Source of the DNA: a virus
Lineage: Duplodnaviria > Heunggongvirae > Uroviricota > Caudoviricetes
Virus record (IMG/VR): IMGVR_UViG_2698536576_000006
Coordinates: 1-40,190 of that record
DNA length: 40,190 nucleotides
Strand: one strand, 5' to 3'
The position numbers and the translations under genes are program-made. The notes below the pieces were generated by a model. It ran no database searches, was not told the origin of the DNA, and saw only the letters and a list, made by a program, of their open reading frames with translations. Positions within the stretch are counted from its first letter, which is position 1. Each line of letters starts with the position of its first letter. Shown here one piece after another: positions 1 to 40,190 of this stretch.

Positions 1-1236
1 ATGGCGCTGTCTGATGCGTGGTTGCGTTCAGTCGTTGGAAAGGAACGTGATAAGGTTTTGGTTAAATCCGATCGTGATGGTCTGTCTGTCAGAGTATCAC
101 CGAAAGGTCGCGTAGTGTTCCAATATCGTTATCAATGGGCAGGGAAAGGTGAGCGCCTTGATATCGGAACTTATCCGGCAACTGGATTAAAAGAGGCCAG
201 AGAAGAAGTTATCCGTCTCCGTGGTGAACTCGAGTCAAACCGCAATCCACGATTAGTCAAGCAGGCTGAAAAACGAAAAGCTACTGAAGCCATGACGGTA
301 GAGTCTGTGATCCGTGCCTGGTATGAAGCATATTGTGTAAAAAATAAAAAAGGTTCTGAACAGATACTCCGCTCGTTTGAGCTGCACCTGTTCTCTAAAA
401 TCGGCAATATCCCTCACGATGCAGCTACATTGCATGATTGGTTAGAAGTCCTGGAGCCTCTTAGCACCAAGACTCCAGCAATAGCAGACCGATTGCTAAT
501 TAACGCAAAGCAGGCTCATGTCTGGGCGTATAAGAGAAAGCTCATTGAAACTCGCCCACTGTCGGATATCACGGGTAAAGATATGGATATCCGTAAAGGT
601 CAGAAAAAACGGTTTCTGACACATGATGAAATTAACATCCTTTATGCTGCGATCGATGGTTCTCGAATGGTTCCTAAATACCGGGCCTTCATTAAACTAT
701 TGCTGCATTTTGGTTGCCGTAGTTCAGAGCTAATTACTGCTAGGGTGGATGATTTTGATTTTATAAATAAGGTATGGACTGTACCACCAGAACGACATAA
801 GACTGGTGACATAACAGGCGAACCGCTAAAGCGGCCCATTATTGAACCGGTTGAAGAGCTTATAAAATACGTTATCTCTATGAACAACGGTTCCGATATG
901 CTTTTTACTAAGGAAGGAAGCAGGGAGCCAGTTGGTCGGACATCATTGCAGTCGCTGCCTTACAATTTAATGCAGTTCGCATGGCGACGTCTGGGGTATC
1001 AATTTCCTCATTGGTCTCTTCATGATTTGAGACGAACAGCACGAACAAACTTTTCTGATCTTACTGCTCCTCATATTGCTGAAATAATGCTCGGTCATAA
1101 ACTGCCTGGTGTATGGCAAGTTTATGATAAGAGCGATTATCTAGAAGAACAGCGTAAGGCTTACTGGGCATGGTGGGAGAGGGTTGAATCGATCGTTACT
1201 TGTACTGACTTAATCTCCAACGGGCAGTTTGCATAG
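1..1236 (+). CDS. int: Tyrosine site-specific integrase (P4-type phage integrase family)
   Basis: 411-aa ORF beginning at window base 1. N-terminal arm-binding-like region (FQYRYQWAGKGERLDIGTYP) and C-terminal catalytic region with HDLRRTART box and downstream Tyr are typical of P4-like integrases. Family assignment from memory, not searched. Confidence 0.9.
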   Translation: MALSDAWLRSVVGKERDKVLVKSDRDGLSVRVSPKGRVVFQYRYQWAGKGERLDIGTYPATGLKEAREEVIRLRGELESNRNPRLVKQAEKRKATEAMTVESVIRAWYEAYCVKNKKGSEQILRSFELHLFSKIGNIPHDAATLHDWLEVLEPLSTKTPAIADRLLINAKQAHVWAYKRKLIETRPLSDITGKDMDIRKGQKKRFLTHDEINILYAAIDGSRMVPKYRAFIKLLLHFGCRSSELITARVDDFDFINKVWTVPPERHKTGDITGEPLKRPIIEPVEELIKYVISMNNGSDMLFTKEGSREPVGRTSLQSLPYNLMQFAWRRLGYQFPHWSLHDLRRTARTNFSDLTAPHIAEIMLGHKLPGVWQVYDKSDYLEEQRKAYWAWWERVESIVTCTDLISNGQFA

Positions 1237-1409
1237 CCAGAGCGTAATCATATCTGCCAGTCCGCTGCGGATACCTTGTGTACTGGGTGTTTAGCCAGAC
1301 TACGTTAACCTGTAGCTTCAGTATTTATCTTTCAGCCTTTTGGGGTGTCGGCAGGAGTTTGATGGTTTATTGGGCTACTGTGGGACTAAGGATGTAGGGA
1401 TGCCAATCA

Positions 1410-2543
1410 ATGAATTATGAAAAATATCATAGCACAAACAGAAGCAAGGGTTTGCGAACCTTCTGCTACTTAATTTATTATGTGCAGGTGATTTTTAATG
1501 TGATGAAGTGTTTTATGACTCGCGGAAACTTTGATTTTATAAACTCTAACGTGGTTTTCTCAGAAGCCGATAAGTCATTGTGGATTGATCTCATTAACAC
1601 CGATTGTATTTGGTATGATATGATAATTAATCCTCCTGATGATATAAAAACAAATAAGATAATAAAGAACTATCTCAGAATCATGGAAAAATATACGAGG
1701 GAAAACTGTGAAAAGAGATTTATTTATTTCTTAGGTTCAAGAAAAAAAGTGAGGTTTTCAACCAAGAAACAGCCTAGGTATAACCCATTCACAAAAAATA
1801 TAGTTTTCACTCTGTTAATTGGCAAAGAGGAGCGAAAGCTTCGGATAAAATATCCTTTTTGCACGTTTACGCAGAATGGGGTAGTGAAGATAACTCCAAA
1901 TGTTAGAGTAACTGAGAAATTTCTCTACATTGAAGATGAAAATGGCAATTTATGTGTGATGTCAGTTCATGACTTCGTAAACGGACATTATATTGATTTA
2001 GGCATTCATACAGAAGTGCATTACGTAGGATATACACGTCATCCGCATCGGCGCCCTGTTGATTTTATTCACCGTGGCTTATCAAAGATGCTGTATAGCG
2101 TTTCAAATGACGATAATGATTTTTTTGTTTGTTTTAGTATATTTAATCCAAGAATTATATCTCTGAATAATAAATGCAATGTGGTCTTTAATATTTCAAA
2201 TTCTCTACTGGATGAAATTGATGTTGATAATGAGGGGCGAATTATTGAAAACTGCTTAATACGTTACTTTGATCCTAAGCTTCAAGATGATGACAAGGAA
2301 AGTAAAAGGTCAGATTTAAATAAAATGTTTATGGACTTGGTGGAAAATAAAAAAATTAAAAAAATATACGTTAATTTTCAATATAAAAGGAATAATGAGT
2401 ATTTCTGCTTTTACTCTAAAGTTGTTCCGCCGAAATTTCATCATTTCTTTGTGCTGGATTTTTCTGATGACAAGATAAATATTGATAGAGACCAGGATAT
2501 GATGACTCAGATGGCATTGTGCATGGGGTATTATAATTATTAA
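1410..2543 (+). CDS. Hypothetical AT-rich cargo protein, no recognisable domain
   Basis: 377-aa uninterrupted ORF in a visibly AT-rich block (Asn/Lys/Ile/Phe/Tyr-rich product) between int and the leftward early operon. Start uncertain: ATG 1410 or internal ATG near 1503. Confidence 0.45.
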   Translation: MNYEKYHSTNRSKGLRTFCYLIYYVQVIFNVMKCFMTRGNFDFINSNVVFSEADKSLWIDLINTDCIWYDMIINPPDDIKTNKIIKNYLRIMEKYTRENCEKRFIYFLGSRKKVRFSTKKQPRYNPFTKNIVFTLLIGKEERKLRIKYPFCTFTQNGVVKITPNVRVTEKFLYIEDENGNLCVMSVHDFVNGHYIDLGIHTEVHYVGYTRHPHRRPVDFIHRGLSKMLYSVSNDDNDFFVCFSIFNPRIISLNNKCNVVFNISNSLLDEIDVDNEGRIIENCLIRYFDPKLQDDDKESKRSDLNKMFMDLVENKKIKKIYVNFQYKRNNEYFCFYSKVVPPKFHHFFVLDFSDDKINIDRDQDMMTQMALCMGYYNY

Positions 2544-2764
2544 TATTTCGCCTGATACCAACTCAAAATCTGTTTTGTCGCATCCATTGTGGATTAATAT
2601 TCAGAGGTAAGGGGTATCAGCAGAATTTATATTTTGCAGGATGATCATACAATACATGATATATTGTCTCTAGCAACATCTGTTTCTGGCACAGAGCATA
2701 TAGTCAGATTACGTTTGGTTCTGTGCCATCGATGGATACTATCTCACCTCTTGGCTAACCCCCA

Positions 2765-2959
2765 TTACTCAATAACTCCAGCAAATCTGTATATCTTGCG
2801 TGATGCCCATTTATTTGGGCAGGATTTAATATCAGGATCTGGAAAATCTGGCCTGTATTTCTGGCCTGTCCTCCTATTTACGCTGTTCCAGCGAAGCACC
2901 GTCGATATTGAAACGCCACAGAATTCGGCGACTTGTTTTGTTGTCATTAAGTTGTTCAT
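2765..2959 (-). CDS. AlpA/Xis-like small helix-turn-helix DNA-binding protein (putative excisionase or regulator)
   Basis: 64-aa ORF with GGAGGGG RBS 5 nt upstream of ATG. Motif TTKQVAEFCGVSISTVLRW resembles the AlpA/Vis/excisionase HTH family. Last gene of the leftward operon. Confidence 0.6.
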   Translation of the reverse strand: MNNLMTTKQVAEFCGVSISTVLRWNSVNRRTGQKYRPDFPDPDIKSCPNKWASRKIYRFAGVIE

Positions 2960-2993
2960 TACTGCCCCTCCAGCGGTTGTTCAGTTGAAAGAC

Positions 2994-3530
2994 TCATGCG
3001 CATGTGCGTAACTCCGATAACTCGTTAAAGCGTTCCATAAACAGCCCGTAGGCATGGCCAGGAGCCAGAGGAATAACTTTGAACATCTCTGTTGCTTGGA
3101 TACCTTCCAATACTGGCCAGAAAGAGCCATCATCTAGCCCGAGATCGCGGCGTTCGGTTGCCAGCATGATGAGATCGGCATATTTCACAGGCGTGCTCAT
3201 AACCGGGGGTAACCCGTATTTCTCACGGATTACGGCGTCTATTTTTTCTTCCATCCGTTTATAGTCAGGAAGAAGGCGTTTCAGTGGCGCGGGGATGTCC
3301 TGACAATACGCTTCTGTTGCATCATGTATTAACGCTTCAAAAGCAAATTCCTGCGGTACCAGTTGGCTGCAAAGCACCGCATGTTGGGCAACGCTGTAGA
3401 AATGTGAAAGATGTCCTGCAAAGCGACAGATATTTGAAAGAGAAACCGCGATATCGTTAATAACGATGTCGTCTTTATTTATCCTGTCATAATAAAAATG
3501 CTTCCCGGAAAAAGTTTTAATAAATGACAT
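2994..3530 (-). CDS. HD-domain phosphohydrolase (YfdR-like prophage protein)
   Basis: Contains H...HD...D metal-binding signature (FAGHLSHFYSVAQHAV ... ALIHDATEAY). Start moved from ORF-track 3557 to internal ATG 3530 (MSFIKTF) because GGAG lies 6 nt upstream; gives 178 aa. Confidence 0.65.
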   Translation of the reverse strand: MSFIKTFSGKHFYYDRINKDDIVINDIAVSLSNICRFAGHLSHFYSVAQHAVLCSQLVPQEFAFEALIHDATEAYCQDIPAPLKRLLPDYKRMEEKIDAVIREKYGLPPVMSTPVKYADLIMLATERRDLGLDDGSFWPVLEGIQATEMFKVIPLAPGHAYGLFMERFNELSELRTCA

Positions 3531-3657
3531 TTTGTTCTCCACGTATATGCGCTGCACCGCGTTGAATTCTGGTAAAAGGAAGCCCTCACCATCCGGCGAT
3601 TATTGAGTCAATTACGTTTCCATAAATGCCCCCGCAGGGGCATTTGCAGTAATGAAA

Positions 3658-4482
3658 TCAGGCGGTGAAAGTACCAATAAAGGTTTCTACTTTGCTGTCC
3701 TTGAATTTCTCAACAAGCAGATCACGAAATTCGTTAGCCATTTCTTCCTGCACTGCTTCCAGCTGAATAATGCGCAGAACCAGTACAGGACGATCGCCAG
3801 TGATAATGCTGAGGCGTAATTTAAACGGACGTTCTTTCAGGCCTTCAAACGGAACGCATTTAAATTCAAATGCCACAGGCATAATATCTTTGGTCTTCGC
3901 TTCGACAGACTCCATCAGGGAGCGTTTGCCGCTGAAGTCATTGTCTTCAAAATCAGCGGTCTGGTTTGCTTCAATCGTGATTTTACGGACTGCCGCAGCC
4001 GCTTTTGTTGCCTGAATAGCATCACCATTAGCATCAAAGCCCACAAGGTAGTCGGCCCAGTCTTCGAGCCATTCTGCCAGTGACTTCTGGGAGTTACGCT
4101 CACCGTTAACAGACAACAGGGCAGAGAACGGTGCTGTCTTTTTCAGTTTGAGAGTGGCGGTGTTATCTGCGTGACCTGGTTCATCAATAGTACCCAGGTT
4201 AAGTACACTGACGGCACGCATATTATCAGCATCGATAAAGCAGCGGGTGCCTTCATCTGCAAGATCTTTAGAATAACGGGTAAAGTCATCGATGCTGGCA
4301 GTGGAAAGCGCACCACGGAAACGGAAGCGATTTAAATTAAATTTTTCCAGATCATGAATGCGGAAATTCTCAGGCAATGCCACAGCATCGGCACCAATCT
4401 TACTGATAATTTCATTAACACCCTGAGCAGAAATAAGGGTATGGATTTGATTAATTGCGGTTGCGTCTAAGTTCTGAGACAT
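3658..4482 (-). CDS. Conserved phage early protein (YfdQ-like, DUF2303-type), function unknown
   Basis: 274-aa ORF with GAGGA RBS 8 nt upstream. Length and position beside an HD hydrolase match the yfdQ-yfdR pair of E. coli KplE1/CPS-53-like prophages; identity recalled, not verified. Confidence 0.5.
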
Positions 4483-4547
4483 AATAAGTCCTCACTATAT
4501 AAAGATATTCAGTGATGAGATAAATAATCAGTTAATTAAGAACGATA

Positions 4548-4910
4548 TTAATGACCTGCTGCGCGTAATTTTCCGTCAGGCTCACCGGCAAGAGTCAGTA
4601 ATTGTCCCTGGTCTTCCTGCAGAATAGTCAGGCGACCACCGCGATTGACATACATCGGCGTTTCGGTGGTGTCTTCTTCGGAAATTTTCCCGCGGTTAGT
4701 CGGGCGAACATATGAGAGTTTGTGTTTGATTTTCACACGGTTCTCATCAAATGGTTCGATTTCCAGGTTGAGTGAGACCTTACCTTTGGTTTTCGTGTTC
4801 ATCACACCGGAAGCGACTTCACTGAGAACTGCGCCGATTTTGGTTTCAAATACGCCGCCGTCCAGCTCCCCGATAAATGCCTGCACATCAGTACCGCGTT
4901 CGCTAGCCAT
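4548..4910 (-). CDS. Hypothetical early-left protein (121 aa)
   Basis: ORF track gives 4548..5141, but AGGAGC lies 7 nt upstream of internal ATG at 4910 (MASERGTDVQ). The upstream extension runs into a GC-rich structured region and is unlikely to be coding. Confidence 0.55.
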   Translation of the reverse strand: MASERGTDVQAFIGELDGGVFETKIGAVLSEVASGVMNTKTKGKVSLNLEIEPFDENRVKIKHKLSYVRPTNRGKISEEDTTETPMYVNRGGRLTILQEDQGQLLTLAGEPDGKLRAAGH

Positions 4911-4954
4911 TTTGCTGCTCCTCATCATATCGACCCTGCAAGGTCGGTTGGTTT

Positions 4955-5215
4955 CTCCACAAAACAGAGAAGAACACCTGCGGTGGCAGCCGCCCGGATG
5001 GATTGGGTTATGAGCCCGTCGTCCGGTGATGCTCTTCTCTGTTTTGTAAAAAGGACGGTACCAGCCGGAAGCAAGTGTACAAACTGATACCGCCAACGCA
5101 GTGGCAGTTGTGGCGGGGTTGTCACTCAGGCGTATGGTCAACCTGACAACCCGGTGTCCTCAACGGGGAAAGAGTAACCCCGCCATACTTACCGCCGCGC
5201 CATTTCGCGGATTAC
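4955..5215. other. GC-rich highly structured noncoding segment (candidate regulatory RNA or leader structure)
   Basis: Perfect 15-bp long-range inverted repeat (4959-4973 acaaaacagagaaga with 5033-5047 tcttctctgttttgt), a 9-bp pair (5112-5120 ggcggggtt with 5176-5184 aaccccgcc), and nested shorter stems. No convincing ORF. Confidence 0.3.
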
Positions 5216-5754
5216 CACAATGCTGAGAGCACTTAGCCAGTTACGGCACCACACTTTGTCGCGATTCCATAAATGCCCTCATCGTTGCACCCTGGTATCT
5301 TCCCAGGCGTCAAACCGAACCGCCACGCTGGTTAGGCGTCTTATCAGCATTATCATTGACTTGCACATTCCGGCTACTTGGTTTGTTTGCCCGAGCAAGG
5401 AGTGGATTGTCCCCTTTAACGTCTCCAGACCGCTAACGACGCATGTGCCATACGCCGTGTTACAATAAAGTGTTCGGTATTAGTTACCAAAGAGACGATT
5501 ACTCTTATGGTTGAATGTAATACTCCTGTTGAATATTTTCTTGCTTACTATTTGTTTTTTCTATATAGCGAATTGGTTGTTTTGTTTACATAATAAGAGA
5601 TTTTCTTAAATAAGTTTACATTGTTTTGTCTTGCTATTTTTTAAAATTAAAGAACAATGAATTGTCGCTATCAGTAATTATTCTTTATGAAGTGTTATAA
5701 ATAACCCCCTGCTTTTGAGTTTTGTACGCAGTGTTTTTAGTTGTCGAGGACATT

Positions 5755-5964
5755 ATGGATAATCAAAATACTCCTGTTTTTGATGTATGTGGTTGGTACT
5801 GTGTACCAGTTAAAGATCATAATTCAGTTATAGTTCAACTGTCCTGCAAACAACCACCATTTGAATCTGATAAAATTATCGAAAGTCCAATATATTCTTT
5901 TCCCATAAAAGAAATACCAAATCTCATAAATACATTACAAAACATTTATGAAGAAAATAATTGA
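5755..5964 (+). CDS. Small hypothetical protein (69 aa), AT-rich
   Basis: ATG at 5755 preceded by GAGGA (4-nt spacing) and followed by a hairpin plus T-run at about 5986-6010. Convergent with cI; could be non-coding. Confidence 0.3.
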   Translation: MDNQNTPVFDVCGWYCVPVKDHNSVIVQLSCKQPPFESDKIIESPIYSFPIKEIPNLINTLQNIYEENN

Positions 5965-6074
5965 TTATAAATCCAGTTCAAAAGTGAAGCGTCCACTTGG
6001 GCGCTTTTTCATTTACGAATCATTCCGGTCTTCGTATGCCCCGGACGGCTACTTCGTGGGCGTCCTGCCTGTTC

Positions 6075-6121
6075 GATATCTTATGTAGGTACATTATGTA
6101 TCTCTAAGGTACATTGTCAAG
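6075..6121. promoter_or_regulatory. Left operator-like cluster (OL/pL candidate) with GGTACA half-site repeats
   Basis: GGTACATTATGTA (6088-6100) and GGTACATTGTCA (6108-6119) share the half-site found in the palindromic operator on the other side of cI. Confidence 0.45.
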
Positions 6122-6123
6122 TA

Positions 6124-6147
6124 TAAAAAAACCTGCCGAAGCAGGTT
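6124..6147 (-). terminator. Rho-independent terminator downstream of the repressor gene
   Basis: On the minus strand reads aacctgc-ttcg-gcaggtt followed by a T-run (A-run 6125-6131 on plus), 13 nt past the cI stop. Confidence 0.65.
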
Positions 6148-6159
6148 CATAGACATTGA

Positions 6160-6834
6160 TCAGGCTTTAATTTTGTATCTTCTTGGTTTTCCTGAGAAAA
6201 TAACTGTACCAATGATAGAGCAATTACCGTTTATCTTAATGTAAGGCTCAGGCCAGTTGGGGTTTAATGCTTTGAGATAACGCTGTGTCCCGTCTTCTAT
6301 CAACCTTTTGAAGGTGGTTTCACCTGTATCGTGCATCAATGCTATAACGTCATCGCCGTGGCAGGCTGGTACTTCTGGATCGACAAAAATCATGTCTCCC
6401 GGACGGTACTCATCAATCATTGAATCACCAATCACCCTCAATATATAAGTCATTTCGCCACAGGGTACAGGGCAGGGATACGTTTCTGTTGTGCTCAAAT
6501 CAACCTCAGAATAGCCAACTTCTTTCCATGCTCCGGCCTGTACCCATGATATGACAGGGACTAACGTTATTTGTTTATTAGTGATTGAAACATCAGGTTT
6601 TTTTGTGATGTTCGTTGTCTGGTGTTCTTGATCAAGCCATCCGACAGGCAGGTCGAAACATTTTTCGATGTGCCGTGCCATGCTGTCACCGATATTTTTA
6701 GTAGCGCCATCCCCCATAAACCTGCTGGTCTGGGTAGGCTCGCGATCAATCATGGTGGCAAAGGATGAATTTCCGCCAACACCATCTCTCAGTTTTCTGG
6801 CGTTAGACCGCCGGATGTCATGGATTGTTTTCAT
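6160..6834 (-). CDS. cI: CI-like prophage repressor (N-terminal HTH, C-terminal LexA-type S24 autopeptidase domain)
   Basis: 224 aa. C-terminal region carries the S24 motif (VIGDSM) typical of LexA/CI autocleaving repressors; divergent to a Cro-like gene with operators between. Confidence 0.85.
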   Translation of the reverse strand: MKTIHDIRRSNARKLRDGVGGNSSFATMIDREPTQTSRFMGDGATKNIGDSMARHIEKCFDLPVGWLDQEHQTTNITKKPDVSITNKQITLVPVISWVQAGAWKEVGYSEVDLSTTETYPCPVPCGEMTYILRVIGDSMIDEYRPGDMIFVDPEVPACHGDDVIALMHDTGETTFKRLIEDGTQRYLKALNPNWPEPYIKINGNCSIIGTVIFSGKPRRYKIKA

Positions 6835-6850
6835 AACGAAATTAAAACCT

Positions 6851-6924
6851 TTGTACCGATAAGGTACAAGTATCTTGAAGGTTCATTTTAATCATGTAAT
6901 ATGTATACTGGAGGTACATGTTGT
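6851..6924. promoter_or_regulatory. Right operator/promoter region (OR with pR and pRM candidates)
   Basis: Perfect palindrome TTGTACC-gataa-GGTACAA at 6851-6869 and a second GGTACAT site at 6912-6918. Candidate pR -35 TTGAAG and -10 TAATAT (16-nt spacer) just upstream of the cro-like ATG. Confidence 0.55.
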
Positions 6925-7125
6925 ATGAAAGCGTATTGGGACTCTTTAACCAAAGAACAGCAGGGCGAGTTGGCCGGAAAAGTTGGCTCAACACCAGGCT
7001 ACTTACGGATGGTTTTCAATGGTTATAAAAAAGCCAGTTTTATGCTGGCTAAAAAACTTGAGCAATGCACGTCAGGTGCAATTACGAAATCTGACTTAAG
7101 ACCGGATATCTATCCGAAAGATTAA
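6925..7125 (+). CDS. Cro-like / YdaS-family small HTH regulator
   Basis: 66-aa ORF from ATG 6925 (MKAYWDS) with GGAGG upstream. C-terminal LRPDIYP motif and size match the Cro/YdaS family; divergent from cI. Confidence 0.7.
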   Translation: MKAYWDSLTKEQQGELAGKVGSTPGYLRMVFNGYKKASFMLAKKLEQCTSGAITKSDLRPDIYPKD

Positions 7126-7156
7126 CAGAACACCTTCAATTTTTAACCACAGAACG

Positions 7157-7720
7157 ATGAGGCTAACCGTGGGTAAGCATCACTGGAAAGTAGAAAAACA
7201 GCCTGAGTGGTACGTGAAAGCTGTCAGAAAAACTATCGCGGCGTTGCCGGGGGGTTACGCTGAAGCTGCTGAGTGGCTGGATGTAACAGAGAACGCTTTA
7301 TTCAACCGCCTTCGTGCAGATGGCGATCAGATTTTCCCGCTGGGATGGGCAATGATTTTACAGCGCGCGGCTGGCACTCACTACATTGCGGATGCTGTCG
7401 CACAGTCTGCTGGTGGGGTGTTTGTATCGCTTCCTGAAATTGAGGAAGTAGAGAACGCCGATATAAACCAGCGCCTGCTGGAAGTCATCGAACAGATCGG
7501 GAGTTACTCAAAGCAGATTCGTTCGGCAATCGAAGATGGGGTAGTGGAGCCACACGAGCAGACAGCAATTAATGATGAGTTGTATCTGTCGATTTCGAAG
7601 CTCCAGGAGCATGCGGCACTGGTCTACAAAATTTTCTGCGCTCCAGAAAAGAGTGACGCCCGCGAGTGTGCAGCTCCGGGCGTCGTGGCGTTTTGTGTCT
7701 GTGGAGAAACTAACGCATGA
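7157..7720 (+). CDS. Early regulatory protein, possibly YdaT-family (CII-position gene)
   Basis: Second gene of the rightward early operon, directly after the Cro-like gene. Stop overlaps the next start (ATGA). Family assignment tentative; start may be GTG 7169. Confidence 0.4.
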   Translation: MRLTVGKHHWKVEKQPEWYVKAVRKTIAALPGGYAEAAEWLDVTENALFNRLRADGDQIFPLGWAMILQRAAGTHYIADAVAQSAGGVFVSLPEIEEVENADINQRLLEVIEQIGSYSKQIRSAIEDGVVEPHEQTAINDELYLSISKLQEHAALVYKIFCAPEKSDARECAAPGVVAFCVCGETNA

Positions 7721-8553
7721 ACAGTTTAACGGCAAATAACCGTTTGTCGCAACAGCTGGTGGTCAGCGTCGCTGAACACCTGTTGTTACGGCATGAATGC
7801 AGATTACCAAATCACCTGGCTGTAAGTAACCACAGAGAACTTTACCTGACTGTGGGGGGCGAGTTGTGCAGGAACTTAACCGCTGGTTTCGTGACGGAAG
7901 AGGGCTTTATGTCCATGTTATTCGTTGGGAGCCAGAAACACAGCGCGTTATCTATCTTCGCAAAGACTACCCGCATGAGTGCTTTAGTCCTTTGTGGAAA
8001 TTCAGGCGTGATTTTGTTGAGTGTGAAGGACCACCAGCACATTGATTCTGCCATTCCGGGACGTTACACTGTTCAGGCACCTTATAAAGCGGGTGTCGGG
8101 ATTGGCGTCCTGGAATTGCATACGGCGACAATTGGCGCGTTAGCGTCTTTTTTGTTGCTACAACTCAGCTATACCCAAATTATGGTGGGCTGGGTGGGGG
8201 CACCGAAAGGTGCGCCGGTTTCCGTATGCGCCGGTTACGCCAACCCTGCTCAGTTCACCACCAGCGAAATTGGCGTTTCCGGTGGTGGAAGTTATCCATT
8301 GCATACGGAGGCTGCCATCATGGCTACTGTCCCAGCCCTCTCTCGTCTGAATGATGAAGACTTACATAAACTCAGTTATGTAACAACTGCACTACGTGCT
8401 CTGCGCAAGGTAACTCTTTCGGATCCGCAGGCGCATCAAGTTCTGGTAGAAACCCTTCTTAACTTGCAGGCTGAACGTATTCGTCTGGCGGATAAGGCTA
8501 ATTTTCATATTCACTGTCTCCTGAATATCAGCGGAGGGCATCGTCATGCTTAA
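7717..8553 (+). CDS. Hypothetical early protein (278 aa)
   Basis: Translationally coupled on both sides (ATGA overlap at 7717, ATGCTTAA overlap at 8546-8553). No recognisable motif; no Walker A. Confidence 0.45.
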   Translation: MNSLTANNRLSQQLVVSVAEHLLLRHECRLPNHLAVSNHRELYLTVGGELCRNLTAGFVTEEGFMSMLFVGSQKHSALSIFAKTTRMSALVLCGNSGVILLSVKDHQHIDSAIPGRYTVQAPYKAGVGIGVLELHTATIGALASFLLLQLSYTQIMVGWVGAPKGAPVSVCAGYANPAQFTTSEIGVSGGGSYPLHTEAAIMATVPALSRLNDEDLHKLSYVTTALRALRKVTLSDPQAHQVLVETLLNLQAERIRLADKANFHIHCLLNISGGHRHA

Positions 8554-8782
8554 TCCGTTGATCCTCAATATTTGCCGTTTGCTTCAGCGTAAAAAAACAT
8601 CAATTCCTACAGTTGGGCAGTGGTACACCACACCTGCAGGGCATGTTCTACGTGTTAGCCTGGTTGACCGTGAATGTCAGAAGGTGATTTGTGAACCGCT
8701 GGGCCGTAATTACCGCATCAGTATGCCGCTTATAGCCTTTTGCTCCGGAAAAAACATGAAGCATCTCGGAGGTGCAGCATGA
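8546..8782 (+). CDS. Small hypothetical protein (78 aa)
   Basis: ATG overlapping the upstream stop and ending in an ATGA overlap with the next gene; supported by coupling only. Confidence 0.35.
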   Translation: MLNPLILNICRLLQRKKTSIPTVGQWYTTPAGHVLRVSLVDRECQKVICEPLGRNYRISMPLIAFCSGKNMKHLGGAA

Positions 8783-9597
8783 GTATGGAGCTGATGGTTA
8801 AAGCGATGAAAATTCGAGTGGGTAATCCATTGCGAAAACTGGTTCTGATCAAGCTGGCTGATAATGCCAGCGATCAGGGGGAGTGCTGGCCCAGCTACCA
8901 GCATATTGCTGACCAGTGCGAGATTAGCAAACGTTCTGTGATGAATCATATTGCGGCCCTTTGTGAGTCCGGGCTGGTAAAAAAAGTCACCCGGAAAGGT
9001 GAAAAAGGTAACTCAAGTAATATCTATCTCCTTCATCTTGATGGTGCAGGAGATTCACTAGGGGGTAGTGCAAATAATTCACTATCTGGTGCAGCAAATT
9101 CACCAGGTAGTGCAGGAGTTGCACCAGGGGGTAGTGCAGGAGATTCACCCAGAACCAGTCACTCTTTTGAACCAGTCAAAGAATCAGTCAATGAACCAAT
9201 AGCTGTTGGTGCATCTGCTGATGAGTCTGTGCGAGTTCGTTCAAACCGACCGGAATACTCTCCGGAGTTTGAGCAGGCATGGCTGGCATATCCCAAACGT
9301 GCTGGTGGCAATTCAAAATCAGCATCCTTCAAAGCCTGGAAAGCCCGTTTGAACGAGGGGGTAAACCCCGAAACCATGCTGGAAGGTGTGAAACGCTACG
9401 CGGGCTGGGTATCTGCGATGGGCAATAGCGGCACACAATTTGTGAAACAGGCTGTCACGTTCTTTGGTCCGGATCGTCATTTCGAAGAATCCTGGGAAGT
9501 TCCTGCGGTATCTGCAGCCAGACGTGAGGACCCGTACTTCAAAGCCAGTTACGACAACGTGGACTACAGCCAGATCCCGGCAGGATTCAGGGGGTGA
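8779..9597 (+). CDS. Replication initiator (lambda O-like) with N-terminal winged-HTH and internal origin repeats
   Basis: N-terminal motif PLRKLVLIKLADNASDQGECWPSYQHIADQCEISKRSV is typical of phage replication-organizer HTH domains. Start set at ATG 8779 (GGAGG 7 nt upstream) rather than TTG 8740. The linker region contains the iteron-like repeats. Confidence 0.65.
   Translation: MSMELMVKAMKIRVGNPLRKLVLIKLADNASDQGECWPSYQHIADQCEISKRSVMNHIAALCESGLVKKVTRKGEKGNSSNIYLLHLDGAGDSLGGSANNSLSGAANSPGSAGVAPGGSAGDSPRTSHSFEPVKESVNEPIAVGASADESVRVRSNRPEYSPEFEQAWLAYPKRAGGNSKSASFKAWKARLNEGVNPETMLEGVKRYAGWVSAMGNSGTQFVKQAVTFFGPDRHFEESWEVPAVSAARREDPYFKASYDNVDYSQIPAGFRG
9043..9150 (+). repeat. Iteron-like direct repeats (candidate replication origin) inside the initiator gene
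   Basis: Five copies of a 17-nt core GTGCA(G/A)NANNT(T/C)CAC(C/T)A starting at about 9045, 9068, 9089, 9110 and 9134 (21-24 bp period), several with internal GTGCA/TGCAC dyad. Lambda ori iterons sit at the same position within O. Confidence 0.55.
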
Positions 9598-9599
9598 TC

Positions 9600-10088
9600 A
9601 TGAGTCTTTTGAATGAAGTTCAGAAATTCATTGAAGCCCATCCGGGGTGTACTTCCGGAGACATTGCGGATGCTTTTGCAGGTTACTCACGGCAGCGCGT
9701 TCTGCAGTCAGCAAGCAAGTTACGTCAGAGTGGGCGTGTGGCTCACCGTTGTGAAGGGGATACACGCAGACATTTCCCGCGCCAGACAAAGATATCGCCG
9801 GAGGCGGAACGGCAACCAGTTCGTGAAACCAGACCTGTGCGCAATTTCTATGTCGGCACTAACGACCCGCGGGAGATTTTATGCCTGACCCGCCAGGCTG
9901 AAGAACTGGAGTCCAGGGGCTTATACCGTCGTGCTGCAACGGTGTGGATGGCGGCATTCCGTGAAAGCCACTCCCAGCCAGAACGAAACAATTTTCTGGC
10001 GCGTCGTGAGCAGTGTTTACGGAAAAGCAGCAAGCGCGCTGTATCGGGTGATGAGTGGTATCTGTCAGGGAATTACGTGGGGGCTTAA
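9600..10088 (+). CDS. Putative transcriptional regulator with PerC-like C-terminal region
   Basis: C-terminal motif AEELESRGLYRRAATVWMAAF resembles the PerC/Pch activator signature (recalled, not searched). Start set at ATG 9600 after GGGGG RBS. Stop overlaps the next start (TAATG). Confidence 0.4.
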   Translation: MSLLNEVQKFIEAHPGCTSGDIADAFAGYSRQRVLQSASKLRQSGRVAHRCEGDTRRHFPRQTKISPEAERQPVRETRPVRNFYVGTNDPREILCLTRQAEELESRGLYRRAATVWMAAFRESHSQPERNNFLARREQCLRKSSKRAVSGDEWYLSGNYVGA

Positions 10089-10741
10089 TGAGTAATAAAT
10101 ATTGCCAGGAGCTGGTGGAACTGCGGAACAAACCAGCCCATGAACTGAAGGAAGTGGGCGATCAGTGGCGCACGCCGGACAACATTTTCTGGGGAATTAA
10201 CACCCTGTTTGGTCCGTTTGTTCTGGATCTGTTCACTGACGGTGATAACGCCAAATGTGCTGCGTATTACACGGCGGAAGACAACGCGCTGGCGCATGAC
10301 TGGTCAGAACGCCTTGCGGAGCTTAAAGGTGCTGCCTTTGGAAATCCCCCATACAGCCGCGCCAGTCAGCATGAGGGGCAATACATCACCGGCATGCGTT
10401 ACATCATGAAGCATGCCAGTGCCATGCGTGATAAGGGCGGGCGCTATGTTTTCCTGATCAAAGCTGCCACCAGCGAAGTGTGGTGGCCGGAAGATGCAGA
10501 TCATATTGCTTTTATTCGCGGGCGTATTGGTTTTGAACTGCCTGCCTGGTTTATCCCGAAGGATGAGAAGCAGGTGCCGACAGGCGCTTTCTTCGCTGGT
10601 GCTATTGCTGTTTTCGACAAGACCTGGAAGGGACCGGCAATCAGCTACATCGGGCGCGATGAACTTGAGGCATGTGGTGAGGCGTTTCTGGCGCAGGTTC
10701 GCCTGCAGGCGGAAAAGCTGGTCAGGGAGATGGCGGCATGA
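10088..10741 (+). CDS. Phage orphan DNA N6-adenine methyltransferase (Dam-like)
   Basis: Contains the amino-methyltransferase catalytic motif NPPY (AAFGNPPYSRA) and a phage-Dam-like N-terminus. Start at ATG 10088 overlapping the upstream stop. Confidence 0.8.
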   Translation: MSNKYCQELVELRNKPAHELKEVGDQWRTPDNIFWGINTLFGPFVLDLFTDGDNAKCAAYYTAEDNALAHDWSERLAELKGAAFGNPPYSRASQHEGQYITGMRYIMKHASAMRDKGGRYVFLIKAATSEVWWPEDADHIAFIRGRIGFELPAWFIPKDEKQVPTGAFFAGAIAVFDKTWKGPAISYIGRDELEACGEAFLAQVRLQAEKLVREMAA

Positions 10742-11064
10742 CGACGTTAACTCAATGCCAGCAGCAGGTGCTGGATATGCTGATTTCTTATCAGAAAGAG
10801 CGTGGCTTCCCGCCAACCAATCAGGAGGTGACAACCATGCTGGGATACCGTTCGGTGAATGCAGCGGTGGAGCATCTTCGCGCACTGGAGAAAAAAGGCG
10901 TCATCACGATAAAGCGTGGTGTGGCCCGGGGGATCACGCTTCATACCGCGGTGAAGGACGACGACAGCGAGGCGGTCGGGATTATCCGCTCACTGCTTGC
11001 CGGTGAGGAAAACGCAAGGCTGCGTGCAACTCACTGGTTACATGAGAGAGGCCTGAAAGTATGA
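10738..11064 (+). CDS. Small DNA-binding protein with LexA-type N-terminal winged-helix domain
   Basis: 108 aa; N-terminus (LTQCQQQVLDMLISYQKERGFPPTNQEV) resembles the LexA DNA-binding domain, with no peptidase domain. Coupled ATGA start. Confidence 0.5.
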   Translation: MTTLTQCQQQVLDMLISYQKERGFPPTNQEVTTMLGYRSVNAAVEHLRALEKKGVITIKRGVARGITLHTAVKDDDSEAVGIIRSLLAGEENARLRATHWLHERGLKV

Positions 11065-11450
11065 AGCTGATCCTGCCTTTCCCGCCCAGCGTGAACACCT
11101 ACTGGCGACACCCCAACAAAGGGGCATTTGCTGGTAAGAGCCTGATAAGCGCGGCGGGGCGAAAATTTCAGAGCGCGGCGTGCGCAGCAATAGTTGAGCA
11201 GTTACGTCGTCTGCCAAAACCAACGTCGGCACCTGCTTCAGTGGAGATCGTGTTGTTTCCTCCGGATAACCGGATCCGCGATCTGGACAACTATAACAAG
11301 GCGCTGTTTGACGCCCTGACCCACGCGGGTGTGTGGGAAGACGACAGACAGGTGAAAAGAATGCTGGTGGAGTGGGGACCGGTTATCCCGAAAGGGAAGG
11401 TCGAGATCACTATCAGTAAGTATGAGAAACCGGCGGGTGCAGCCGCCTGA
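11061..11450 (+). CDS. rusA: Holliday junction resolvase RusA
   Basis: 129 aa with hallmark RusA motifs (LPFPPSVNTYWRH, RIRDLDNYNKALFDALTHAGVWEDD). Typical Nin-region position upstream of Q. Confidence 0.9.
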   Translation: MKLILPFPPSVNTYWRHPNKGAFAGKSLISAAGRKFQSAACAAIVEQLRRLPKPTSAPASVEIVLFPPDNRIRDLDNYNKALFDALTHAGVWEDDRQVKRMLVEWGPVIPKGKVEITISKYEKPAGAAA

Positions 11451-11469
11451 TTAAGAGGAGAAACGAAGT

Positions 11470-12279
11470 ATGAATAATCTGATGGTTATTGATGGTATTG
11501 AAGTTCGTCGTGATGCTTATGGGCGTTACAGCCTGAACGATCTGCACAGGGCAGCCGGGGGAGAACAAAAAAACCGCCCGAAATACTGGCTCTCCAATAA
11601 GCAAACCTGTGAATTGATTGAACAACTTTTCACCGAGGGTGGAATTCCGCCTCTGGAACAAAATCAACCAGTTAGCGTCATTAATGGCGGAAATAACCAG
11701 GGGACGTATGTCTGCAAAGAACTGGTGTATGCCTATGCAATGTGGATCAGCCCGTCATTCCATCTGAAGGTGATCCGTACTTTCGATATGGTAACCAGCG
11801 CACCGGAAAAATTATCCGGGCAGGCTGCTGACAAGATGCAGGCTGGCGTGATCCTGCTGGACTTTATGCGCCGGGAGTTAAATCTGTCTAACTCATCAGT
11901 GCTTGGTGCCTGTCAGAAACTTCAGGAGGCTGTTGGCTTACCGAATCTGGCACCGCGCTATGCCATTGATGCTCCTGCTGACGCGCCTGATGGCTCAAGT
12001 CGCCCCACGCTGTCGCTGAGTGCACTGCTGAAACAGTATGGTATCCGCCTGACGGCTAATCAGGCATATCACCAGATGGTGAAGCTGGGGATCGTCGAGC
12101 AGCGCGAACGATACAGCCGTACCGCGATTAACAACATCAAAAAATTCTGGTCACTGACAGCGAAAGGCTGCATGTTCGGCAAGAACATCACCAGTCCCGC
12201 AAATCCGCGCGAGACGCAGCCGCATTTCTTCGAATCCCGATTCCCTGAGCTGTTAAAGCTGCTCGATACCGTACATTGA
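11470..12279 (+). CDS. KilA-N domain protein (antirepressor-like)
   Basis: N-terminal IDGIEVRRDAYGRYSLNDLHRAAG...KRPKYWL...YAYAMWISPSFHLKVIRTF matches the KilA-N DNA-binding domain. AAGAGGAG RBS upstream. Confidence 0.7.
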   Translation: MNNLMVIDGIEVRRDAYGRYSLNDLHRAAGGEQKNRPKYWLSNKQTCELIEQLFTEGGIPPLEQNQPVSVINGGNNQGTYVCKELVYAYAMWISPSFHLKVIRTFDMVTSAPEKLSGQAADKMQAGVILLDFMRRELNLSNSSVLGACQKLQEAVGLPNLAPRYAIDAPADAPDGSSRPTLSLSALLKQYGIRLTANQAYHQMVKLGIVEQRERYSRTAINNIKKFWSLTAKGCMFGKNITSPANPRETQPHFFESRFPELLKLLDTVH

Positions 12280-12280
12280 G

Positions 12281-13276
12281 GTGACCGTGAGAGCACTACT
12301 GACCCCTGAAATTGCCCCGCGTATGGGGATCGTATTGTTCAGACCAGGTTCAGAGCTGATGCCCCTGTTTATGCAGGGGCGTGTCCTGCTGGAGCCTGAG
12401 CCGGAACGTTATTCATCTTTCGCCAGTGGTGCCGTTCCGGCGGCATCACAACCGCTGGCGGATGATCCTGCCGTTCGGGCCGTGTTCCGCAATGAGGCAG
12501 TTATTCGTCGTGCGGGTGGCGTGGAATGTCTTGAAAGCTGGTTACTTCGTGAAAAGGGCTGTCAGTGGCCTCATTCCGACTGGCACAGCGAGAACATGAC
12601 CACAATGCGACACGCTCCGGGCGCAATCCGTCTGTGCTGGCACTGCGATAACCAGCTGCGCGATCAGTTCACGGAACGGCTGGAATCAATGGCAACGGAT
12701 AACTGTGCCCGCTGGGTGTTGTCTGTTGTGCGTCGGGATCTCGGTTTTGATGACAGTCACGTTGTGACAATGCCGGAACTGTGCTGGTGGCTGATTCGTA
12801 ATGACCTGGCGGATGCCTTACCGGAAAGTGCAGCCCGTAAGGCACTGAGATTACCAAAGCCTGTTGTGCCGTCTGTCACCCGGGAAAGTGACCTTGTGCC
12901 TTCGGTTCCTGCCACCAGCATCATCCAGGATAAAGCGAAAAAGGTGCTGGCGCTGAAAGTGGATCCGGAGTCGCCGGAGTCTTTTATGTTACGCCCAAAA
13001 CGTCGCCGCTGGGTTAATGAAAAGTACACGCGCTGGGTTAAGACACAGCCGTGTGCATGTTGTGGAAAGCCCGCTGATGATCCCCACCACCTGATAGGTC
13101 ACGGTCAGGGTGGAATGGGAACAAAAGCGCATGACCTTTTTGTGTTGCCTTTGTGCAGAAAGCATCACGACGAGCTGCATGCGGATACCGTGGCATTTGA
13201 AGAGAAGTATGGCTCCCAGCTGGAGCTGATATTTCGTTTTATCGATCGTGCGCTGGCAATTTGCGTGCTGGCCTGA
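12281..13276 (+). CDS. DUF968-type protein with C-terminal HNH-like Cys/His motif
   Basis: C-terminus CACCGKPADDPHHLIGHGQGGMGTKAHDLFVLPLCRKHHDELH is the DUF968/HNH-like signature common in Nin regions. Start (GTG 12281 or 12287) uncertain. Confidence 0.6.
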   Translation: MTVRALLTPEIAPRMGIVLFRPGSELMPLFMQGRVLLEPEPERYSSFASGAVPAASQPLADDPAVRAVFRNEAVIRRAGGVECLESWLLREKGCQWPHSDWHSENMTTMRHAPGAIRLCWHCDNQLRDQFTERLESMATDNCARWVLSVVRRDLGFDDSHVVTMPELCWWLIRNDLADALPESAARKALRLPKPVVPSVTRESDLVPSVPATSIIQDKAKKVLALKVDPESPESFMLRPKRRRWVNEKYTRWVKTQPCACCGKPADDPHHLIGHGQGGMGTKAHDLFVLPLCRKHHDELHADTVAFEEKYGSQLELIFRFIDRALAICVLA

Positions 13277-13293
13277 TTTTGTGGAGAAAGTTG

Positions 13294-13638
13294 ATGCGTG
13301 ATATGTATGAAGTTTTGGACCGCTGGGGGGCATGGGCTGCTGCAGAAAACAGTGGTGTGGACTGGCAACCGGTAGCCGCTGGCTTCAAGGGGCTTTTACC
13401 TCATGGCAGAAAGTCCCGGATTCAGTGCGATGATGATGAGGGCATCATAATAGACGGTTGTGTCTCTCGGTTGCGTAAATATAAACCGGAAGAGTATGAG
13501 CTGATCATTGCACACTTTGTTATTGGTATATCGCTTCGAACTATTGCGAAGAAGCGAAAGTGCTCTGATGGAACGATAAGGAAGGAGCTACAAACTGCAA
13601 TAGGATTCGTTGAAGGGTGTATGTTGATTTTGTTTTGA
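13294..13638 (+). CDS. Q: Late-gene antiterminator Q
   Basis: Motifs RWGAWAA...AAGFKGL...QCDDDEGIIIDGCVSRL...KCSDGTIRKELQTAIGFVEGC match the phage antitermination Q family. Start set at ATG 13294 with GGAGA RBS. Confidence 0.8.
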   Translation: MRDMYEVLDRWGAWAAAENSGVDWQPVAAGFKGLLPHGRKSRIQCDDDEGIIIDGCVSRLRKYKPEEYELIIAHFVIGISLRTIAKKRKCSDGTIRKELQTAIGFVEGCMLILF

Positions 13639-13669
13639 TATTCGCAGAAGCCGCTAATGCGGCTTCTAA

Positions 13670-14152
13670 TTAAGAATTTATATTTCTTTTCTCTTCAAAT
13701 AATTCTTTAATTTTTAATGGTATAAATGTTGATTGTATGAATGAAAAACATGTTAAGAACGAAATTAAATGTGCAATAGTGGTTTTGGTATAATCAAAAT
13801 AAATACCGGAATGTGTTTTATCCTTGGATAAAAGATAAAAAACAAATATTAATGCAAGTGTAATTATATACATCAAAAATAAAGTGTAATATTTTACAAA
13901 GCGCATATAAAATCTAGTGTTTTGGTTTTCTTTTTCTAATGCATTAAGCGATTTAGATATTGATGAGTTTTCACCGGACATTGTGATAACTAACAATAAA
14001 AAACCAGATAGGATTGAGAAGACATTTGCAACAAGATTTAATGCATCATTATTATTTGTCAAACTATTCGTAAGATATTTGGAGAAAAGAAAGGAAGCCA
14101 CAAAATTTCCTATGGTAACTGAAATACCTGTCCAGTTATAATCTTTAAGCAT
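13670..14152 (-). CDS. Small four-helix integral membrane protein (RexB-like in topology), second gene of an inverted AT-rich two-gene module
   Basis: 160 aa with four hydrophobic segments of about 20 residues (res ~9-27, 38-60, 89-108, 124-146). AT-rich; opposite strand to the flanking phage late genes. Confidence 0.55.
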   Translation of the reverse strand: MLKDYNWTGISVTIGNFVASFLFSKYLTNSLTNNNDALNLVANVFSILSGFLLLVITMSGENSSISKSLNALEKENQNTRFYMRFVKYYTLFLMYIITLALIFVFYLLSKDKTHSGIYFDYTKTTIAHLISFLTCFSFIQSTFIPLKIKELFEEKRNINS

Positions 14153-14179
14153 ATGGCTCCCCTACAGTCTTTAGTTGCA

Positions 14180-15001
14180 TTATAACACATTTGTGACAAA
14201 ATGCTCTAAAATTTCATAAGCATATTTACTGGAAATTGTTTGTGATCCATATGGTAATGTGTAGTAAGTTTTTGTAAGTTTCATATCATCGCTAGTGATT
14301 TTCTCTCCTTTTTTAGTTTCAAAATAAAAGTCACTGTTTAAATCAGATAACCAGGGAGTCGGGTTACTTTCGATTGATGCAGCAACGGCAGGGTTACCTC
14401 TGGCATCAATAGTAAAATGACCACTTATTCCTGTTTGTTTTAATTTTGGTTCTTTTTTTACAAACGATGATAAGAAGTTAGGTTTTTTAACAAAATCTGA
14501 CTCATGTACATTGAAATTCACATGTACAGCACGTAAACCATCATCTTTTACTTTTTGAATTACATTCTTCTTTAAAACAGCTGACGGTATTATATCTATA
14601 CCGTAGCATTTGAATATTTTTGCTATTTTGACCTCACTCCAGTTGGTGGATATTTGAAGAAGTGAAGCAATCTGATTGCCTTTAACCATAAAAAAAGCAT
14701 GGAGATTGTCAAAATTTTCAACATCTAACAAATCTTTAACATTGGGTTTGTTTGGGGTAATCGATACTTCTTCTTTAGGGTTGTACAAAGAAAAATGTAA
14801 GTAATGGATATTACCACTGGTCCTGAATTCTTTTAACTTTAAATGTCTGTTAGTTGATAATGTGATTACGGAGCCCTGTACAAGTTGTTTATTGGTTGAT
14901 ATTTGCTGAAATAAATTATTTTTCCCGTCAAGGTTTACATTAAAAGCCCTGACTTGGCATTTTTTTGTTAAGTTGCTGTTTTTAGTGTCAGAAAAGTTCA
15001 T
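14180..15001 (-). CDS. Soluble 273-aa protein, first gene of the inverted two-gene module (candidate RexA-like sensor)
   Basis: AT-rich ORF 27 nt upstream of the membrane-protein gene on the same strand. Soluble ~270 aa plus ~150-aa 4-TM pairing mirrors lambda rexA-rexB. A short stretch (FFMVKGNQIASL) resembles my recollection of RexA; this is unverified. Confidence 0.5.
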   Translation of the reverse strand: MNFSDTKNSNLTKKCQVRAFNVNLDGKNNLFQQISTNKQLVQGSVITLSTNRHLKLKEFRTSGNIHYLHFSLYNPKEEVSITPNKPNVKDLLDVENFDNLHAFFMVKGNQIASLLQISTNWSEVKIAKIFKCYGIDIIPSAVLKKNVIQKVKDDGLRAVHVNFNVHESDFVKKPNFLSSFVKKEPKLKQTGISGHFTIDARGNPAVAASIESNPTPWLSDLNSDFYFETKKGEKITSDDMKLTKTYYTLPYGSQTISSKYAYEILEHFVTNVL

Positions 15002-15235
15002 GGTTTCCCCTTGTTCGCTGTGTGCCCTTATTCTAAAAAAAAACTACTGCGTACGCAAAAACTATTGTATCGTGTTAAGAGTGGTTACTACGCCACACAG
15101 CTTAAACCTGCTGCCAAGCGGGGTTTTTTGTGTCCGAAAAGTGGTGCAGTACGTTAAATGTGTATGTTGTTTTTTTAATATTCAGAAATAATAAAAACAC
15201 ATGCGTATATTTACAAATATTGACATTGTTTTCTA

Positions 15236-15263
15236 TTGAAAAAAGAACCGGCATTATTAATAT
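15236..15263 (+). promoter_or_regulatory. Candidate sigma70 promoter (possible late promoter PR') upstream of the tRNA genes
   Basis: -35 TTGAAA (15236-15241), 16-nt spacer, -10 TAATAT (15258-15263). Sequence-pattern only. Confidence 0.25.
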
Positions 15264-15325
15264 TGGTTCCCGGTTCCGAAGGGGGTGTAAAGCGGGGTCA
15301 TTTTTATTTCTCTTGAGGAACCAAT

Positions 15326-15401
15326 GCCGACTTAGCTCAGCAGGCAGAGCAACTGACTTGTAATCAGTGGGTCACCAGTTCGATTCCGGTAGTCGGCACC
15401 A
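15326..15401 (+). tRNA. tRNA-Thr (anticodon UGU)
   Basis: 76-nt cloverleaf folded by hand: acceptor GCCGACT/AGTCGGC, D-loop with GG, anticodon stem ACTGA/TCAGT with loop CTTGTAA, T-loop TTCGATT, 3' CCA encoded. Near-identical to host thrU as recalled. Confidence 0.9.
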
Positions 15402-15404
15402 TAT

Positions 15405-15479
<75 letters not shown>

Positions 15480-15739
15480 TAGTAGTAAGGCGAGATTGTA
15501 TTAGGCACTGGCACATTATATGTGGGGATAGTTTTTGGCCTCTTCATTTACATTCCGTTCTGTAATGAGTGATACTAATTGCAGTCCAGTGCTATTTTTA
15601 CACCATCAGAATGGTGCATTATAGGTAGAGATTTGTAATGTCTCTGGCTGGGACCGATAATGCATCATCCCGATGTTGTAAACATCACCCTATCATTGAG
15701 ATTAATCGTATATTAAGCAAAACTTGGAAATACATCCTT

Positions 15740-15770
15740 AACCGCCTTCATCAGGCGGTTTTTTTATTTT
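15740..15770 (+). terminator. Rho-independent terminator
   Basis: aaccgcct-tcatc-aggcggtt stem-loop followed by TTTTTTTTATTTTT. Confidence 0.55.
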
Positions 15771-16090
15771 TAATTCGCAAAAAAGAAAACATGGACACTG
15801 ATAATGCCCGTGCGGTAATGCCATGCAAGTTAGCGATAAATATGGAATAAAAAAAGCGCGGCTGTCGGATTAACGCTGCGGGACAAACTCCTTGAAGAAG
15901 AATAAGTATCGGTCTCCTTCAGGGAGATGCGTTTATATTACTAAGCATTAAGAATGGTTTGAATTCTCAGATTAACCTTAATTCCAGATGAGATTTATTT
16001 CATTTTCTCCGGGCCACGTCCGGCACACATCACATCAGATAACACCGCACAAAAGGCATCTGCGGGTGCCTTTGACGGGGTGTTTTTTAC

Positions 16091-16116
16091 GGGCCGCTGG
16101 TGGCCCTTTTTTATTT
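16091..16116 (+). terminator. Hairpin plus T-run immediately upstream of the holin gene (tR'-like candidate)
   Basis: gggcc-gctggt-ggccc followed by TTTTTT, 15 nt before the holin RBS. Confidence 0.45.
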
Positions 16117-16130
16117 ACAGGAGAAAAAGT

Positions 16131-16523
16131 ATGTCTGAACCCTTATCCGGTTCCGGCACGGCTGCGGCGCTCGGCGGGGCGACGGTATTCGGGCTGTTTA
16201 CCGGAACGGATTTCGGGATTGTGTTTGGTGCGTTCGCCGGGGCGTTATTTGTGGCAACGATGCCGCAGGCGCTTTCAGCCTGGCGTGTGGCGGCGCATTT
16301 TCTGGTGTCGTTCATTATCGGCGTGCTGGGGGCAGAGGTTCTGGCATCCTGGCTGGTCAGGCACACAGAGTTTAACGGTGCACCTGTTGACGCATTGTGT
16401 GCAGTACTGGTGTCAGTGGTGTCGGTGAAGATTCTCTCGTTCATCCACCAGCAGGATATTGCATCGCTGGTGTCCGGCCTGTTCTCCCGCCTGCGGGGTG
16501 GAGGAGGCGGCAATGTTAAGTAA
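16131..16523 (+). CDS. Holin
   Basis: 130-aa product from ATG 16131 (AGGAG RBS) with Gly/Ala-rich transmembrane segments and a charged C-terminus; first gene of the lysis cassette. ORF-track start 16080 rejected. Confidence 0.7.
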   Translation: MSEPLSGSGTAAALGGATVFGLFTGTDFGIVFGAFAGALFVATMPQALSAWRVAAHFLVSFIIGVLGAEVLASWLVRHTEFNGAPVDALCAVLVSVVSVKILSFIHQQDIASLVSGLFSRLRGGGGGNVK

Positions 16524-17022
16524 CCTTCCCGGATTGCTGAATGTGGCGTTATGTACGGTTATCGTGCTGACGCTCTTTTTTTATCGTCGTCGTGATTCCA
16601 GACATAAACCGCTGGTGTCATGGCTGGCCTGGCTGCTGATGCTGCTGTATGCCTTTGTGAGATTCAGCCGCCGGAGCGAGAAAAATCTGGAGGGCGTCAA
16701 ATCACAGCTGGTTGCTGTCGTTCGCCGTGCGCTGGAGCTGACGGAAGTTGATTTCGGTATTACGGAAGGCCTGCGCACAAAAGAGCGCCAGATACAACTG
16801 GTTGCGGAAGGGAAAAGCCAGACCATGAACAGCCGCCACCTGACCGGTGATGCGGTGGATGTTGTGGCCTACGTTGGCAACCAGGTGTCATGGGACTGGC
16901 CTCTGTACGAGAAAATCGCACAGGCATTTAATCAGGCTGCCGCAGAGCTGGGTATCGCCATTGAATGGGGCGGGGACTGGAGTTCTCTGAAAGACGGACC
17001 ACATTTCCAGCTGAAGCGCTGA
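16513..17022 (+). CDS. Endolysin, peptidase M15 family (L-alanyl-D-glutamate peptidase type) with hydrophobic N-terminal extension
   Basis: C-terminal region (VDFGITEGLRT...HLTGDAVDV...WGGDW...DGPHFQL) matches M15 zinc peptidase endolysins. About 60 N-terminal residues contain two hydrophobic stretches. Start ATG 16513 after GGAGGAGG. Confidence 0.8.
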   Translation: MLSNLPGLLNVALCTVIVLTLFFYRRRDSRHKPLVSWLAWLLMLLYAFVRFSRRSEKNLEGVKSQLVAVVRRALELTEVDFGITEGLRTKERQIQLVAEGKSQTMNSRHLTGDAVDVVAYVGNQVSWDWPLYEKIAQAFNQAAAELGIAIEWGGDWSSLKDGPHFQLKR

Positions 17023-17037
17023 CAGCAGGGGCTGATT

Positions 17038-17505
17038 ATGAGCAGAGTTACTGCGATTATCTCCCCTCTGGTTTTCTGCATCATTGTCTGCCTGTCATTG
17101 GCTGTTAATCATTATCGTAATAATGCCATTACCTACAAAGCGCAGCGCGACAAAAATGCCAGAGAACTGAAACTGGCGAACGTGACAATTACTGACATGC
17201 ATCAGCGCCAGCGTGATGCTGATGCACTCGATGCTAAATACACGAAGGAGTTAGCTGATGCGAAAGCTGAAAATGATGCTCTTCGGCGTAAGCTTGATAA
17301 TGGTGGACGGATGCTCGTCAAAGGCAGATGTCCAGTGCCAGCCACAACAAAAGGCTCCGGCACCGCCAGCATGGGCAATGATGCCACCGTCGAACTCTCT
17401 CCAGTTGCTGGACGAAACGTTCTCGGTATCCGGGATGGAATCATCAGCGACCAAGCAGCCTTGAGAACGCTACAGGAGTACATCAGGACGCAATGTCTGA
17501 ATTAA
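17038..17505 (+). CDS. Rz: Spanin inner-membrane subunit Rz (i-spanin)
   Basis: N-terminal ~85 residues nearly match lambda Rz as recalled (MSRVTAIIS...[26 protein letters not shown]...[19 protein letters not shown]). Confidence 0.9.
17258..17464 (+). CDS. Rz1: Spanin outer-membrane lipoprotein Rz1 (o-spanin), embedded in Rz in the +1 frame
   Basis: ORF fully inside Rz in another frame; N-terminal signal with Cys (LIMVDGC) and Pro-rich mature part ([11 protein letters not shown]), as in lambda Rz1. Confidence 0.7.
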
Positions 17506-17568
17506 CAGAGCCAGCTTAATTGCTGGCTGTTTGTGTGAGGATGGGATTGTGTGAATGTTCAGGTATTA

Positions 17569-18159
17569 TTATATGAATTGCTGGATAAAATCGTTCGGTT
17601 TTGTATATCCGTCAAGAACTAGATCGTGATTCTCCCGATGAAGAACCAGTGTATCCATATAATCAGGTTTAAATCTCCAGCCGTTCATCTTTTTTGCAAT
17701 TTTCGACAGACAGTGGTTATGCGTGAAAATTACAGTAATATTATCAGATTGTGATATTCCCAGTATGTTGTTAACTGCGCCATCATCACAGGTTGAAATA
17801 TCAGGAATGGTTGCTGTTTTCCCACCCGAAAAAAAAGAGGCTGTCTGTATCGTTCGGACTGTATCTGTTGAATAGAGACCGTAGTCCGGAAACATTTTGC
17901 TGAATGCATTTCCATATTGTTGAGCTTTGTTGGCTCCATTTATTGTGATTCCATCACGTTCCGACAGGCATGTATTTGTGGAGCGATCACATCGTTCTCC
18001 ATGTCTGATGAGAAAAATAATCTGATGCTTCTGGTTAATTTCAGTGATGTCATTCATATCAAGCCTGGCCGGAGTTCTTTTTATATATATGCTTGACAAG
18101 CAAACGAATATAACGAGTAAAGATATAATCAGAAATTTTATTATTGTGCGGCTGGGCAT
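17569..18159 (-). CDS. Ais/PmrG-like histidine-phosphatase (LPS core heptose(II)-phosphate phosphatase homolog), prophage moron
   Basis: Signal/TM N-terminus followed by RHGERCDRSTNTCLS...GITINGA...NAFS...LYSTDTVRTIQTA...IFTHNHCL, closely paralleling E. coli Ais as recalled. AT-rich, opposite strand. Start set at ATG 18159 (AAGGA RBS). Confidence 0.75.
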   Translation of the reverse strand: MPSRTIIKFLIISLLVIFVCLSSIYIKRTPARLDMNDITEINQKHQIIFLIRHGERCDRSTNTCLSERDGITINGANKAQQYGNAFSKMFPDYGLYSTDTVRTIQTASFFSGGKTATIPDISTCDDGAVNNILGISQSDNITVIFTHNHCLSKIAKKMNGWRFKPDYMDTLVLHRENHDLVLDGYTKPNDFIQQFI

Positions 18160-18247
18160 ATAAATATCCTTATACAGGTGTGTGAAAAAGGACATTATTA
18201 TTTGTAAATCTTATGTGATCCTTAAGGGGGGCTGACGTGGCGAAATG

Positions 18248-18280
18248 GGCACTGGTAGCGGTACCGGTGCCTTTTTTATT
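18248..18280 (+). terminator. Strong hairpin plus T-run
   Basis: ggcactggtag-cg-gtaccggtgcc (about 10-bp stem) followed by TTTTTT. Confidence 0.45.
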
Positions 18281-18551
18281 GATGGGATGCATTAGCTTGG
18301 ATAAGGTGCTCCAGCTTTTCGATACAGCTTCTCAGGTCTGTGAAATTGTCGACGGTGTTCGGCAGTGTCTGCAGAACTGATTGCCTGTAAGAGCAGAATA
18401 TTTTGCTGAAAAATGAAGGATACATCAGCGTCAGGAAAGCATGAAATTCTGTGTTTGTGGCTACTCAATAAAATAAATTCTTTCTGTCTCCGCGAATACT
18501 CAAATGTTGATCAGTGCCCGGTGCGGAGACGGGCTTCGATATCAGGAGGCG

Positions 18552-18851
18552 ATGATGGAAAAAACAGAAAACAAACTGATTGTAATTGGTGCTGATGCTG
18601 CTCCGTTTAAGTTTGAGTCGTCTCAACTGGTGGAGATGCGCATCAGTGATGAATGGGGTGAGGTTAAAGCCCGCGCGCAGTGTGCGGATGGCGAAAACCA
18701 GTAGTTGATCCACTACAAAGCAGCTGATGGTCGCGCCACGACGGAGTGGTTTGGTGAGTCAATGCTGGAAGCAACAGAAGATGATCGTCATCCTGGTTGT
18801 CCGGTATTTGCCTGTATGAAATTACCGGAAGGCGCAGTTGTTACTGAGTAA
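18552..18851 (+). pseudogene. Small phage ORF interrupted by an in-frame amber (TAG) codon
   Basis: AGGAGG RBS, ATG 18552, 50 sense codons, TAG at 18702-18704, then 48 further in-frame sense codons to TAA 18849-18851 (verified codon by codon). Nonsense pseudogene or readthrough candidate. Confidence 0.4.
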
Positions 18852-19106
18852 CAGGCATTACAGCAGCCCTTCAGTGTGAGGGGCTGCGATAATGCAGGTG
18901 TTAGAGTGTGTGCAAATGATAATTGCTCCCATTTTCACGGGTCCTTCCTGGGAATTTGGAATACCGAGGGGATACGGATGCGCAGAAATCGCCAAATTTT
19001 TGCATTTTCATCGTTCATCACCACCACTGTAATTTGTTGATAATGAAAGGTTAAAAAATAGCTGGTGTCGAAAATGCTTATTTTTTGTTCATCACTGGAG
19101 GGGTAA

Positions 19107-19607
19107 GTGGATAAGGAATTGAAACACCTTGTTCTTAATGTCAGCCAGTTAGCTGCGCTGTCGGGTGTGCACCGACAGACTGTCGCATCAAGAATCAAAA
19201 ATATCCGAACAGCGGGTGGGCATGAGAGTAACCTCAAGCTGTATAAACTTACTGATATTCTGGCAGAATTAATGAAGTTGCCACCGCCTGTCGCTGAAGG
19301 AGAAATGGATCCCCATGACCGAAAAGCCTGGTATCAGTCAGAACGTGAGCGCCTGAAATTCGAACAGGAGGTCGGAGAACTGATCCCTGCGTCTGATGTC
19401 GCCCGTGAATTTGCTGAAATGGCAAAGGCTATGGTGCAGGTTCTGGAAACCCTCCCCGATATTCTTGAACGCGATTGCGCTCTTGAGCCTTCGGCTGTCA
19501 TGCGGGTGCAAAGCATTATTGATGATCTGCGTGACGAAATTGCGCGGCGGGTGGCAGATGACAGCAAACAGGAAGATACAGAGGAGGAAAATCAGGAGGA
19601 CGAATAA
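19107..19607 (+). CDS. Terminase small subunit
   Basis: 166 aa with N-terminal HTH-like segment (LNVSQLAALSGVHRQTVASRIKN) and acidic C-terminus. GTG start after GGAGG; stop overlaps the large-subunit ATG (TAATG). Confidence 0.7.
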   Translation: MDKELKHLVLNVSQLAALSGVHRQTVASRIKNIRTAGGHESNLKLYKLTDILAELMKLPPPVAEGEMDPHDRKAWYQSERERLKFEQEVGELIPASDVAREFAEMAKAMVQVLETLPDILERDCALEPSAVMRVQSIIDDLRDEIARRVADDSKQEDTEEENQEDE

Positions 19608-21724
19608 TGCCTGTGCAGGCGACCGCCAGATCGTTGAAACTGGATACGGGCCAGTTAATTAAAGCGCCGCGCAGAATGCCTGTTGCCGAAGCGGTACAAA
19701 AATTTATGCGAGTCCCTACATCTGGTGGCAACTCTGTTCCGTGGGATCCGATGGTTGCACCGTATGTGATTGACCCCATGAACTGCCTGTCGTCCCGTGA
19801 GTTTGATGCGGTTGTTTTTGTTGGTCCTGCCCGTACGGGCAAGACTAACGGCCTGATTGATGGCTGGGTGGTTTATAACATTGTCTGCGATCCGTCTGAC
19901 TTTTTGCTGGTGCAGATGACACAGGATAAGGCGCAGGAGCACTCCAAAAAGCGCCTGGCAAGAACATTTCGTTGCAGCCCGGAGGTCAGAAAACGCCTCA
20001 GCCCACGCCGTAACGATAACAACGTTCATGACAAATATTTTCTGTCGGGCAGCTTTCTGAAAATCGGCTGGCCTTCCATCAATGTCATGTCATCCTCTGA
20101 TTTTAAATGTGTGGCGCTGACTGATTACGACCGATTTCCTGAAGATATCGATGGCGAAGGCGATGGTTTTTCCTTGGCTTCAAAACGTACCACCACATTT
20201 ATGTCTGCAGGTATGACGCTGGTGGAGAGTTCCCCTGGACGTGAGATCACAAACAGCAAATGGCGCAGAACGTCACCGCATGAAGCCCCGCCCACAACGG
20301 GGATCCTTTCTCTGTATAACCGTGGCGATCGTCGTCGCTGGTACTGGCCCTGCCCGGATTGTGGTGATTATTTCCAGCCATCGATGGAGGCTATGACGGG
20401 ATATCGTGACAATCCTGATCCTGTAAAAGCCAGTGAAGCGGCTCATATATTGTGTCCGCATTGTGGCAGCCCAATCACTGCAGATATGAAACGTGAGCTG
20501 AATGGTCGCGGTGTCTGGTTGCGTGAAGGAGAGCATATTGACAGAGAAGGGAATGTTACCGGAACGCCCCGTCATTCAAGGATTGCCAGCTTCTGGATGG
20601 AAGGCCCCGCGGCAGCCTATCAGACCTGGGCGCAACTGGTTTACAAACTACTGACTGCTGAGCAGGAATATGAAGCCACAGGCAGTGAGGAAACACTGAA
20701 GGCGGTGATTAACACCGACTGGGGATTACCTTATTTGCCTCGTTCCGCCATGGAGTTGCGCAGTGCAGATGTTCTGATGCAGCGGGCCGGGAATTACGGT
20801 AAGCGCCTGGTACCGCCGAAAGTGCGTTTTCTTATTGCGGCTGTGGACGTGCAGGGCGGGAAGAACCGACGGTTTGTGGTGCAGATTATTGGTTATGGCG
20901 AGGACGGCGAACGCTGGCTGGTGGACCGTTATAACATCCGACAGTCATTGCGCTGTGATGAAAATGGCGAAGCATTACCTGTGCATCCCGGGGCTTACCC
21001 TGAAGACTGGCAATTACTGGTCACCGATGTACTGGAGAAAACGTATCCGCTCCAGTCCGATCCGGCCCGCAGAATGCCTGTACTGGCAATGGCGGTGGAC
21101 AGTGGTGGTGAGGACGGGGTGACGGATAACGCCTATAAATTCTGGCGAAAATGTCGTCAGGATGGACTGGGGCGACGGGTTTTTCTGGTAAAGGGAGACA
21201 GCACGAAACGCCAGAAAATTATCACCATCACGCACCCGGATAATACCGGGCGAAGCGATCGTCGTGCTGATGCTCAGGGGAAGGTGCCGGTATATCTCCT
21301 GCAGACAGACCTGCTGAAAGATCAACTAAGCAATAACCTGCAACGTGAAATGCCCGGACCAGGCTACATTCATTTTCCTGACTGGCTCGGGGAGTGGTTT
21401 TATGAAGAGTTGACCTACGAGGAACGCGGTGCTGACGGGAAATGGCGCAAGCCGGGAAAAGGGAATAACGAAGCATTTGACCTTTTTTGTTATGCCCATG
21501 CCGTCGCCATTCTGCGTGGCTATGAAAAAATCCGTGACTGGAGCAACCCTCCCCAGTGGGCAAGAGGGCAGGATGCTGATGCGGGTGCTTCGGCAGACAG
21601 ACGTTCTTCCGGCGCAGAGGACAAGAAAAACGTTGCCGGAAGAGATGAGCGGCAAAAAGCAGCGTCGCCGGAAGCGTTATCCGGAAACTGGTTATCACTA
21701 CCCCGAAACGGAGGATGGTTGTGA
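19607..21724 (+). CDS. Terminase large subunit (lambda GpA family)
   Basis: 705 aa; Walker A-like VFVGPARTGKT near the N-terminus; size and downstream nuclease-type region typical of GpA-family terminases. Confidence 0.9.
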   Translation: MPVQATARSLKLDTGQLIKAPRRMPVAEAVQKFMRVPTSGGNSVPWDPMVAPYVIDPMNCLSSREFDAVVFVGPARTGKTNGLIDGWVVYNIVCDPSDFLLVQMTQDKAQEHSKKRLARTFRCSPEVRKRLSPRRNDNNVHDKYFLSGSFLKIGWPSINVMSSSDFKCVALTDYDRFPEDIDGEGDGFSLASKRTTTFMSAGMTLVESSPGREITNSKWRRTSPHEAPPTTGILSLYNRGDRRRWYWPCPDCGDYFQPSMEAMTGYRDNPDPVKASEAAHILCPHCGSPITADMKRELNGRGVWLREGEHIDREGNVTGTPRHSRIASFWMEGPAAAYQTWAQLVYKLLTAEQEYEATGSEETLKAVINTDWGLPYLPRSAMELRSADVLMQRAGNYGKRLVPPKVRFLIAAVDVQGGKNRRFVVQIIGYGEDGERWLVDRYNIRQSLRCDENGEALPVHPGAYPEDWQLLVTDVLEKTYPLQSDPARRMPVLAMAVDSGGEDGVTDNAYKFWRKCRQDGLGRRVFLVKGDSTKRQKIITITHPDNTGRSDRRADAQGKVPVYLLQTDLLKDQLSNNLQREMPGPGYIHFPDWLGEWFYEELTYEERGADGKWRKPGKGNNEAFDLFCYAHAVAILRGYEKIRDWSNPPQWARGQDADAGASADRRSSGAEDKKNVAGRDERQKAASPEALSGNWLSLPRNGGWL

Positions 21725-21939
21725 AAAAAGATGAGATTTTCCAGATGCTGGTTATCGTGCGTCAGGCATACAGGGATTCCCTGGATGGTAAAAGTGTGTC
21801 TTTTACCGGGGTGAATGGCAGGGCGATCACCAACCATGATCCTGTTGCATTGCGCAGGGAGCTTGAATACTGGGAAAAACGCTGGGCGGCAGCCTGCCAG
21901 CCCACAAGGAAACCGTACAAACTCGCCCGTTTCTCCTGA
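21715..21939 (+). CDS. Head-tail joining protein (lambda gpW-like)
   Basis: About 70 aa, between terminase and portal as in lambda; pattern resembles gpW. Start may be GTG 21721. Confidence 0.6.
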   Translation: MVVKKDEIFQMLVIVRQAYRDSLDGKSVSFTGVNGRAITNHDPVALRRELEYWEKRWAAACQPTRKPYKLARFS

Positions 21940-21947
21940 GGTTTTTT

Positions 21948-23459
21948 ATGGGTTTTTTTGATAAAGCACTTGGCGCAATTGCGCCAGGGTGGGCGGTATC
22001 GCGCGCCAGAAACAAAACGCTGCTGAGAGCTTATGAGGCGGCGCAGCCTTCACGCCTGAATAAAGCCCGGCGCGAGAGTCGTTCTGCCGATACAGCGGTT
22101 TTTTCTGCCGGCACCTCGTTAAGGGAACAGGCCAGAGCACTGGATGAAGATCACGATATCGTGATTGGTCTGCTGGATAAGCTGGAAGAGCGGGTTATTG
22201 GTGCGCAGGGGATCCAGATTGAACCACAACCACTGAGAAGCGATGGCACCCTGCATGAATCGCTGGCAGAGCAGATCTCGGCATTGTGGTCTGAATGGTC
22301 TGTTCGCCCTGAGGTCACGGGGATGTTCACCCGCCCGGAGGCTGAACGGATGGCGTTGCGATCTGCTTTGCGCGATGGTGAGATGTTCGTACAACTGGTG
22401 CGTGGTCCTGTCGCCGGTCTGAATCATTCCACTATGGTGCCATTATCACTGGAGCTTCTCGAAGCAGATTTTGTTCCGGTCAGTCTGAACACGAACGCGG
22501 GGCAGCAAGTCCGTCAGGGCATTATTCTTAACAACTGGGGACGACCCGTAGGGTATCGGGTTTATAAATACCACCCTGCAAATATGCGCGGATTCAGCGC
22601 CGATCTCAAAACTGTTGAGGCAGACAGCATGTTGCATCTGGCGATGCGGAAGCGCCTGCATCAGGTGAGAGGTGTCAGTCTGTTACATGGCGTGATTCGC
22701 CGGATTGCTGATCTGAAAGATTACGAAGAATCAGAGCGTGTGGCTGCCCGTATTGCTGCCGCGCTTGGCTTCTACATTAAACGCGGTGATGCGGCCAGCT
22801 TTCCGACGGATAACGACTGGACACCTCCAGAACAAAAAAACCGGTATTTTGATATTTCGCCGGGCATGATTTTTGACGAACTGGCCCCCGGTGAAGATCT
22901 GGGAATGGTGGAGTCTAACCGCCCGAACGTTCATCTTTATGAATTCCGTAACGGTCAGTTGCGTGCTGTGGCTGCCGGAACCCGCGGCAGCTATTCCAGT
23001 ATTGCCCGTGACTATAACGGCTCCTACAGTTCGCAGCGCCAGGAACTGGTGGAAGGTTACGAAGGCTACGGGGTTTTACAGCAGTGGTTTGTCGGTCAGT
23101 ACAGCCGCCCGGTGTACCGGGCATGGCTGGAGCAGGCAAAGCCTTTTCTTGATATTCCTCCTGATGTTGATATGTCCACGCTTTTCAATGCCACTTATCT
23201 TGGTCCGGTGATGCCGTGGATTGATCCGGTGAAGGAGGCTGCAGCATGGCGGGCCATTCTTCGCGGTGGTGCCGGGACGGAGGCCGAGTGGATACGTGCC
23301 CGAGGGCAGTCACCGCAGGAGGTCAAACGTCAGCGACTGCGTGAAACTGAATTTAACCGGGAAAACGGGCTGGTGTTCGATTCTGACGCCGCTAACGATA
23401 AAGGAGTGATCCCTGATGCAGCAAATGATAAACCCGCGTCTTCGCGGGACGATGATTAA
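21948..23459 (+). CDS. Portal protein
   Basis: 503-aa ORF directly after terminase and gpW, before the protease-capsid gene. Assignment mainly by size and synteny. Confidence 0.8.
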   Translation: MGFFDKALGAIAPGWAVSRARNKTLLRAYEAAQPSRLNKARRESRSADTAVFSAGTSLREQARALDEDHDIVIGLLDKLEERVIGAQGIQIEPQPLRSDGTLHESLAEQISALWSEWSVRPEVTGMFTRPEAERMALRSALRDGEMFVQLVRGPVAGLNHSTMVPLSLELLEADFVPVSLNTNAGQQVRQGIILNNWGRPVGYRVYKYHPANMRGFSADLKTVEADSMLHLAMRKRLHQVRGVSLLHGVIRRIADLKDYEESERVAARIAAALGFYIKRGDAASFPTDNDWTPPEQKNRYFDISPGMIFDELAPGEDLGMVESNRPNVHLYEFRNGQLRAVAAGTRGSYSSIARDYNGSYSSQRQELVEGYEGYGVLQQWFVGQYSRPVYRAWLEQAKPFLDIPPDVDMSTLFNATYLGPVMPWIDPVKEAAAWRAILRGGAGTEAEWIRARGQSPQEVKRQRLRETEFNRENGLVFDSDAANDKGVIPDAANDKPASSRDDD

Positions 23460-25506
23460 TCCCCGCGCCAGCCTTGCGGGGGTGGATGCCGCTAATGGTC
23501 AGTGCTGGTATGAAATCCGTGCACAGACTGTCGGGCGGGTGGAAATTTACCTCTATGACGTGATTGGCGGATGGGGCATCACTGCGCAGCAGTTTATTGC
23601 TGACTGTAAGGATGCGGGGGTGTTTGAGGCCAGCGCCATTGATCTGCATATCCACAGCCCGGGCGGTGATGTGATGCAGGGCTTTGCCATCTTTAACACG
23701 CTGTCACGCCTGAAAGCGAAGGTGGATATCTGGGTGGACGGTGTTGCTGCCAGCATGGCCTCCATGATTGTCTGCCTGCCTGGCGCCACAGTGCATATGC
23801 CTGAAAATTCCTGGCTGATGATCCACAAGCCGTGGGGCGGGATCGCCGGTGATTCTGATGATATGCGTGATTATGCCGACTGGCTGGATCGCAATGAGGC
23901 GCTGATGCTGTCAGCCTACATGAATAAAACCGGACTCGGGCAGGAGGAGCTGGAAGCCATGCTGAAAGCAGAAACCTGGCTGAACGGTGCTGAAGCCGTG
24001 GAAAAAGGCTTCGCTGATACGCTTGAACCTGAATTACAGGCTGTGGCCTGTGTGAACCAAAATAAACTGAAGGATTATCATAATATGCCAGAACAGCTTA
24101 ACGCGCTTTTTGCTCCGCGTGCGGAAACGACGAACGGACAGCCGCAGGAGCCGAAAGCAACCCCGCAAAATGCGCAACAGATTGCTGCTCAGCAGGCACC
24201 ATCAACCGGAAATGTGGATATCAGCGCAATTGCTTCGCAGGTTCAGCAACAACTGATGGCAGCCAATGCGGAACGTGTGCAGGCTGTAACCGCAGTTTTT
24301 GCCTCTTTCCCGTCTTATGCCGCACTGAAAGCGGAGTGTCTGAACGACATGACCTGTACGGAAGCACAGGCCCGTGAAAAACTGTTGCAGGCGCTGGCAG
24401 CCGGAACGACACCAAGTGCAGGCCCGGGCGCTGTTCATATTCATGCCGGGAACGGTAATCTGGTCGGCGATTCCATTCGTGCGGCTGTGATGGCACGCGC
24501 CGGATATGCCGAAGCAGAAAAAGATAATGCTTATAACGGTTTTACACTGCGCGAGCTGGCGCGTGCTTCGCTGGTTGATCGCGGTATCGGTATCTCCGGT
24601 CATTCCGCACCGATGGCGATGGTTGGGCTGGCATTTACTCACAGCAGCAGCGATTTCGGCAATATCCTGATGGATGTGGCTCATAAAGCTGCGTTGCAGG
24701 GCTGGGATGATGCCAGCGAAAATTTTGACAAATGGACCCGCAAGGGAACGCTGACTGATTTTAAAACCGCGCATCGTGTCGGGCTGGAAACTTTCCCGAC
24801 GCTACGAAAAGTATTGCCGGGGGCTGAATATAAATATGTGACCCTGAAAGATCGTGGCGAACCGATTGCACTGGCGACGTATGGCGAATTGTTCAGCATT
24901 GATCGCCAGACCATCATCAATGATGACCTGGATATGCTGACCCGTATTCCGATGGCAATGGGGGCTGCTGCGCGGACTACCGTGGGTGATCTGGTCTGGG
25001 CCGTGCTGACCAGCAATCCGAAAATGTCGGATGGCAAACCGCTGTTCCATGCAGATCATGGCAACCTGGTGACTGCAGATTTGTCTATTGAGGGGCTGGA
25101 TTCCGGGCGTAAAGCTATGCTGCTCCAGAAATCGGGTGACCGTCGCCTGAACATTCGTCCTGCTTTTATGTTGACGCCTGTTGCCATTGAGTCGCGTGCC
25201 AATCAGTTGATTAAGTCTGCCAGCGTGCCCGGTGCAGATGCGAACAGCGGCATTATTAACCCGATTCAGAATTTTGCCACGGTTCTGTCAGAGGCCCGTC
25301 TTGATGACAGCAGCCCGACGGATTATTACCTGGTGGCAGCGCAGGGGCGTGACACGATTGAAGTGGCTTACCTCGACGGTATTGATATGCCGTATCTGGA
25401 GCAGCAACAGGGCTTTACGGTTGATGGTGCAGCATTCAAGGTGCGCATTGATGCCGGAGTGGCACCGCTTGACTGGCGTGGCATGGTCAAAGTGAAAAAA
25501 CAGTAA
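23416..25506 (+). CDS. Prohead protease (ClpP/S14-like) - scaffold linker - major capsid protein fusion
   Basis: 696 aa. N-terminal protease region with ClpP-like catalytic-serine context (VDGVAASMASMIV), central Gln/Ala/Pro-rich linker, C-terminal ~330 aa capsid-like region. Confidence 0.8.
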   Translation: MQQMINPRLRGTMINPRASLAGVDAANGQCWYEIRAQTVGRVEIYLYDVIGGWGITAQQFIADCKDAGVFEASAIDLHIHSPGGDVMQGFAIFNTLSRLKAKVDIWVDGVAASMASMIVCLPGATVHMPENSWLMIHKPWGGIAGDSDDMRDYADWLDRNEALMLSAYMNKTGLGQEELEAMLKAETWLNGAEAVEKGFADTLEPELQAVACVNQNKLKDYHNMPEQLNALFAPRAETTNGQPQEPKATPQNAQQIAAQQAPSTGNVDISAIASQVQQQLMAANAERVQAVTAVFASFPSYAALKAECLNDMTCTEAQAREKLLQALAAGTTPSAGPGAVHIHAGNGNLVGDSIRAAVMARAGYAEAEKDNAYNGFTLRELARASLVDRGIGISGHSAPMAMVGLAFTHSSSDFGNILMDVAHKAALQGWDDASENFDKWTRKGTLTDFKTAHRVGLETFPTLRKVLPGAEYKYVTLKDRGEPIALATYGELFSIDRQTIINDDLDMLTRIPMAMGAAARTTVGDLVWAVLTSNPKMSDGKPLFHADHGNLVTADLSIEGLDSGRKAMLLQKSGDRRLNIRPAFMLTPVAIESRANQLIKSASVPGADANSGIINPIQNFATVLSEARLDDSSPTDYYLVAAQGRDTIEVAYLDGIDMPYLEQQQGFTVDGAAFKVRIDAGVAPLDWRGMVKVKKQ

Positions 25507-25578
25507 ATAACCGCCGGACAGGGCGGTTTTTTTATGGCTGAAGCGGCGTACCAGGCGCCGCATTTACCGGAGAAGAAA

Positions 25579-25908
25579 ATGTCAAAAAATTTTGTTCAGG
25601 ACGGAAAAAACGTCGACTGGCTGAATGGGACCGGAAAGGTGGTGTCATCTGGCTATCTGGTTGTTCAGGATAATCTTGTTGGTGTTGCTCATGCTGATAT
25701 TCCGGACGGGGATGTGGGCATTCTGCATACGGTGGGGGTTTTTTCTTTGCCTAAAGAGGCAGAGGCACTGACGCAAGGCAAGCTGGTGTATTTCAAAGCA
25801 GATACGGCAACACTGACGGCAACGAAATCAGGTAATACGCTGGTGGGAACAGTATGGGCATCGGCTGAAGCCGGAGATGCCTGTGTTTGTGTGCGTCTGG
25901 GGTACTGA
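25579..25908 (+). CDS. Putative head-associated (decoration-like) protein
   Basis: 109 aa from ATG 25579 (GGAGAAG RBS), immediately downstream of the capsid gene. Function by position only. Confidence 0.4.
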   Translation: MSKNFVQDGKNVDWLNGTGKVVSSGYLVVQDNLVGVAHADIPDGDVGILHTVGVFSLPKEAEALTQGKLVYFKADTATLTATKSGNTLVGTVWASAEAGDACVCVRLGY

Positions 25909-26264
25909 TGCATCGATTTTATAAACGGCTGATGCGGGCAGATGCCCGCATTTCCCGGCTTTTTTCCGAGGAGTGTCCGGCGATACTGTCTATTGGCAGC
26001 GAGCGTCGCCCTGTTATGGTGATTTTTGAATCTCCGGATGCGCCGGTTCGTGTCCCGGGTGGTGGAGAAATTAACGATCAGGCTCCGGCATTCAGCGCAC
26101 TGACAGAGGATATTAAGGGGCTCAGCACAAACTGTGCAGTGGAGCTGAACCACGAATTTTACCGCGTCACGCATATTGGTGCGGATGAAATGGGGCGCAC
26201 ACGCGTAACGCTCGGGCGAGGACGGGGGACGTCGTTACCGTCCATCGAATGGAGTAAAAAATAA
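25908..26264 (+). CDS. Putative head completion / head-tail adaptor protein
   Basis: 119 aa; TGATG coupled start; position between head and tail modules. Confidence 0.4.
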   Translation: MHRFYKRLMRADARISRLFSEECPAILSIGSERRPVMVIFESPDAPVRVPGGGEINDQAPAFSALTEDIKGLSTNCAVELNHEFYRVTHIGADEMGRTRVTLGRGRGTSLPSIEWSKK

Positions 26265-26285
26265 ACTTCATAAGGAGATATCGCA

Positions 26286-26969
26286 ATGGCGCGGGCATCA
26301 CGCATCCGGAGAAATCTGTTATTTGATATCGACGTCGAAGAATTGTGGGATATTGCGGCGCAGGCTGGCGCAACGCAGCACCAGTTTCGTCTGGCCTATT
26401 CCCGCGCACTGAAGCGAACGGCATCAAAAATGCGCATGAAGGCGCTTGCGGAACTGAAAACCGGTCTGGCGCCCCGCAAAATGGACATGCTGCGCAGGCG
26501 TCTTTTTTCCACTCGCATTACCCGGGGTAATGCAATGGATGAAGCCCGTTTCTGGTTTGGTCTTAATGCGATCAAGATAAAGGATCTACGCGGACGCATT
26601 CGTGGACGACGTGTTCGTCATCATGATCTCCGTGATCCGGTAACCGGGCGGTTTATCAAAGAGAACCGTGCCCGACGGCGTCGCCGCAAAGCCAGCGATC
26701 CCGTTTTTGAGCCCAACGGTTCGTTTTTATCTCCTGCCACGTATGAAAACGGGCTGGTGATACGCAGCCGTAAAGAGAACCGACGAACGATCATCATCAA
26801 AAATCCGGAGACGGGGCGCGTCCGTGAAGCCGAGGCCAACATTTACGCCCGCACGATGGATTACGTGGAGGATGTGGCTTTTGCGGAGTGCCTGGAGATT
26901 TTTATGAAAGAGTTCGAATCAGACATCCGGCGACGCGCGAAGTACGGCATTACCGTGACCCCCCGATAA
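26286..26969 (+). CDS. Hypothetical virion morphogenesis protein (Arg-rich)
   Basis: 227 aa, strongly basic, within the structural cluster. No motif recognised. Confidence 0.4.
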   Translation: MARASRIRRNLLFDIDVEELWDIAAQAGATQHQFRLAYSRALKRTASKMRMKALAELKTGLAPRKMDMLRRRLFSTRITRGNAMDEARFWFGLNAIKIKDLRGRIRGRRVRHHDLRDPVTGRFIKENRARRRRRKASDPVFEPNGSFLSPATYENGLVIRSRKENRRTIIIKNPETGRVREAEANIYARTMDYVEDVAFAECLEIFMKEFESDIRRRAKYGITVTPR

Positions 26970-26985
26970 AAAACGTGAGGATGTA

Positions 26986-27555
26986 ATGGCTGAACCCTTA
27001 TGCATGGCATCCTGGCACACTGCTGTGCTGGATGCCCTGAAAAAACTTAAATGGATCAATGATGCGGACACCTATCCGGAACGGGTCACGCAGCTGGTCA
27101 CTCCGGCGGTGTTTCTGGCGGTCGATGGCTGGGATGCGAAAAGCAATGCAGACGGGCAGATGACGGTGGTGTTGTCTGCCGCGTTGTGGGTACTGGTTGA
27201 CCGTGCCGGTGAGCCGGAAGAAGAAAAAAAAGAAGAACGCAAGGCGATAAAGCCGGATATTTTTATCCGTTCGGCAGCCGCCGATCTGACGCATTGGCTC
27301 GACGGGCAGACGTTCGGACTGGCAAATGTGGAGCCTGCCATTTTTATATCAGCGGACGCAGATGAAACCGATCCGCGCCTGGATGATTATCTGGTCTGGC
27401 AGATTTTATTTAACCAGACGGTGACGTTTGGTATGGATCCCTTTGCCACGGATAACCTGCCGCTACAGCGGGCCTGGCTGGGCGTGGCACCGGAGATCGG
27501 GCGACAGCATGTGGATGATTACCGGCTGATTTTTGAGGGAAAGCCACGTGAATGA
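26986..27555 (+). CDS. Hypothetical structural protein (possible tail completion protein)
   Basis: 189 aa in the structural operon, immediately before the gpV-like gene. Confidence 0.4.
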   Translation: MAEPLCMASWHTAVLDALKKLKWINDADTYPERVTQLVTPAVFLAVDGWDAKSNADGQMTVVLSAALWVLVDRAGEPEEEKKEERKAIKPDIFIRSAAADLTHWLDGQTFGLANVEPAIFISADADETDPRLDDYLVWQILFNQTVTFGMDPFATDNLPLQRAWLGVAPEIGRQHVDDYRLIFEGKPRE

Positions 27556-28168
27556 GGTTCTGGGGGATTTACAGCGTCGCCTGGCAAATATGGTCCGGCG
27601 TGGGGTGATCCACTCGGTGCGGCTGGACGGTGGTTTTCCGGAATGCCGCGTGGATCTGGGGGATATTGTGACCACCTGGCTGCCATTGTGTCAGGGTTTT
27701 GCCGGAAAAAACCGGGCAGATTTTGAGCCGTTTGCTGTGGGCGATGCGGTCACGGTACTGTCAGAGGCCGGGGAGCTGAATAACGGTCGTGTTTTTCCCG
27801 GCTGGAACACCGGTGCGGCACCGGCTCCGCAGGGCAGCGACAGTGAGCACATCACCCGTTACGGAGATGGTACTGAAATTTGCTATAACCGGGAGACGCA
27901 CTCACTGACCATTATTCTGGCGGAAGGGGGCACCTATGCCATTACCGGGAATGGTGTGCTTGACGGAAACGTCGTGATTTCAGAAAACCTGATCGTGAAC
28001 GGACGCACGATGGTTGAAGGTGAAGTGGTGGTGAAAAGTGATTTTTATGCAAAAGGCGAGGTGACGGATAAATCCGGCAGCATGAGCCGGATCCGGAAAA
28101 CGTTTAATGGACACGACCATCCCGGAGACAGTGGGGGAACCACGAAAATACCGAATCAGAAAATGTGA
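27548..28168 (+). CDS. Baseplate central spike protein (P2 gpV-like)
   Basis: C-terminal NGHDHPGDSGGTT matches the gpV HxH-PGDSGGTT spike-tip motif; N-terminus parallels gpV. Start set at GTG 27548. Confidence 0.7.
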   Translation: MNEVLGDLQRRLANMVRRGVIHSVRLDGGFPECRVDLGDIVTTWLPLCQGFAGKNRADFEPFAVGDAVTVLSEAGELNNGRVFPGWNTGAAPAPQGSDSEHITRYGDGTEICYNRETHSLTIILAEGGTYAITGNGVLDGNVVISENLIVNGRTMVEGEVVVKSDFYAKGEVTDKSGSMSRIRKTFNGHDHPGDSGGTTKIPNQKM

Positions 28169-28206
28169 CCTGCTGCGGCAGGTTTTTTTATGTCCGGAGA
28201 ATGCAA

Positions 28207-29676
28207 ATGGGGCAATTACATGGTGTGGAAACCATCGAGCTGACGACAGGCACGGTGGCAGTAACCACAATAGAGACAGCCATTATTGGTGTGGTGGGAA
28301 CCGCACCGCAGGCTGCCGGGGCTGTTGCAGCAACACTGACAGCGGGAACGCCGCTGCTGGGTAATGAGCTGACCTTTACGGCAAAAGTGGGGGGACGGAG
28401 CGGAAATACCATTACCGTTATTGCTGAACAGGCTTTACAGGCAGCAAAAGAAAAAAGTGCGGGTGCGGTTCCCACGTCAGCAAAATGGGAAAACGGAAGT
28501 CTGTTGATTTGGCTTGGATGCAGTGAAGAGGGGGCTGGTAATGCCACCGTCAGTGATGTTGTGACGGCAGTGAATGGTGCGGCGGGGGCCGGGGTGATTG
28601 CCTCCGGTAGTGGTGACGGTGTTGTGTCGCCGTTTTCCGGCACACTGAGTGGTGGCGAAGATGAACCGTTTCCGCTGAATACGCCAGTGACGATGGCGGG
28701 GACAACGGCGCTTTCACGTCTGGGGAGCGCCGGAACACTGAAGCAGGCGCTGACGGAGATTAACGACCAGCGTAACGCGCTGTCGGTGATCGTCCGGGTG
28801 GAAGAAAAAACGAATCCGGAAGAGCAGCGTGCTGCCATTCTTGCGGGGATCAGCGTGCTGTCATCGGCAAAATCCGTCACCACGTATCAGCCACGTATTG
28901 TGATCGCACCAGGATTCAGTGAAGACGATGCGGTGGGTAAGGCACTGGAAACTGTGGCCGGAAAACTGCGTGCAGTGGCGTACGTGGATTGTACTGCGGG
29001 CGCGACACTGCAGGATGTGGTGCAGCGTCGCCAGTCTTACGGTGCCCGGACTGAATTACTGCGTCCGCGTGTGCAGGTCAGTAATGCAGAGGGGCAGCTG
29101 GTGTATCGCCCGTATTCAGCGTTTGCTGCCGGACTGCGTGCCCGTATTGACTATGAAAAAGGGTGGTGGTGGAGCAAATCAAACCAGGAGGTTTACAACA
29201 TCCTCGGTGTTGAGAAGGTGGATGAATTTATCCTCGGTGAGCGCAACTGCGATGCCAACCTGCTTAATATGCAGAATATCTCCACCCTGATCCGCCGTGC
29301 CGGATTTAAACACTGGGGAAACCGGCTGTGCTCGTCCCATCCCCAGTGGCATTTTGAGTCCGTCCGCCGTACTGCGGATGTGATTGAAGACAGTATCCAG
29401 GAGGCGATGCTGGCATATGTTGACCGCCCGCTCGATCGCCAGAATGCGGATGACATTATCGGCACCATTAATGCGTATATGCGTCGTCTGGTGGCAGAAG
29501 GTGCCATCTTCGGGGGGCGGGCCTGGCTGGATCCGGAACTGAATACCGCTGAAACGCTGGCAGCCGGTGAACTGTACATCAACTATGACTTCGGCCCCAA
29601 ATCGCCGACGGAACTTATCAGCATGCGGGTGAGCGTCAACAACGAATACGGCATTAAGGAGATGACGGCAACATGA
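28207..29676 (+). CDS. Contractile tail sheath protein
   Basis: About 490 aa directly upstream of the tail tube gene with overlapping stop/start; Mu/P2-type sheath size. Start ATG 28207 after GGAGA. Confidence 0.8.
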   Translation: MGQLHGVETIELTTGTVAVTTIETAIIGVVGTAPQAAGAVAATLTAGTPLLGNELTFTAKVGGRSGNTITVIAEQALQAAKEKSAGAVPTSAKWENGSLLIWLGCSEEGAGNATVSDVVTAVNGAAGAGVIASGSGDGVVSPFSGTLSGGEDEPFPLNTPVTMAGTTALSRLGSAGTLKQALTEINDQRNALSVIVRVEEKTNPEEQRAAILAGISVLSSAKSVTTYQPRIVIAPGFSEDDAVGKALETVAGKLRAVAYVDCTAGATLQDVVQRRQSYGARTELLRPRVQVSNAEGQLVYRPYSAFAAGLRARIDYEKGWWWSKSNQEVYNILGVEKVDEFILGERNCDANLLNMQNISTLIRRAGFKHWGNRLCSSHPQWHFESVRRTADVIEDSIQEAMLAYVDRPLDRQNADDIIGTINAYMRRLVAEGAIFGGRAWLDPELNTAETLAAGELYINYDFGPKSPTELISMRVSVNNEYGIKEMTAT

Positions 29677-30179
29677 GCAGCAAAAACACATTACGCGCCT
29701 GGACTTTTTTCCGCCAGGGGGTCCGTATTCAGGGAGCGCATGAATTCACGCCACCCACGCTGTCCATTACCACCACCGATTTACGCACCGGGGCACAGGA
29801 TGCGCCAACCCCGGTTGACGACGGCATGGAGGCGCTGACCTGCCAGATTAAGTTTTATGGTCTGGATACAGATATGCTGTCCAGTCTCGGATTTGTCAGT
29901 GGCAATCGCTCCCGCTTCACGGCCTATCAGGGGTATCTGGCGAACGGCACCGCGCTGGGGACCACTGAAGAAATCGAAGGGTTTGTGAAAACGGTGACGC
30001 CGGATGCGCGCGGAAACAGCAGCCTGTCAGAAAATGCAGTGACTGTGGAAATCGCGGTGAATTATTACCGTCAGACACTGGAGGGGATCGAGCTCATTAT
30101 GATTGATACCGAGCGTTTTGAACGCCGGATCAACGGCGTGAATGTACTTGCCGGCCTGTCGGCAAAAGTGCGTCTCTGA
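29673..30179 (+). CDS. Tail tube protein
   Basis: 168 aa (P2 FII is about 172 aa) immediately after the sheath gene. Confidence 0.7.
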   Translation: MSSKNTLRAWTFFRQGVRIQGAHEFTPPTLSITTTDLRTGAQDAPTPVDDGMEALTCQIKFYGLDTDMLSSLGFVSGNRSRFTAYQGYLANGTALGTTEEIEGFVKTVTPDARGNSSLSENAVTVEIAVNYYRQTLEGIELIMIDTERFERRINGVNVLAGLSAKVRL

Positions 30180-30230
30180 TCACTGATTAACGCATAACGG
30201 CCTGCGGGCCGTTTTTTTAAGGAGCAGATT

Positions 30231-30530
30231 ATGAATATTCCGGGCGAAACCCGCACCATCACACTGTACACGCCGGTCACTCTGGGGGGCGGGGCTGTGC
30301 TGGAATGCATCACCATGCGCGAACCGCTGGTGCGCGATCGCATTGCCTTCACCAAAGACCGGGGAACAGAAGAGGAAAAAGAGGCGCGTATGATTGCGCA
30401 GCTTTGTAATCTGAGTGAGCAGGATATCTGGCTGCTGACCGCAGCGGATTATGCCCAGCTGACGGATGCCTTTAATGTTTTTATGCTGCCACCCGGGAAG
30501 CGACCGAAACCGAAATCTTCAGAGGGTTAA
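30231..30530 (+). CDS. Tail assembly chaperone (P2 gpE-like), possible frameshift partner
   Basis: 99 aa between tube and tape-measure genes. A -1 frame remains open from about 30476 to 30658, overlapping the 3' end. Confidence 0.5.
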   Translation: MNIPGETRTITLYTPVTLGGGAVLECITMREPLVRDRIAFTKDRGTEEEKEARMIAQLCNLSEQDIWLLTAADYAQLTDAFNVFMLPPGKRPKPKSSEG

Positions 30531-30632
30531 GGTTTCTCGGGCGGCGGCTGCATTTTCCTCTTTCTGATTATCTGTCCATGCCGTTCAGTGTGTTTACGGC
30601 ATTTTTACTGGATGAAGTGGAGGCAGTAAAAC

Positions 30633-32291
30633 GTGGGAAGCGTAAGCCAGAATCTTAAGGCCACCGTGTCGTTCGGGGGCAAACTGGACAGTTCGTGGCG
30701 TCGTTCGGCGACGGATCTGCGAAAAAATCTGCAGGATGTGGAGCAGCAGGCTGCACGTTTGCGTAAGGAGCAGGCAGAGCTGGCAGCAGAAATGAAACGG
30801 GCGGCGCTGGCAGGGAAACGTTTTAAGTCGATGGAGGATGAATACGCCCGGCTCACGGCTGAAATTAAGAAAGCGGATACGGCCCAGAAAAAACTGAACC
30901 GGAGCCTTGAGCGTCGTGATCGGCTCGGACGTTTTATGGGGAAGGGAAAAAGCCTGCTTGCCGGAACCGGTAAATTTGCCTGGAATGCCGGTCTGGCGAT
31001 GGGGGGCGGTGCCGTGACCACGGCACTTGGTGCGCTGATTGCTCCGGCTGCCATGAATGCGCAGACGGCTGAAACAGCGGGTAAAGCGACTGCGTATGGC
31101 GTGGATACCCGCTCGTACATGAACTGGGACGCCCTGGCAAAACAGTACGATATGACTGGCGATAATATCGGGGATCTGTTTGAGGAATACCTGCATAAGG
31201 CCGGGGAATATAAACAAAATGGCAAGCAGAGTTCTCTTTCTGACGCCTTTGAAACGCTGGGATTTAATGAGGGCGAGCTTGCCGGACTGAGTGATAAGGC
31301 GCAGTTCGAAAAAATTATCGACAGGGCGCTGTCACTGAAGGATGAATCAAAAGCATCGTTTGCGCTGGATGCGTTGTTTGGCGGTGAAGCCAGCAAGCTG
31401 CTGATGCTGATCAAACGCTCAGGAAAAAGTTTTCAGGAACTGCTGGCTGAGCAGGATAAATATAACCTGGTGACAAAAGAGGGTGTGGCTGGTGCACTTG
31501 CCGGAAACAAGGCTGTTTCTGATTTGCAGCAGGTTTTTTCTTCTGCGGTTGCAGAAATTTCCGGACAACTGGGCGCAGAGCTGGCCCCCGCCATACAACA
31601 GACAGCGGGTGACCTGGCAGAGTGGTTTAAAGGAGGAGGCATTAAAAAGGTTGTGTCTTTTCTGAGGGACACTCTGTATCCGGCAGCCCTGAAGTTTGGC
31701 GAAGGTGTCATTTTTGTCGGAAAAATCATTTTTGCGGTAGCCAAAAAACTTGCCTGGTTATTACCGGATGAACAGGGCGATCAGAAGCAGATTCTGGAGT
31801 ATGTCGGGCGTGGCGACATGACCGCTGCCCGGACAGTGGCCCGGAACAGCGGACAGGATGCGTGGCTTGACGGGCAACTGAAAAATAATCCGGATTTTGA
31901 AAAGAATATCCGTGAAAAATACAACGCCGCTAAGGGCTTTATGGGCATTGTAGATACGGATGCGTTTCATGAATCGGTGAACAGTTACCTCACGCCGGAA
32001 AAAAAGTTTGATTTTTCGTTGCCGGCAGCGCCGGCAGGATCCGCCGGAAAACATGATGATCCTTTTGCCAGTGCGGGGGCATGGCAGGCTGCCGTGCAGG
32101 CCATTCCTGTTGAGGGCGGACAGTTCGGCGCACAGCTGAATGACAACAGTGTGAAGAATTATAACTTCAACATTGTTGCGCAGCCCGGACAGAGCGAACA
32201 GGGTATTGCGGACGCCATTGCCGGAATGACGAAAAACAACCCAGCCTTCAGTGGTAATAATGCGTTGTGGGATGGAGGAAGTGTCTGGTGA
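30633..32291 (+). CDS. Tail tape measure protein
   Basis: 552 aa, Ala/Gly/Lys-rich with coiled-coil-like N-terminus, downstream of the chaperone. GTG start after GGAGG. Confidence 0.8.
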   Translation: MGSVSQNLKATVSFGGKLDSSWRRSATDLRKNLQDVEQQAARLRKEQAELAAEMKRAALAGKRFKSMEDEYARLTAEIKKADTAQKKLNRSLERRDRLGRFMGKGKSLLAGTGKFAWNAGLAMGGGAVTTALGALIAPAAMNAQTAETAGKATAYGVDTRSYMNWDALAKQYDMTGDNIGDLFEEYLHKAGEYKQNGKQSSLSDAFETLGFNEGELAGLSDKAQFEKIIDRALSLKDESKASFALDALFGGEASKLLMLIKRSGKSFQELLAEQDKYNLVTKEGVAGALAGNKAVSDLQQVFSSAVAEISGQLGAELAPAIQQTAGDLAEWFKGGGIKKVVSFLRDTLYPAALKFGEGVIFVGKIIFAVAKKLAWLLPDEQGDQKQILEYVGRGDMTAARTVARNSGQDAWLDGQLKNNPDFEKNIREKYNAAKGFMGIVDTDAFHESVNSYLTPEKKFDFSLPAAPAGSAGKHDDPFASAGAWQAAVQAIPVEGGQFGAQLNDNSVKNYNFNIVAQPGQSEQGIADAIAGMTKNNPAFSGNNALWDGGSVW

Positions 32292-32767
32292 GTGTGGGTT
32301 CGGTTATTGCTCTCGCTGAAGACAGCCTTCAGCGTGACAACAGTTATCTCCGTGGTGCTGCAGATGCCAGAGTCATGCTGATGCTGGGGGATTTCGCCTT
32401 TTCCGTGGATACCACGGCATATAACCAGCTGACCCGTGAGGCTGGGTGGACCTGGAGCGAGCAGGCGCGTATCGGGCTGCAGAGTCTGCTGCAGTACACC
32501 GGGAAAAACGGGCGAACCGTCCGCCTTGAAGGGGAATCGCACGCCTTTTTGGGGAAGTCGGGGACGGAGGCGGTGAACACGCTGTATGACCTGGCGAATA
32601 AGGCTGAGCCGCAACTGCTGGTCAGTGGAGAAGGTGATGTGCTGGGATGGTGGGTGGTGGAGCGTTTTTCTGATTCCACCGACCGCTTTTTACCTGGTGG
32701 TGGGCACCGTAACAAAAAGTGGAGTCTGGAGCTGAAACATTATGCCGACGATCTGGATAACCCGTGA
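32288..32767 (+). CDS. Tail protein (P2 gpU-like)
   Basis: About 159 aa, following the tape measure as in P2; internal MLMLGDFAFSV resembles the gpU N-terminus as recalled. Start uncertain (GTG 32267/32288/32294). Confidence 0.55.
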   Translation: MSVGSVIALAEDSLQRDNSYLRGAADARVMLMLGDFAFSVDTTAYNQLTREAGWTWSEQARIGLQSLLQYTGKNGRTVRLEGESHAFLGKSGTEAVNTLYDLANKAEPQLLVSGEGDVLGWWVVERFSDSTDRFLPGGGHRNKKWSLELKHYADDLDNP

Positions 32768-32957
32768 CGGGGATGTGCTTGATGCGATTTGCGCCACGCA
32801 TTACGGCACGGAAAATCTGTCTGCCGTGCTCACTCTTGTGCTGGAGGCCAATCATGGGCTGGCAGAGAAGGGCGCGGTGTATCCTGCGGGGATCCACATT
32901 GTGTTGCCTGAAATCACACAACAGGTGTCTGAGTCGCCATACAGTCTGTGGGATTAA
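32742..32957 (+). CDS. Tail protein X (P2 gpX-like, LysM-type)
   Basis: 71 aa; DGDVLDAICATHYG...LEANHGLAEKGAVYPAGIHIVLPE parallels P2 gpX. Confidence 0.7.
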   Translation: MPTIWITRDGDVLDAICATHYGTENLSAVLTLVLEANHGLAEKGAVYPAGIHIVLPEITQQVSESPYSLWD

Positions 32958-32965
32958 GGGAGGAG

Positions 32966-34168
32966 ATGATGACGTCATTATCCGAACAGCTGCAGGCAAT
33001 AAATGCCGCGTATCAGGAGTCCCTGAAAAGTGAGGAAAAACAGGAAACCATTGCCACGACCGTCCGGGAATTCTGCCCGGCGTATCGGGTGACAGCTGAA
33101 GGGCGGGATATCACGCGGGTGCTGGCCCGTTATCTTGTGGATATCACCCTGACGGATTACGGCGGAGCCACCGCCAAATCTGATGAACTGAAAATCACGC
33201 TGCTTTCTGAAACACTGCCCCTGCCGACAAAGGGGGCGCGTCTGCGGGTGGCGCTGGGGTTTAACGGTAATCTGGTGGACAAGGGCTGGTTTGTTGTGTG
33301 CGGCGTGAGCAGCAGCGGCCCGCCGCGGCAGATCGAGATTTATGCTACCGCTGCCCCCATGAATGCGGAAAAGCAGTCCGGTGATGTGCTGAATCAGAAA
33401 ACACGAAGCTGGGATAATCTCACGCTGGGTGATTTGGTGAAAACCGTTGCCACGGAAAACGGACTGAAGGCCTGGGTGGCGGAGAAGCTGGCGAGGATCC
33501 GCATTACTCATGTGGATCAGGTGGCAGAATCGGATGCCAGCCTGTTGTCTCGCCTTGCCCGGACGTATAACGCCGTCAGTAAACCTGCCGGAGGTTACTG
33601 GTTGTTTCTGGAGCAGGGTGCCGGAACCACCGTATCGGGCGCACCCCTGAAGACCGTGACGCTGACACCTTCCGTTGTGTCATCCTGGAGTTATCAGGAA
33701 GGTGAACGGGGGAGCTCTAGCGGCGGTGGAGATAAAAAAAAGAAGAAAGAAAAAATCACGGTTCGTTATTTTGACAAGGCTGACGGGCGAACCAAAACAG
33801 CAACCGTGGAGCATGACGGCTCGTCTGTAACCAGTCCGTACACGCAGCCGGAAAAGGAAACGGCTGAACAACAGGCAAAATCGAAAAAAACACAGGCGCA
33901 ACGTAACAGCCGGAAAATGACGCTGACAGGGCCGTGCCGTCCTTCATATGTTGCCATGACCGCCGAATCCGGCGTGGTGACATCCGGATTTGGTCAGCGG
34001 GAAGATCGCCGCTGGCTCGTGGAGTCACTGGCGTTTTCCCTCTCTTCTTCAGGCTTTACCTTCACGTTTAATCTGGTGGCTGAAATCAAAAACGCCAGTA
34101 AATCAGACAAAAAATCCGGTGATAAAACAGGGCCGGATTATTTTGGTACCGGATCAGGAAAAAAATAA
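32966..34168 (+). CDS. Tail/baseplate hub protein (P2 gpD late control D family)
   Basis: About 400 aa following gpU/gpX-like genes, as in P2. Start set at ATG 32966 after AGGGAGGAG. Confidence 0.75.
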   Translation: MMTSLSEQLQAINAAYQESLKSEEKQETIATTVREFCPAYRVTAEGRDITRVLARYLVDITLTDYGGATAKSDELKITLLSETLPLPTKGARLRVALGFNGNLVDKGWFVVCGVSSSGPPRQIEIYATAAPMNAEKQSGDVLNQKTRSWDNLTLGDLVKTVATENGLKAWVAEKLARIRITHVDQVAESDASLLSRLARTYNAVSKPAGGYWLFLEQGAGTTVSGAPLKTVTLTPSVVSSWSYQEGERGSSSGGGDKKKKKEKITVRYFDKADGRTKTATVEHDGSSVTSPYTQPEKETAEQQAKSKKTQAQRNSRKMTLTGPCRPSYVAMTAESGVVTSGFGQREDRRWLVESLAFSLSSSGFTFTFNLVAEIKNASKSDKKSGDKTGPDYFGTGSGKK

Positions 34169-34170
34169 TC

Positions 34171-34524
34171 ATGAATGGTGTGAACTGCCGGACAGGGAAG
34201 CGTCTGTCCGGTGCGGTGCATCTGCGCCAGTCAGTCAGCGATATTCTGAACACGCCAGTGGGAAGCCGTGTTCTGGTCAGGGATTACGGCAGCGATCTTT
34301 TTGAATTGCTGGACTCTCCCCGGGATGACCTGCTGAGGCTGCGCATAATTGCTGCCACGGCGACGGCGCTGGCACGCTGGGAGCCCCGGCTGAAAGTGTC
34401 AAAAGTGATCGTGACGTTTCCGGAAGATGAGGCCGGGTGCGTGGTGGATATCACGGGGACGAATACGGAAACCGGTACACAGGTATCAACAGGAGGAATA
34501 ACCGTTTATGGCAGAAAGTTATGA
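34171..34524 (+). CDS. Baseplate wedge protein (P2 gpW / T4 gp25-like)
   Basis: 117 aa; position before the baseplate J gene and GPW/gp25-like size. Confidence 0.7.
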   Translation: MNGVNCRTGKRLSGAVHLRQSVSDILNTPVGSRVLVRDYGSDLFELLDSPRDDLLRLRIIAATATALARWEPRLKVSKVIVTFPEDEAGCVVDITGTNTETGTQVSTGGITVYGRKL

Positions 34525-35413
34525 TGTGATTAATCTTTCGGATTTGCCCGTACCGGATGCCATCGTGGTGCCTGATGCGGCGGTGATTTTCGGGGCCTGG
34601 CTGGCACGTCTGCGCGAACTGGATCCTGAATTTGATGCACTGGTGGAATCCGACCCGGCTTACAAACAGGGCGAAGTGACAGCCTTTCAGCTTACCCTGG
34701 CTTTTCAGCGGGTGAATGATGCCGTGCGGGCTGTTTTTCTGGCAAGTGCACAGAAGGCCGATCTCGATCAGATTGGTGCGGCGTTCAATGTCGAACGTAT
34801 GGTGGTTGTTCCGGCAAATCCGGATGCCGTGCCTCCGACGGATGCGATTATGGAAGAGGACGATGCTTTTCGCGAACGCATCCAGCTGTCCTGGTCGCAA
34901 CTGAATACCGCAGGTGCCCGCAATGCCTATCGCTTTCATGCCCGTTCTGCTGATGAAGATGTCCTGGATGCTGATGCCTGTGGTCCGGAAGAACACGGGC
35001 GTGCGGGGGAGGTGGATGTCTACGTGTTGTCCCGTGAAGGAAATGGCACTGCCAGCGAGGCGTTGCTGGACGCGGTCAGTGCGCGGCTGAATGCTAATGA
35101 AATTCGTCCGCTGACGGATTTTGTGACGGTGAAAAGCGCCATTATTAATGACTATTCCGTGACGGCTGAGCTGGAAATACCGGACGGTCCGGATGCCGGT
35201 GAAGTGCTGGAGAATGCAAAAAACACGCTGCTGTCTTATACCCGGCTGGCAAACCGGATTAATGGCATGGTGCCGCTGTCCGCCATTTACGCCGCACTGC
35301 AACAGACCGGTGTGGCTCGGGTTATTCTGTCCAGCCCCCGGGCTGATATTGAACCGGCAACCGGTACGGCTCCCCGTTGTGCCGCTGTTAATGTGACGCG
35401 TAAAGAGGTGTGA
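34508..35413 (+). CDS. Baseplate protein J (P2 gpJ-like)
   Basis: 301 aa, overlapping its neighbours; follows the gpW-like gene and precedes the gpI-like gene. Confidence 0.85.
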   Translation: MAESYDVINLSDLPVPDAIVVPDAAVIFGAWLARLRELDPEFDALVESDPAYKQGEVTAFQLTLAFQRVNDAVRAVFLASAQKADLDQIGAAFNVERMVVVPANPDAVPPTDAIMEEDDAFRERIQLSWSQLNTAGARNAYRFHARSADEDVLDADACGPEEHGRAGEVDVYVLSREGNGTASEALLDAVSARLNANEIRPLTDFVTVKSAIINDYSVTAELEIPDGPDAGEVLENAKNTLLSYTRLANRINGMVPLSAIYAALQQTGVARVILSSPRADIEPATGTAPRCAAVNVTRKEV

Positions 35414-35970
35414 TGATGGCGGAGACATTTCGCTCACTTCTGCCGCCTTCCGCGGTCAGGCCGGAGCGGGCACAGGAGCAGGCCACAACAGAAAGCATCC
35501 TGACGCTTGATACGGATATGGTCAGAAAGGTGAAGGATCCGGATACCTGCCCGTTGCATCTGTTGCCGTGGCTGGCCTGGGAGTTTGCTGTGGATTTCTG
35601 GCAGGATGACTGGAGTGAAGAGCAGAAGCGGCAAATTTTACGTGATGCGGCATATGTGCATCAGCACCGGGGAACGGCGGGGGCAGTGCTGCGGGCGCTT
35701 GGTGCGGTTGGTGTTCCGGCGGCAATCAAAGAGTGGTGGCAGGATTCACCGCGCAAAAAACCGTACACCTTTCGTGTGGAGCTGTTTTTGCGGGAAGGCG
35801 CTGACAGTGTGCTTTACAGCCAGGTCAGGGCGCTGGTCATTAAGGCCAAGAATTTACGCAGCGGTCTGAGCACCATTGACGTAAATACGGATATCGGAAA
35901 GGAGAGCCAGTTTTATGTTGGTGGCGCGATGACTGCGCATATTGATGTGGTGATTGAGGCGGGAGAATAA
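35410..35970 (+). CDS. Tail protein I (P2 gpI-like)
   Basis: 186 aa with characteristic LLPWLAWEFAVDFW motif. Confidence 0.8.
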   Translation: MMMAETFRSLLPPSAVRPERAQEQATTESILTLDTDMVRKVKDPDTCPLHLLPWLAWEFAVDFWQDDWSEEQKRQILRDAAYVHQHRGTAGAVLRALGAVGVPAAIKEWWQDSPRKKPYTFRVELFLREGADSVLYSQVRALVIKAKNLRSGLSTIDVNTDIGKESQFYVGGAMTAHIDVVIEAGE

Positions 35971-35971
35971 C

Positions 35972-37192
35972 GTGACCACGAAACATTGCAGTATTCTGAC
36001 AAACAGGGGAAAGGCACTGGAGGCCGCGTCTGCGTCGGGTGGTGTGCCGGTGGTGCTGGACGGGTTTGTGGTGGGGGATGGAAACGGGCATGCCGTCACA
36101 CCAGAGGCAGGGCAGACGGCTCTGGTCAGGGAAGTTTATCGTGGCACTATATCACGTCTGGCGGTCTCGCCTGATCAGGAAAACCAGTTTATTGCGTATC
36201 TTGCACTGCCGGAGGGTGTGGGGGGATTTACGGTCAGGGAAGCGGGGCTGCTGACCAGCGATGGTGAACTTTATGCCGTCGGAAGTTGTGCTGCCATTGA
36301 GAAACCGGAAAACGGTGTGACAGCCACACTGCAGTTCCGCCTGGCAGTGGCTGAAAGCGCGCAGGTTACACTGAAGGTGGCAACCGGAGATGGCCTGTTT
36401 CTGCGACAGGACAGGAATCTTTCGGATGTGGAAGACAGGGATGAGTCTGTTGAAAACCTCGGATTAAAACCCACGGTGGACAAGGCAAAAAATTCCGTTC
36501 AGCGTGATGGCGACAACATGACCGGGGAGCTGAAAATCCGTGGTGTTAATGCGCTGAGGATTTTCAACGACGCTTTTGGCCTGATTTTTCGTCGTTCGGA
36601 AGAGAGCCTGCATCTCATTCCCACCCAGGAAAACCAGGGTGAAAACGGCGATATTGGCCCACTGCGACCGTTCAGCATTAACCTGCGGACGGGTGAAATA
36701 TCCATGTCGCATAAAGTGTCTGTTGGCGGCGGTTCGCAGGTCAATGGTGCACTTGGTATCGGAGTTCAGAACGCGCTGGGCGGAAACTCAATTGCTTTCG
36801 GGGATAACGATACCGGCCTGAAACAGAATGGTGACGGCCTGCTGGATGTTTATGCCAATGGTCAGCACGTATTCCGTTTTCAGAATGGCGCGTTACAAAG
36901 TAACCGGGCAGTGAATGTTTCAGGGCGGGTAACACCAACTGATTATGGCAATTTCGATGAACGCTACCAGACCAAAACAGGCGGCGTGCAGAATTTTCAG
37001 TACACCAGTGAGGTGTTTTACAACCCGGGAGGGAACGAGCTCAGCTGGACGTTCCGCGCACCGCCTGGCTGCACTCTGTCCGGTATTGTGGTTCAGGAAA
37101 CCGGCAGTAGCTCTGCGGATAATATCGGTGGTGTGTATTACAAACAGGCCCAGATTTATATAAATGGCGCATGGCGCTCTGTATCAGGTTAA
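35972..37192 (+). CDS. Tail fiber protein (short P2 gpH-like)
   Basis: N-terminus (VVLDGFVVGDGNG...EAGQTALVREVYRG...PEGVGGFTVREAGL) and C-terminus (NALGGNSIAFGDNDTGLKQNGDGLLDVYANGQHVFRFQNG...YINGAWRSV) both parallel P2 gpH. GTG start 35972 after GGGAGA. Confidence 0.8.
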   Translation: MTTKHCSILTNRGKALEAASASGGVPVVLDGFVVGDGNGHAVTPEAGQTALVREVYRGTISRLAVSPDQENQFIAYLALPEGVGGFTVREAGLLTSDGELYAVGSCAAIEKPENGVTATLQFRLAVAESAQVTLKVATGDGLFLRQDRNLSDVEDRDESVENLGLKPTVDKAKNSVQRDGDNMTGELKIRGVNALRIFNDAFGLIFRRSEESLHLIPTQENQGENGDIGPLRPFSINLRTGEISMSHKVSVGGGSQVNGALGIGVQNALGGNSIAFGDNDTGLKQNGDGLLDVYANGQHVFRFQNGALQSNRAVNVSGRVTPTDYGNFDERYQTKTGGVQNFQYTSEVFYNPGGNELSWTFRAPPGCTLSGIVVQETGSSSADNIGGVYYKQAQIYINGAWRSVSG

Positions 37193-37206
37193 TCAGGGAG
37201 AAAATA

Positions 37207-37737
37207 ATGGAGCTCAGAAACGTTACGCGTTATTACCCTGAAGAAATGCCTTATGGTGAAGGCATTCAGTATTTCCGTAGTGAAGACGGACAGGATTTTT
37301 ATGAATCACTGGATAAATTCACGAAGAAATACAAGCTGTGCACACATCCTGAAACCGGCGTTATTTATTCAATGGCGGAAGACGTATCCCGGCTTTATCC
37401 GGCAGGTTTCACCATTGTGGAAGTGGATGAACTACCGGATGGCTTTTGTATAGAAGCGCGCTGGTATTACAAAGACGGTGAAGTTCTTCCTGTTCCTGTT
37501 GACTACAGACAGCAGGCGGAGTCAGAGCGTGCACGTCTTACTGCGATTGCCGAACGGGAAATATCCGATAAGAAGACGGATTTACTTCTGGGAATCATCA
37601 GCGATGAAGAAAAAGAAAAGCTGAAAGCCTGGCGTATTTACGCAAAGGAGTTACAGGCGATGAATTTCAGTGCCGTCACTGATAAAGCCTCATATAACGC
37701 CATTGAATGGCCCGTCTCTCCGGAAACCCTTTCCTGA
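37207..37737 (+). CDS. Tail fiber assembly chaperone
   Basis: 176 aa from ATG 37207 (AGGGAG RBS), directly after a tail-fiber gene. Confidence 0.7.
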   Translation: MELRNVTRYYPEEMPYGEGIQYFRSEDGQDFYESLDKFTKKYKLCTHPETGVIYSMAEDVSRLYPAGFTIVEVDELPDGFCIEARWYYKDGEVLPVPVDYRQQAESERARLTAIAEREISDKKTDLLLGIISDEEKEKLKAWRIYAKELQAMNFSAVTDKASYNAIEWPVSPETLS

Positions 37738-37760
37738 TTTAATTTATCGCGAGAAAAACT

Positions 37761-40046
37761 ATGGTAGTGATATCAGGTGCGCTGATAGATGGCGCAGGCA
37801 TCCCCATGTCCGGATGCCACATAATTCTGAAATCCCGGGTAAACACCTCGGAAGTGGTGATGCGCACAGTTGCCGACGTGGTGACAGGAAATAATGGAGA
37901 ATATTCGTTCGGGGCACAGGTCGGGAAATATTGTGTATATCTGAAGCAGGACTGGTGCGACGAGTACTGTGTTGGCGACATTTCGGTTTACGACGACTCC
38001 AGGCCCGGCACACTGAATGACTTTCTGACTGCCCTCGATGAAGGCGATTTAAAGCCGGATGTAGTGAAACGCTTTGAGGAAATGGTGGCGCAGGCGCAGC
38101 AGAGCGCGGAAGCGGCAGCGGAAAGCGAACGACAGGCCGGGCAACATGTCGCTGATGCGCAACAAATTAAGAGCGACTGCGAGACGCTGGCGGATAATGT
38201 ACAGCAGAACGCAGAAGCCGTTGCCGAAGATAAAAAGCAGATAGCGTTACTGGCGTCATCTGCTTCGCAGGATGCGGCCCGCGCAGAGCAGGCTGCCAGT
38301 GATGCCGATAAGGCCGTTCAGAAAGCTGTCGATAAACTTTCTGATGCCGCAACGCTGACCGGTGAGGCTAAAGCCAGCGCTGAAGCTGCCGCACAAAGCG
38401 AGCAGAATGCGAAAAATCACGCTGATAATGCAGCAGAAAGCGCACGGCAGACTGTGCAGGATGTGGAGGCAACGACTATTGCCCGCAGTGATGCGGAGCG
38501 TTTTGCGGATGAGGCAGAAAACAGCGCACAGACATCAGGTGCCGCACGGGATAAATCCGTTGATGCTGCTGAACAGGCTCGTCAGCATAAAGAGGCTGCA
38601 TCTTCGGCAGCAACCAGCGCGGAAAATGCGGCAAATTCCGCACTCGGGCATGAAAACAGCGCCGCTGAATATGCCCGACAGGCTAAAGCCAGTCAGGATA
38701 CGAGCGCAGACAATGCACGGGAATCGAAACAGCAGAGGGATGAAGCGCAACGGATAGTTGATGACCTGAAGGGAACCAGCGCCACCACGACAGAAAAAGG
38801 CCTGGTGCAACTCAGTAGTGACACTGACAACGACAGTGAAGAGCTGGCAGCCACGTCAAAAGCCGTCAAAATCGTCATGGACGAGACGAAAACAAAAGCA
38901 CAGCTGGACAGCCCGGCGTTCACAGGTAAGCCAACCGCACCAACCCCGCCGGACGATGCGGTCGGGCTGGAGATGGCAAACGCGGCGTTTGTCCGCAAAC
39001 TACTCGCCGCACTGGTTGACTCGTCACCGGAAGCCCTGGACACACTGAACGAGCTGGCCGCGGCGCTGGGCAATGACCCGAACTTTGCGACAACAATCAT
39101 GAACGCGCTGGCAGGTAAACAACCGCTGAGCGATGTGCTGACGGCAATCAGTGAGCTGACGCAACGGGCAGATAATCTTCTGTGCTTTAATCAGGACGGG
39201 AATGCTTCACTGTCTCCGCTGTCAGAAAAAGCCCGTTCACTGCTGGCACAGGACATTCCTGAAGCCATGCGCCATGAGCTGGAGCTGGCAGTATCTGCAA
39301 CAATGGAGCCTCAGAGTGATATTTATGATCGCACTGCTGGTTGTCTGGCGATTCCCGGAGGGTTTGGCTTTGGCGCATTGTTCACAGATGAACAGGAAAT
39401 GCATTTCAGTGCCGAAAACGGACCGACTGAATTTTTGCAGTGGGTGCGTGAAACACCACCAGGACGCTATCTTGTCAGTCAGTACGACGGTAATAAAAAG
39501 GCCCCCATTATTAATGGCTCCGATACACTGAATTTTTCTGGTTATCTGGATATTGAAGTTCGCACAAATACCACCCCGGAGAATCAGCAAAATGCAACGA
39601 AACAGGTTATTTTTAAAGGAATAAACGGAGAGAGTTACACGGCAACAATTCACAGCAACATCACCCCTGTAACCCTGCCTGACAGCTGGGATAATGAGTT
39701 ACTTAAGGTTGATGATTTTACACAGGTACTGCGCTCTTCCACCGGCAATAGCTGGGGGAGTCCTGATATTGGGGGGCTGATGCTGGGGGCATATCTGGGA
39801 GAGGCGGAAAGTAATGAGAGCATAAGGCTGTACAGGGGGATGATTGTGCCCGGCTCACGAATTGGTCAAATAGGCATGATGGGGATACTGGGGAGTTCTG
39901 CTACAAGCAATAGCACGCCGCAATTTTATCTTGCAGACAGCAGCGTAACACCACAGTCAGGCAGTTTTGTCGCCTTATCCGGTAACAACAGAATTATGGC
40001 CAGTTCAAAGTTTTATTATGTTGGTTTATTCATGCGGGTGGCATAA
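37761..40046 (+). CDS. Side tail fiber protein (lambda Stf-like) with divergent C-terminal domain
   Basis: N-terminus (ISGALIDGAGIP...VYDDSRPGTLNDFL) and central block (KGLVQLSS...LAATSKAVKIVMDETK...LDSPAFTGKPTAPT...DTLNELAAALGNDPNFATTIMNALAGKQP) parallel lambda Stf. Ala/Gln/Glu-rich shaft between. Last ~280 residues have no recalled match. Confidence 0.8.
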   Translation: MVVISGALIDGAGIPMSGCHIILKSRVNTSEVVMRTVADVVTGNNGEYSFGAQVGKYCVYLKQDWCDEYCVGDISVYDDSRPGTLNDFLTALDEGDLKPDVVKRFEEMVAQAQQSAEAAAESERQAGQHVADAQQIKSDCETLADNVQQNAEAVAEDKKQIALLASSASQDAARAEQAASDADKAVQKAVDKLSDAATLTGEAKASAEAAAQSEQNAKNHADNAAESARQTVQDVEATTIARSDAERFADEAENSAQTSGAARDKSVDAAEQARQHKEAASSAATSAENAANSALGHENSAAEYARQAKASQDTSADNARESKQQRDEAQRIVDDLKGTSATTTEKGLVQLSSDTDNDSEELAATSKAVKIVMDETKTKAQLDSPAFTGKPTAPTPPDDAVGLEMANAAFVRKLLAALVDSSPEALDTLNELAAALGNDPNFATTIMNALAGKQPLSDVLTAISELTQRADNLLCFNQDGNASLSPLSEKARSLLAQDIPEAMRHELELAVSATMEPQSDIYDRTAGCLAIPGGFGFGALFTDEQEMHFSAENGPTEFLQWVRETPPGRYLVSQYDGNKKAPIINGSDTLNFSGYLDIEVRTNTTPENQQNATKQVIFKGINGESYTATIHSNITPVTLPDSWDNELLKVDDFTQVLRSSTGNSWGSPDIGGLMLGAYLGEAESNESIRLYRGMIVPGSRIGQIGMMGILGSSATSNSTPQFYLADSSVTPQSGSFVALSGNNRIMASSKFYYVGLFMRVA

Positions 40047-40049
40047 AAA

Positions 40050-40190
40050 ATGGAAATACGACAAATTCTGAATCCACGTTATCTGGAATCAGGTGCAATT
40101 AACTGTGAGGTATTGTTTGAGGGAATGGAGAAAGTCCTGCCGTATACAGCGACAAAAGATGATACAGCACAGACAGGTCAGCGCATCTGG
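40050..40190 (+). CDS. Partial ORF, probably a second tail fiber assembly protein (5' end only)
   Basis: ATG at 40050 four nt after the Stf stop; open to the window edge (MEIRQILNPRYLESG...). Called by position only. Confidence 0.35.
   Translation, partial: MEIRQILNPRYLESGAINCEVLFEGMEKVLPYTATKDDTAQTGQRIW

Follow-up and report, generated by a model that had tools for sequence, protein, structure and literature searches.

A candidate single-gene GIY-YIG nuclease family carried by a mobile cassette in the integrase-proximal slot of an Escherichia coli prophage

The window analyzed here is a stretch of 40,190 nt, the whole of which corresponds to a lambdoid-early, contractile-tail prophage located between yjjG and prfC of E. 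coli. An uninterrupted plus strand ORF, first read as 377 aa, was confirmed at positions 1410..2543; its GC content is 32%, against a mean of 50% for the window (sd 6.4%, equal-length windows), and 13 of the 784 equal-length windows of the 40,190-nt stretch fall below 32%, so the long AT-rich ORF reported from the sequence alone is indeed present. The gene is oriented as the integrase (1..1236, +) and is convergent with a minus strand block formed by a xis-like gene (2765..2959), yfdR, yfdQ and yfdP; both the co-orientation with int and the opposition to the adjacent phage operon, already proposed in that reading, agree with the ORF map and the annotation. The small ORF at 2765..2959 displays weak HTH_17/MerR matches, under the Pfam cut-off, and has no annotation in the RefSeq record. 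The features of the locus are as follows:

1..1236, + strand: tyrosine integrase (annotated tyrosine-type recombinase/integrase), left anchor of the cargo slot
1265..1514, + strand: non-coding leader travelling with the gene, which includes the 105 nt once read as codons 1-35
1452-1481, + strand: promoter-like site TTGCGA-18-TATTAT, a weak consensus match within the leader
1515..2543, + strand: revised coding sequence of 342 aa and a stop codon, assigned to phrog_7779 (from homolog starts, dN/dS and 5' stops)
2544..2670, + strand: 3' trailer up to the right cassette boundary (from the blastn boundary comparison)
2765..2959, - strand: excisionase-like small HTH ORF, right anchor of the slot, at the end of the convergent early-left operon

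The length of the gene product required a correction. A match to phrog_7779, a PHROGs family of unknown function, covers residues 36-377 of the long ORF from end to end (E = 2.9e-241), and nearly all homologs (320-345 aa) start at an M-x-R-G methionine that corresponds to position 36 of the 377-aa reading. The DNA matching the 35-codon extension is conserved in Dryocola and Pantoea, but it carries a 1-nt indel and in-frame stops. The 377-aa reading was therefore rejected and the gene product shortened to 342 aa (1515..2543); residue numbers given below count from M36 of the 377-aa ORF. Both lengths of the gene are annotated by NCBI. The stretch 1380-1535, compared in 4 sequences, has a mean column identity of 89%, and the -35 element of the promoter-like site is conserved across genera; the promoter scan itself returned 7 sites, with 8 expected by chance. 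No intrinsic terminator was found downstream of the gene, where RNA folding was non-significant (z = -1.4).

The gene is real and under purifying selection. Comparison with the ~96%-identical allele of phage PhiR63_1 gave a dN/dS of 0.12 (13 synonymous and 7 non-synonymous differences in the body of the gene). A profile search of 1.84 billion proteins recovered 216 family representatives (50% identity clusters), down to 17% identity and from many phyla; full-length members are nearly all 300-350 aa long and in none of them is the protein fused to a larger one. In a species-dereplicated scan the gene was present in 47 of 185,579 species, a count to be taken as a lower bound given that the scan used two peptide patterns derived from a 40-member alignment, and the hosts were Gamma-, Beta- and Epsilonproteobacteria plus single members of Desulfobacterota, Verrucomicrobia and Acidobacteria. 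Among 5,426 complete genomes of E. coli the gene was found in 62, always as a single copy and always chromosomal. The product is named hypothetical in every source, and our literature search found no study of this protein family or of phage PhiR63_1.

To delimit the DNA that moves with the gene, two independent comparisons were available. By blastn, the loci of Dryocola and Pantoea display one collinear match with the window, running from 1265 to 2698 or 2659 with 83-84% identity; on the other hand, E. coli prophages having the same integrase, shared at 94-96% identity, and other cargo match the window over 1..1231-1266 and resume at 2642-2673. The limits of homology across genera are thus the breakpoints at which the slot is swapped, so that the ends of the cassette coincide with recombination breakpoints, and a 1.4-kb cassette is defined, composed of a 250-nt leader, the coding sequence and a trailer of ~120 nt. 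Prophages at the yjjG/prfC site whose integrases are ~93-96% identical carry at least 3 other unrelated inserts in this slot, namely a pair of 150-aa and 160-aa proteins, a 515-aa protein and a 239-aa protein, for which no Pfam or PADLOC match was obtained. Stx2c phages have the integrase and the early-left region in common with the window and lack the cargo gene, while in Providencia a different integrase lies directly upstream of the homolog. The idea of an integrase-proximal cargo slot is therefore borne out by the alternative cargos and the coinciding breakpoints, and the comparison with related prophages lacking the gene, which had been suggested along with it, uncovered other unrelated cargos in the same int-adjacent position.

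The protein can be divided into three regions, the central one of which is the core discussed in the next paragraphs:

1515..1949, + strand: N-terminal region, residues 1-145, a hairpin and helix followed by a small beta-domain
1950..2285, + strand: predicted GIY-YIG-like catalytic core, residues 146-257 (Y170-V-G172, R180, H186, E245, Q257)
2007..2078, + strand: 'His-rich patch' HTEVHYVGYTRHPHRRPVDFIHRG, residues 165-188, comprising the YIG strand and the predicted catalytic Arg and His
2247..2285, + strand: helix E245-x6-[YF]F-x4-Q257, bearing the Glu predicted to bind metal and the Gln that stands at the Asn position
2286..2540, + strand: C-terminal region, residues 258-342, a long helix and beta strands with conserved S301, H310 and F312

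No significant match for the protein was found in Pfam, NCBIfam or PADLOC, PDB sequence and profile searches gave no match, and Foldseek against PDB and BFVD gave none at E <= 0.001. Regarding the Pfam GIY-YIG family (PF01541), the query is unmatched and a single one of 40 family members touches it (E = 0.012), the gathering score not being reached; this criterion is insensitive between branches of the superfamily, since even a phmmer search with I-TevI recovers neither UvrC nor EndoII. Nevertheless, one block of the family alignment is invariant, H-Y-[VI]-G-x-T-x-N-P-x-x-R-P-x4-H-x-G, and N229, E240 and E245 are conserved after it; the block together with E245 resembles the YIG...R...H...E signature of GIY-YIG nucleases. 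The predicted structure of the region shows the alpha/beta fold of the superfamily, with a three-stranded antiparallel sheet flanked by helices. SLX1 appeared among the lower-ranked matches when the GIY-YIG idea was examined at the fold level.

Sequences of I-TevI, UvrC and EndoII were verified against PDB and then aligned as reference. Using hhalign, a 120-member family alignment matched this set with a probability of 72.5% (E = 3.3e-5, 73 columns), and matched 7 verified GIY-YIG domains with probabilities of 72-85% (P = 3e-5 to 7e-6) over 72-78 columns; in the register obtained Y170 corresponds to I-TevI Y17, G172 to G19, R180 to R27, E245 to E75 and Q257 to N90. An I-TevI-heavy reference of 16 sequences aligned over 19 columns only, which means that the HH outcome depends on the reference, and hence subfamily profiles and permutation nulls were used. 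For this purpose a broader set of 120 PF01541 proteins was divided into separate UvrC, EndoII and I-TevI profiles (a homolog search from I-TevI alone had yielded only 8 near relatives, not enough to build one); the best alignments to the three share the same stretch and register, each being weak individually (P = 1e-4 to 7e-3). The real scores exceeded those of all 150 column-permuted nulls of the family core, with z values of 12.7, 8.9, 6.3 and 4.7 for the four references, and the N-terminal and C-terminal regions, compared alone with the GIY-YIG references, displayed no similarity (P >= 0.1). We consider with high confidence that residues ~146-257 are a divergent GIY-YIG core. The protein very probably belongs to the GIY-YIG superfamily: the predicted fold, the YIG-Arg pair and the Glu are all in place, the Asn position is non-canonical (Gln), the 'GIY' Tyr has two candidate strands and the Pfam threshold is not reached. 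Thus, where the sequence-only reading could place no motif, a core is detectable by fold and profile comparison; among sensitive searches of the kind it had proposed, profile alignment by hhalign matched the GIY-YIG domains, while Foldseek (PDB, BFVD), Pfam, NCBIfam and PADLOC were null.

The residues of the predicted active site are well conserved across the 120 members, which reach down to 17% identity: Y170 is kept in 109, G172 in 113, T174 in 114, P177 in 116, R180 (nt 2052-2054) in 108, H186 (nt 2070-2072) in 106, E245 in 107 and Q257 in 90. Y170 and R180 have the same spacing as Y17/R27 in I-TevI, Y29/R39 in UvrC and Y47/R57 in EndoII, and E245 aligns with I-TevI E75, UvrC E76 and EndoII E118. 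In GIY-YIG enzymes the metal ligand is a glutamate, a conserved Asn follows 12-15 residues past it, and strand 1 carries the 'GIY' Tyr, with the YIG Tyr coming 10-11 residues later. The Asn position is taken by Q257 at a distance of 12 residues from the Glu, as in UvrC (E76-N88) and EndoII (E118-N130), a substitution that is conservative and non-canonical. The 'GIY' half falls outside every hhalign alignment; a candidate beta1, S-[IV]-[H/Y]152-D-F, is placed 18 residues before the YIG Tyr and not at the canonical 10-11, and its position 152 is His in 97 of the 120 members and Tyr in 15. An alternative 'GIY' strand is the invariant RFIYF at residues 68-72, and chimera alignments gave no separation between this and the strand in the 150s. 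Judging from these residues the predicted core is likely to be catalytically competent, although a first strand in which Tyr is mostly His, and the replacement of Asn by Gln, could mean an altered or lost activity.

As for the His-rich patch, which had been suggested as a possible metal site, it turned out to be part of the predicted active site; however, most of its histidines are not conserved (H186 is kept in 106 of 120 members and H169 in 67, whereas H165, H176 and H178 vary), and it is E245 that is predicted to bind the metal. Highly conserved residues that do not belong to the canonical catalytic set are Y71, R76, R80, D202, S301 and H310. The most conserved basic strand of the protein, K67-R68-F-I-Y71-F..R76-K-K78-V-R80-F (nt 1713-1757), lies in the N-terminal region, which is a candidate target-recognition or sensor module.

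We then turned to the genes surrounding the family members. The 46 loci compared supplied 640 neighbour proteins; none of their families was present in more than 6 loci, and those that recurred did so at varying positions; this lack of a recurrent neighbour family indicates that the gene works alone. Methyltransferases are absent from the Pfam families that occur often in the closest genes, and the sole methylase nearby, in Salmonella, pairs with its own DUF4928/Vsr module. The individual neighbourhoods comprise a BrxR-BilABCD operon and two reverse transcriptases in Robbsia, the methylase/DUF4928/Vsr module in an ICE of Salmonella, CTD6/MC2 conflict genes in the smpB island of Proteus, an MTase-PLD-helicase-DUF3427 protein and the start of a DUF3375 (Wadjet JetA) gene in a metagenomic contig, CcdAB together with a PIN toxin in a genome of Pseudomonadales, and Shango SngA with an ArdC-type gene in Dryocola. 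In 34 species the four nearest genes (+/-2) match 176 PADLOC models at E <= 1e-5, compared with 14 for genes at least 7 positions away, these counts being of redundant models and not of proteins. The models matched by the near genes include SngA, DitA/B, TRIP13, CBASS endonuclease and SAVED-HNH effectors, AbiEii, QatC, PD-Lambda-3, MADS and several PDC candidates; the distal 'control' genes also include defence genes, such as Avs3, DRT, viperin and MADS, and some loci are flanked by guaA/guaB or other housekeeping genes. Members of the family recur near known defence genes or in mobile-element cargo hotspots, a qualitative association in which the PADLOC counts compare near with distal genes of these loci. 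The earlier suggestion that this is a defence gene gains from such neighbours (Bil, R-M, CTD6/MC2, Wadjet, Shango, CBASS, AbiE, Qat) a support that is one of association.

Taken together, we find it somewhat more probable than otherwise that the gene encodes a single-chain GIY-YIG DNA endonuclease, carried in a mobile cassette and conferring immunity against incoming phages or mobile DNA; catalysis, a DNA substrate, a defence role and self/non-self discrimination are what we infer for it. The divergent core (~146-257) would be embedded between novel N-terminal (1-145) and C-terminal (258-342) regions. By analogy with the known enzymes, a single divalent metal ion would be bound by E245 and the scissile phosphate would be stabilised by R180; Y170 and H186, together with H/Y152 or another residue of the first strand, would place or activate the water for attack. 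Target choice would lie with the flanking domains, and cleavage would be confined to foreign DNA. This chemistry, with one metal ion on a Glu, an Arg at the phosphate and a Tyr or His activating the water, has been described for GIY-YIG enzymes (PMC11037411). The protein would be expressed from the lysogen against incoming phages or other mobile DNA, and its cassette would be exchanged among integrase-proximal slots of prophages, conjugative elements and defence islands. Given that neither a methyltransferase nor an antitoxin nor any other partner is conserved, and that the ORF stays intact, the DNA of the host must be spared. Two routes may be envisaged: cleavage could need a DNA feature present only in foreign DNA, in the type IV-like manner of PD-T4-3/CMoRE and the wH-GIY-YIG enzymes, or activity could be withheld until infection. 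For E. coli we infer that Dam- and Dcm-type marks are excluded as triggers, since the host carries both. The susceptibility of ECOR13 to T4, lambda-vir and T7 was considered as evidence against defence and dropped, this strain being apparently the propagation host of PhiR63_1 and not necessarily a lysogen.

Single-gene type IV enzymes joining a sensor and a GIY-YIG domain have precedents (PMC12923530, PMC11037411). PD-T4-3/CMoRE (PDB 9u75) is a GIY-YIG type IV restriction endonuclease borne by E. coli prophages, with an N-terminal 'GIYxY-YIG' catalytic domain, an acidic inhibitory loop and a C-terminal domain that senses 5hmC, its targets being 5hmC and glucosyl-hmC (PMC12923530). In contrast, the present protein does not match the PADLOC PD-T4-3 model, its core is central, its first motif is a degenerate S-I-[H/Y]-D-F, its Asn is Gln and its flanking domains are unrelated. 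The wH-GIY-YIG enzymes Ahi29725I and Apa233I are modification-dependent (6mA) endonucleases (PMC11037411), and the present protein may share with them the logic of a lone type IV restriction enzyme in which a reader domain is fused to a GIY-YIG nuclease; nevertheless, no winged-helix domain was detected in it, the comparison being made only at the superfamily level, and a G6mATC-dependent enzyme would be self-toxic because the E. coli hosts are Dam+.

T4 endonuclease II (DenA; PDB 2wsh) is a 136-aa enzyme of a lytic phage that nicks host cytosine-containing DNA, whereas the present protein has 342 aa and extra domains, resides in temperate or chromosomal elements and shares ~14% identity in the aligned region. 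I-TevI/Seg homing enzymes (PDB 1ln0) have an N-terminal catalytic domain followed by C-terminal NUMOD/HTH modules and lie between conserved phage genes, and neither that domain order nor conserved flanking genes are observed in the present family. UvrC has additional domains and a housekeeping role in repair, and enzymes of the Eco29kI type (R.Eco29kI, PDB 3mx4; Hpy188I-type) have an adjacent cognate methyltransferase, a neighbour that does not recur here. The protein is therefore not a member of PD-T4-3/CMoRE, of the I-TevI/Seg homing enzymes or of Eco29kI-type R-M systems.

In a different reading the gene is a free-standing selfish homing endonuclease that cuts cassette-less int-xis alleles and is copied in by repair with no benefit for the host. 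We regard this as unlikely: sister prophages carry other unrelated cargos and present no empty target site; the flanking genes differ in almost every species, the homologs being found in defence islands and ICEs and not between conserved phage gene pairs; and the catalytic core is central, with no NUMOD/IENR-type DNA-binding module detected.

A nuclease serving the phage itself, during lytic growth or when prophages compete, which would degrade host or rival DNA (like T4 EndoII) or process phage DNA, seems to us quite unlikely. Most homologs lie outside recognisable prophages, and the gene is absent from most related prophages; it is convergent to the early-left operon and has its own conserved leader, as is typical of morons expressed from the lysogen. 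Moreover, it is kept 99.8% identical in a decayed prophage that bears an IS3 and in which the portal and methylase genes are truncated.

The protein might also be a GIY-YIG derivative that has lost catalysis and does no more than bind a ligand, nucleic acid or other, for instance as a regulator or a decoy, and the degenerate first strand, the Gln at the Asn position and the GIY half that profile alignment did not recover all speak for it, as do the conserved non-canonical residues listed above, which hint at a second functional site. We hold this, too, to be quite unlikely, because Y170, G172, R180, H186 and E245 are kept in 88-94% of the 120 members, which is hard to explain without catalysis; in addition, His can replace Tyr as general base, and the presence of Tyr152 in 15 members shows an exchange at this position between the two residues that such a role would call for. 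Finally, a gene remnant in decay or a chance ORF of an AT-rich stretch, an outcome that would have undone the sequence-only reading and to which the non-coding 35 codons annotated at the 5' end, an IS1 insertion in the gene of one strain and truncated copies in Shigella might point, is effectively refuted by the dN/dS value, the full-length 320-345-aa homologs with conserved motifs in several phyla and the confident structure prediction.

Returning to the proposed immunity nuclease, the gene is a candidate new single-gene anti-phage immunity protein, for which the case beyond the nuclease fold is one of association. It is best regarded as representing a GIY-YIG family so far overlooked, with its domains in a new arrangement and a likely role in conflict, one that the annotation libraries searched (Pfam, NCBIfam, PADLOC v2) do not recognise. 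If it is an active defence nuclease, it would add a new family and architecture beside the PD-T4-3/CMoRE and wH-GIY-YIG single-gene immunity enzymes; its flanking domains could define a new way of discriminating foreign from self DNA, and it could become a reagent, like other modification-dependent nucleases. A selfish or phage-serving nuclease would instead be of modest, specialist interest. A bolder and tentative proposal, to which we give somewhat less than even credence, is that the protein is the first known representative of a single-gene immune system not described before. In it a divergent GIY-YIG nuclease with a Tyr->His change in its first catalytic motif would be controlled by a DUF971-like beta-domain with the invariant basic strand and by a C-terminal S301/H310 module, two domains that have no known counterparts among restriction enzymes; together these would sense a foreign-DNA feature or an infection signal of a kind not yet known to be sensed. 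The system would be encoded in a promoter-bearing 1.4-kb cassette spread over at least six bacterial phyla or classes. The delimited cassette and the at least three other unknown cargos of the int-adjacent slot also make this prophage family a compact, tractable source of further candidate defence genes.

At the cargo position between the integrase gene and the early-left operon, sister prophages that share the same integrase and attachment site do not carry the predicted GIY-YIG nuclease gene of the window; the slot is filled instead by other, unrelated cargos, as found in three E. coli prophages (L014 to L016):

L014:1625-2601, a pair of genes encoding proteins of 150 and 160 aa
L015:1697-3244, a gene encoding a 515-aa protein
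L016:1812-2531, a gene encoding a 239-aa protein

None of these cargos had a match in Pfam and PADLOC searches, making them more candidates of no known family from the same hotspot. Across positions 1-13266 of the window, Stx2c-converting phages have the integrase and early region in common (~96% identity over 45% of the stretch), yet these phages lack the nuclease cassette, which reveals mosaic exchange around the slot.

Homologs of the nuclease were also examined in their own neighbourhoods. In Robbsia andropogonis (L003, 3969-13129) the homolog lies within a compact defence island, whose order is a BrxR-type WYL regulator, the BilA/B/(C)/D genes of a ubiquitin-like system, the nuclease homolog and two RVT_1 reverse transcriptases (430 and 661 aa) side by side. 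On one metagenomic contig (L008, 9132-12594) it is flanked by two large unannotated proteins of 567 and 591 aa, near gyrB/recF. In Arcobacter (L005, 5859-7971) a Band_7 protein and two genes of no known function are located upstream of the homolog; all of these, on the contig and in Arcobacter, may be further uncharacterised island genes.

Among other strains, the nuclease gene is kept, at 99.8% identity, in a prophage (L017, NZ_LR882057.1 4254500-4295300) that is otherwise degraded, having an IS3 insertion and truncated portal and N6-adenine methyltransferase genes; its persistence despite this decay is consistent with retention for the benefit of the host. E. coli strain MMC-J-0091 (NZ_CM128544.1) has an IS1 element inside the matched cassette region, and truncated copies of the gene are found in Shigella flexneri and S. 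dysenteriae.

A second AT-rich patch, at 13600-15050, reaches a GC minimum of 0.296, more extreme than the nuclease gene region, and holds two ORFs annotated as hypothetical:

13670..14152, minus strand, 160 aa
14180..15001, minus strand, 273 aa

Both sit inside the plus-strand late-regulatory region, adjoining antiterminator Q, the position occupied by stx in Stx phages. Of the 5,426 E. coli genomes searched, just 9 contain them at full length, and neither had a match in PADLOC.

Another patch (5400-6000, GC 0.29-0.32) lies near the immunity region:

5755..5964, plus strand, 69-aa ORF annotated as hypothetical
6160..6834, minus strand, LexA-family repressor gene

The 69-aa ORF, flanked by yfdP and the repressor gene and likewise lacking a PADLOC match, may be another small moron, adjoining the immunity region.

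Finally, one ORF is absent from the RefSeq annotation; in its place, the record of PhiR63_1, a phage carrying a ~96%-identical nuclease allele, gives an ORF that overlaps it on the other strand and for which a family search gave no match:

2765..2959, minus strand, 64-aa ORF
2634-3011, plus strand, ORF annotated in PhiR63_1

Judging from its weak HTH_17/MerR matches, the 64-aa ORF looks like an excisionase.

Follow-up and report, generated by a model that had tools for sequence, protein, structure and literature searches.

What stands between the early-left promoter (pL) of this prophage and its first leftward gene? In the window (the whole stretch of DNA analysed, 40,190 nucleotides of IMG/VR record IMGVR_UViG_2698536576_000006), the leftward operon consists of yfdP, followed by yfdQ (DUF2303) and yfdR (5'-deoxynucleotidase), and the preliminary description had expected an N-like antiterminator gene upstream of it. 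In the interval from pL to the first of the leftward genes, no N-like ORF has support and we saw no other sign of such a gene, and the relatives Ayreon, cdtI, mEp460 and Stx2c phages present the same N-less layout. A search by eye for boxA and boxB returned only GUGCUCUCA, which resembles boxA weakly and for which long-range pairing is the better explanation. The region is instead the untranslated leader of the prophage early operon, built of exchangeable folded RNA modules (Table 1). A structured leader RNA rather than a protein gene had been proposed, and the conservation and compensatory base changes found in homologous phages bear this out. That RNA had been taken for a single element in the place of N; the structured non-coding RNA is real, yet it comprises several modules and does not look like a substitute for N.

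Table 1. Features of the leftward early leader and its surroundings, in window coordinates.
Feature	Positions	Strand	Remarks
pL-type early-left promoter	6093..6120	-	TTGACA-16 nt-CATAAT
Initial ~110 nt of pL transcript	5976..6085	-	common to SfIV-, F1055- and mEp460_4F5-type phages
AT-rich insertion (moron)	5467..5975	+	antisense to pL transcript
69-aa ORF	5755-5964	+	GAGGA ribosome-binding site; terminator 5986-6007; annotated WP_021559686
M1	5223..5466	-	conserved leader segment
M2	5105..5222	-	118-nt four-way-junction RNA domain
M3	5048..5104	-	DicF-/sRNA-17-type 3' module
M4	4959..5047	-	89-nt element; 20-bp basal stem topped by three-way junction
Final leader segment 5' of yfdP	4911..4958	-	
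yfdP	4548..4910	-	first gene of leftward operon yfdP-yfdQ-yfdR; gene served by leader

The promoter, which was rated strong, sits immediately past the terminator (6148-6129) of a repressor of the S24 peptidase/LexA family and is overlapped by operator repeats AGGTACATT at 6087-6095 and 6107-6115. Taken alone, the start of its transcript did not fold significantly (z = 0.3), and the hairpin that it contains (6007-5986) is the plus-strand terminator of the inserted ORF. At the opposite end, the final leader segment carries a conserved GGAGAA (4958-4953) and a small hairpin, CGACCUUGCAGGGUCG (4946-4931); yfdP has the ribosome-binding site GAGGAG at 4923-4918, its AUG at 4910 and an alternative in-frame AUG at 4928. 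Between these ends, the stretch at 5500-5720 is AT-rich, as previously noted (20-34% GC), but it does not belong to the structured RNA, of which it had been considered a part: it lies upstream of the 69-aa ORF within a later insertion that carries this ORF on the opposite strand and is unrelated to the RNA modules. The insertion was absent from all 50,697 phage records, and in Ayreon M1 is joined straight to pL with nothing inserted between them. No Pfam or PHROG family was found for the 69-aa ORF. One point against the small-RNA reading given below is that the approximately 600 bp of AT-rich DNA between pL and M1, antisense to the ORF, could reduce or stop pL transcription before the modules are reached.

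M1 begins with the hairpin ACGGCGUAUGG-CAC-AUGCGUCGU and contains the conserved blocks GGUAGCCGGAAUGUGCAAG and CACCAGCGUGGCG. It was 95-97% identical in Ayreon/cdtI/Stx2c-type phages and 77% identical to the P1 sequence between tRNA-Ile and ban in the ban operon, with no Rfam match and an unremarkable fold (z = -0.4). Its GTTA-N14-GTTA repeat has been taken as an ArcA site in the study that described the small RNA sRNA-17, whose 'promoter' and qRT-PCR primers map onto M1 (PMC7719688). Since the qRT-PCR amplicon of that study begins in M1, transcription must set in upstream of the 5' end that was mapped for sRNA-17.

Downstream of M1, the sequence becomes GC-rich (52-60% GC in 4955-5215), and the inverted repeats and nested stems that had been seen in it are present at 4959-4983/5023-5047, 5097-5120/5176-5199 and, nested, at 5116-5124/5144-5152. 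The minus-strand RNA from 5230 to 4905 folded with z = -6.75, and none of 100 shuffles folded equally well. When the whole window was compared with Rfam at gathering scores, only isrK, C4 and two tRNAs were returned, all of them outside the region, so that the covariance scan advised earlier assigned no family to it; permissive scans of 4400-6300, 4920-5240, 5205-5480 and a related Klebsiella phage copy (type B, below) produced chance-level matches only, and a literature search for the core sequences of M2, M3 and M4 found no match. Alignment of the homologues, advised as well, did reveal compensatory changes in M2 and M4. Among 5,426 complete E. coli genomes, 4,743 had a match to at least a portion of the query, the M2 piece being the most frequent, and only 30 contained the complete region. 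Phages with 99-100% identical yfdP carried unrelated cassettes, or nothing, where M2 would be; the single yfdP protein query used here returned relatives of 98-100% identity only, not diverse loci, and still revealed this exchange of modules.

M2 is formed by a closing stem, UUGUGG/CCACAA, and three hairpins, and its minimum-energy fold is the comparative fold. It was 93% identical to the E. coli K-12 Qin sequence that abuts DicF on the 5' side, and its homologue in the 190-nt long DicF is the 5' domain of that RNA; M2 was also found in P1/P7 ban leaders. In the comparative alignment 94% of cells were paired, compared with 31-61% in slid controls, six pairs changed on both sides and hairpin H1 was retained despite differing sequences. 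The corresponding covariance model (R2) scores 135 bits. The loop of the third hairpin (H2), GGUUGACCAURCGCYURAG, showed no variation in the sampled copies, and core conservation in M2 and M4 is subject to a collection bias, both alignments having been gathered by sequence patterns. In every locus examined (lambdoid phages, Qin and P1/P7 ban), M2 was located downstream of a repressor-controlled early promoter or a repressor gene, where annotated, and in all sampled copies it was followed on the 3' side by a hairpin and U-run of varying sequence. Two candidate pairings of M2 were rejected. A cis target of its loop in M1 (9-nt complementarity, 5129-5137/5448-5456) was not kept in P1, and the other best sites varied by context; a GGCGGGG/CCCCGCC closing stem failed because P1 and copies L023 and L040 change its 5' side and compensate locally in H1, not distally.

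The hairpin that follows M2 in the window is M3, with 11-13 bp at 5094-5054 (GGCGGUAUCAG...CUGGUACCGUC), a folding energy of -17.9 kcal/mol and a U5 run at 5052-5048. Hairpin and U5 constitute an intrinsic terminator, and the U5 is likely the 3' end of a small RNA. A simple terminator scan did not list M3; its loop of 15 nt exceeds the 3-8 nt allowed by the scan. Among the sampled copies, the M3 position was occupied by many alternative hairpin-loop sequences. An attenuator-style alternative pairing, CCGCCA/UGGCGG, was discarded because it was not conserved in Ayreon-type sequences. In a duplex-energy scan for ftsZ pairing, even true DicF reached only z = -0.9.

M4 is the novel part of the leader, absent from prior descriptions, and the rest is a chimeric variant of a known small-RNA locus. 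The 25-nt arms of its inverted repeat include a perfect 15-bp base, M4 alone folded with z = -7.27, and the minimum-energy fold agrees with the comparative one. Covariation over 44 sequences was clear, with 96% of cells paired as against 41-50% in slid controls and 10 pairs showing compensatory changes. M4 was detected in at least 120 IMG/VR loci and 24 species genomes, across Enterobacterales and, through covariance model R1, in P1/P7, where the P1 copies overlap the annotated ORFs plp and upl. In most leader-type copies a hairpin and U-run precede it on the 5' side, the copy of Mixta tenebrionis (L239) being an exception. Within the three-way junction, arm B is GCGG-CUGCCA-CCGC, and arm A (CCGGA...UCCGG) carries CGGGCUCAUAACCC (5018-5005), which agrees at 14 of 14 positions with the E. 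coli tRNA-fMet gene (nt 28-41, sequence verified) and represents part of its anticodon stem-loop, namely three G-C pairs and the CUCAUAA loop. M4 lacks the cloverleaf, the D arm and the T loop, and as its 'acceptor' it has a 20-bp duplex that forms part of an mRNA leader. ARAGORN reported no tRNA in 4800-5500, M4 belonged to no Rfam family, and the Rfam tRNA model did not match M4 or the Klebsiella type B copy at E values up to 10. M4-like elements were interleaved with tRNA genes in P1/P7 and Klebsiella phages, and the tRNA-sized type B relative of the latter ends in NCCA and lies directly 3' of tRNA genes. It is conceivable, if rather doubtful, that with M4 phages carry a tRNA-like RNA of a new class. 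Such an RNA would present the anticodon arm of the initiator tRNA (U33, CAU, A37 and three G-C pairs) on a three-way junction with a long stem, and might serve to decoy or sense some factor that recognises this arm. Possible partners would be VapC anticodon nucleases that cleave tRNA-fMet, MetRS, or the 30S P site with IF3. If so, M4 would protect or tune translation initiation soon after prophage induction, and the P1/P7 copies, together with the NCCA-ended ones in the tRNA clusters of Klebsiella phages, would be the same device in free-standing form. Being well supported, widespread and unannotated, and mimicking the initiator tRNA anticodon arm, M4 is an obvious subject for work on phage-host tRNA conflict.

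Altogether, these results point, with a probability of roughly 0.7, to the leader of pL-yfdPQR being a small-RNA locus of the DicF/sRNA-17 kind combined with an attenuator, in which M2 and M3 would form the RNA, M4 would come into play on read-through and the AT-rich stretch would have no part. Expression of an RNA of about 190 nt, its processing by RNases III and E and termination are described in papers on homologues, and by analogy the chimera of M2 and M3 would probably behave in the same way. Termination at M3 and an endonuclease cut at the M2 closing stem, made by RNase III in the K-12 homologue, would yield a stable RNA of approximately 175 nt (5222-5048). A shorter form produced by RNase E would be possible, but M3 has neither the A/U-rich RNase E site of DicF nor its single-stranded seed, so that a short small RNA of the Hfq type might not arise. 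We infer that the targets of the M2+M3 RNA would be host or phage mRNAs, reached in trans by way of the M3 loop (UUUGUACACUUGCUUCCGG), and not the sites in ftsZ, xylR and pykA that DicF uses. M3 would at the same time be an attenuator, and yfdPQR would be reached only by read-through transcripts. On these, M4 would fold directly past the U-run, and its long duplex, a likely RNase III substrate, would detach the small RNA and define the 5' end of the mRNA.

The same modules could also be mainly processing and stability signals for the yfdPQR mRNA without any function in trans, with RNase III acting on the long duplexes and RNase P on the tRNA-like shapes; the small RNAs of the homologues would then be by-products. 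The RNase III site in the leader of lambda N offers a parallel. The 20-bp duplex of M4 lies exactly between the terminator and the ribosome-binding site, the M4-like elements among phage tRNA genes fit this reading too, and RNase III of K-12 cleaves close to the stems that close the modules on either side of DicF (positions derived by alignment; PMC10448788; PMC9438474). We nevertheless consider it unlikely, since DicF is a proven regulator in trans (PMC5069750), the conservation of the M2 loop and the M4 core exceeds the needs of a cleavage site and the loops at the M3 position are varied, as expected for changing targets.

More improbable is a processive antiterminator of the put type acting in cis, for which M2, or M1 together with M2, would bind RNA polymerase and carry it past M3 and later terminators in replacement of N. 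As with the HK022 put RNAs, which overcome downstream terminators by binding the zinc-binding domain of the RNA polymerase beta' subunit, this is structured non-coding RNA that a lambdoid phage without N makes early, from pL. In lambdoid phages and in P1/P7 alike, the element is found downstream of an early repressor-controlled promoter, M2 stands directly 5' of an intrinsic terminator that has to be passed for yfdPQR expression, and its invariant loop suggests a binding site. The resemblance to cis-acting antiterminator RNAs, which the preliminary description had put forward, did not extend to sequence or structure: neither R1 nor R2 found a match in the HK022 immunity region, where putL and putR are expected, and put RNAs are two-stem structures of about 70 nt (PMC9378689), whereas M2 has a different fold of 118 nt with a four-way junction. 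M2 is moreover replaceable by other cassettes in front of practically the same yfdP, and it precedes a terminator that works in the K-12 homologue, where a large share of transcripts terminate at DicF directly after the M2 equivalent and others read through (PMC10448788).

We give very little credence to M2 being a diverged C4-type antisense immunity RNA that blocks downstream translation by pairing in cis, as the P1/P7 C4 does on icd/ant. M2 and C4 are similar in general build, with internal hairpins enclosed by a closing stem, both elements occur in P1/P7 and the Rfam C4 model (RF01695) weakly matched 5100-5199 (15.6 bits, E = 2.2), but this score is far under the gathering score of 45, R2 misses the true C4 of the window (8178-8265) and no site complementary to the M2 loop was conserved across contexts. 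Small proteins are hardly to be expected either: contrary to the earlier statement that no minus-strand ORF of at least 60 aa exists, there is a 66-aa GTG ORF (4925-5125) and the yfdP frame is open up to TTG 5141, a 39-aa ORF (5279-5398) and plus-strand ORFs annotated in Ayreon add to these, and some phage records have hypothetical proteins over the region, but RefSeq annotation is empty here, the 39-aa ORF, the one covered by the search, had no Pfam or PHROG match, homologues differ by indels of +1, +2, +3, +4, +23 and +27 nt, several of them not divisible by three, and by whole swapped modules, the 66-aa ORF and the extended yfdP frame run across the structured modules, and base substitutions preserve RNA pairs by compensation.

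The closest known systems are DicF, sRNA-17 and the P1/P7 ban leader. The DicF locus (Qin dicBF operon of E. coli K-12) occupies the same position in a pL-like, repressor-controlled leftward operon, with an intrinsic terminator and U-run directly 3' of the conserved upstream domain and a downstream module that is again closed by a long-range stem. M3 and DicF share a 16-nt sequence, UUGGCGGUAUCAGUUU, a terminator of the GGCGG...CCGCC type and the U5. In K-12, DicF occurs as a 190-nt species with a 5' end made by RNase III and as a 53-nt RNase E product (PMC10448788; PMC9438474). Compared with it, M3 lacks 19 nt (a single gap in the alignment with K-12) that include the single-stranded 5' seed UUUCUGGUGAC, used on xylR/pykA (PMC5069750), and the loop directed at the ftsZ ribosome-binding site (AGUUUUACUCCG against CGGAGAGAAACU) is replaced by AGUUUGUACAC (compared by eye). 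The Rfam DicF model (RF00039, gathering score 48) gave M3 only 11.5 bits (E = 7.9) over model positions 13-52, and true K-12 DicF 76.7 bits. The leader analysed here differs further in its flanking genes, with no ydfABC upstream and yfdPQR downstream in place of dicB.

The earlier term 'riboregulator' was near the mark, since RACE and Northern blotting identified a homologous stretch as sRNA-17, a 193-nt RNA of E. coli K1 RS218 encoded between cI and yfdP of an mEp460-like prophage (PMC7719688). Its sequence, which we reconstructed from the published primers, begins at the stem that closes the neighbouring module and reaches to the U-run of M3. Both loci lie between repressor/pL and yfdP and present a closed multi-hairpin domain followed by a terminator; they share the first 9 nt (C[G/A]UUGUGGU), the CCACAAC linker and M3, with approximately 93% identity over the 3' 75 nt of sRNA-17 including the terminator hairpin. 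The internal domain of sRNA-17 (M2', ~115 nt) is unrelated to M2 and not alignable with it, identity therefore does not extend over the full 193 nt, and the version in the window would belong to the 'degenerative sRNA-17' of that study, which mentions neither a modular structure nor a relationship to DicF nor M4 (PMC7719688). Deletion of sRNA-17 raised yfdP about 95-fold (PMC7719688); given the primer design, this rise may be a cassette artefact rather than lost attenuation, and the effects of sRNA-17 on virulence and on yfdP induction may be cis effects on the operon leader.

In the P1/P7 ban leader, the 'dicF-like region' contains M2 at 76-82% identity just past the C1-controlled Pban, followed by a short hairpin and U-run, with M4-like long-stem elements and an M1 homologue farther along the same operon. 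There three tRNA genes lie among the modules, which extend over ~2.5 kb, the M2 closing stem has another sequence and the M4 cores read ACGGG[U/G]UCAUAUCCC. DicF (1989), the P1 'dicF-like region' and sRNA-17 (2020) are thus versions of one modular locus type that opens early phage operons, and the M2-type locus is very common in E. coli, yet Rfam holds no model of it. The combination of a closed 5' domain, or its alternatives, with GUUGUGG/CCACAAC linkers and a variable-loop terminator hairpin suggests that module exchange swaps the targets of these small RNAs.

The window is a lambdoid prophage (see the table for coordinates). The top promoter match within 4500-7200 (TTGACA-16-CATAAT, 6120-6093 on the minus strand) lay amid repeated AGGTACATT operators and directly past the repressor terminator, so we took the structured segment, in minus-strand orientation, to be the leader of the pL transcript, divided into modules M1 to M4. 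The start of yfdP is ambiguous. RefSeq uses 4910, for which a GAGGAG is better placed, and the Ayreon annotation uses an in-frame AUG 18 nt upstream (4928, minus strand). In the rightward early region, isrK and an adjoining C4 antisense RNA lie under the RefSeq ORFs DUF4222 and 'ash family' and constitute a P1/P7-like immI-type RNA immunity module within a lambdoid prophage.

Features of the window and of compared phage and prophage loci
Feature	Record	Position	Strand or direction	Remark
Integrase gene	window	left end		
yfdR	window	2994-3530	leftward operon	
yfdQ (DUF2303)	window	3658-4482	leftward operon	
yfdP	window	4548-4910	leftward operon	
M4	window	5047-4959	-	89 nt
M3	window	5104-5048	-	
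M2	window	5222-5105	-	
M1	window	5466-5223	-	
69-aa ORF	window	5755-5964	+	inside insertion 5467-5975; GAGGA ribosome-binding site; RefSeq WP_021559686
LexA/S24-type repressor	window	6160-6834	-	
cro-like gene and ymfL	window		rightward	
isrK	window	8077-8153	+	58.9 bits
C4 antisense RNA	window	8178-8265	+	80.7 bits
Two tRNA genes	window	15326-15398, 15405-15476	+	anticodon loops UGU (Thr), UCC (Gly)
Region with an M2 homologue	L007 (PP818812, 'Actinobacillus phage vB_Apl-pPE4')	2470-2760		87% identity
M4-like elements	L004 (P1, AF234173)	2825-2907, 3264-3352, 3489-3586, 3766-3846	+	model R1
M4-like elements	L005 (P7)	1829-1911, 2268-2337, 2474-2571	+	model R1
tRNA-sized RNA	L009 (Klebsiella phage GZ7)	2509-2578	+	after tRNA-Arg, downstream of gene Q
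Post-DicF module	L001 (K-12-type Qin)	~3920-3770	-	
Post-DicF module homologue	L314/L265 (prophages)			
Post-DicF module homologue	L010 (ST64B)	~2290-2420		

The preliminary description was largely right in what it observed. GC content was 52-60% over 4950-5250 and 20-34% over 5500-5750, the inverted repeats were present as described, and the minus-strand RNA 5230-4905 folded at -141.9 kcal/mol against -108.7 ± 4.9 for shuffled sequences (z = -6.75). Its reading as a structured RNA rather than a protein gene was correct, as the comparative alignment it had proposed revealed compensatory changes in homologues of M2 (6 pairs) and M4 (10 pairs). The AT-rich stretch was wrongly included in the element: 5500-5720 is the upstream region of a plus-strand 69-aa ORF that had been overlooked and, judging from sequence comparison, belongs to an insertion separate from the structured RNA. 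Specifically, homology with Ayreon and its relatives stops at 5466, the repressor-proximal promoter lying within ~50 bp beyond; 5467-5975 matched no phage record, and only 5976-6075 recurs, beside the operators of SfIV-, F1055- and mEp460_4F5-type phages. The insertion (27% GC, antisense to the pL leader) occurs in only ~30 complete E. coli genomes, and the complete 4911-5720 stretch in 30 out of 5,426. The 69-aa ORF had no Pfam or PHROG family and its terminator is the hairpin 5986-6007. In this prophage the connection with pL may be weaker owing to the 0.5 kb of inserted DNA.

For M2, we aligned 36 non-redundant copies from lambdoid phages, Qin-like prophages, P1/P7, a Salmonella phage and a phage recorded under Actinobacillus. 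They support a four-way junction with a closing stem (G)UUGUGG/CCACAA(C), a hairpin H0, a long H1 arm and a hairpin H2, which is also the minimum-energy fold of the single sequence. Pairing holds in 94% of cells across the closing stem, H0 and H2, compared with 31-61% with slid partners, and the six pairs are altered on both sides. H1 is maintained despite sequence change (CGGGG/CCCCG, CUGGG/CCCAG, CCAGG/CCUG, CAGGGG/CUCCUG), and RNAalifold added a GGU/ACC base to it, with U-A changed to C-G in P7. The H2 loop GGUUGACCAURCGCYURAG did not vary in the sampled copies, an invariance partly by construction, as most were gathered with this loop as search pattern; it was also present in the P1/P7 copies, found by BLAST. 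The covariance model of M2 (R2) found one copy in the window, with no match at its genuine C4 RNA or in the HK022 immunity region, and a relationship of M2 to C4 failed in both search directions.

In all sampled loci M2 was followed by a GGCGG...CCGCC-type hairpin and a U-run, and the loop/seed came in no fewer than eight versions (canonical DicF, window/sRNA-17, pPE4, L029, L018, L063, L040 and P1 types). Among 80 prophages with 98-100% identical yfdP, M3 and M4 were nearly always present and M2 in about one third; in the others it was replaced, between identical GUUGUGG...CCACAAC borders, by M2' (sRNA-17 type) or M2'' (homologous to the module after DicF in K-12). These replacements and the variable hairpins indicate that the leader is a chain of closed RNA domains recombining at short complementary linkers. 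The small-RNA cassette past M2 in the pPE4 record is a tandem duplication. This record resembles an E. coli Rac-type early-left region (DicA-like repressor, Kil, exonuclease VIII), which makes Actinobacillus as the stated host surprising.

A 193-nt small RNA, sRNA-17, was mapped by RACE and Northern blot to a >1-kb intergenic region adjoining yfdP in a mEp460-like prophage of E. coli K1 (PMC7719688). According to the published primers it extends from CGUUGUGGUGAAUGCGCAGG to ...GGCUGGUACCGCUCUUUU (PMC7719688); reconstructed from a matching locus, it measured 194 nt. The window RNA 5222-5048 (175 nt) begins with the same 9 nt and is ~93% identical to it over the final 75 nt, whereas sRNA-17 carries the unrelated domain M2' where the window has M2. 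By sequence, therefore, the window carries a chimera of a DicF-type 5' domain and an sRNA-17-type 3' hairpin, and its M2+M3 core is a new chimeric form of a known small-RNA locus. The published qRT-PCR amplicon starts at the beginning of M1, which places the start of transcription further upstream and makes the mapped 5' end a probable site of processing. Deletion of sRNA-17 raised yfdP ~95-fold (PMC7719688), which is consistent with a cis effect on the leader but could alternatively be explained by the cassette orientation that the primers imply. The 'promoter' fragment bound by ArcA in that study is exactly the M1 piece. In Ayreon-type phages the identity to M1 is 95-97%, and the P1 sequence that separates tRNA-Ile from ban reaches 77%. 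M1 contains conserved blocks and a starting hairpin with one compensatory pair, with no significant overall fold (z = -0.4) and no match in Rfam.

M4 lies directly 3' of the U-run and folds at -45.5 kcal/mol (z = -7.27) into a 20-bp stem and a three-way junction. Across 44 distinct sequences 96% of cells pair versus 41-50% for slid partners, and the ten compensatory pairs are spread over all three helices. Its arm A, CGGGCUCAUAACCC, matches nt 28-41 of E. coli tRNA-fMet at every position; we verified that tRNA sequence in the genome collection. At least 120 viral contigs contain the exact 22-nt core, as do 24 species-representative genomes, 23 of them across Enterobacterales (Escherichia, Shigella, Citrobacter, Enterobacter, Kosakonia, Leclercia, Klebsiella, Raoultella, Mixta, Pantoea, Erwinia and others); one labelled Chryseobacterium is probably contamination. 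Since the core was the search pattern, its invariance in these sets is by construction. Most of the 24 genomes show the order hairpin and U-run, M4, GGAGAA, small hairpin and ribosome-binding site, usually before a yfdP-like gene; Raoultella and Pantoea copies in other contexts and a Mixta tenebrionis copy without the preceding hairpin are exceptions. In two otherwise near-identical IMG/VR prophages (L318, L265), single-base core variants (CCC to CCA or CTC) break one of three G-C pairs, a sign either that cryptic copies are decaying or that such variation is tolerated.

The covariance model of M4 (R1), unbiased by the core, found M4-like long-stem elements in the ban operons of P1 (four) and P7 (three), and none beside the tRNA genes of the window. 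Two P1 elements and one P7 element carry the core ACGGG[U/G]UCAUAUCCCAAUCUAC, with GGG/CCC and UCAUA kept. In both operons the elements are interleaved with tRNA genes as arrays; the P1 copies with this core overlap plp and upl, ORFs annotated on the minus strand. Three P1 elements lie on the strand opposite these two ORFs, so that both may be mis-annotations. A tRNA-sized relative follows tRNA-Arg in Klebsiella phages. It combines an acceptor-like 6-bp stem, a long arm that includes GGGCUCAUAAUCC and a short hairpin showing covariation, and its 3' end is NCCA (ACCA or GCCA); ~10 loci in IMG/VR resemble it. Neither ARAGORN nor Rfam called a tRNA in the M4 elements or this relative, and the core sequence was absent from the literature searched. 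Follow-up work is best directed at M4 and at the cassette architecture.

As for other explanations, the modules may serve purely for RNA processing. The antiterminator analogy of the preliminary description was wrong: a put-like element is unlikely, as the leader has no similarity to the put RNAs of HK022, M2 can be replaced by other modules and a working terminator follows its homologue in K-12. Small proteins encoded in the leader are very unlikely. The preliminary description reported no minus-strand ORF of 60 aa or more, which does not strictly hold, as a 66-aa GTG ORF (4925-5125) is present and the yfdP frame is open to 5141; nothing supports translation of these.

The small-RNA reading draws on DicF. 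Some part of the query matched in 4,743 out of 5,426 E. coli genomes, most commonly window 5103-5220, whose homologue in a K-12-type genome (93% identical) lies between ydfC and dicB in the Qin prophage and ends 14 nt upstream of the Rfam-called DicF (76.7 bits). In K-12, RNase III makes the 5' end of a 190-nt DicF species and RNase E that of a 53-nt species, the 3' end arises by intrinsic termination or by an RNase III cut 19 nt further on, and the operon transcripts include terminated as well as read-through forms (PMC10448788; PMC9438474). Counting 190 nt upstream from the DicF 3' end leads to where the conserved piece begins, which identifies M2 as the 5' domain of 'long DicF'. The module after DicF in K-12 (GUGGUGAAUGCGGCUSAGCGCACGCGG ... 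GGAGGCACC) is homologous to the cassette that, in other prophages, stands in for M2 ahead of M3. Every copy has a long-range closing stem of its own, and the RNase III 3' end reported for 72-nt DicF maps to that stem.

Where DicF lies in K-12, the window retains UUGGCGGUAUCAGUUU and the hairpin with U5 (-17.9 kcal/mol in M3), whereas 19 nt including the DicF 5' seed are absent. As the loop also differs, the Rfam DicF model gave just 11.5 bits. DicF AGUUUUACUCCG pairs with CGGAGAGAAACU of the ftsZ leader (PMC5069750). The loop in the window, AGUUUGUACAC, lacks this pairing, whereas a loop of the L040 type, AGUUUCUCUCC, complements the ftsZ site perfectly over 11 nt. By homology, pL transcripts would pass M1 and M2 and mostly stop at M3, and a cut at the M2 closing stem, made by RNase III in K-12, would yield a ~175-nt small RNA. 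In read-through transcripts M4 would fold, offering in its duplex a plausible target for RNase III. Cleavage there would detach the small RNA from the mRNA of yfdPQR, in a similar manner to the cutting of module closing stems on either side of DicF.

What the first reader, a model, noticed from the sequence alone, without database searches (positions are those of the whole stretch)
9043..9150. Iteron-like 21-24 bp direct repeats embedded in the replication initiator gene (candidate ori)
Five copies of a GTGCA...TCAC-type core with internal dyad symmetry lie in the linker region of the O-like protein and encode a low-complexity Gly/Ser/Ala peptide, followed by a more AT-rich stretch. This is the lambda arrangement, where ori iterons lie inside O.
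Basis: partly seen in the sequence, partly recalled or inferred. Interest (0 to 1): 0.45.

Follow-up and report, generated by a model that had tools for sequence, protein, structure and literature searches.

The report
Phage replication origin inside initiator gene
Five evenly spaced, mirror-symmetric DNA repeats inside a prophage's replication-initiator gene are almost certainly the sites where that protein binds to start copying the phage genome, an arrangement already known from phage lambda but not annotated for this very common family.

Summary
Five copies of GTGCA-N5-TKCAC lie at 9044-9148, spaced 24, 21, 21 and 24 bp. They are the only exact matches in the 40 kb window (0.26 expected). 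They sit in the disordered linker of a 272-aa initiator (8779-9597) with an HTH_36 winged-helix N-domain.

Comparison with about 290 related loci shows selection on the DNA, not the peptide:
- The same dyad occurs in either orientation and in different reading frames within one gene (49 of 84 arrays).
- Spacing is always 21-24 bp.
- Arms are conserved while spacers vary.
- Dyad sequence changes with the recognition helix of the adjacent N-domain.

Directly 3' lies a 47-bp low-GC element with GAACCAGTCA repeats (9151-9197). It is nearly invariant across gammaproteobacterial phages, whatever the iteron type, C-terminal domain or helicase partner, and is also conserved independently of reading frame.

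Best explanation: a lambda-style origin, meaning an iteron array plus an adjacent opening or loading element inside the initiator gene. The protein is not a lambda O homologue (PF13730, not PF04492), and no loader gene follows it here. Binding and origin activity are inferred, not shown. Verdict: new member of a known kind, moderate interest.

The parts
8779..9597 (+). Replication initiator gene (272 aa). It has an N-terminal winged-helix domain, a disordered linker that contains the origin elements, and a C-terminal helical domain.
   Evidence: ORF and translation. Pfam HTH_36 scores 44.1 bits against a cutoff of 25. PHROG 270 'replication initiation protein' scores 1.3e-87. It is annotated 'replication protein' or 'replication protein O' in SfV, mEp460, cdtI and Stx2 phages. 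The MSMELMVKAM start is conserved in homologues.
8779..9042 (+). Coding region of the winged-helix DNA-binding domain (aa 1-88). The recognition helix is aa 51-64 and the presumed specificity residue is N56.
   Evidence: AF2 with an alignment gives pLDDT 80-93 and the elements H17-29, H40-47, H51-64, E67-73, E79-85. Foldseek matches generic winged helices, including the DnaD N-domain 2v79. Helix sequence tracks iteron class.
9044..9058 (+). Iteron 1, GTGCAGGAGATTCAC
9068..9082 (+). Iteron 2, GTGCAAATAATTCAC
9089..9103 (+). Iteron 3, GTGCAGCAAATTCAC
9110..9124 (.). Iteron 4, GTGCAGGAGTTGCAC (perfect dyad)
   Evidence: matches on both strands
9134..9148 (+). Iteron 5, GTGCAGGAGATTCAC. It abuts the conserved element.
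   Evidence: In all homologues the last unit is followed by C(C) and then AGAACC.
9151..9197 (+). Family-wide conserved low-GC element AGAACCAGTCAC TCTTTT GAACCAGTCAAA GAATCAGTCAAT GAACC. GAACCAGTCA 10-mers lie at 9152, 9169 and 9181. It is the candidate DNA-opening or helicase-loading site.
   Evidence: - Repeats are reported.
- The element is present with at most 2 mismatches in 170 of 173 loci.
- Nucleotide conservation is 0.89-1.00, including third codon positions, against a modal-codon fraction of 0.50 in the N-domain.
- It is read in another frame in 6 loci.
- GC is 0.40, against 0.55 in the flanks.
- All 110 assessable IMG/VR hits to the DNA pattern lie behind this N-domain.
9256..9594 (+). 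Coding region of the C-terminal helical domain (aa ~160-272). It is presumed to be the adaptor to the helicase or helicase loader, and it is exchangeable among relatives.
   Evidence: PHROG hits to 'DnaD-like helicase loader' and 'primosomal protein' families. There is no Pfam hit. At least 8 unrelated C-domains follow the same N-domain, array and conserved element in relatives.

Best explanation
The five 15-bp dyads at 9044-9148 are iterons, that is, binding sites for dimers of the winged-helix N-terminal domain of the protein whose gene contains them. Together with the adjoining 47-bp conserved low-GC element (9151-9197), they form the phage's origin of replication.

Proposed mechanism:
1. 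The initiator is made from the early-right transcript.
2. Its N-domain dimers occupy the five dyads. The half-sites are 10 bp apart and the units are about two helical turns apart, so all dimers lie on one face of the DNA.
3. The bound proteins oligomerise and bend or wrap the DNA, like the lambda O-some.
4. This strains the adjacent conserved element, where the duplex opens.
5. The C-terminal domain brings in the replicative helicase.

Because this phage encodes no loader or helicase next to the initiator, it probably uses host DnaC-DnaB.

Shown here: the DNA-level constraint, the phasing, the link to the DNA-binding domain, and the modular architecture. Inferred: binding, wrapping, the opening site and the helicase route.
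For: 1. The repeats are real and unique to this site.

2. Homologous initiator genes from E. coli, Salmonella, Aeromonas, Vibrio, Pseudomonas, Shewanella, Marinomonas, Xenorhabdus, Stenotrophomonas and Klebsiella phages and prophages carry arrays at the same place.
- Arrays hold 1-8 units, with a mode of 5.
- Spacings fall almost entirely at 21 (99 cases), 22 (41), 23 (44) and 24 bp (82).

3. Selection acts on the DNA, not the peptide.
- 49 of 84 arrays hold units in more than one reading frame.
- 24 of 65 GTGMA arrays mix both orientations of the asymmetric dyad.
- Vibrio phage 236O40-1 carries the exact reverse complement of the window's unit, which encodes a different peptide.
- In the window, the third-codon positions inside the arms are identical in all five units while the central 5 nt differ.
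- Among 58 distinct close relatives, polymorphic sites number 6 of 75 in units and 10 of 30 in spacers (Fisher p = 0.002). The figures are 25 of 58 in the rest of the linker and 94 of 339 in the C-domain.

4. Dyad class follows the recognition helix.
- S[KR]R[ST][AV][MI]xH goes with GTGMA-N5-TKCAC.
- The same helix with Arg at the position of N56 goes with GTGAY-N5-RTCAC.
- SRSTVKSH and GRSTVKxH go with GGGCA-N5-TGCCC.
- SKSAV[RK]xH goes with TRTGCC..GCAYA.
- DRSTVRKH goes with GTAGGC.. dyads.
- SRKTAIGH goes with GTGTA-N5-TACAC.
- A natural chimera (P0064) joins the F451-type N-domain and GGGCA iterons to the window-type C-domain.

5. The N-domain is a confident winged helix and the array lies in a disordered linker.

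6. The element 3' of the array is conserved at the nucleotide level far beyond synonymous saturation. It is read in two frames, is the lowest-GC part of the gene in hosts of every GC content, is G-poor on the coding strand as in lambda and P22, and is unstructured as ssDNA.

7. Partner genes in relatives cover the known helicase-recruitment routes, as expected of an origin-recognition protein. They include DnaC/IstB-like, lambda-P-like, DnaB and primase-helicase genes.

8. The operon position after cII matches lambda and P22.
Against: - No binding or replication experiment exists for any member, as far as I could find. The SfV and Stx2a_1447 records annotate no origin.
- The array is physically adjacent to the N-domain coding region. 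Helix/iteron co-variation is therefore partly expected from linkage and shared ancestry alone.
- The post-array region is only mildly AT-rich in this window (GC 0.375-0.45). The least stable 40-mer is actually just 5' of the array, at 9001-9040.
- Some apparently intact relatives have only 1 or 2 units: phage SI8, and the 250-aa E. coli variant seen on 64 contigs. Multi-site cooperativity may therefore not be essential.
- There are no DnaA boxes nearby, and no loader gene follows the initiator in this phage. The helicase-loading step is therefore conjecture.
Confidence: 0.78

Rival explanations
1. The repeats are bound by the initiator, but their main role is regulatory rather than origin function. 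Candidates are autoregulation, a transcriptional roadblock on the early-right operon, copy-number control by handcuffing, or exclusion of related phages. On this reading the actual start of replication lies elsewhere.
For: Iterons in plasmids and in lambda also serve control functions (PMC4980987, PMC3349717). Copy number varies from 1 to 9 among E. coli relatives, which would suit a dosage-tuning role. The flanking region is only mildly AT-rich.
Against: - No other cluster of the motif exists in the 40 kb window that could serve as the origin.
- The array always abuts a conserved low-GC, G-poor element, the arrangement expected of an origin.
- The array travels with the DNA-binding domain through exchanges of the C-domain and of the helicase partner.
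Confidence: 0.1
2. The repeats and the conserved 47-bp element mark a recombination joint. The conserved DNA is kept because it lets phages swap C-terminal and helicase modules by homologous recombination, and the repeats are slippage products in a tolerant linker.
For: At least 8 unrelated C-domains and 4 kinds of helicase partner follow the same N-domain, array and conserved element. Natural chimeras break exactly there (P0064). Unit gains look like unequal crossing-over: a 66-bp duplication in cdtI, and 21-bp unit gains elsewhere.
Against: - A 35-47-bp stretch kept 89-100% identical from Shewanella to E. coli, while synonymous sites around it are saturated, needs direct purifying selection.
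- Slippage does not explain conserved arms with variable centres and spacers, mixed orientations, strict 21-24 bp phasing, or helix-specific dyads.
- Being a joint is compatible with being an origin element and is probably a consequence of it.
Confidence: 0.08
3. The repeats exist only to encode a flexible Gly/Ser/Ala-rich protein linker and have no role as DNA.
For: The encoded peptide is low-complexity and predicted to be disordered. Linker length varies in nature.
Against: The same DNA dyad is read in different frames and orientations, giving unrelated peptides: AGDS, ESPA, VQQI and others. Third-codon positions in the arms are fixed while amino-acid-changing central bases vary. Spacers, not units, carry the polymorphism.
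Confidence: 0.03

Closest known systems
Phage lambda ori / O protein (also P22 ori / gp18, phage L gene 18, and Stx phages 933W and P27)
   Same: - The origin lies inside the initiator's own gene, in the segment that encodes the linker between the DNA-binding N-domain and the C-domain that recruits the helicase.
- It holds 4-6 dyad-symmetric repeats spaced 20-24 bp. Lambda starts are at 39034, 39054, 39078 and 39101.
- The repeats are followed on the 3' side by an A-rich, G-poor stretch.
- The gene sits after cII in the early-right operon.
- Iteron number differs among relatives (PMC7466680), and each initiator type has its own iteron sequence (PMC8022706).
   Different: - The protein belongs to another family. 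The window matches PF13730 HTH_36, whereas lambda O and P22 gp18 match PF04492. hhalign probability is 3%.
- The units are 15-bp dyads with 5-bp arms, not 18-19-bp units.
- The post-array element is conserved in sequence and only about 60% AT, not an 80% AT tract.
- No P or DnaB-like gene follows in this phage.
Iteron-type plasmid origins (RK2 TrfA, pPS10 RepA, R6K pi, F RepE)
   Same: Both have phased direct repeats bound by a winged-helix initiator encoded next to them. Both have an adjacent unwinding element containing short repeated motifs, 13-mers in RK2, which the initiator may contact as ssDNA (PMC4980987). In both, repeats double as control elements.
   Different: - Plasmid Reps have tandem WH1-WH2 domains and bind iterons as monomers. 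Here a single winged helix faces a dyad, which suggests dimer binding.
- Plasmid origins are intergenic and usually carry DnaA boxes. None are found here.
- Here the origin lies in coding DNA.
DnaD-like phage initiators with internal origins (SPP1 G38P/oriL, lactococcal TP901-1 and Tuc2009 replication proteins). Named from my own knowledge, not checked here.
   Same: The N-terminal winged helix resembles DnaD-N (Pfam DnaD_N 24.3 bits, PDB 2vn2 and 2v79). In these phages too, repeats that bind the initiator lie within its own gene.
   Different: The DnaD_N match is below Pfam's cutoff, and no DnaD/DnaB_2 C-domain was detected. Those hosts are Firmicutes. The conserved GAACCAGTCA element is specific to this gammaproteobacterial family.

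Membership tests
Lambda-style origin embedded in the initiator gene (architecture, not homology) | Three or more dyad-symmetric repeats inside the initiator's coding region, between the DNA-binding domain and the C-terminal domain | tested here: met
   Five dyads lie at 9044-9148, within aa 89-124 of a protein whose folded domains are aa 1-88 and about 160-229.
Lambda-style origin embedded in the initiator gene (architecture, not homology) | Repeat spacing close to an integral number of helical turns | tested here: met
   Spacing is 24, 21, 21, 24 in the window. Across the family the counts are 21 (99), 22 (41), 23 (44) and 24 (82).
Lambda-style origin embedded in the initiator gene (architecture, not homology) | Easily melted AT-rich region directly next to the last repeat | tested here: inconclusive
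   GC is 0.375-0.45 at 9140-9200, and dG40 is -49.2 against a window mean of -55.4 (sd 4.8). Family-wide, the element has GC 0.40 against 0.55 in the flanks. This is much weaker than lambda, where the tract is 60% A.
Lambda-style origin embedded in the initiator gene (architecture, not homology) | Initiator binds the repeats and the fragment supports initiator-dependent replication | not testable with these tools
   This needs EMSA or footprinting and an ori-plasmid assay. The only indirect support is helix/iteron co-variation.
Lambda-style origin embedded in the initiator gene (architecture, not homology) | Phage-encoded helicase loader or helicase immediately downstream (lambda P, P22 gp12) | tested here: not met
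   The next gene, 9600-10088, is a PerC-family activator. Relatives do carry IstB/DnaC-like, lambda-P-like, DnaB or primase-helicase genes.
Lambda O protein family (Pfam PF04492 Phage_rep_O) | N-terminal domain matches PF04492 | tested here: not met
   No hit at E <= 0.01. The positive controls lambda O and P22 gp18 score 123 and 130 bits. hhalign of the N-domain profile against lambda O gives 3% probability.
HTH_36 (PF13730) / PHROG 270 phage replication initiators | Match above the curated threshold | tested here: met
   PF13730 scores 44.1 bits against a cutoff of 25. PHROG 270 scores 1.3e-87 over aa 3-271. The precomputed Pfam for 120 homologues is PF13730.
Iteron-type plasmid origins (RepA/pi/TrfA class) | Host DnaA boxes in the origin | tested here: not met
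   TTWTNCACA occurs 4 times in the window, none within 8 kb of the array. 4.5 are expected by chance.
Iteron-type plasmid origins (RepA/pi/TrfA class) | Initiator with tandem winged-helix domains (WH1-WH2) | tested here: not met
   AF2 shows one winged helix (aa 1-88), then disorder, then a helical C-domain.
DnaD-like initiators | DnaD N-terminal winged helix plus DnaD/DnaB_2 C-terminal domain | tested here: inconclusive
   DnaD_N scores 24.3 bits, below the cutoff of 27. 2vn2 matches at E = 0.06 and 2v79 is among the top Foldseek hits. The C-domain has no Pfam hit but matches PHROG 1701 'DnaD-like helicase loader' at 3.2e-32.

The most novel reading that the evidence does not exclude
The invariant 47-bp GAACCAGTCA element next to the iterons is a sequence-specific origin-opening or helicase-entry site. 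It is shared by a whole family of gammaproteobacterial phage origins, whatever the iteron specificity, C-terminal domain or helicase-loading route. On this reading a conserved part of the initiator, or a conserved host factor, recognises it (possibly as single-stranded DNA, like DnaA-trios or the RK2 13-mers). That would make 'N-domain + iterons + this element' a portable origin cassette with a readable recognition code: the residue at the position of N56 would separate GTGMA from GTGAC half-sites.
Probability: 0.35. Interest if true: 0.6.

Novelty: new member of a known kind. Interest (0 to 1): 0.4.

Why it matters
- Prevalence: this initiator is present full-length in 897 of 5,426 complete E. 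coli genomes. It also occurs in SfV, cdtI, mEp460 and many Stx2-converting phages. None of the records inspected annotates an origin.
- Practical use: locating the origin gives a handle on the replication of toxin-converting prophages, which drives toxin gene dosage after induction. It also gives a compact initiator-plus-origin cassette for vector design.
- Testable predictions: the family offers dozens of natural pairs of winged helix and dyad, including a single-residue switch candidate (N56 versus Arg). Arrays range from 1 to 9 units, and the same origin core is coupled to DnaC-like, lambda-P-like, DnaB and primase-helicase partners, or to none.
- The conserved GAACCAGTCA element is the one feature I could not match to anything described.

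Tried and rejected
- Single-sequence AF2 gave an unusable model (pLDDT 37). It was repeated with a 28-sequence alignment.
- A sequence search of the PDB with the whole protein found only low-complexity noise.
- Comparison of the N-domain profile with lambda O gave no homology.
- Full-text searches found only primers and unrelated papers. The terms were the iteron and element sequences, SfV/orf39, yfdO, lambdoid iterons and replication modules. The SfV genome paper is not held, and Weigel & Seitz 2006 was not tried, so an earlier description cannot be excluded.
- I tested whether the 78-aa ORF directly upstream (8546-8782) belongs to the module. It is co-conserved in only 1 of 90 diverse loci, so I rejected it.
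- DnaA boxes: none near the array.
- Hairpin potential of the conserved element as ssDNA: none, z about 0. The array itself folds better than shuffles (z -2.9) simply because of its dyads.
- Rfam: nothing at the locus.
- Promoter and terminator scan: no promoter-like site in or near the array.
- My regular expressions undercount units in the TRTGCC and GTAGGC classes, whose right arms are degenerate. Unit counts for those classes are therefore lower bounds.

Full report
**1. The observation**

The window holds five copies of the 15-bp motif GTGCA-N5-TKCAC at 9044, 9068, 9089, 9110 and 9134 on the + strand. Start-to-start spacing is 24, 21, 21 and 24 bp.
- These are the only exact matches in 40,190 bp. 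Shuffles give 0.26 on average, and none of 100 reaches the observed number.
- With one mismatch allowed, hits outside the array are no more than chance would give.
- The two 5-bp arms are inverted repeats of each other. Unit 4 is a perfect palindrome.
- Arms are invariant in all five copies, apart from the T/G at arm position 2. The central 5 nt differ (GGAGA, AATAA, GCAAA, GGAGT, GGAGA), and the spacers are 6 or 9 nt.

**2. The gene around the repeats**

The array lies inside ORF 8779-9597 (272 aa).
- The N-terminus matches Pfam HTH_36 at 44.1 bits against a cutoff of 25. DnaD_N matches just below threshold.
- The whole protein matches PHROG 270 'replication initiation protein' at 1.3e-87.
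- AF2 with a 28-sequence alignment gives a confident winged helix for aa 1-88 (pLDDT 80-93, recognition helix 51-64, wing 67-85). Residues 91-157 are disordered (pLDDT 30-45). A moderately confident helical domain follows from about residue 160.
- Foldseek finds generic winged helices, including the DnaD N-domain 2v79.
- The array encodes aa 89-124 of the disordered linker, GAGDSLGGSANNSLSGAANSPGSAGVAPGGSAGDSP.
- Upstream lies a cII-family gene at 7157-7720. Downstream lie a PerC-family activator (9600-10088), Dam, a LexA-like gene and RusA. This is the early-right operon of a lambdoid prophage.
- Near-identical genes are annotated 'replication protein' or 'replication protein O' in SfV (orf39), mEp460, cdtI and Stx2a/Stx2c phages. 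None of the records I inspected annotates an origin.
- The full-length gene occurs in 897 of 5,426 complete E. coli genomes.

**3. Is the constraint on the DNA or on the peptide?**

This is the key question. I compared 13 phage homologues, 80 IMG/VR contigs with an almost identical N-domain, 80 diverse gammaproteobacterial genomes, and 120 contigs found with a DNA pattern alone.

Every group carries an array at the same place, immediately after the wing of the N-domain. Four results show that selection acts on the DNA:
- Unit spacing is confined to about two helical turns: 21 (99 cases), 22 (41), 23 (44) and 24 bp (82).
- Because 22 and 23 are not multiples of three, the same dyad is read in different frames within one gene in 49 of 84 arrays.
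- The asymmetric unit occurs in both orientations, GTGCA..TTCAC and GTGAA..TGCAC. Both orientations are mixed within one array in 24 of 65 arrays. Vibrio phage 236O40-1 carries the exact reverse complement of the window's unit, which encodes GESPA instead of AGDS.
- Among 58 distinct close relatives, polymorphic sites are 6 of 75 in units and 10 of 30 in spacers (Fisher p = 0.002). The figures are 25 of 58 in the rest of the linker, 94 of 339 in the C-domain and 22 of 261 in the N-domain.

A purely coding, slippage-generated linker cannot produce this pattern.

**4. Link to the DNA-binding domain**

The dyad sequence changes with the recognition helix:

| Recognition helix | Dyad |
|---|---|
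| S[KR]R[ST][AV][MI]xH (the window has SKRSVMNH) | GTGMA-N5-TKCAC |
| Same helix with Arg at the position of N56 | GTGAY-N5-RTCAC |
| SRSTVKSH / GRSTVKxH | GGGCA-N5-TGCCC |
| SKSAV[RK]xH | TRTGCC..GCAYA |
| DRSTVRKH | GTAGGC.. dyads |
| SRKTAIGH | GTGTA-N5-TACAC |

- The Arg variant is found in six loci: Vibrio D67, Aliivibrio, Erwinia (two), Izhakiella and Psychrobacter Y8A.
- A natural E. coli chimera (P0064) joins the F451-type N-domain and its GGGCA iterons to a C-domain 98% like the window's. The iterons therefore follow the N-domain, not the C-domain.
- Caveat: the array is only a few bases from the N-domain coding sequence, so part of this co-variation is expected from linkage alone.

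**5. Copy number**

- Among 83 close relatives, 79 have five units, two have six, one has seven and one has eight. The eight-unit array of phage cdtI is a 66-bp duplication of units 1-3.
- The protein database adds E. coli variants with one unit (242 aa), two units (250 aa, seen on 64 contigs) and up to nine units (302 aa). The five-unit 272-aa cluster has 2,852 members.
- Across the diverse set the mode is five and the next most common count is four.
- Phage SI8 has a single degenerate dyad.
- Copy number is therefore variable but strongly centred. This resembles lambda-type origins, which have four iterons in lambda and six in 933W and P27 (PMC7466680).

**6. The element next to the array**

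Directly after the last unit, always C or CC and then AGAACC, lies AGAACCAGTCAC TCTTTT GAACCAGTCAAA GAATCAGTCAAT GAACC at 9151-9197. It contains GAACCAGTCA three times, at 17- and 12-bp spacing.
- Distribution: it is present with at most two mismatches in 170 of 173 loci. It is present whatever the iteron class, the C-terminal domain (at least eight unrelated clusters) or the helicase partner.
- Conservation: its nucleotides are 89-100% conserved across 87 distinct loci, including third-codon positions and the rare Arg codon AGA. Conserved amino-acid columns of the N-domain show a modal-codon fraction of only 0.50, which means synonymous saturation.
- Reading frame: the first 10-mer is read as RTSH and the second as EPV. 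In six loci the whole element is read in another frame, PEPVT(L/I)EPV.
- Composition: it is the lowest-GC part of the gene in hosts of every GC content, 0.40 against 0.55 overall and 0.43 against 0.62 in GC-rich hosts. The coding strand is G-poor and A-rich, as are the post-iteron regions of lambda and P22, but less extremely. It has no hairpin potential as ssDNA.
All 110 assessable ones lie behind this N-domain.

I read this element as the origin's opening or helicase-entry site. That is an inference from position, composition and conservation.

**7. Comparison with lambda and P22**

- Lambda O carries four 18-bp dyads at 39034-39118, spaced 20, 24 and 23 bp. They begin 348 nt into the gene and are followed by a tract with 60% A. 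P22 gene 18 has an annotated origin of the same design.
- The architecture here is the same: an origin in the linker-coding part of the initiator gene, dyad repeats about two turns apart, a G-poor element on the 3' side, and the same operon position.
- The protein is not a detectable homologue. Lambda O and P22 gp18 match PF04492 at 123-130 bits and the window protein does not. hhalign gives 3%.
- No P, DnaC-like or DnaB-like gene follows the initiator in this phage or in SfV.
- Relatives with the same C-domain type (single-linkage cluster 1) in Aeromonas and Pseudomonas carry an IstB/DnaC-like gene next door. This suggests that the E. coli phages rely on host DnaC. That is an inference.

**8. 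Verdict**

- It is an unannotated member of a well-known kind of origin, in a very common prophage family.
- The frame-independent, family-wide GAACCAGTCA element and the natural helix/dyad pairs are the parts worth experimental follow-up.
- Binding, origin activity, the opening site and the helicase route remain untested.

Noticed in passing
window 9151-9197: A 47-bp element with three GAACCAGTCA 10-mers directly abuts the last iteron. It is nearly invariant at the nucleotide level across gammaproteobacterial phages with different iterons, C-domains and helicase partners. It is read in two different frames and is found only behind this N-domain.
   Followed up: yes
window 8077-8265: Rfam finds isrK (8077-8153, 58.9 bits) and a C4 antisense RNA (8178-8265, 80.7 bits) inside the mechanical ORF 7717-8553. 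This looks like a P1/P7-type or IsrK-type antirepressor-control (immunity) region between cII and the replication gene. SfV calls the equivalent ORF 'immunity region', and other relatives have an antirepressor/Rha gene here.
   Followed up: no
window 9600-10088: The gene after the initiator is a PerC-family activator (yfdN-like), not a helicase loader. Relatives of the initiator are followed by IstB/DnaC-like, lambda-P-like, DnaB or primase-helicase genes. The E. coli and Shigella phages are therefore 'initiator-solo' and presumably use host DnaC.
   Followed up: partly
P0064, P0030, P0040, P0001, P0039 (E. coli homologues): Natural variants include:
- a chimera of the F451-type N-domain and GGGCA iterons with the window-type C-domain;
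- arrays of 1, 2 and up to 9 units;
- one variant that lacks the last unit and the conserved element, probably a defective prophage;
- P0018, which has an extra EPVK 12-mer in the conserved element.
   Followed up: partly
L013 1021-1929 (Stx2a phage Stx2_12E129_yecE): This initiator has the window-type C-domain but an unrelated N-domain. It carries its own repeats at the equivalent place: several GGGAAAC-type motifs, followed by three 12-bp CAGAGAATAC repeats. This suggests that the same origin layout recurs in another initiator family.
   Followed up: no
L176 1405-1425 (P22 ori): The last P22 repeat reads GAATCAGTCAAAC. It contains the same 10-mer as the third copy of the window's conserved element (GAATCAGTCA, 9181-9190). 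This may be coincidence, because P22's own iteron consensus ATCGGTAAAA is similar.
   Followed up: no
window 15326-15479: Two adjacent tRNA genes, tRNA-Thr(TGT) and tRNA-Gly(TCC), lie in the phage late or accessory region.
   Followed up: no
L197: The IMG/VR contig IMGVR_UViG_3300014700_000022 is exactly 40,190 bp long and contains the conserved-element pattern. It is probably the source of this window, a metagenome-derived viral contig.
   Followed up: no
window 8987-9040: The least stable 40-mer of the region (9001-9040, GC 0.30) lies just 5' of the array, in the wing-coding part of the N-domain. A terminator-like hairpin with a T-run sits on the minus strand at 9002-8987. The low GC here is not conserved in GC-rich relatives.
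   Followed up: partly

Follow-up and report, generated by a model that had tools for sequence, protein, structure and literature searches.

Two adjoining reverse-strand genes, here called A and B, in the 40,190-nt stretch of Caudoviricetes DNA that was analysed (the window) are probably an unannotated, sequence-divergent relative of RexAB. With somewhat better than even confidence, we favour the reading that the prophage carries them as cargo and that together they would form a two-component module of the RexAB type for phage exclusion (abortive infection). Gene A (14180–15001, minus strand) encodes a soluble 273-aa protein, the putative sensor or DNA-binding component and RexA analogue, and gene B (13670–14152, minus strand) encodes a 160-aa protein with four predicted helices, the putative inner-membrane effector and RexB analogue. 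A diverged, RexAB-like soluble sensor with a membrane effector had been suggested in the initial annotation, and the suggestion gained support from homologues that occupy the slot of rexA and rexB behind cI and from the finding that A and B never occur apart. In a broad sense of the term, in which homology to RexB is not required, a RexAB-type system is a prophage-borne protein of RexA fold next to a 4-TM protein, and such a combination, with the fold of A predicted, was found here.

Both open reading frames are present where the initial annotation had placed them, and the RexA-then-RexB gene order it described holds, with B following A after a 27-nt spacer (14153–14179, minus strand). From a reading of the sequence, the spacer contains the Shine-Dalgarno GGGGAG of gene B, while GGGGA stands in front of gene A. 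The reported drop in GC content was also recovered: A stands at 0.319 and B at 0.259, where the window as a whole has 0.499 and the left and right flanks have 0.533 and 0.486, and GC3 is 0.28 and 0.22, respectively, vs 0.45–0.56 in the adjoining genes. This odd composition, together with the lack of an annotated-family match for either protein, is what chance open reading frames or decaying remnants within AT-rich filler DNA would also display. That explanation has a vanishingly small probability and is ruled out by the conservation data. The dN/dS ratios are 0.077 and 0.147 for gene A and 0.064 and 0.108 for gene B, in comparisons where dS ranges from 0.57 to >2; the lengths of both proteins are constant across genera of the Enterobacterales, the AlphaFold (AF2) models of A and B are confident, and the pairing is retained down to 20% identity. 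A and B are real genes under purifying selection.

They are also an obligate pair. B comes after A in each of the 46 viral-contig loci and in 10 other prophage loci, and it adjoins A in every distant relative examined, at 20–30% identity. Among distant relatives, A and B either overlap or are separated by 3 nt, which fits co-translation of the pair, and the divergence of A tracks that of B (Spearman 0.92 over 1,035 locus pairs). In coliphages PhiR11_1 and 2G7b the gene order is cI, A homologue, B homologue, N (hhalign E 3.6e-34 for the B homologue), and in two further lineages (loci L027, L029, and L030) the homologues lie directly behind a CI-type repressor. Three divergent branches of the family occupy the cI-adjacent position, which is the canonical rexA-rexB slot. 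Homologues were also found away from both cI and Q, beside tail genes in a P2-like prophage and at one apparently non-prophage chromosomal site. At every locus the pair is rich in AT (GC 0.29–0.35). It is also rare, being present in ~18 of 5,426 complete E. coli genomes as three alleles, and most of the prophages that have this Q and late promoter are without it. The lysis cassettes beside it differ among loci, and A diverges faster than the adjoining Q (typically 58% vs 81% identity).

Protein A is predicted by modelling to have the two-domain RexA/RdgC fold. It lacks hydrophobic segments (the Kyte-Doolittle mean over 19 residues peaks at 1.08), which agrees with the earlier description of the larger protein as soluble. 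A beta-hairpin of the form F-x-V-x-G-N-x-I is kept across divergent versions of A. At the sequence level, a relationship with RexA did not reach significance by any method. The RexA HMMs (Pfam PF15969 and PADLOC PDLC02339) gave no match at E <= 1 with A or with 25 family members, whereas the positive control, lambda RexA, scored 1.4e-96 and 1.3e-108, respectively. In hhalign the A family was compared with the RexA family at E 0.84 (wide alignment) and E 0.19 (narrower set A1), neither significant; HMM cross-searches gave bit scores of 0–3, and BLASTP of A against RexA gave no match. The aligned stretches in hhalign are collinear and include FFMVKGNQI in A opposite FLFVEGDTI in RexA. The initial annotation had noticed a RexA-like motif in A; this segment is the only one that hhalign aligned, and the alignment is not significant. 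The structure of lambda RexA is PDB 8TWQ. Searches of PDB sequences with A by phmmer and by profile returned only noise, with RexA absent, and Foldseek of A vs PDB gave no significant match. Pfam searches with the widened A family (25 members) yielded scattered noise and no RexA, DUF4747 or RdgC.

Protein B is a membrane protein. Strong transmembrane segments are present at residues 40–58, 90–108 and 126–144, with a weaker N-terminal hydrophobic helix at ~8–25, and the AF2 model (pLDDT 77.9) shows four long helices, with a short one at the C-terminus. The first helix is clearly hydrophobic in distant homologues and weakly so in the window allele. The earlier label of a small 4-TM protein is thus reasonable as a prediction: three strong segments and four long helices fit it, and helix 1 is the weak point in this allele. 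The K/R distribution (8 inside, 3 outside) favours an N-in/C-in topology. Over 137 homologue clusters, the most conserved blocks are TM2 (DALNLVAN.FSIL.GFLLLVIT) and the TM2-TM3 loop (Q77, F81, R84, F85). As with A, comparisons with the lambda counterpart were negative: no match to the RexB HMMs (Pfam PF15968, PADLOC PDLC02340) at E <= 1, with lambda RexB as the positive control scoring 8.2e-92 and 8.6e-61 on the Pfam and PADLOC models; E 0.23, not significant, for the B family vs RexB in hhalign; ~0–5 bits in HMM cross-searches; and no match by BLASTP. Foldseek of B vs BFVD gave nothing significant, and lambda RexB was outside the top 50. Weak Pfam matches of B to DUF4064, BrkB and E1-E2 ATPase were rejected, as they lie below the curated cut-offs and are due to hydrophobic composition.

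Of the checks proposed with the initial annotation, the profile searches against RexA, RexB and the PADLOC defence models came out negative for both proteins, with working positive controls, and Foldseek gave nothing significant for A in PDB or for B in BFVD. Neither A nor B matches any Pfam, NCBIfam or PADLOC model. No mention was found in the literature of the A and B protein accessions or of the PHROG id, and Rex is not mentioned in the DefensePredictor paper. Judged by sequence, A-B is a new family; clustering at 90% identity gives 54 clusters for A and 137 for B, mostly from Enterobacterales, and more remote branches come from metagenome assemblies that are unassigned.

The slot of the pair in the window has a border on each side. 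Its left border is the Q antiterminator gene (13294–13638, plus strand), which is annotated as 'antiterminator Q family protein' in a prophage of E. coli E10 that is 99.9% identical. In each of the 46 viral-contig loci B faces a directly convergent Q homologue of the PF06530 type, and the same convergence is seen in loci L002 and L004–L012. The 31-nt gap from the Q stop to the B stop holds a stable hairpin, AGAAGCCGC-TAAT-GCGGCTTCT (13646–13667), which folds as RNA at −18.3 kcal/mol on the plus strand (z −4.3) and −17.1 kcal/mol on the minus strand (z −5.2); none of 200 shuffles folds equally well. The hairpin has no clean T-run and was therefore not called by the terminator scan; it is possibly a terminator or insulator between the convergent transcripts. 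The right border is a conserved plus-strand element, GCGTACGCAAAA...TGtTAAGAGTGGTTACT.CGCCACACAGCTTAAAC, followed by a hairpin (15107–15122) and a T-run (15049–15130 in all), with a terminator-like site according to the terminator scan. The element is nearly invariant across loci with different cassettes. In a prophage without a cassette (L025) it starts at the Q stop codon; it was found in 3,715 of 5,426 E. coli genomes and at the Q end in 141 phage records, many Stx phages among them. From this we infer that it is the Q-dependent late promoter (PR′) with a short leader and terminator. Its distance to the A start codon has a median of 42 nt (45 of 45 loci), and within the clade of the window the pair always lies between one Q type (46/46) and this element (45/45). 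The first genes past it are tRNA-Thr (UGU; 15326–15401, plus strand) and tRNA-Gly (UCC; 15405–15479, plus strand), both identified by ARAGORN and Rfam tRNA, and beyond these come the holin and endolysin genes. The repressor-like gene ymfK of the window is ~7 kb away from the pair, which, as had been reported, is outside the cI operon and has its own orientation, being on the strand opposite to Q and the late-promoter element.

The initial annotation compared this place with the one where Stx phages carry their toxin. The position between Q and the lysis genes stands as cargo territory, but the analogy with the stx hotspot is slightly off because the module lies upstream of the late promoter, with stx downstream. 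For the same reason, and because it is on the other strand, A-B was rejected as a part of the late operon. A closer parallel is nmpC in DLP12 of E. coli K-12, which is likewise opposite-strand cargo in this slot, between the Q region and the late-promoter element that stands upstream of the holin gene essD. Its product is an outer-membrane porin unrelated to A and B, and nmpC is therefore an analogue by slot and not a homologue. A candidate sigma-70 promoter for A-B lies at 15030–15058 on the minus strand (−35 TTGCGT at 15058–15053, 17-nt spacer, −10 TAGAAT at 15035–15030), with a predicted 5′ UTR of ~22 nt and a −35 hexamer that falls within the palindrome of the late-promoter element. With 8 of 12 consensus positions it was under the threshold of the consensus scan, which offered an alternative at 15216–15188 (minus strand, TTGTAA-17-TATTAT). 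Of 45 related loci, 34 have the pattern TTGCG[TC]-N16-18-TAnnnT in front of A, mostly with TACAAT as the −10, which makes independent expression of the pair plausible.

The overlap of the candidate cassette promoter with an invariant late-promoter palindrome would mean that the module could be wired to the switch from lysogeny to late transcription. A different and seemingly unrelated pair was found in E. coli PSJ-22, of 343 and 179 aa, with upstream sequence common to the A-B family; going by hhalign (E 0.0047, 7.5% probability) and HMM scores of ~8 bits, it may be related to A-B. One may then ask whether the gap between Q and the late promoter is a dedicated cargo slot with its own promoter, hosting interchangeable Rex-like pairs of a soluble and a 4-TM protein that are coupled to this switch; we consider such an arrangement quite unlikely. 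In such an arrangement, A-B would be on in the lysogen and off or antagonised when Q-dependent and convergent read-through transcription fire. If true, this would make A-B a new family of Rex-like systems, coupled to regulation in a way that lambda RexAB is not known to be, and its trigger might differ from that of Rex. Nothing specific was found in the literature on a defence hotspot at Q and the lysis genes.

In the favoured RexAB-type reading, A would by analogy be a cytoplasmic DNA-binding dimer that senses the infecting phage and switches on B, the small four-helix effector in the inner membrane; activated B would then dissipate the membrane potential and so abort infection. Transcription of the A-B operon would run leftward from a promoter of its own that stands back-to-back with the late promoter used by Q; as the operon is outside the late transcript, it could be expressed from a repressed prophage. 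We infer that the pair would be expressed in the lysogen, that A would bind DNA and switch on B, and that depolarisation of the membrane and protection would follow.

Three other functions have to be weighed against this one. RexA in lambda also modulates the lysogeny-lysis switch, and A could be a DNA-binding protein of RdgC/RexA fold that serves the biology of the prophage itself, in recombination, in the lysogeny-lysis switch or in late transcription at the adjacent promoter, with B as its membrane anchor or cofactor. We regard this as unlikely. A never occurs without its membrane partner, for which a purely DNA-directed regulator has no need; the pair is also found distant from cI and Q, at the P2-like tail genes and the chromosomal site; and it is rare and dispensable, since most prophages that share Q and the late promoter do without it. 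RdgC itself (recombination-associated protein, PDB 2OWL) is a stand-alone chromosomal gene product of ~300 aa without a membrane partner, unlike A, which always has B next to it and gives no match to the Pfam RdgC HMM (PF04381).

Alternatively, A-B may be membrane-acting cargo that is not Rex-like in mechanism, either a superinfection exclusion system that blocks DNA entry or a toxin-antitoxin-like pair with B as the toxin and A as the regulator. Small membrane proteins that a prophage makes in the lysogenic state are a typical feature of Sie-type and toxin systems; B lacks sequence homology to RexB, and an AT-rich, opposite-strand moron suits such cargo. This reading of the module is nonetheless decidedly improbable, as it would lead one to expect neither a RexA/RdgC fold in A nor homologous pairs in the rexAB slot behind cI, and no PADLOC model, toxin families included, matches A or B. 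The nearby holin and endolysin genes and the small, multi-helix membrane nature of B could also suggest a holin- or antiholin-like lysis accessory under the control of A that tunes the timing of lysis. Such a role is very improbable: the pair lies on the opposite strand, outside the late transcript and upstream of the late-promoter element, B has no holin-family match, the neighbouring lysis cassettes change while A-B stays constant, and homologous pairs behind cI or beside tail genes are far from any lysis genes.

Of the known phage-exclusion systems, RexAB is the oldest. Few relatives had been recognised until recently because they escape sequence searches. A-B would add a compact family missed by Pfam, NCBIfam and PADLOC, in which a protein with a predicted RexA fold has an obligate membrane partner and the two genes, in some phages, take the place of rex itself. 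Comparison of divergent Rex-like versions points to what is conserved, namely the beta-hairpin of A and the TM2 and TM2-TM3 loop of B, and the family is directly testable in E. coli K-12 with existing phage panels. The junction of Q and the late promoter in lambdoid prophages, as a cargo slot separate from the stx slot, should moreover help in annotating defence and virulence cargo.

Among known systems, lambda RexA and RexB show no similarity to A and B by BLASTP, HMM or hhalign for either protein. Lambda RexA is a homodimer with non-specific DNA binding, and the lambda system acts against T4 rII, among other phages, by depolarising the membrane. The lambda genes are directly downstream of cI and co-transcribed with it, whereas A-B in the window has a candidate promoter of its own and is found on the opposite strand in the gap from Q to the late-promoter element; the order of rexA and then rexB is common to both (27-nt gap in the window; 46 of 46 viral loci). 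In Pseudomonas putida, PP_5643/PP_5644 is a prophage RexAB-type system in which HHpred links PP_5643 to RexA with 98% probability (PMC12894663). Compared by description only, PP_5643 is longer (37.5 kDa including the tag) and belongs to a different host and prophage, and hhalign gave no such link to RexA for A. For the P. putida pair, a clamp-like dimer of the soluble protein around DNA and a pore-like oligomer of the membrane protein have been reported. The Rex-like pairs of actinobacteriophages, Sbash gp30/gp31 and CarolAnn gp44/gp43, consist of a soluble and a 4-TM protein expressed from the prophage (PMC6426596, PMC11077077). Their soluble members gp30 and gp44 are ~370 aa vs 273 aa for A, and hhalign was not significant for the A family vs Sbash gp30 nor for the B family vs gp31 (E 0.12). 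A 165-aa Sbash protein, probably gp31 by its length, came at rank 9 in Foldseek of B (probability 0.92, TM 0.5, E 0.29, not significant). RexB and Sbash gp31 are described as having an architecture like the small four-helix membrane layout predicted for B, with its probable N-in/C-in topology and conserved TM2-TM3 loop, and the central loop of the Rex-like membrane protein is functionally important (PMC6426596). Like A-B in the window, the Sbash and CarolAnn pairs are sometimes displaced from the repressor and inverted.

The two co-oriented minus-strand open reading frames reported in the initial annotation are present exactly where they had been placed: gene A at 14180..15001 (273 aa) and gene B at 13670..14152 (160 aa), with 27 nt between them. 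Their low GC content relative to the flanks was also borne out (A 0.319 and B 0.259; window 0.499; flanks 0.533 and 0.486). This stretch of 2.1 kb recurs, 99.9% identical, in the chromosome of E. coli strain E10, where the annotated order is 'antiterminator Q family protein' (ending at window position 13638), two 'hypothetical proteins', tRNA-Thr, tRNA-Gly, two holins, M15 peptidase and lysis protein; both tRNAs were confirmed by ARAGORN. Comparison with the 89%-identical NT1F25 allele gave dN/dS of 0.077 for A and 0.064 for B (dS 0.57-0.79), and with a 60%-identical allele 0.11-0.15. Since dN/dS is low, the protein lengths are constant across genera and a Shine-Dalgarno sequence precedes each gene, A and B are genuine genes. 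No hydrophobic stretch was found in A, which had been described as soluble. B was said to have four transmembrane segments; three are strong and the N-terminal one is weaker, while its AlphaFold model contains four long helices.

The A family is small and tight. A word-indexed search gave 54 clusters at 90% identity, almost all of 273 aa and, where named, from Enterobacterales without exception, and only 23 of 1.84 billion representative proteins were matched by the A profile at E <= 1e-3; B homologues form 137 clusters. A is followed by B in every locus examined, that is, in ten prophage loci and 46 of 46 IMG/VR viral contigs. The pairing is kept in relatives of 20-30% identity (P0182, P0188, P0193, P0184, P0190 and phage PhiR11_1), whose B partners either score against the B profile (E 1e-8 to 1e-34) or have the TM2 motif in common. 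Pairwise divergences of A and B are tightly correlated, with a Spearman coefficient of 0.92 (1,035 locus pairs). The family is rare in E. coli: among 5,426 complete genomes, about 10 carry the window allele, 7 carry a cI-linked allele and a single one has a third allele, as a weak partial match.

Sequence searches place the pair outside the known Rex families. No match to A was found in PADLOC, Pfam or NCBIfam, and B gave only sub-threshold hydrophobic noise in the same libraries; PHROGs assigns A to phrog_23561, of unknown function. As a positive control, lambda RexA and RexB scored 1e-61 to 1e-108 against Pfam PF15969/PF15968 and the PADLOC RexA/RexB models. Because these models exist, catch the lambda proteins and miss A and B, the latter are not sequence-level members of either family. 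BLASTP of A and B against lambda RexA and RexB was negative. Profile-profile comparison was negative too: E was 0.19-0.84 for the A family against an alignment of 24 RexA sequences, and for the B family 0.23 against RexB and 0.12 against Sbash gp31. Reciprocal HMM searches between A/B and Rex on tiny databases returned bit scores of about 0-5. The RexA-like motif noted in the initial annotation, FFMVKGNQI (A 103-111) vs FLFVEGDTI of RexA, is indeed the sole stretch aligned with lambda RexA by hhalign and lies at a similar position, but the probability is below 1%; the resemblance may serve as a lead and not as evidence.

The model of A, built from a 30-sequence alignment (mean pLDDT 78.8, pTM 0.72), gave nothing significant in Foldseek against the PDB, the best match being the kinetochore protein Iml3. 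The fold relatives of A are those that Adams et al. 2024 (PMC11077077) listed for RexA, an agreement that is unlikely to be due to chance. For B, no significant Foldseek match was obtained in BFVD and lambda RexB was absent from the top 50. At rank 9 stands a 165-aa mycobacteriophage Sbash protein (probability 0.92, TM about 0.5, E 0.29), whose length agrees with that of gene 31, the RexB-like effector; this model-based match lends weak support at best to a RexB-like B.

The most telling context evidence comes from homologous pairs in the rex slot, the position directly after cI where lambda carries rexA-rexB. In Escherichia phages PhiR11_1 and 2G7b, cro is followed by cI, which is read the other way; next come homologues of A (283 aa, 29.6% identity) and of B (163 aa), and then N. 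The two homologues thus stand exactly in the rexA-rexB place of lambda and relatives. In the P0184 and P0190 lineages the pair lies immediately downstream of a CI-type repressor (HTH + Peptidase_S24) divergent from a cro-like gene. Therefore, the earlier remark that the module stands outside the cI operon applies to the window and not to the family. Another branch adjoins gpD/gpU of a P2-like prophage and yet another occupies an apparently non-prophage site; with such varied locations A-B behaves as mobile cargo. At locus L017 (2825-6018), beside the gpD, gpU and tape-measure genes of a P2-like prophage, a distant pair (299 aa + 155 aa) is found together with an HTH protein and an additional 200-aa gene; this region looks like a cargo or defence hotspot. 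The early region (8213-9912) of L011, a lambdoid prophage with an A-B pair, encodes a colicin (PF01024) and a colicin immunity protein (PF03857).

In the window, the right border of the slot is a conserved plus-strand element of ~80 nt (15049-15130), which begins ~40 nt ahead of the start codon of A. It reads GCGTACGCAAAA...TGtTAAGAGTGGTTACT.CGCCACACAGCTTAAAC, followed by a GC hairpin and a T-run. In a prophage without any cassette (L025) the element starts at the Q stop codon; in DLP12 it lies upstream of essD and is separated from the Q side by nmpC, a porin gene on the opposite strand. It is present in 3,715 of 5,426 complete E. coli genomes and in 141 phage records, where it stands at the end of Q; many of these records are of Stx phages. 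The element is probably the Q-dependent late promoter with its short leader and terminator; on that reading A-B is inserted between Q and its putative promoter, outside the late transcript. The site had been likened to the stx cargo position, which does not hold, as the stx slot is downstream of the late promoter and A-B is upstream of the element. The Q-B-A-element arrangement is invariant within the window's clade: Q converges on B in 46 of 46 viral loci, the median distance from element to A start is 42 nt (45 of 45 loci), and the Q proteins are of one type, 65-90% identical to that of the window, while A has diverged to 42-63%.

A candidate A-B promoter, TTGCGT-N17-TAGAAT, was located on the strand of A at 15058-15030. 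The pattern TTGCG[TC]-N16-18-TAnnnT was found in 34 of 45 loci, with mostly TACAAT as -10; the window copy matches the consensus at only 8 of 12 positions and was consequently not listed by a generic scan. Its -35 is overlapped by an 8-bp palindrome, GCGTACGC (15049-15056), (near-)invariant at the element's 5' edge in every locus that was compared (window, L002, L004-L011, L023-L025), which could be a protein-binding site, e.g., a putative Q-binding element. A stable hairpin at 13646-13667 (-17 to -18 kcal/mol, z about -4 to -5) takes up the interval from the Q stop codon to that of B, and may keep the two convergent transcripts apart as an insulator. Two strong intrinsic-terminator-like sites were observed on the plus strand between the tRNA and holin genes (15740-15760 and 16091-16106), and region 13400-16200 contains six terminator-like sites vs 1.8 expected from shuffles, consistent with a late operon dependent on Q antitermination.

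The E. coli PSJ-22 prophage (L023 1885-3448) has another opposite-strand pair in the same slot, and shares its upstream sequence with the A-B family. It encodes a soluble protein of 343 aa and one of 179 aa with four hydrophobic helices, matched by no Pfam or PADLOC model. The resemblance to the A family is only marginal (hhalign E 0.0047, probability 7.5%). The pair, a possible second Rex-like family, also has an NEQRR loop and a comparable F-x-V-F-G-N-x-I motif.

Other features were noted in the prophage itself. At 16513-17022 (L001, the E10 prophage, 12114-12769), 146 nt are missing relative to the otherwise 99.8%-identical E10 copy. Codons 1-49 of the second holin-family gene thereby run on, without a frame shift, into the gene of the M15 metallopeptidase endolysin at codon 6 of the latter. 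Such a junction would either yield an endolysin fused to a membrane anchor or be a lysis-cassette deletion. Compared with window 20238-35269, the E10 copy has a deletion of ~15 kb that reaches from the large terminase to a baseplate gene, whereas the window copy is intact (705-aa terminase ORF, head and tail genes). Just after the lysis cassette lies another moron of the same prophage, a 208-aa minus-strand gene (17569-18195) whose product is called lipopolysaccharide core heptose(II)-phosphate phosphatase in the E10 annotation.

Taken together, the fold, the partner, the gene order and the genomic position make A-B probably, if far from certainly, a RexAB-type exclusion module. The RexAB-like proposal of the initial annotation survives independent tests by the fold of A, the obligate pairing and the rex-slot homologues. 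The analysis shows that both genes are real and always paired, that A has the RexA/RdgC fold and B the character of a membrane protein, that homologues occupy the rex slot, and how the slot of the window is built; lysogen expression, DNA binding, switching-on of B by A, depolarisation and protection are inferred. In the proposed mechanism, A, a cytoplasmic protein of the RexA/RdgC fold and presumably a dimer that binds DNA, would sense the infecting phage and activate B. B, a small helical-bundle protein of the inner membrane, would on activation dissipate the membrane potential, so that the infection is aborted and protection results. Read from its own candidate promoter outside Q-dependent transcription, the module would be expressed and available in the lysogen.

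The main rival, a phage-autonomous RdgC/RexA-like regulatory or recombination role, draws on the near-equal RdgC score and on the strictness with which the pair is tied to a single Q/late-promoter type. This role is nevertheless rather unlikely, as the membrane partner B is invariably present and the pair is also found in unrelated contexts. Sie-like or toxin-like cargo fits the data more poorly and is improbable, a lysis accessory is very improbable, and spurious open reading frames are scarcely credible.

With respect to known systems, the tests with the HMMs that define the RexA and RexB families were run and failed to recover A-B, which lies outside them; it fits the broader, structure-defined 'RexAB-type' class of Sbash gp30/31, CarolAnn gp44/43 and P. 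putida PP_5643/5644. In the literature, we found no paper mentioning the A or B proteins. New are a protein family recognised by no annotation library, its constant location between Q and the putative late promoter, and a candidate promoter overlapping the late-promoter element. As far as the in-silico evidence goes, A-B works like RexAB and is conceptually unsurprising; to RexAB, whose mechanism remains unsettled, it makes a clean addition that can be tested.

Follow-up and report, generated by a model that had tools for sequence, protein, structure and literature searches.

Gene content and organization of the locus

The window examined in this work (the whole stretch of DNA, 40,190 nt) comes from a lambda-like E. 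coli prophage, in which the phosphatase gene described here is an extra gene located just past the lysis genes. The genes and features of this part of the prophage are as follows.

16080-16523, holin gene
16459-17022, holin/M15 endolysin gene
17038-17505, Rz gene, with Rz1 embedded at 17258-17464
17506-18238, minus strand, self-contained moron cassette (terminator hairpin, coding sequence, 5' UTR, -10, and PmrA box plus 12 nt)
17509-17528, both strands, GC-rich hairpin at the point where the Rz and phosphatase genes converge, found by terminator scan
17569-18159, minus strand, intact coding sequence of an Ais/PmrG-family histidine phosphatase (196 aa plus stop)
18167-18171, minus strand, Shine-Dalgarno sequence AAGGA, 7 nt before the ATG at 18159, read from the sequence
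19107-19607, DUF1441 gene
19607-21724, large terminase gene

The ORF at its longest extends over 17569-18195 on the minus strand (208 aa from the ATG at 18195). That upstream ATG overlaps the predicted -10 hexamer and was rejected as the start; the ATG at 18159 is the PGAP start in E. coli E10, homologue N-termini align there, and the Shine-Dalgarno sequence favors it as well. The encoded protein is identical to NCBI WP_053287506.1 in an exact-sequence look-up. We concluded that the phosphatase gene is a real accessory gene that is already annotated in the database and does not represent a new kind of system. Its GC content is 0.384; in a profile computed in 500-nt bins, the lysis and terminase bins are at 0.50-0.58 and the bins holding the gene (17501-18500) at 0.39-0.40, in agreement with its earlier description as AT-rich.

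The original prediction placed the gene on the strand opposite to Rz/Rz1, in the slot where lambda carries bor. The distance from the end of Rz/Rz1 to the phosphatase gene is 64 nt, and since lambda bor is likewise a minus-strand ORF (97 aa) that begins 31 nt past Rz (L035 1960-2253), the positional analogy holds. The two genes also share opposite transcription, presumed expression from the prophage (the moron concept of Hendrix and colleagues), and, as predicted for the phosphatase, an envelope-directed role in lysogenic conversion. The proteins differ, however: the 97-aa Bor of lambda is a lipoprotein of the outer membrane that has been linked to serum resistance and is no enzyme, and it is unrelated to the phosphatase in sequence and fold. 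No Bor homology was detected in a Pfam scan of the phage protein, which returned His_Phos_1 only.

The hairpin at 17509-17528 is likely a bidirectional terminator, with a T-tract that is weak on the minus strand. On the other side of the cassette, homology to prophages without the phosphatase gene picks up again at 18239 (L017). The 214-4 prophage lacks ~17049-18238, an indel that takes in Rz/Rz1 as well as the cassette. The gene thus displays the features of a moron, i.e., deviant GC content, presence/absence (214-4), a predicted promoter, and the hairpin. In other elements it occupies the same slot on the opposite strand beside three endolysin types and three small-terminase types (examples are E10, 08-00022, Stx1 phage GER2, PSJ-22, L011, L049, and L054). 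Elsewhere the prophage is damaged: holin and endolysin are fused, and an ORF at 18504-18851 is interrupted.

Family assignment, catalytic residues, and fold

The NCBIfam profile NF011945 (LPS core heptose(II)-phosphate phosphatase subfamily, PRK15416) matches residues 16-197 of the 208-aa ORF with 213 bits against a cutoff of 142 (E=3e-63), and Pfam His_Phos_1 (PF00300) matches with 24.3 bits against a gathering cutoff of 21.7. Three motifs carry the catalytic residues:

17980-18006, minus strand, RHGERCDRS (codons 52-60), the catalytic motif, whose R52-H53-G54 occupies 17998-18006 with His53 as the nucleophile, and the family-specific RCDRS
17839-17856, minus strand, RTIQTA (codons 102-107), with the second catalytic Arg, R102; R102, Q105, and A107 are invariant
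17710-17724, minus strand, THNHC (codons 146-150), the second catalytic His region (H147/H149); H147, H149, and C150 are invariant

In an alignment of 42 family members, 23 columns are invariant, in RHG-ERCDRS, GIT, RTIQTA, and THNHC among others. The catalytic His, on which the proposed Ais-like activity depended, is present: H53 is invariant together with R56, C57, D58, and R59, and R52 is at least 90% conserved. A PDB sequence search with the single phage protein gave no match. The family profile aligned RHGE and RTIQTA with the motifs of PFKFB2 fructose-2,6-bisphosphatase, but the PFKFB matches were weak, so the fold assignment rests on the AlphaFold (AF2) model and Foldseek. The model is an alpha/beta histidine-phosphatase fold (pLDDT 91.9). 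Foldseek against PDB returned 178 matches at E<=1e-3; among the matches listed all belong to the histidine-phosphatase superfamily, including the MutT1 HP domain, phosphoserine phosphatase, SixA (1ujb), RosC, and PGAM5 (E ~1e-7 to 1e-5). With the RHG motif, second Arg and His, Pfam score, and fold all present, the phage protein is a member of branch 1 of the histidine phosphatase superfamily.

The similarity to Ais and PmrG, which was to be checked by alignment, stands at the level of the subfamily and fails at the level of orthology. Salmonella PmrG and E. coli Ais share with the phage protein the NF011945 match, a length of ~200 aa, the motifs RH[GA]ERCDRS, GIT, RTIQ[ST]A, and THNHC, and a predicted N-terminal export segment; they carry RHA where the phage protein has RHG. 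The identity to chromosomal Ais/PmrG in the family alignment is 38-41% (about 38-44% for the characterised Salmonella PmrG), and the PmrG equivalog NF052369 scored 116.4 bits, below its cutoff of 170. We therefore regard the phage protein as a paralogue from a separate mobile clade, which stands apart from the chromosomal Ais/PmrG clade in an NJ tree. Nor does the gene share the synteny of PmrG: it is located between Rz and the terminase in a prophage, whereas ais and pmrG adjoin arnB (pmrH/pbgP) of the arn operon. No chromosomal donor for the mobile clade was found in a scan of GTDB species representatives, where the best identity was 48-49% (Dryocola, Citrobacter), and no PHROGs model matched the phage protein.

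PmrG removes a phosphate from LPS core heptose(II) (PMC8129183, citing Nishino 2006). Because the phage protein is a paralogue and not an orthologue of the characterised PmrG, this substrate is extrapolated. It is possible, though rather unlikely in our estimate, that an active periplasmic histidine phosphatase acts here on something else, such as heptose(I) phosphate/pyrophosphoethanolamine, lipid A 1-diphosphate, a Kdo substituent, or a periplasmic or membrane phosphoprotein. The separate clade, the missed equivalog cutoff, and a predicted membrane anchor in place of the cleavable signal peptide of Ais point in that direction, as do the nearest structural relatives, which differ widely in substrate (for example the phosphohistidine phosphatase SixA). 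However, conservation shared with Ais/PmrG extends far past the catalytic core (RCDRS, GIT, Y96, F110, THNHCL, Y167), which suggests a common binding pocket, and the PmrA-type promoter described below puts the gene in an LPS-remodelling regulon.

The gene is under purifying selection. Its dN/dS against seven mobile-clade homologues is 0.17-0.31, and most of the lineages are separated by a dS of 0.7-1.2, which argues that it is functional. Taken with the NF011945 E-value and the Pfam score above the gathering cutoff, these ratios show that the gene is not a chance ORF.

N-terminus and predicted topology

The protein had been described as secreted or membrane-bound, and the hydrophobic N-terminal segment agrees with this:

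18079-18150, minus strand, N-terminal hydrophobic helix (codons 4-27) in the AF2 model, predicted uncleaved signal anchor

The phage N-terminus, FLIISLLVIFVCLSSIYI-KRTP, is without a small-x-small cleavage site; chromosomal Ais has one (..GTHA-AWS), and Ais/PmrG differ from the phage protein in this respect (cleavable signal peptide versus predicted uncleaved anchor). The arrangement looks like an inner-membrane anchor with the N-terminus inside and the catalytic domain in the periplasm. Charges are found on both sides of the helix, so that the positive-inside rule is indecisive for the topology. A periplasmic location fits with the conserved cysteine pairs Cys57/Cys64 and Cys127/Cys150 and with the homologues that have cleavable signal peptides. 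A lipoprotein was considered and rejected, as there is no lipobox before Cys20, and Cys20 is unconserved (absent in homologue P0001).

A predicted, conserved PmrA/BasR-type promoter

The most informative feature of the locus is a conserved PmrA/BasR-type promoter upstream of the phosphatase gene, which is new here and was missed by the original prediction. Its elements are:

18210-18226, minus strand, PmrA/BasR box-like direct repeat CTTAAG-gatca-CATAAG, standing in for a -35
18194-18199, minus strand, predicted -10 hexamer AATAAT, exactly 10 nt downstream of the box
near 18183-18188, minus strand, predicted transcription start

The predicted promoter reads CTTAAGgatcaCATAAG, 10 nt, and AATAAT; no -35/-10 promoter of the sigma-70 type turned up in the upstream region. 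The K-12 arnB promoter (CTTAAGgttaaGTTAAT, 10 nt, TAAAAT) has the same spacing. The consensus of the PmrA box and its position at -37 to -21 have been described; the box takes the place of the -35 element, and its TAA bases are contacted by PmrA (PMC10570014, PMC3973317). The phage arrangement is, at the sequence level, that of a class-II PmrA-dependent promoter, with two xTTAAK-type hexamers and the -10 spacing; the second half-site, CATAAG, departs from xTTAAK at one position. The pattern YTTAAK-N5-YWTAAK, which was chosen post hoc, has a single match in the window against 0.06 expected. The looser pattern TTAA-N7-TAA followed after 9-11 nt by a -10 has two matches against 0.23 expected; the second match (13848, plus strand) falls within an AT-rich ORF, and we attribute it to chance.

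Eight diverged mobile-clade lineages (58-93% aa identity) all keep xTTAAx-N5-xxTAAx, exactly 10 nt, and a -10-like hexamer; this unit is found 64-71 nt before the ATG in each of the eight, while the remaining upstream flank has diverged. The bases TTAA...TAA (TTAA-N7-TAA) are invariant, and the -10-like hexamer is in the same register with positions 2 (A) and 6 (T) invariant. The box is absent from IS-flanked copies with different upstream DNA (Salmonella L008 and pEC416, L007) and from the P0035 plasmid lineage. At chromosomal ais (K-12) and pmrG (Salmonella) the box-to-(-10) geometry was not seen, only the divergent arnB/pbgP box being obvious, which counts against the explanation preferred below; the phage promoter is thus not simply a chromosomal copy. 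PmrG and Ais are members of the PmrA regulon and the phage gene is a predicted one, with an arnB-like class-II geometry of its own. From the sequence, the phosphatase gene appears to carry its own PmrA/BasR-responsive promoter.

Distribution and alternative functions

The allele with its flanks is present in 3 of 5,426 complete E. coli genomes, and any close DNA homologue in 50. Together with the damage elsewhere in the prophage, such rarity would be expected of a decaying, unexpressed passenger without current function. We consider this very improbable, given that the ORF is intact with all catalytic residues present, that dN/dS is low, and that the promoter elements are kept across lineages with synonymous sites near saturation. 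The E10 genome has two matching places and retains chromosomal ais, which counts against the explanation preferred below as regards the benefit of a second copy. A literature search on prophage-borne Ais/PmrG or AfrS returned nothing usable.

The carriers of the family are prophages, IS-flanked islands on virulence plasmids, and IncI1 plasmids, where the protein is called TraG (R64 nomenclature, between traF and traH). TraG has the same product name as the phage protein and 41% identity to it (P0081). It differs in that it belongs to another clade, is located inside the transfer operon without its own PmrA box, and has HHGER as its commonest variant versus RHGER in the phage.

AfrS of the AF/R2 fimbrial locus is a member of the same mobile clade (~60% identical; P0120, L052-L057). 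In rabbit EPEC, AfrS comes second among the regulatory genes of the AF/R2 fimbrial operon. One truncated homologue (P0120) bears the database name "transcriptional activator AfrS", a role that is hard to square with a phosphatase fold; taken literally, it would make the phage protein a regulator and not an LPS enzyme. A full-length AfrS-like lineage occurs in prophages at the same slot (L052-L057), an AraC-family gene is also found in some such prophages (L054 5570-6421; L011 8103-8831), and one homologue is near a CS1-type fimbrial operon (L008). Against this, the phage protein has no DNA-binding domain, whereas its phosphatase active site is complete, its cysteines are conserved, and a membrane anchor is predicted at its N-terminus; the AfrS name is a legacy annotation, and a regulatory effect could be indirect via the envelope. 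A regulatory role is hardly credible on these grounds.

The bor/lom-type slots of lambdoid phages typically hold surface-modifying genes, and the same chemistry might serve the mobile element by editing receptors, with altered adsorption of LPS-core-dependent phages (superinfection exclusion, sparing of progeny) or altered recognition by conjugative adhesins, IncI PilV for example. We judge this unlikely. It would be in keeping with the three kinds of mobile elements that carry the family, and with the location of IncI1 TraG beside shufflon/thin-pilus and transfer genes. In addition, waaP mutants resist a Salmonella phage, and phosphorylation of inner-core heptose can determine a phage receptor (PMC13471373). 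However, a PmrA-type promoter implies expression under envelope-stress signals only, while exclusion genes are expected to be constitutive. No PADLOC model matches the phage protein, and we know of no phage that needs heptose(II)-phosphate specifically. Transposon insertions in IncI1 traG are mostly neutral for transfer (PMC4288162). A broader version, which we regard as speculative and quite unlikely, would make the mobile clade no spare Ais but a distinct, membrane-anchored, PmrAB-cued inner-core editor that alters a surface epitope and so controls adsorption or mating, i.e., a receptor-masking module common to phages and plasmids. It may act on core-dependent phages that superinfect, on progeny of the phage itself, and on IncI conjugation mediated by PilV.

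Proposed role in lysogens

The explanation that we prefer, and hold to be fairly probable, is that the gene is a moron providing PmrAB-controlled dephosphorylation of the LPS inner core in lysogens. The moron, with its own predicted promoter and terminator, has the lysis cassette of a lambdoid prophage on one side and the packaging genes on the other. In the lysogen, PmrA (BasR), phosphorylated upon activation by Fe3+/Al3+ or mild acid, would bind the CTTAAG-N5-CATAAG box that replaces the -35 and bring sigma-70 RNA polymerase to the AATAAT -10 located 10 nt downstream. On the periplasmic side of the inner membrane, the putative His53 nucleophile, helped by R52, R102, and H147/H149, would cleave phosphate from the LPS inner core, the substrate being most probably heptose(II)-phosphate. 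Surface negative charge would be lowered jointly with the host arn/eptA modifications, and the PmrAB regulon of the host would gain from the prophage a second core phosphatase, this one bound to the membrane. Lysogenic conversion of this kind might mainly help the cell to tolerate metal or acid and to remodel its envelope; ligands that recognize the inner core may be affected as a side effect. The effect on antimicrobial-peptide resistance that was originally anticipated is probably small, since PmrA-constitutive E. coli was as resistant to polymyxin B after deletion of its chromosomal pmrG as before (PMC8129183).

Other prophage genes that alter the LPS chemistry of the lysogen include gtrABC (glucosylation) and Oac (O-acetylation) of P22/Sf6-type phages. 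These encode O-antigen transferases and are generally viewed as constitutive (exclusion/serotype conversion), whereas the phage phosphatase would be an inner-core hydrolase, apparently under a host two-component system. If the preferred explanation is true, this is an unusual prophage gene wired into the host PmrAB (BasSR) envelope-stress regulon by a canonical activator box, and a case of lysogenic conversion aimed at the LPS inner core and not at the O-antigen. Some pathogenic E. coli, including carriers of GER2-type Stx1 phages, would then hold an extra, horizontally acquired modifier of LPS charge; metal/acid tolerance could shift, and possibly phage or conjugation susceptibility. No study of the role of the family on IncI1 plasmids (TraG) was found in the literature searched, and the assignment offers a testable function for a family that appears in the annotation of IncI1 resistance plasmids.

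The phosphatase gene and its position in the prophage

A complete lambdoid prophage makes up the window. It runs from the integrase (1-1236) to the tail fibre gene (37761-40046), in the order integrase, CI-like repressor, CII, replication genes, KilA-N, DUF968, Q, two tRNAs, lysis cassette, terminase, head and tail genes, and tail fibre. The features at the end of the lysis cassette are:

17038-17505, Rz (PF03245), its stop 64 nt before the phosphatase gene
17258-17464, Rz1-like lipoprotein ORF embedded in Rz
17509-17528, GC-rich hairpin at which Rz and the phosphatase gene converge
17569-18159 (-), phosphatase gene, 196 aa

It had been proposed from the sequence that an AT-rich, prophage-borne gene for an Ais/PmrG-like LPS phosphatase occupies the position of lambda bor. 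The finding is real and the outline of that reading is correct. The gene has a GC content of 0.384, compared with 0.50-0.58 in the lysis and terminase genes (500-nt bins), and it lies on the opposite strand after Rz, as does bor, a 97-aa minus-strand ORF beginning 31 nt past Rz. The likeness is one of position: the two proteins are unrelated, and the gene is an analogue of bor, not a homologue. A 208-aa ORF is open at 17569-18195 (-), and its internal ATG gives the 196-aa protein. We concluded that the internal ATG is the correct start because it is the PGAP start in E. coli E10 (99.8% identical), the N-termini of the homologues line up there, AAGGA stands 7 nt 5' of it (18171-18167), and the predicted -10 element takes in the ATG of the 208-aa ORF (18195-18193). 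The 208-aa start was accordingly rejected.

A mobile clade of the Ais/PmrG family

The protein scores 116 against the PmrG equivalog model NF052369 (cutoff 170) and narrowly exceeds the gathering score of Pfam His_Phos_1. Its identity to Escherichia chromosomal Ais and Salmonella PmrG is 38-41% when 42 members of the family are aligned, and 44-47% in local BLASTP alignments. The neighbour-joining tree has three groups: chromosomal Ais/PmrG, an IncI1-plasmid group, and a "mobile" clade that includes the window protein. Twenty-three columns are invariant among the 42 members, including H53 (RHG motif), R56-C57-D58-R59, G70-I71-T72, R102/Q105/A107 (RTIQTA) and H147/H149/C150 (THNHC); R52 is conserved in more than 90%. 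The catalytic histidine, on which the original prediction had been made to depend, is present, since the family profile aligns RHGE, together with RTIQTA, to the same motifs in the fructose-2,6-bisphosphatase domain of PFKFB2. A confident AlphaFold2 model built from the alignment (pLDDT 91.9, pTM 0.85) has only histidine-phosphatase superfamily neighbours among its Foldseek PDB matches, namely the MutT1 HP domain, phosphoserine phosphatases, SixA, RosC and PGAM5; sequence and family-profile searches of the PDB found no solved structure of an Ais-family member. Judged by sequence, the protein belongs to the wider Ais/PmrG family and would work like PmrG/Ais. It is not an orthologue of PmrG, because the score is below the equivalog cutoff and the chromosomal synteny of PmrG is absent from the prophage gene.

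The gene (58-93% aa identity) occupies one slot in very different lambdoid prophages: past the last lysis gene, on the opposite strand, ahead of the small terminase.

Table. Neighbours of the phosphatase gene in comparison strains, phages and contigs (L numbers)
E10: M15 endolysin, Rz, DUF1441
08-00022: class II holin, RrrD lysozyme, Rz, a different small terminase
Stx1 phage GER2 (Sepvirinae) and 11 IMG/VR contigs: muramidase, Rz-like
PSJ-22: GH108 endolysin, no Rz
L011-L013: GH108, Nu1/GpA
L049: GH108
L054 ("AfrS-like"): M15, DUF1441

Relative to the 214-4 prophage, the window carries an insertion at ~17049-18238, with the endolysin on one side and a small conserved ORF on the other; the inserted segment holds Rz/Rz1, the phosphatase gene and its predicted promoter. 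The 1-kb region was found in 3 of 5,426 complete E. coli genomes, and a DNA homologue over at least 80% of the gene in 50 of them; the window allele is rare. GER2 is the only deposited phage genome with the gene, and no PHROG family matched the protein. The mobile clade also has members in IS-flanked islands of virulence plasmids (AIDA-I plasmid pLD39-1, pEC416) and one adjoining a CS1-type fimbrial operon in Salmonella. No close chromosomal donor was found among species-representative genomes, the best being Dryocola and Citrobacter (48-49% identity). Against seven mobile-clade homologues dN/dS is 0.17-0.31 (dS 0.7-1.2 for most lineage pairs), which indicates that the protein is under purifying selection. 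These ratios, and the promoter conservation described below, contradict the idea that the gene is a dead passenger.

Databases already list both the gene and its product name: the exact protein is WP_053287506.1, named as a phosphatase, with 59 member sequences in its 90% cluster, some on more than 100 contigs. We found no paper on prophage-borne Ais/PmrG copies. The present analysis adds the recognition of the mobile clade as distinct, the constant position of its genes across a range of lambdoid and Stx prophages, a predicted membrane anchor and a predicted conserved PmrA-type promoter.

Several observations concern the relatives. The E10 prophage, otherwise identical, is truncated (L001 8208-8973): the first ~650 nt of its large terminase gene are fused to genes for a P2-like baseplate and tail, making a defective hybrid, unlike the window prophage with its full structural module. 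In prophages with the AfrS-like and P0020 phosphatase lineages, an AraC-family regulator gene lies upstream of the lysis genes (L054 5570-6421 (-); L011 8103-8831 (-)). This combination recalls AF/R2, a fimbrial locus with a gene pair named AfrR/AfrS; a regulator gene of this kind is absent from the window prophage. A cousin of the window phosphatase is IncI1 TraG (L018 5001-5585), an Ais-family phosphatase encoded between traF and traH (DotD-like). Among its variants P0081 is the commonest (1403 member sequences); it reads HHGER in place of RHGER, so that the first catalytic Arg is substituted; P0113 keeps RHGER and has a 6-residue deletion, and P0060 is another TraG entry. Plasmid records with a family member total 1438.

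A predicted PmrA-dependent promoter

No sigma-70 -35/-10 promoter was detectable 5' of the gene. The minus strand carries, 67 nt before the ATG, CTTAAG gatca CATAAG atttacaaat AATAAT. The PmrA box consists of two xTTAA[T/G]-type hexamers 5 nt apart, for example CTTAAT...CCTAAG in K. pneumoniae and Salmonella pbgP; it stands in for the -35 element, covering roughly -37 to -21, and its repeated TAA bases are the PmrA contacts (PMC3973317, PMC10570014). The K-12 arnB promoter has CTTAAGgttaaGTTAAT followed by 10 nt and TAAAAT, K-12 eptA carries CTTAAGgttggCTTAAT and Salmonella pbgP carries CTTAATgttaaTTTAAT. The pattern YTTAAK-N5-YWTAAK, written after the site had been seen, has this sole match in 40 kb (0.06 expected). 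Comparison across lineages is the stronger evidence: all eight mobile-clade lineages compared keep xTTAAx-N5-xxTAAx, exactly 10 nt and a -10-like hexamer, with the box starting 64-71 nt 5' of the ATG, while the upstream DNA otherwise aligns poorly and synonymous sites are close to saturation.

Table. Predicted promoter elements in eight lineages (half-site 1, spacer, half-site 2, -10)
Window: CTTAAG, gatca, CATAAG, AATAAT
08-00022: CTTAAG, gatta, CATAAG, AATAAT
GER2: CTTAAG, gatta, CATAAG, AATAAT
PSJ-22: ATTAAT, tgcct, CATAAG, TATAAT
L049: CTTAAG, gattc, CTTAAG, AATAAT
pLD39: ATTAAG, cgtta, TTTAAG, AACAGT
L054: GTTAAG, atttt, CTTAAT, TATATT
L011: CTTAAG, gattt, TTTAAG, AATAAT

Invariant columns are TTAA, TAA and -10 positions 2 and 6. 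Copies with different, IS-flanked upstream DNA have no box. A class-II PmrA/BasR-dependent promoter is thus a well-supported prediction for the mobile-clade genes with the box, and one that is clear and cheap to test. Since the same geometry was not seen upstream of chromosomal ais and pmrG, the predicted promoter resembles that of arnB, unlike that of the chromosomal paralogue.

Predicted membrane anchor and proposed function

One long hydrophobic helix, made up of residues 4-27, precedes KRTP. Chromosomal Ais/PmrG carry a classical signal peptide that is cleavable (..GTHA-AWSS), whereas no small-x-small signal-peptidase site follows the helix of the window protein, and for this reason we predict an uncleaved N-in signal anchor with a periplasmic catalytic domain. 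Two conserved cysteine pairs (C57/C64 and C127/C150) are compatible with the periplasm; the charges flanking the helix are not decisive for topology.

The best-supported model is a moron that puts a membrane-anchored Ais-family phosphatase under host PmrAB. Exposure of a lysogen to Fe3+/Al3+ or mild acid would then lead to loss of an inner-core phosphate, most likely the one on heptose II, on which PmrG acts (Nishino 2006, cited in PMC8129183), and this would accompany the modifications made by arn and eptA. Deletion of pmrG in PmrA-constitutive E. coli leaves polymyxin B resistance unchanged (PMC8129183), so the benefit is expected to lie in tolerance of metals or acid, not in resistance to polymyxin. 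The failed PmrG equivalog test and the predicted anchoring, unlike that of chromosomal Ais/PmrG, would also suit a rival reading, in which the enzyme acts on a different phosphorylated substrate. Receptor editing that excludes phages or conjugative adhesins is plausible given the presence of the family on prophages, virulence plasmids and IncI1 plasmids; a stress-gated promoter would speak against constitutive exclusion. That the protein is a regulator is suggested only by the legacy name "AfrS".

Other features of the prophage

Further observations in the window are:

1410-2543 (+), 377-aa AT-rich ORF (GC ~0.31-0.33) directly past the integrase, PHROG 7779 (unknown function)
8077-8153 (+), isrK Hfq-binding sRNA
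8178-8265 (+), C4 antisense RNA
13670-15001 (-), two AT-rich ORFs (GC ~0.30-0.32) between Q and the tRNAs
15326-15479 (+), tRNA-Thr(UGU) and tRNA-Gly(UCC), 5' of the lysis cassette
16459-17022, holin-endolysin fusion ORF, 187 aa
18237-18380 (+), small Cys-rich lipoprotein-like ORF (lipobox LLMGC), PHROG 7528 (unknown function)
18247-18272 (+), terminator-like hairpin within the PHROG 7528 ORF
18504-18851 (+), PHROG 1935 homologue

The 377-aa ORF, without a match in Pfam or PADLOC, may be an accessory or defence gene. Both RNAs match Rfam above the gathering score, and together (8077-8265) they are a P1/P7-type antirepressor control module, seen in Gifsy-like prophages. The ORFs at 13670-15001 encode a 160-aa multi-pass membrane-like protein and a 273-aa protein of PHROG 23561 (unknown function); neither matched PADLOC, and they look like another moron pair. 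Related prophages (E10, 08-00022, PSJ-22 and 214-4) retain the tRNA pair in the same location.

Relative to E10, 214-4 and IMG/VR contig L022, the window lacks ~140 nt that separate the second holin (Phage_holin_3_7) from the M15 endolysin (junction ~16658-16660); the resulting in-frame fusion matches both Pfam families and could represent an artefact of the assembly, a lysis defect or an endolysin tethered to the membrane. The PHROG 7528 segment (L017 3460-3642) is ~93% conserved at the DNA level, and the prophages that have it come from considerably more than a thousand complete E. coli genomes. In 214-4 the ORF has 60 aa, lies straight after the endolysin in the place of Rz and has its first three codons (MSR) in common with Rz; the window copy is without the first 14 residues and has a GTG start. 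The PHROG 1935 homologue (98 aa in 08-00022) has an in-frame stop in the window (18702-18704) that leaves 66-aa and 48-aa ORFs, and the E10 copy is a pseudogene according to PGAP.

What the first reader, a model, noticed from the sequence alone, without database searches (positions are those of the whole stretch)
18552..18851. Small conserved-looking ORF split by an in-frame amber codon
A well-initiated ORF (AGGAGG RBS) runs 50 codons, hits TAG at 18702-18704, and continues in the same frame for 48 more sense codons to TAA. The downstream half has no independent start signal. This is either a fresh nonsense mutation or a programmed readthrough giving two isoforms.
Basis: seen in the sequence. 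Interest (0 to 1): 0.5.

Follow-up and report, generated by a model that had tools for sequence, protein, structure and literature searches.

The report
Prophage gene broken by amber mutation
A small prophage gene of unknown function has been knocked out by a single-base change that turned an invariant tyrosine codon into a stop codon; this is an ordinary pseudogene, not a programmed recoding signal.

Summary
An ORF with an AGGAGG ribosome-binding site is interrupted by TAG at 18702-18704 and stays open to TAA at 18849-18851. It belongs to the phage phiP27 L33 family (phrog_1935, about 98 aa, function unknown), which lies between the lysis and packaging genes of many enterobacterial prophages.

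In every intact homolog the codon is TAC (Tyr). This holds for 82 of 83 aligned loci, for 87 versus 0 IMG/VR contigs by exact 27-mer, and for 115 of 117 complete E. coli genomes. Tyr is invariant across E. coli, Shigella, Salmonella, Yersinia and Klebsiella.

The half downstream of the stop is the more constrained one (pN/pS 0.12). It holds three of the five strands of a predicted SH3-like barrel.

The window allele differs from the family consensus at five positions. All five alter the protein and none is synonymous. Copies carrying the TAG have picked up more damage, including a second stop.

The base after the stop is U. There is no stimulatory RNA structure and no suppressor tRNA. RefSeq already annotates two copies of this allele as "pseudo, internal stop".

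One qualification: the mutation is not a singleton. The same null allele circulates in many assemblies and in several prophage backgrounds.

The parts
18544..18549 (+). Shine-Dalgarno AGGAGG of the interrupted gene
   Evidence: Read directly. It lies 5 nt upstream of ATG 18555 and 2 nt upstream of ATG 18552.
18555..18701 (+). N-terminal 49 codons of the phiP27 L33 / phrog_1935 homolog (an alternative ATG lies at 18552). This is all that can be translated under the standard code.
   Evidence: PGAP starts the pseudogene CDS here in E10 and NY1601. The exact 49-aa product is P0099.
18702..18704 (+). Amber codon TAG. It is derived from TAC (Tyr51, invariant in the family) by a C>G change at 18704.
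   Evidence: alignment; Tyr invariant; TAC in 82 of 83 loci; IMG/VR 0 versus 87; 2 of 117 genomes.
18705..18851 (+). Untranslated remainder of the gene: 48 codons plus TAA. It encodes the most conserved half of the family (motifs YKAADG, WF.ES, HPGCPV.A, LPEGA).
   Evidence: C-half pN/pS 0.12. One search places strands b3-b5 of the predicted barrel here.
18855..18895 (+). Conserved stem-loop immediately after the gene. Its 3' foot marks the mosaic junction to the packaging module.
   Evidence: dG -30.4 kcal/mol, z -6.0. (conserved in about 190 matches among the fetched loci, with unrelated sequence after its 3' foot). (found without the ORF in other prophages).

Best explanation
This is a pseudogene: an accessory late-region prophage gene inactivated by a single nonsense mutation. 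The gene belongs to the phiP27 L33 / phrog_1935 family. Its product is about 98 aa, of unknown function, and predicted to form a small SH3/Tudor/KOW-like five-stranded beta-barrel.

A C>G transversion at 18704 changed the invariant Tyr51 codon TAC to amber TAG. Ribosomes starting at ATG 18555 should terminate at the TAG through RF1. That would release a 49-50-aa fragment lacking strands 3-5 of the barrel and all the conserved C-terminal motifs, so no functional protein is expected. This last step is inferred, not shown.

The null allele then spread with, or between, related prophages that share the DUF1441/GpA-type terminase module. It is decaying further.
For: 1. Ancestral state. phiP27 and E. 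coli UTAK-18 have TAC at this codon in a gap-free alignment. TAC is present in 82 of 83 aligned loci. The exact 27-mer with TAC occurs in 87 IMG/VR contigs and with TAG in none. Only 2 of 117 complete E. coli genomes holding the region carry TAG.
2. Conservation. Tyr51 is conserved in all full-length homologs from five genera.
3. Constraint. The family is under purifying selection (pN/pS 0.19), strongest in the half downstream of the stop (0.12).
5. Relaxed constraint on the stem branch. The window allele differs from the family consensus at five sites: P9L, L23S, Y44C, Y51* and G88C. All change the protein and none is synonymous. No intact protein closer than 95% identity exists among 5.8 billion proteins.
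6. Further decay within the TAG clade. TTG>TAG at codon 52 (L092) and L72P at an invariant Leu (L088) are seen in DNA. V11E and F21L variants of the truncated product also exist.
7. Existing annotation. PGAP annotates the gene as "pseudo, internal stop" in E10 and NY1601.
8. No rescue mechanism found.
   - The window's tRNAs are Thr(UGU) and Gly(UCC) only.
   - No supF-type tRNA-Tyr exists in any of 5426 E. coli genomes.
   - The Gln(CUG) tRNA in the metT-glnV tRNA operon of NY1601, the position of supE, has the wild-type anticodon.
   - No significant RNA structure lies 3' of the stop.
   - There is no Rfam match.
9. Family precedent. The family is lost in other ways too: an 82-bp tandem duplication disrupts a TAC allele in L189.
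Against: - The allele is not rare in absolute terms. The exact truncated product is indexed in 231 blocks of the assembly collection, in several prophage backgrounds, and twice in one genome. A neutral dead gene can hitch-hike, but this spread could also mean that the loss, or the fragment, is tolerated or favoured.
- The downstream half is still free of frameshifts in almost all copies, and TAG is directly followed by TTG, a possible restart codon. The near-zero divergence of the whole block explains the intact frame without invoking selection.
- The counts of secondary mutations are small (2 in DNA, 2 at the protein level).
- The host genome of this particular window was not available, so it could not be checked for suppressors.
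- Other single-step amber suppressors (serU, leuX, trpT types) were not screened.
Confidence: 0.9

Rival explanations
1. Programmed stop-codon readthrough. The TAG would be decoded at a set low frequency, giving a short 49-aa isoform and a full-length 98-aa isoform, as in the Qbeta coat/A1 protein.
For: The frame stays open for 48 codons after the stop. The allele is widespread.
Against: - The stop is confined to one clade, and all other homologs encode Tyr.
- The fourth base is U. From general knowledge of E. coli termination (Poole et al. 1995, recalled, not checked here), this is the most efficient termination context.
- No stimulatory structure follows the stop (z -1.45), and there is no Rfam element.
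- The short isoform would be two strands of a five-strand barrel.
- Some TAG-bearing copies have a second TAG at the next codon or L72P downstream.
Confidence: 0.02
2. Suppressor-dependent expression. The host or phage would carry an amber-suppressor tRNA (for example a supF-type tRNA-Tyr that would restore the wild-type protein, or a supE type), or the phage would use TAG as a sense codon.
For: A Tyr-inserting suppressor would regenerate the ancestral sequence exactly. Some phages do recode TAG.
Against: - The only tRNAs in the window are Thr(UGU) and Gly(UCC).
- No supF-type tRNA-Tyr occurs in any of 5426 complete E. coli genomes, including E10 and NY1601.
- supE-type glnV is present in 155 records. 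The eight listed are K-12-type or laboratory strains of 4.58-4.79 Mb, such as C600, DH5alpha and J53.
- NY1601, which carries the same allele, has a wild-type CUG anticodon on that tRNA.
- All 48 other prophage genes are intact under the standard code, and one of them ends in TAG.
Confidence: 0.02
3. Functional split gene or adaptive null. Either the two halves are made separately, by termination at UAG and restart at the adjacent UUG, and reassemble; or the loss of this protein is itself advantageous and the null allele has swept through related prophages.
For: - TAG is immediately followed by TTG.
- Gene callers predict both halves.
- The identical allele sits in at least three upstream contexts and in two copies within one genome.
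- The prophage around it is otherwise intact in NY1601.
Against: - The TTG is the ancestral Leu codon in all homologs, not a new start, and no SD precedes it.
- One TAG-bearing copy converts that TTG to TAG.
- Splitting an SH3-like barrel between strands 2 and 3 is unlikely to give a stable complex (inference).
- Missense changes at conserved positions (L23S, Y44C, F21L, L72P) argue for relaxed rather than maintained constraint.
- Spread is equally explained by hitch-hiking with the terminase module.
Confidence: 0.06
4. Sequencing or assembly error at position 18704.
For: It is a single-base difference from homologs.
Against: The same G is present in independent assemblies from different laboratories and sample types. 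These include E10, NY1601, AD30, metagenome scaffolds and Logan assemblies, more than 25 contigs in all. It is always linked to the same other allele-specific substitutions.
Confidence: 0

Closest known systems
Enterobacteria phage phiP27 gene L33 (P27p33, NP_543085.1) / PHROG phrog_1935, hypothetical protein
   Same: About 97% nucleotide identity over the gene and its flanks. The alignment is gap-free. The protein matches the profile end to end (E 1.6e-57). The position is the same, after the lysis genes and directly before the packaging genes, followed by the same hairpin.
   Different: phiP27 and all other sampled members have TAC (Tyr) where the window has TAG. The window allele also carries P9L, L23S, Y44C and G88C. 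Its downstream neighbour is a DUF1441/GpA-type terminase rather than the HNH/P27-type. An Ais-like phosphatase moron is inserted upstream.
RefSeq pseudogenes ACZJ07_RS20710 (E. coli E10) and ACXYXI_RS19755 (E. coli NY1601), 'hypothetical protein, internal stop'
   Same: The ORF sequence is identical over all 300 nt, with the same TAG and the same flanking genes.
   Different: The surrounding prophage differs by 0.2-0.8%. E10 has additionally lost its head and tail genes through a deletion in the terminase gene.
Programmed readthrough genes (for example the Qbeta A1 read-through protein)
   Same: There is an in-frame stop with an open frame beyond it.
   Different: The stop is not conserved among homologs. 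The context is UAG-U rather than a leaky one. There is no stimulatory element. The extension is the conserved core of the domain, not an appended module.

Membership tests
phiP27 L33 / phrog_1935 protein family | Full-length, significant match to the family profile and to its members | tested here: met
   phrog_1935 E 1.6e-57, residues 2-99 against profile positions 1-98. 93 homologs at E<=1e-3, best 9.8e-54.
phiP27 L33 / phrog_1935 protein family | Intact reading frame of about 98 codons | tested here: not met
   TAG at codon 51. The window holds a disrupted member, that is, a pseudogene of the family.
Pseudogene by nonsense mutation | The stop position is a sense codon in intact homologs and differs from it by one base | tested here: met
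   TAC>TAG. TAC in 82 of 83 loci. 87 versus 0 IMG/VR contigs.
Pseudogene by nonsense mutation | The truncation removes conserved, constrained sequence | tested here: met
   C-half pN/pS 0.12. Conserved motifs lie downstream of the stop. Strands b3-b5 are lost (a moderate-confidence model).
Pseudogene by nonsense mutation | Signs of relaxed constraint in the disrupted lineage | tested here: inconclusive
   5 of 5 differences from the consensus are protein-altering. Secondary changes are a second stop, L72P, F21L and V11E. The direction is as expected, but the counts are small, and synonymous changes in the N-half were not observable in the protein-level look-ups.
Pseudogene by nonsense mutation | Not a sequencing artefact | tested here: met
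   The same base is present in more than 25 independently assembled contigs.
Programmed stop-codon readthrough | The stop codon is conserved at the same position across homologs | tested here: not met
   Tyr is present in all other homologs.
Programmed stop-codon readthrough | A leaky nucleotide context or a stimulatory downstream RNA structure | tested here: not met
   The context is UAG-U. The fold of 18690-18780 gives z -1.45, with 19 of 200 shuffles folding as well. There is no Rfam hit.
Programmed stop-codon readthrough | Both isoforms are produced in vivo | not testable with these tools
   This needs a reporter assay, proteomics or ribosome profiling.
Suppressor-tRNA / TAG-recoded phage | A tRNA with a CUA anticodon in the phage or host | tested here: not met
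   The window has only tRNA-Thr(UGU) and tRNA-Gly(UCC). No supF type occurs in 5426 genomes. The NY1601 tRNA-Gln(CUG) at the supE position is wild type. The window's own host, and suppressors of the serU, leuX and trpT types, were not tested.
Suppressor-tRNA / TAG-recoded phage | In-frame TAG codons in many phage genes | tested here: not met
   The 48 other CDSs of the near-identical NY1601 prophage are intact under table 11. Their stops are TGA 28, TAA 19 and TAG 1.
SH3-like / Tudor / KOW small beta-barrel fold | A five-stranded barrel with significant structural matches | tested here: inconclusive

The most novel reading that the evidence does not exclude
The null or split allele might not be neutral debris. 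One possibility is that the two halves are both made, by termination at UAG and restart at the adjacent UUG, and complement each other. The other is that loss of this SH3-like late protein is advantageous and the identical TAG allele has swept by recombination through several prophage backgrounds that share the DUF1441/GpA packaging module.
Probability: 0.06. Interest if true: 0.35.

Novelty: already known. Interest (0 to 1): 0.08.

Why it matters
It matters little. It is one more accessory prophage gene lost to a point mutation, and public annotation already flags it as a pseudogene. There are three practical points:
- This ORF should not be reported as a recoding candidate.
- The two half-ORFs that some gene callers predict (49-50 aa and 48 aa, deposited as "hypothetical proteins") are fragments of one gene.
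- The phiP27 L33 family appears dispensable for keeping an otherwise intact-looking prophage. That is a small clue for anyone studying this uncharacterised family.

Tried and rejected
- Pfam and NCBIfam scans of the repaired protein found nothing.
- A profile search of PDB sequences gave only chance-level Hha hits at E about 1.4.
- The AFDB50 library was not available.
- Literature searches for phiP27 L33 found no functional data.
DNA-level variation in those sub-lineages could therefore not be examined.
- The first IMG/VR scan ranks by tblastn and could have under-sampled TAG copies. I repeated the count with exact DNA 27-mers.
- The 383-aa members of the truncated product's protein cluster are unrelated thiolase-like proteins, so that is a clustering artefact and not a fusion.
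- The terminator-like hairpin at 18247-18272 lies inside a small lipoprotein-like ORF, and the count was no greater than in shuffles, so I did not treat it as functional.
- I considered a gene on the opposite strand (the 82-aa ORF at 18465-18713). I rejected it because the conservation pattern and the profile match are in the + frame.

Full report
**Observation.** Reading 18300-19100 and the ORF table confirm the finding. AGGAGG lies at 18544-18549, and there are ATG codons at 18552 and 18555. The frame is open to TAG at 18702-18704. The same frame then stays open for 48 more codons to TAA at 18849-18851. The second ATG has the better spacing from the SD (5 nt), and PGAP uses it for the same sequence elsewhere. 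The codon after the TAG is TTG.

**What the gene is.** The 421 bp around the ORF match Stx2e phage phiP27 at 96.9% identity, where the gene is L33 (P27p33, "hypothetical protein"). They also match 223 of 5426 complete E. coli genomes. With Tyr placed at the stop, the protein matches PHROG phrog_1935 (function unknown) end to end at E 1.6e-57. It has no Pfam, NCBIfam or PDB sequence relative.

In 80 IMG/VR loci the gene always sits after the lysis genes and directly before a packaging module. That module can be of different types: HNH plus P27-type TerS, or DUF1441 plus GpA-type TerL.

**What the stop is.** A gap-free alignment with phiP27 and E. coli UTAK-18 shows TAC (Tyr) where the window and strain E10 have TAG.
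- Among 83 loci aligned by DNA, 82 have TAC. The only TAG is E10.
- That set was chosen by tblastn, which could penalise interrupted copies. I therefore counted exact 27-mers in IMG/VR: 87 contigs with TAC and 0 with TAG.
- A 61-mer centred on the stop is exact in only 2 of 117 complete E. coli genomes that hold the region, E10 and NY1601. All other listed genomes differ at two bases.
- At the protein level, Tyr51 is conserved in every full-length homolog across five genera.

**Selection.**
- Pairwise Nei-Gojobori counts over 52 distinct intact alleles give pN/pS 0.19. The N-terminal half gives 0.33 and the half downstream of the stop gives 0.12. The part cut off is therefore the more constrained one.
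- The window allele differs from the family consensus at five positions: P9L, L23S, Y44C, Y51* and G88C. All change the protein and none is synonymous. L23S, Y44C and the stop are unique to this allele.
- From the site counts and pN/pS, I estimate that about 41% of changes should be non-synonymous under the family's usual constraint. Five of five is then unlikely (about 0.01), but it is unremarkable under neutrality. This calculation is my inference.
No 61-mer with only one of the two local changes appeared among the listed genomes. No intermediate is therefore known.

**Spread and further decay.** The mutation is not a singleton.
- The window is 99.2-99.8% identical to a 40-kb, otherwise intact-looking prophage next to yjjG in E. 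coli NY1601. It is identical over 18196-19607 to a contig of GCA_001268905.1.
- The exact 49-aa truncated product is indexed in 231 blocks of the assembly collection.
- It occurs behind two different lysis modules. One is M15 endolysin, Rz and an Ais-like phosphatase, as here. The other is a GH108 endolysin preceded by pertussis-like toxin genes, in E. coli AD30.
- It also occurs next to IS elements, and twice in one genome.
- Across about 26 such contigs, the 421-bp block carries only three SNPs. Two lie in the downstream half. One is 18706 T>A, which turns the TTG after the stop into a second TAG. The other is 18766 T>C, which gives L72P at an invariant leucine.
- Variants of the truncated product with V11E and F21L also exist, the latter at a nearly invariant Phe.
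- A different disruption of a TAC-type allele, an 82-bp tandem duplication, is seen in L189.

**Tests of the recoding alternatives.**
- The base after the stop is U. From general knowledge of E. coli termination, this is an efficient context.
- The 91 nt around and after the stop fold no better than shuffles (z -1.45). No Rfam family matches.
- The window encodes only tRNA-Thr(UGU) and tRNA-Gly(UCC).
- A supF-type tRNA-Tyr (CUA anticodon) is absent from all 5426 complete E. coli genomes, where every best match has exactly one mismatch.
- A supE-type tRNA-Gln is exact in 155 records. The eight listed are K-12-type or laboratory strains such as C600, DH5alpha and J53.
- In NY1601, which carries the same allele, the Gln(CUG) tRNA in that tRNA operon has the wild-type anticodon.
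- The 48 other genes of the NY1601 prophage are intact under the standard code, and one of them ends in TAG. The phage therefore does not read TAG as sense.

**Conclusion.** The gene is a pseudogene created by a TAC>TAG mutation, and RefSeq already annotates it as such in E10 and NY1601. Ribosomes are expected to stop at 18702 and release a 49-50-aa fragment that lacks three of the five barrel strands. That step is inferred, not shown.

What remains open is whether the spread of this null allele is pure hitch-hiking or reflects tolerance of, or selection for, the loss. A restart at the adjacent TTG also cannot be formally excluded without expression data. I give those readings about 6% together.

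**Novelty and score.** This is an ordinary pseudogene that is already annotated as one. Interest is 0.08.

Noticed in passing
window 18855-18895 (+): A strong stem-loop sits directly after the gene's TAA (RNA dG -30.4 kcal/mol, z -6.0). It follows the homologous gene in about 190 matches among the fetched loci, with a variable loop. Homology ends exactly at its 3' foot, after which at least 8 unrelated sequences and packaging modules follow. The same roughly 50 bp also occur without the gene in other prophages, such as Fels-1, phage cdtI and E. coli KO11FL. Most variants lack a T-run, so it is not a canonical terminator. It looks like a conserved mosaic-junction or RNA element upstream of terminase genes.
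   Followed up: partly
window 17569-18195 (-): A gene on the opposite strand lies between the lysis cassette and the pseudogene. RefSeq annotates it as lipopolysaccharide core heptose(II)-phosphate phosphatase (Ais-like histidine phosphatase). It is a likely moron, and it is absent from phiP27 and from the AD30-type prophage carrying the same TAG allele.
   Followed up: no
window 18237-18380 (+): A small ORF with a lipoprotein-type signal (…FLLMGC…) is homologous to a 51-aa ORF in L093. Homology to L093 starts only at 18239, so its original start and first codons were replaced where the phosphatase moron joins. PGAP does not annotate it. The terminator-like hairpin at 18247-18272 lies inside it.
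   Followed up: partly
window 15326-15479 (+): A tRNA-Thr(UGU) and tRNA-Gly(UCC) pair lies between the Q antiterminator region and the holin genes. Neither is a suppressor.
   Followed up: partly
L189:1258-1690: This is an independent inactivation of the same gene family in another prophage, with ParB_N/TAGT genes downstream. A TAC-type allele carries an 82-bp tandem duplication that shifts the frame.
   Followed up: partly
L078, L079, L080 (gene region): Three IMG/VR alleles have a stop seven codons before the usual end (…KLP*GAVV…). P0035 (91 aa) is the same form. The last residues of the family therefore appear dispensable.
   Followed up: no
L093:47-1966 and L098:47-1966: Prophages in E. 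coli AD30 and another isolate carry the same TAG allele. Immediately upstream of the holin genes they encode pertussis-like toxin subunits (Pertussis_S1/Scabin-like and S2S3) and a TfpB-domain protein.
   Followed up: no
L002:4128-4893 (E. coli E10): In E10 the same prophage has a truncated large terminase gene joined to a partial baseplate gene. A deletion has removed the head genes and part of the tail genes.
   Followed up: no
protein cluster of P0099/P0100: The 90%-identity cluster that holds the 49-50-aa fragments has a 383-aa representative and members that are unrelated thiolase-like proteins. This is a clustering artefact of the database and not a fusion.
   Followed up: yes
L085:1-900 (E. 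coli NY1601): The metT-leuW-glnU-glnW-metU-glnV tRNA operon of NY1601 holds only one tRNA-Gln(CUG). From memory, K-12 has two (glnV and glnX).
   Followed up: no
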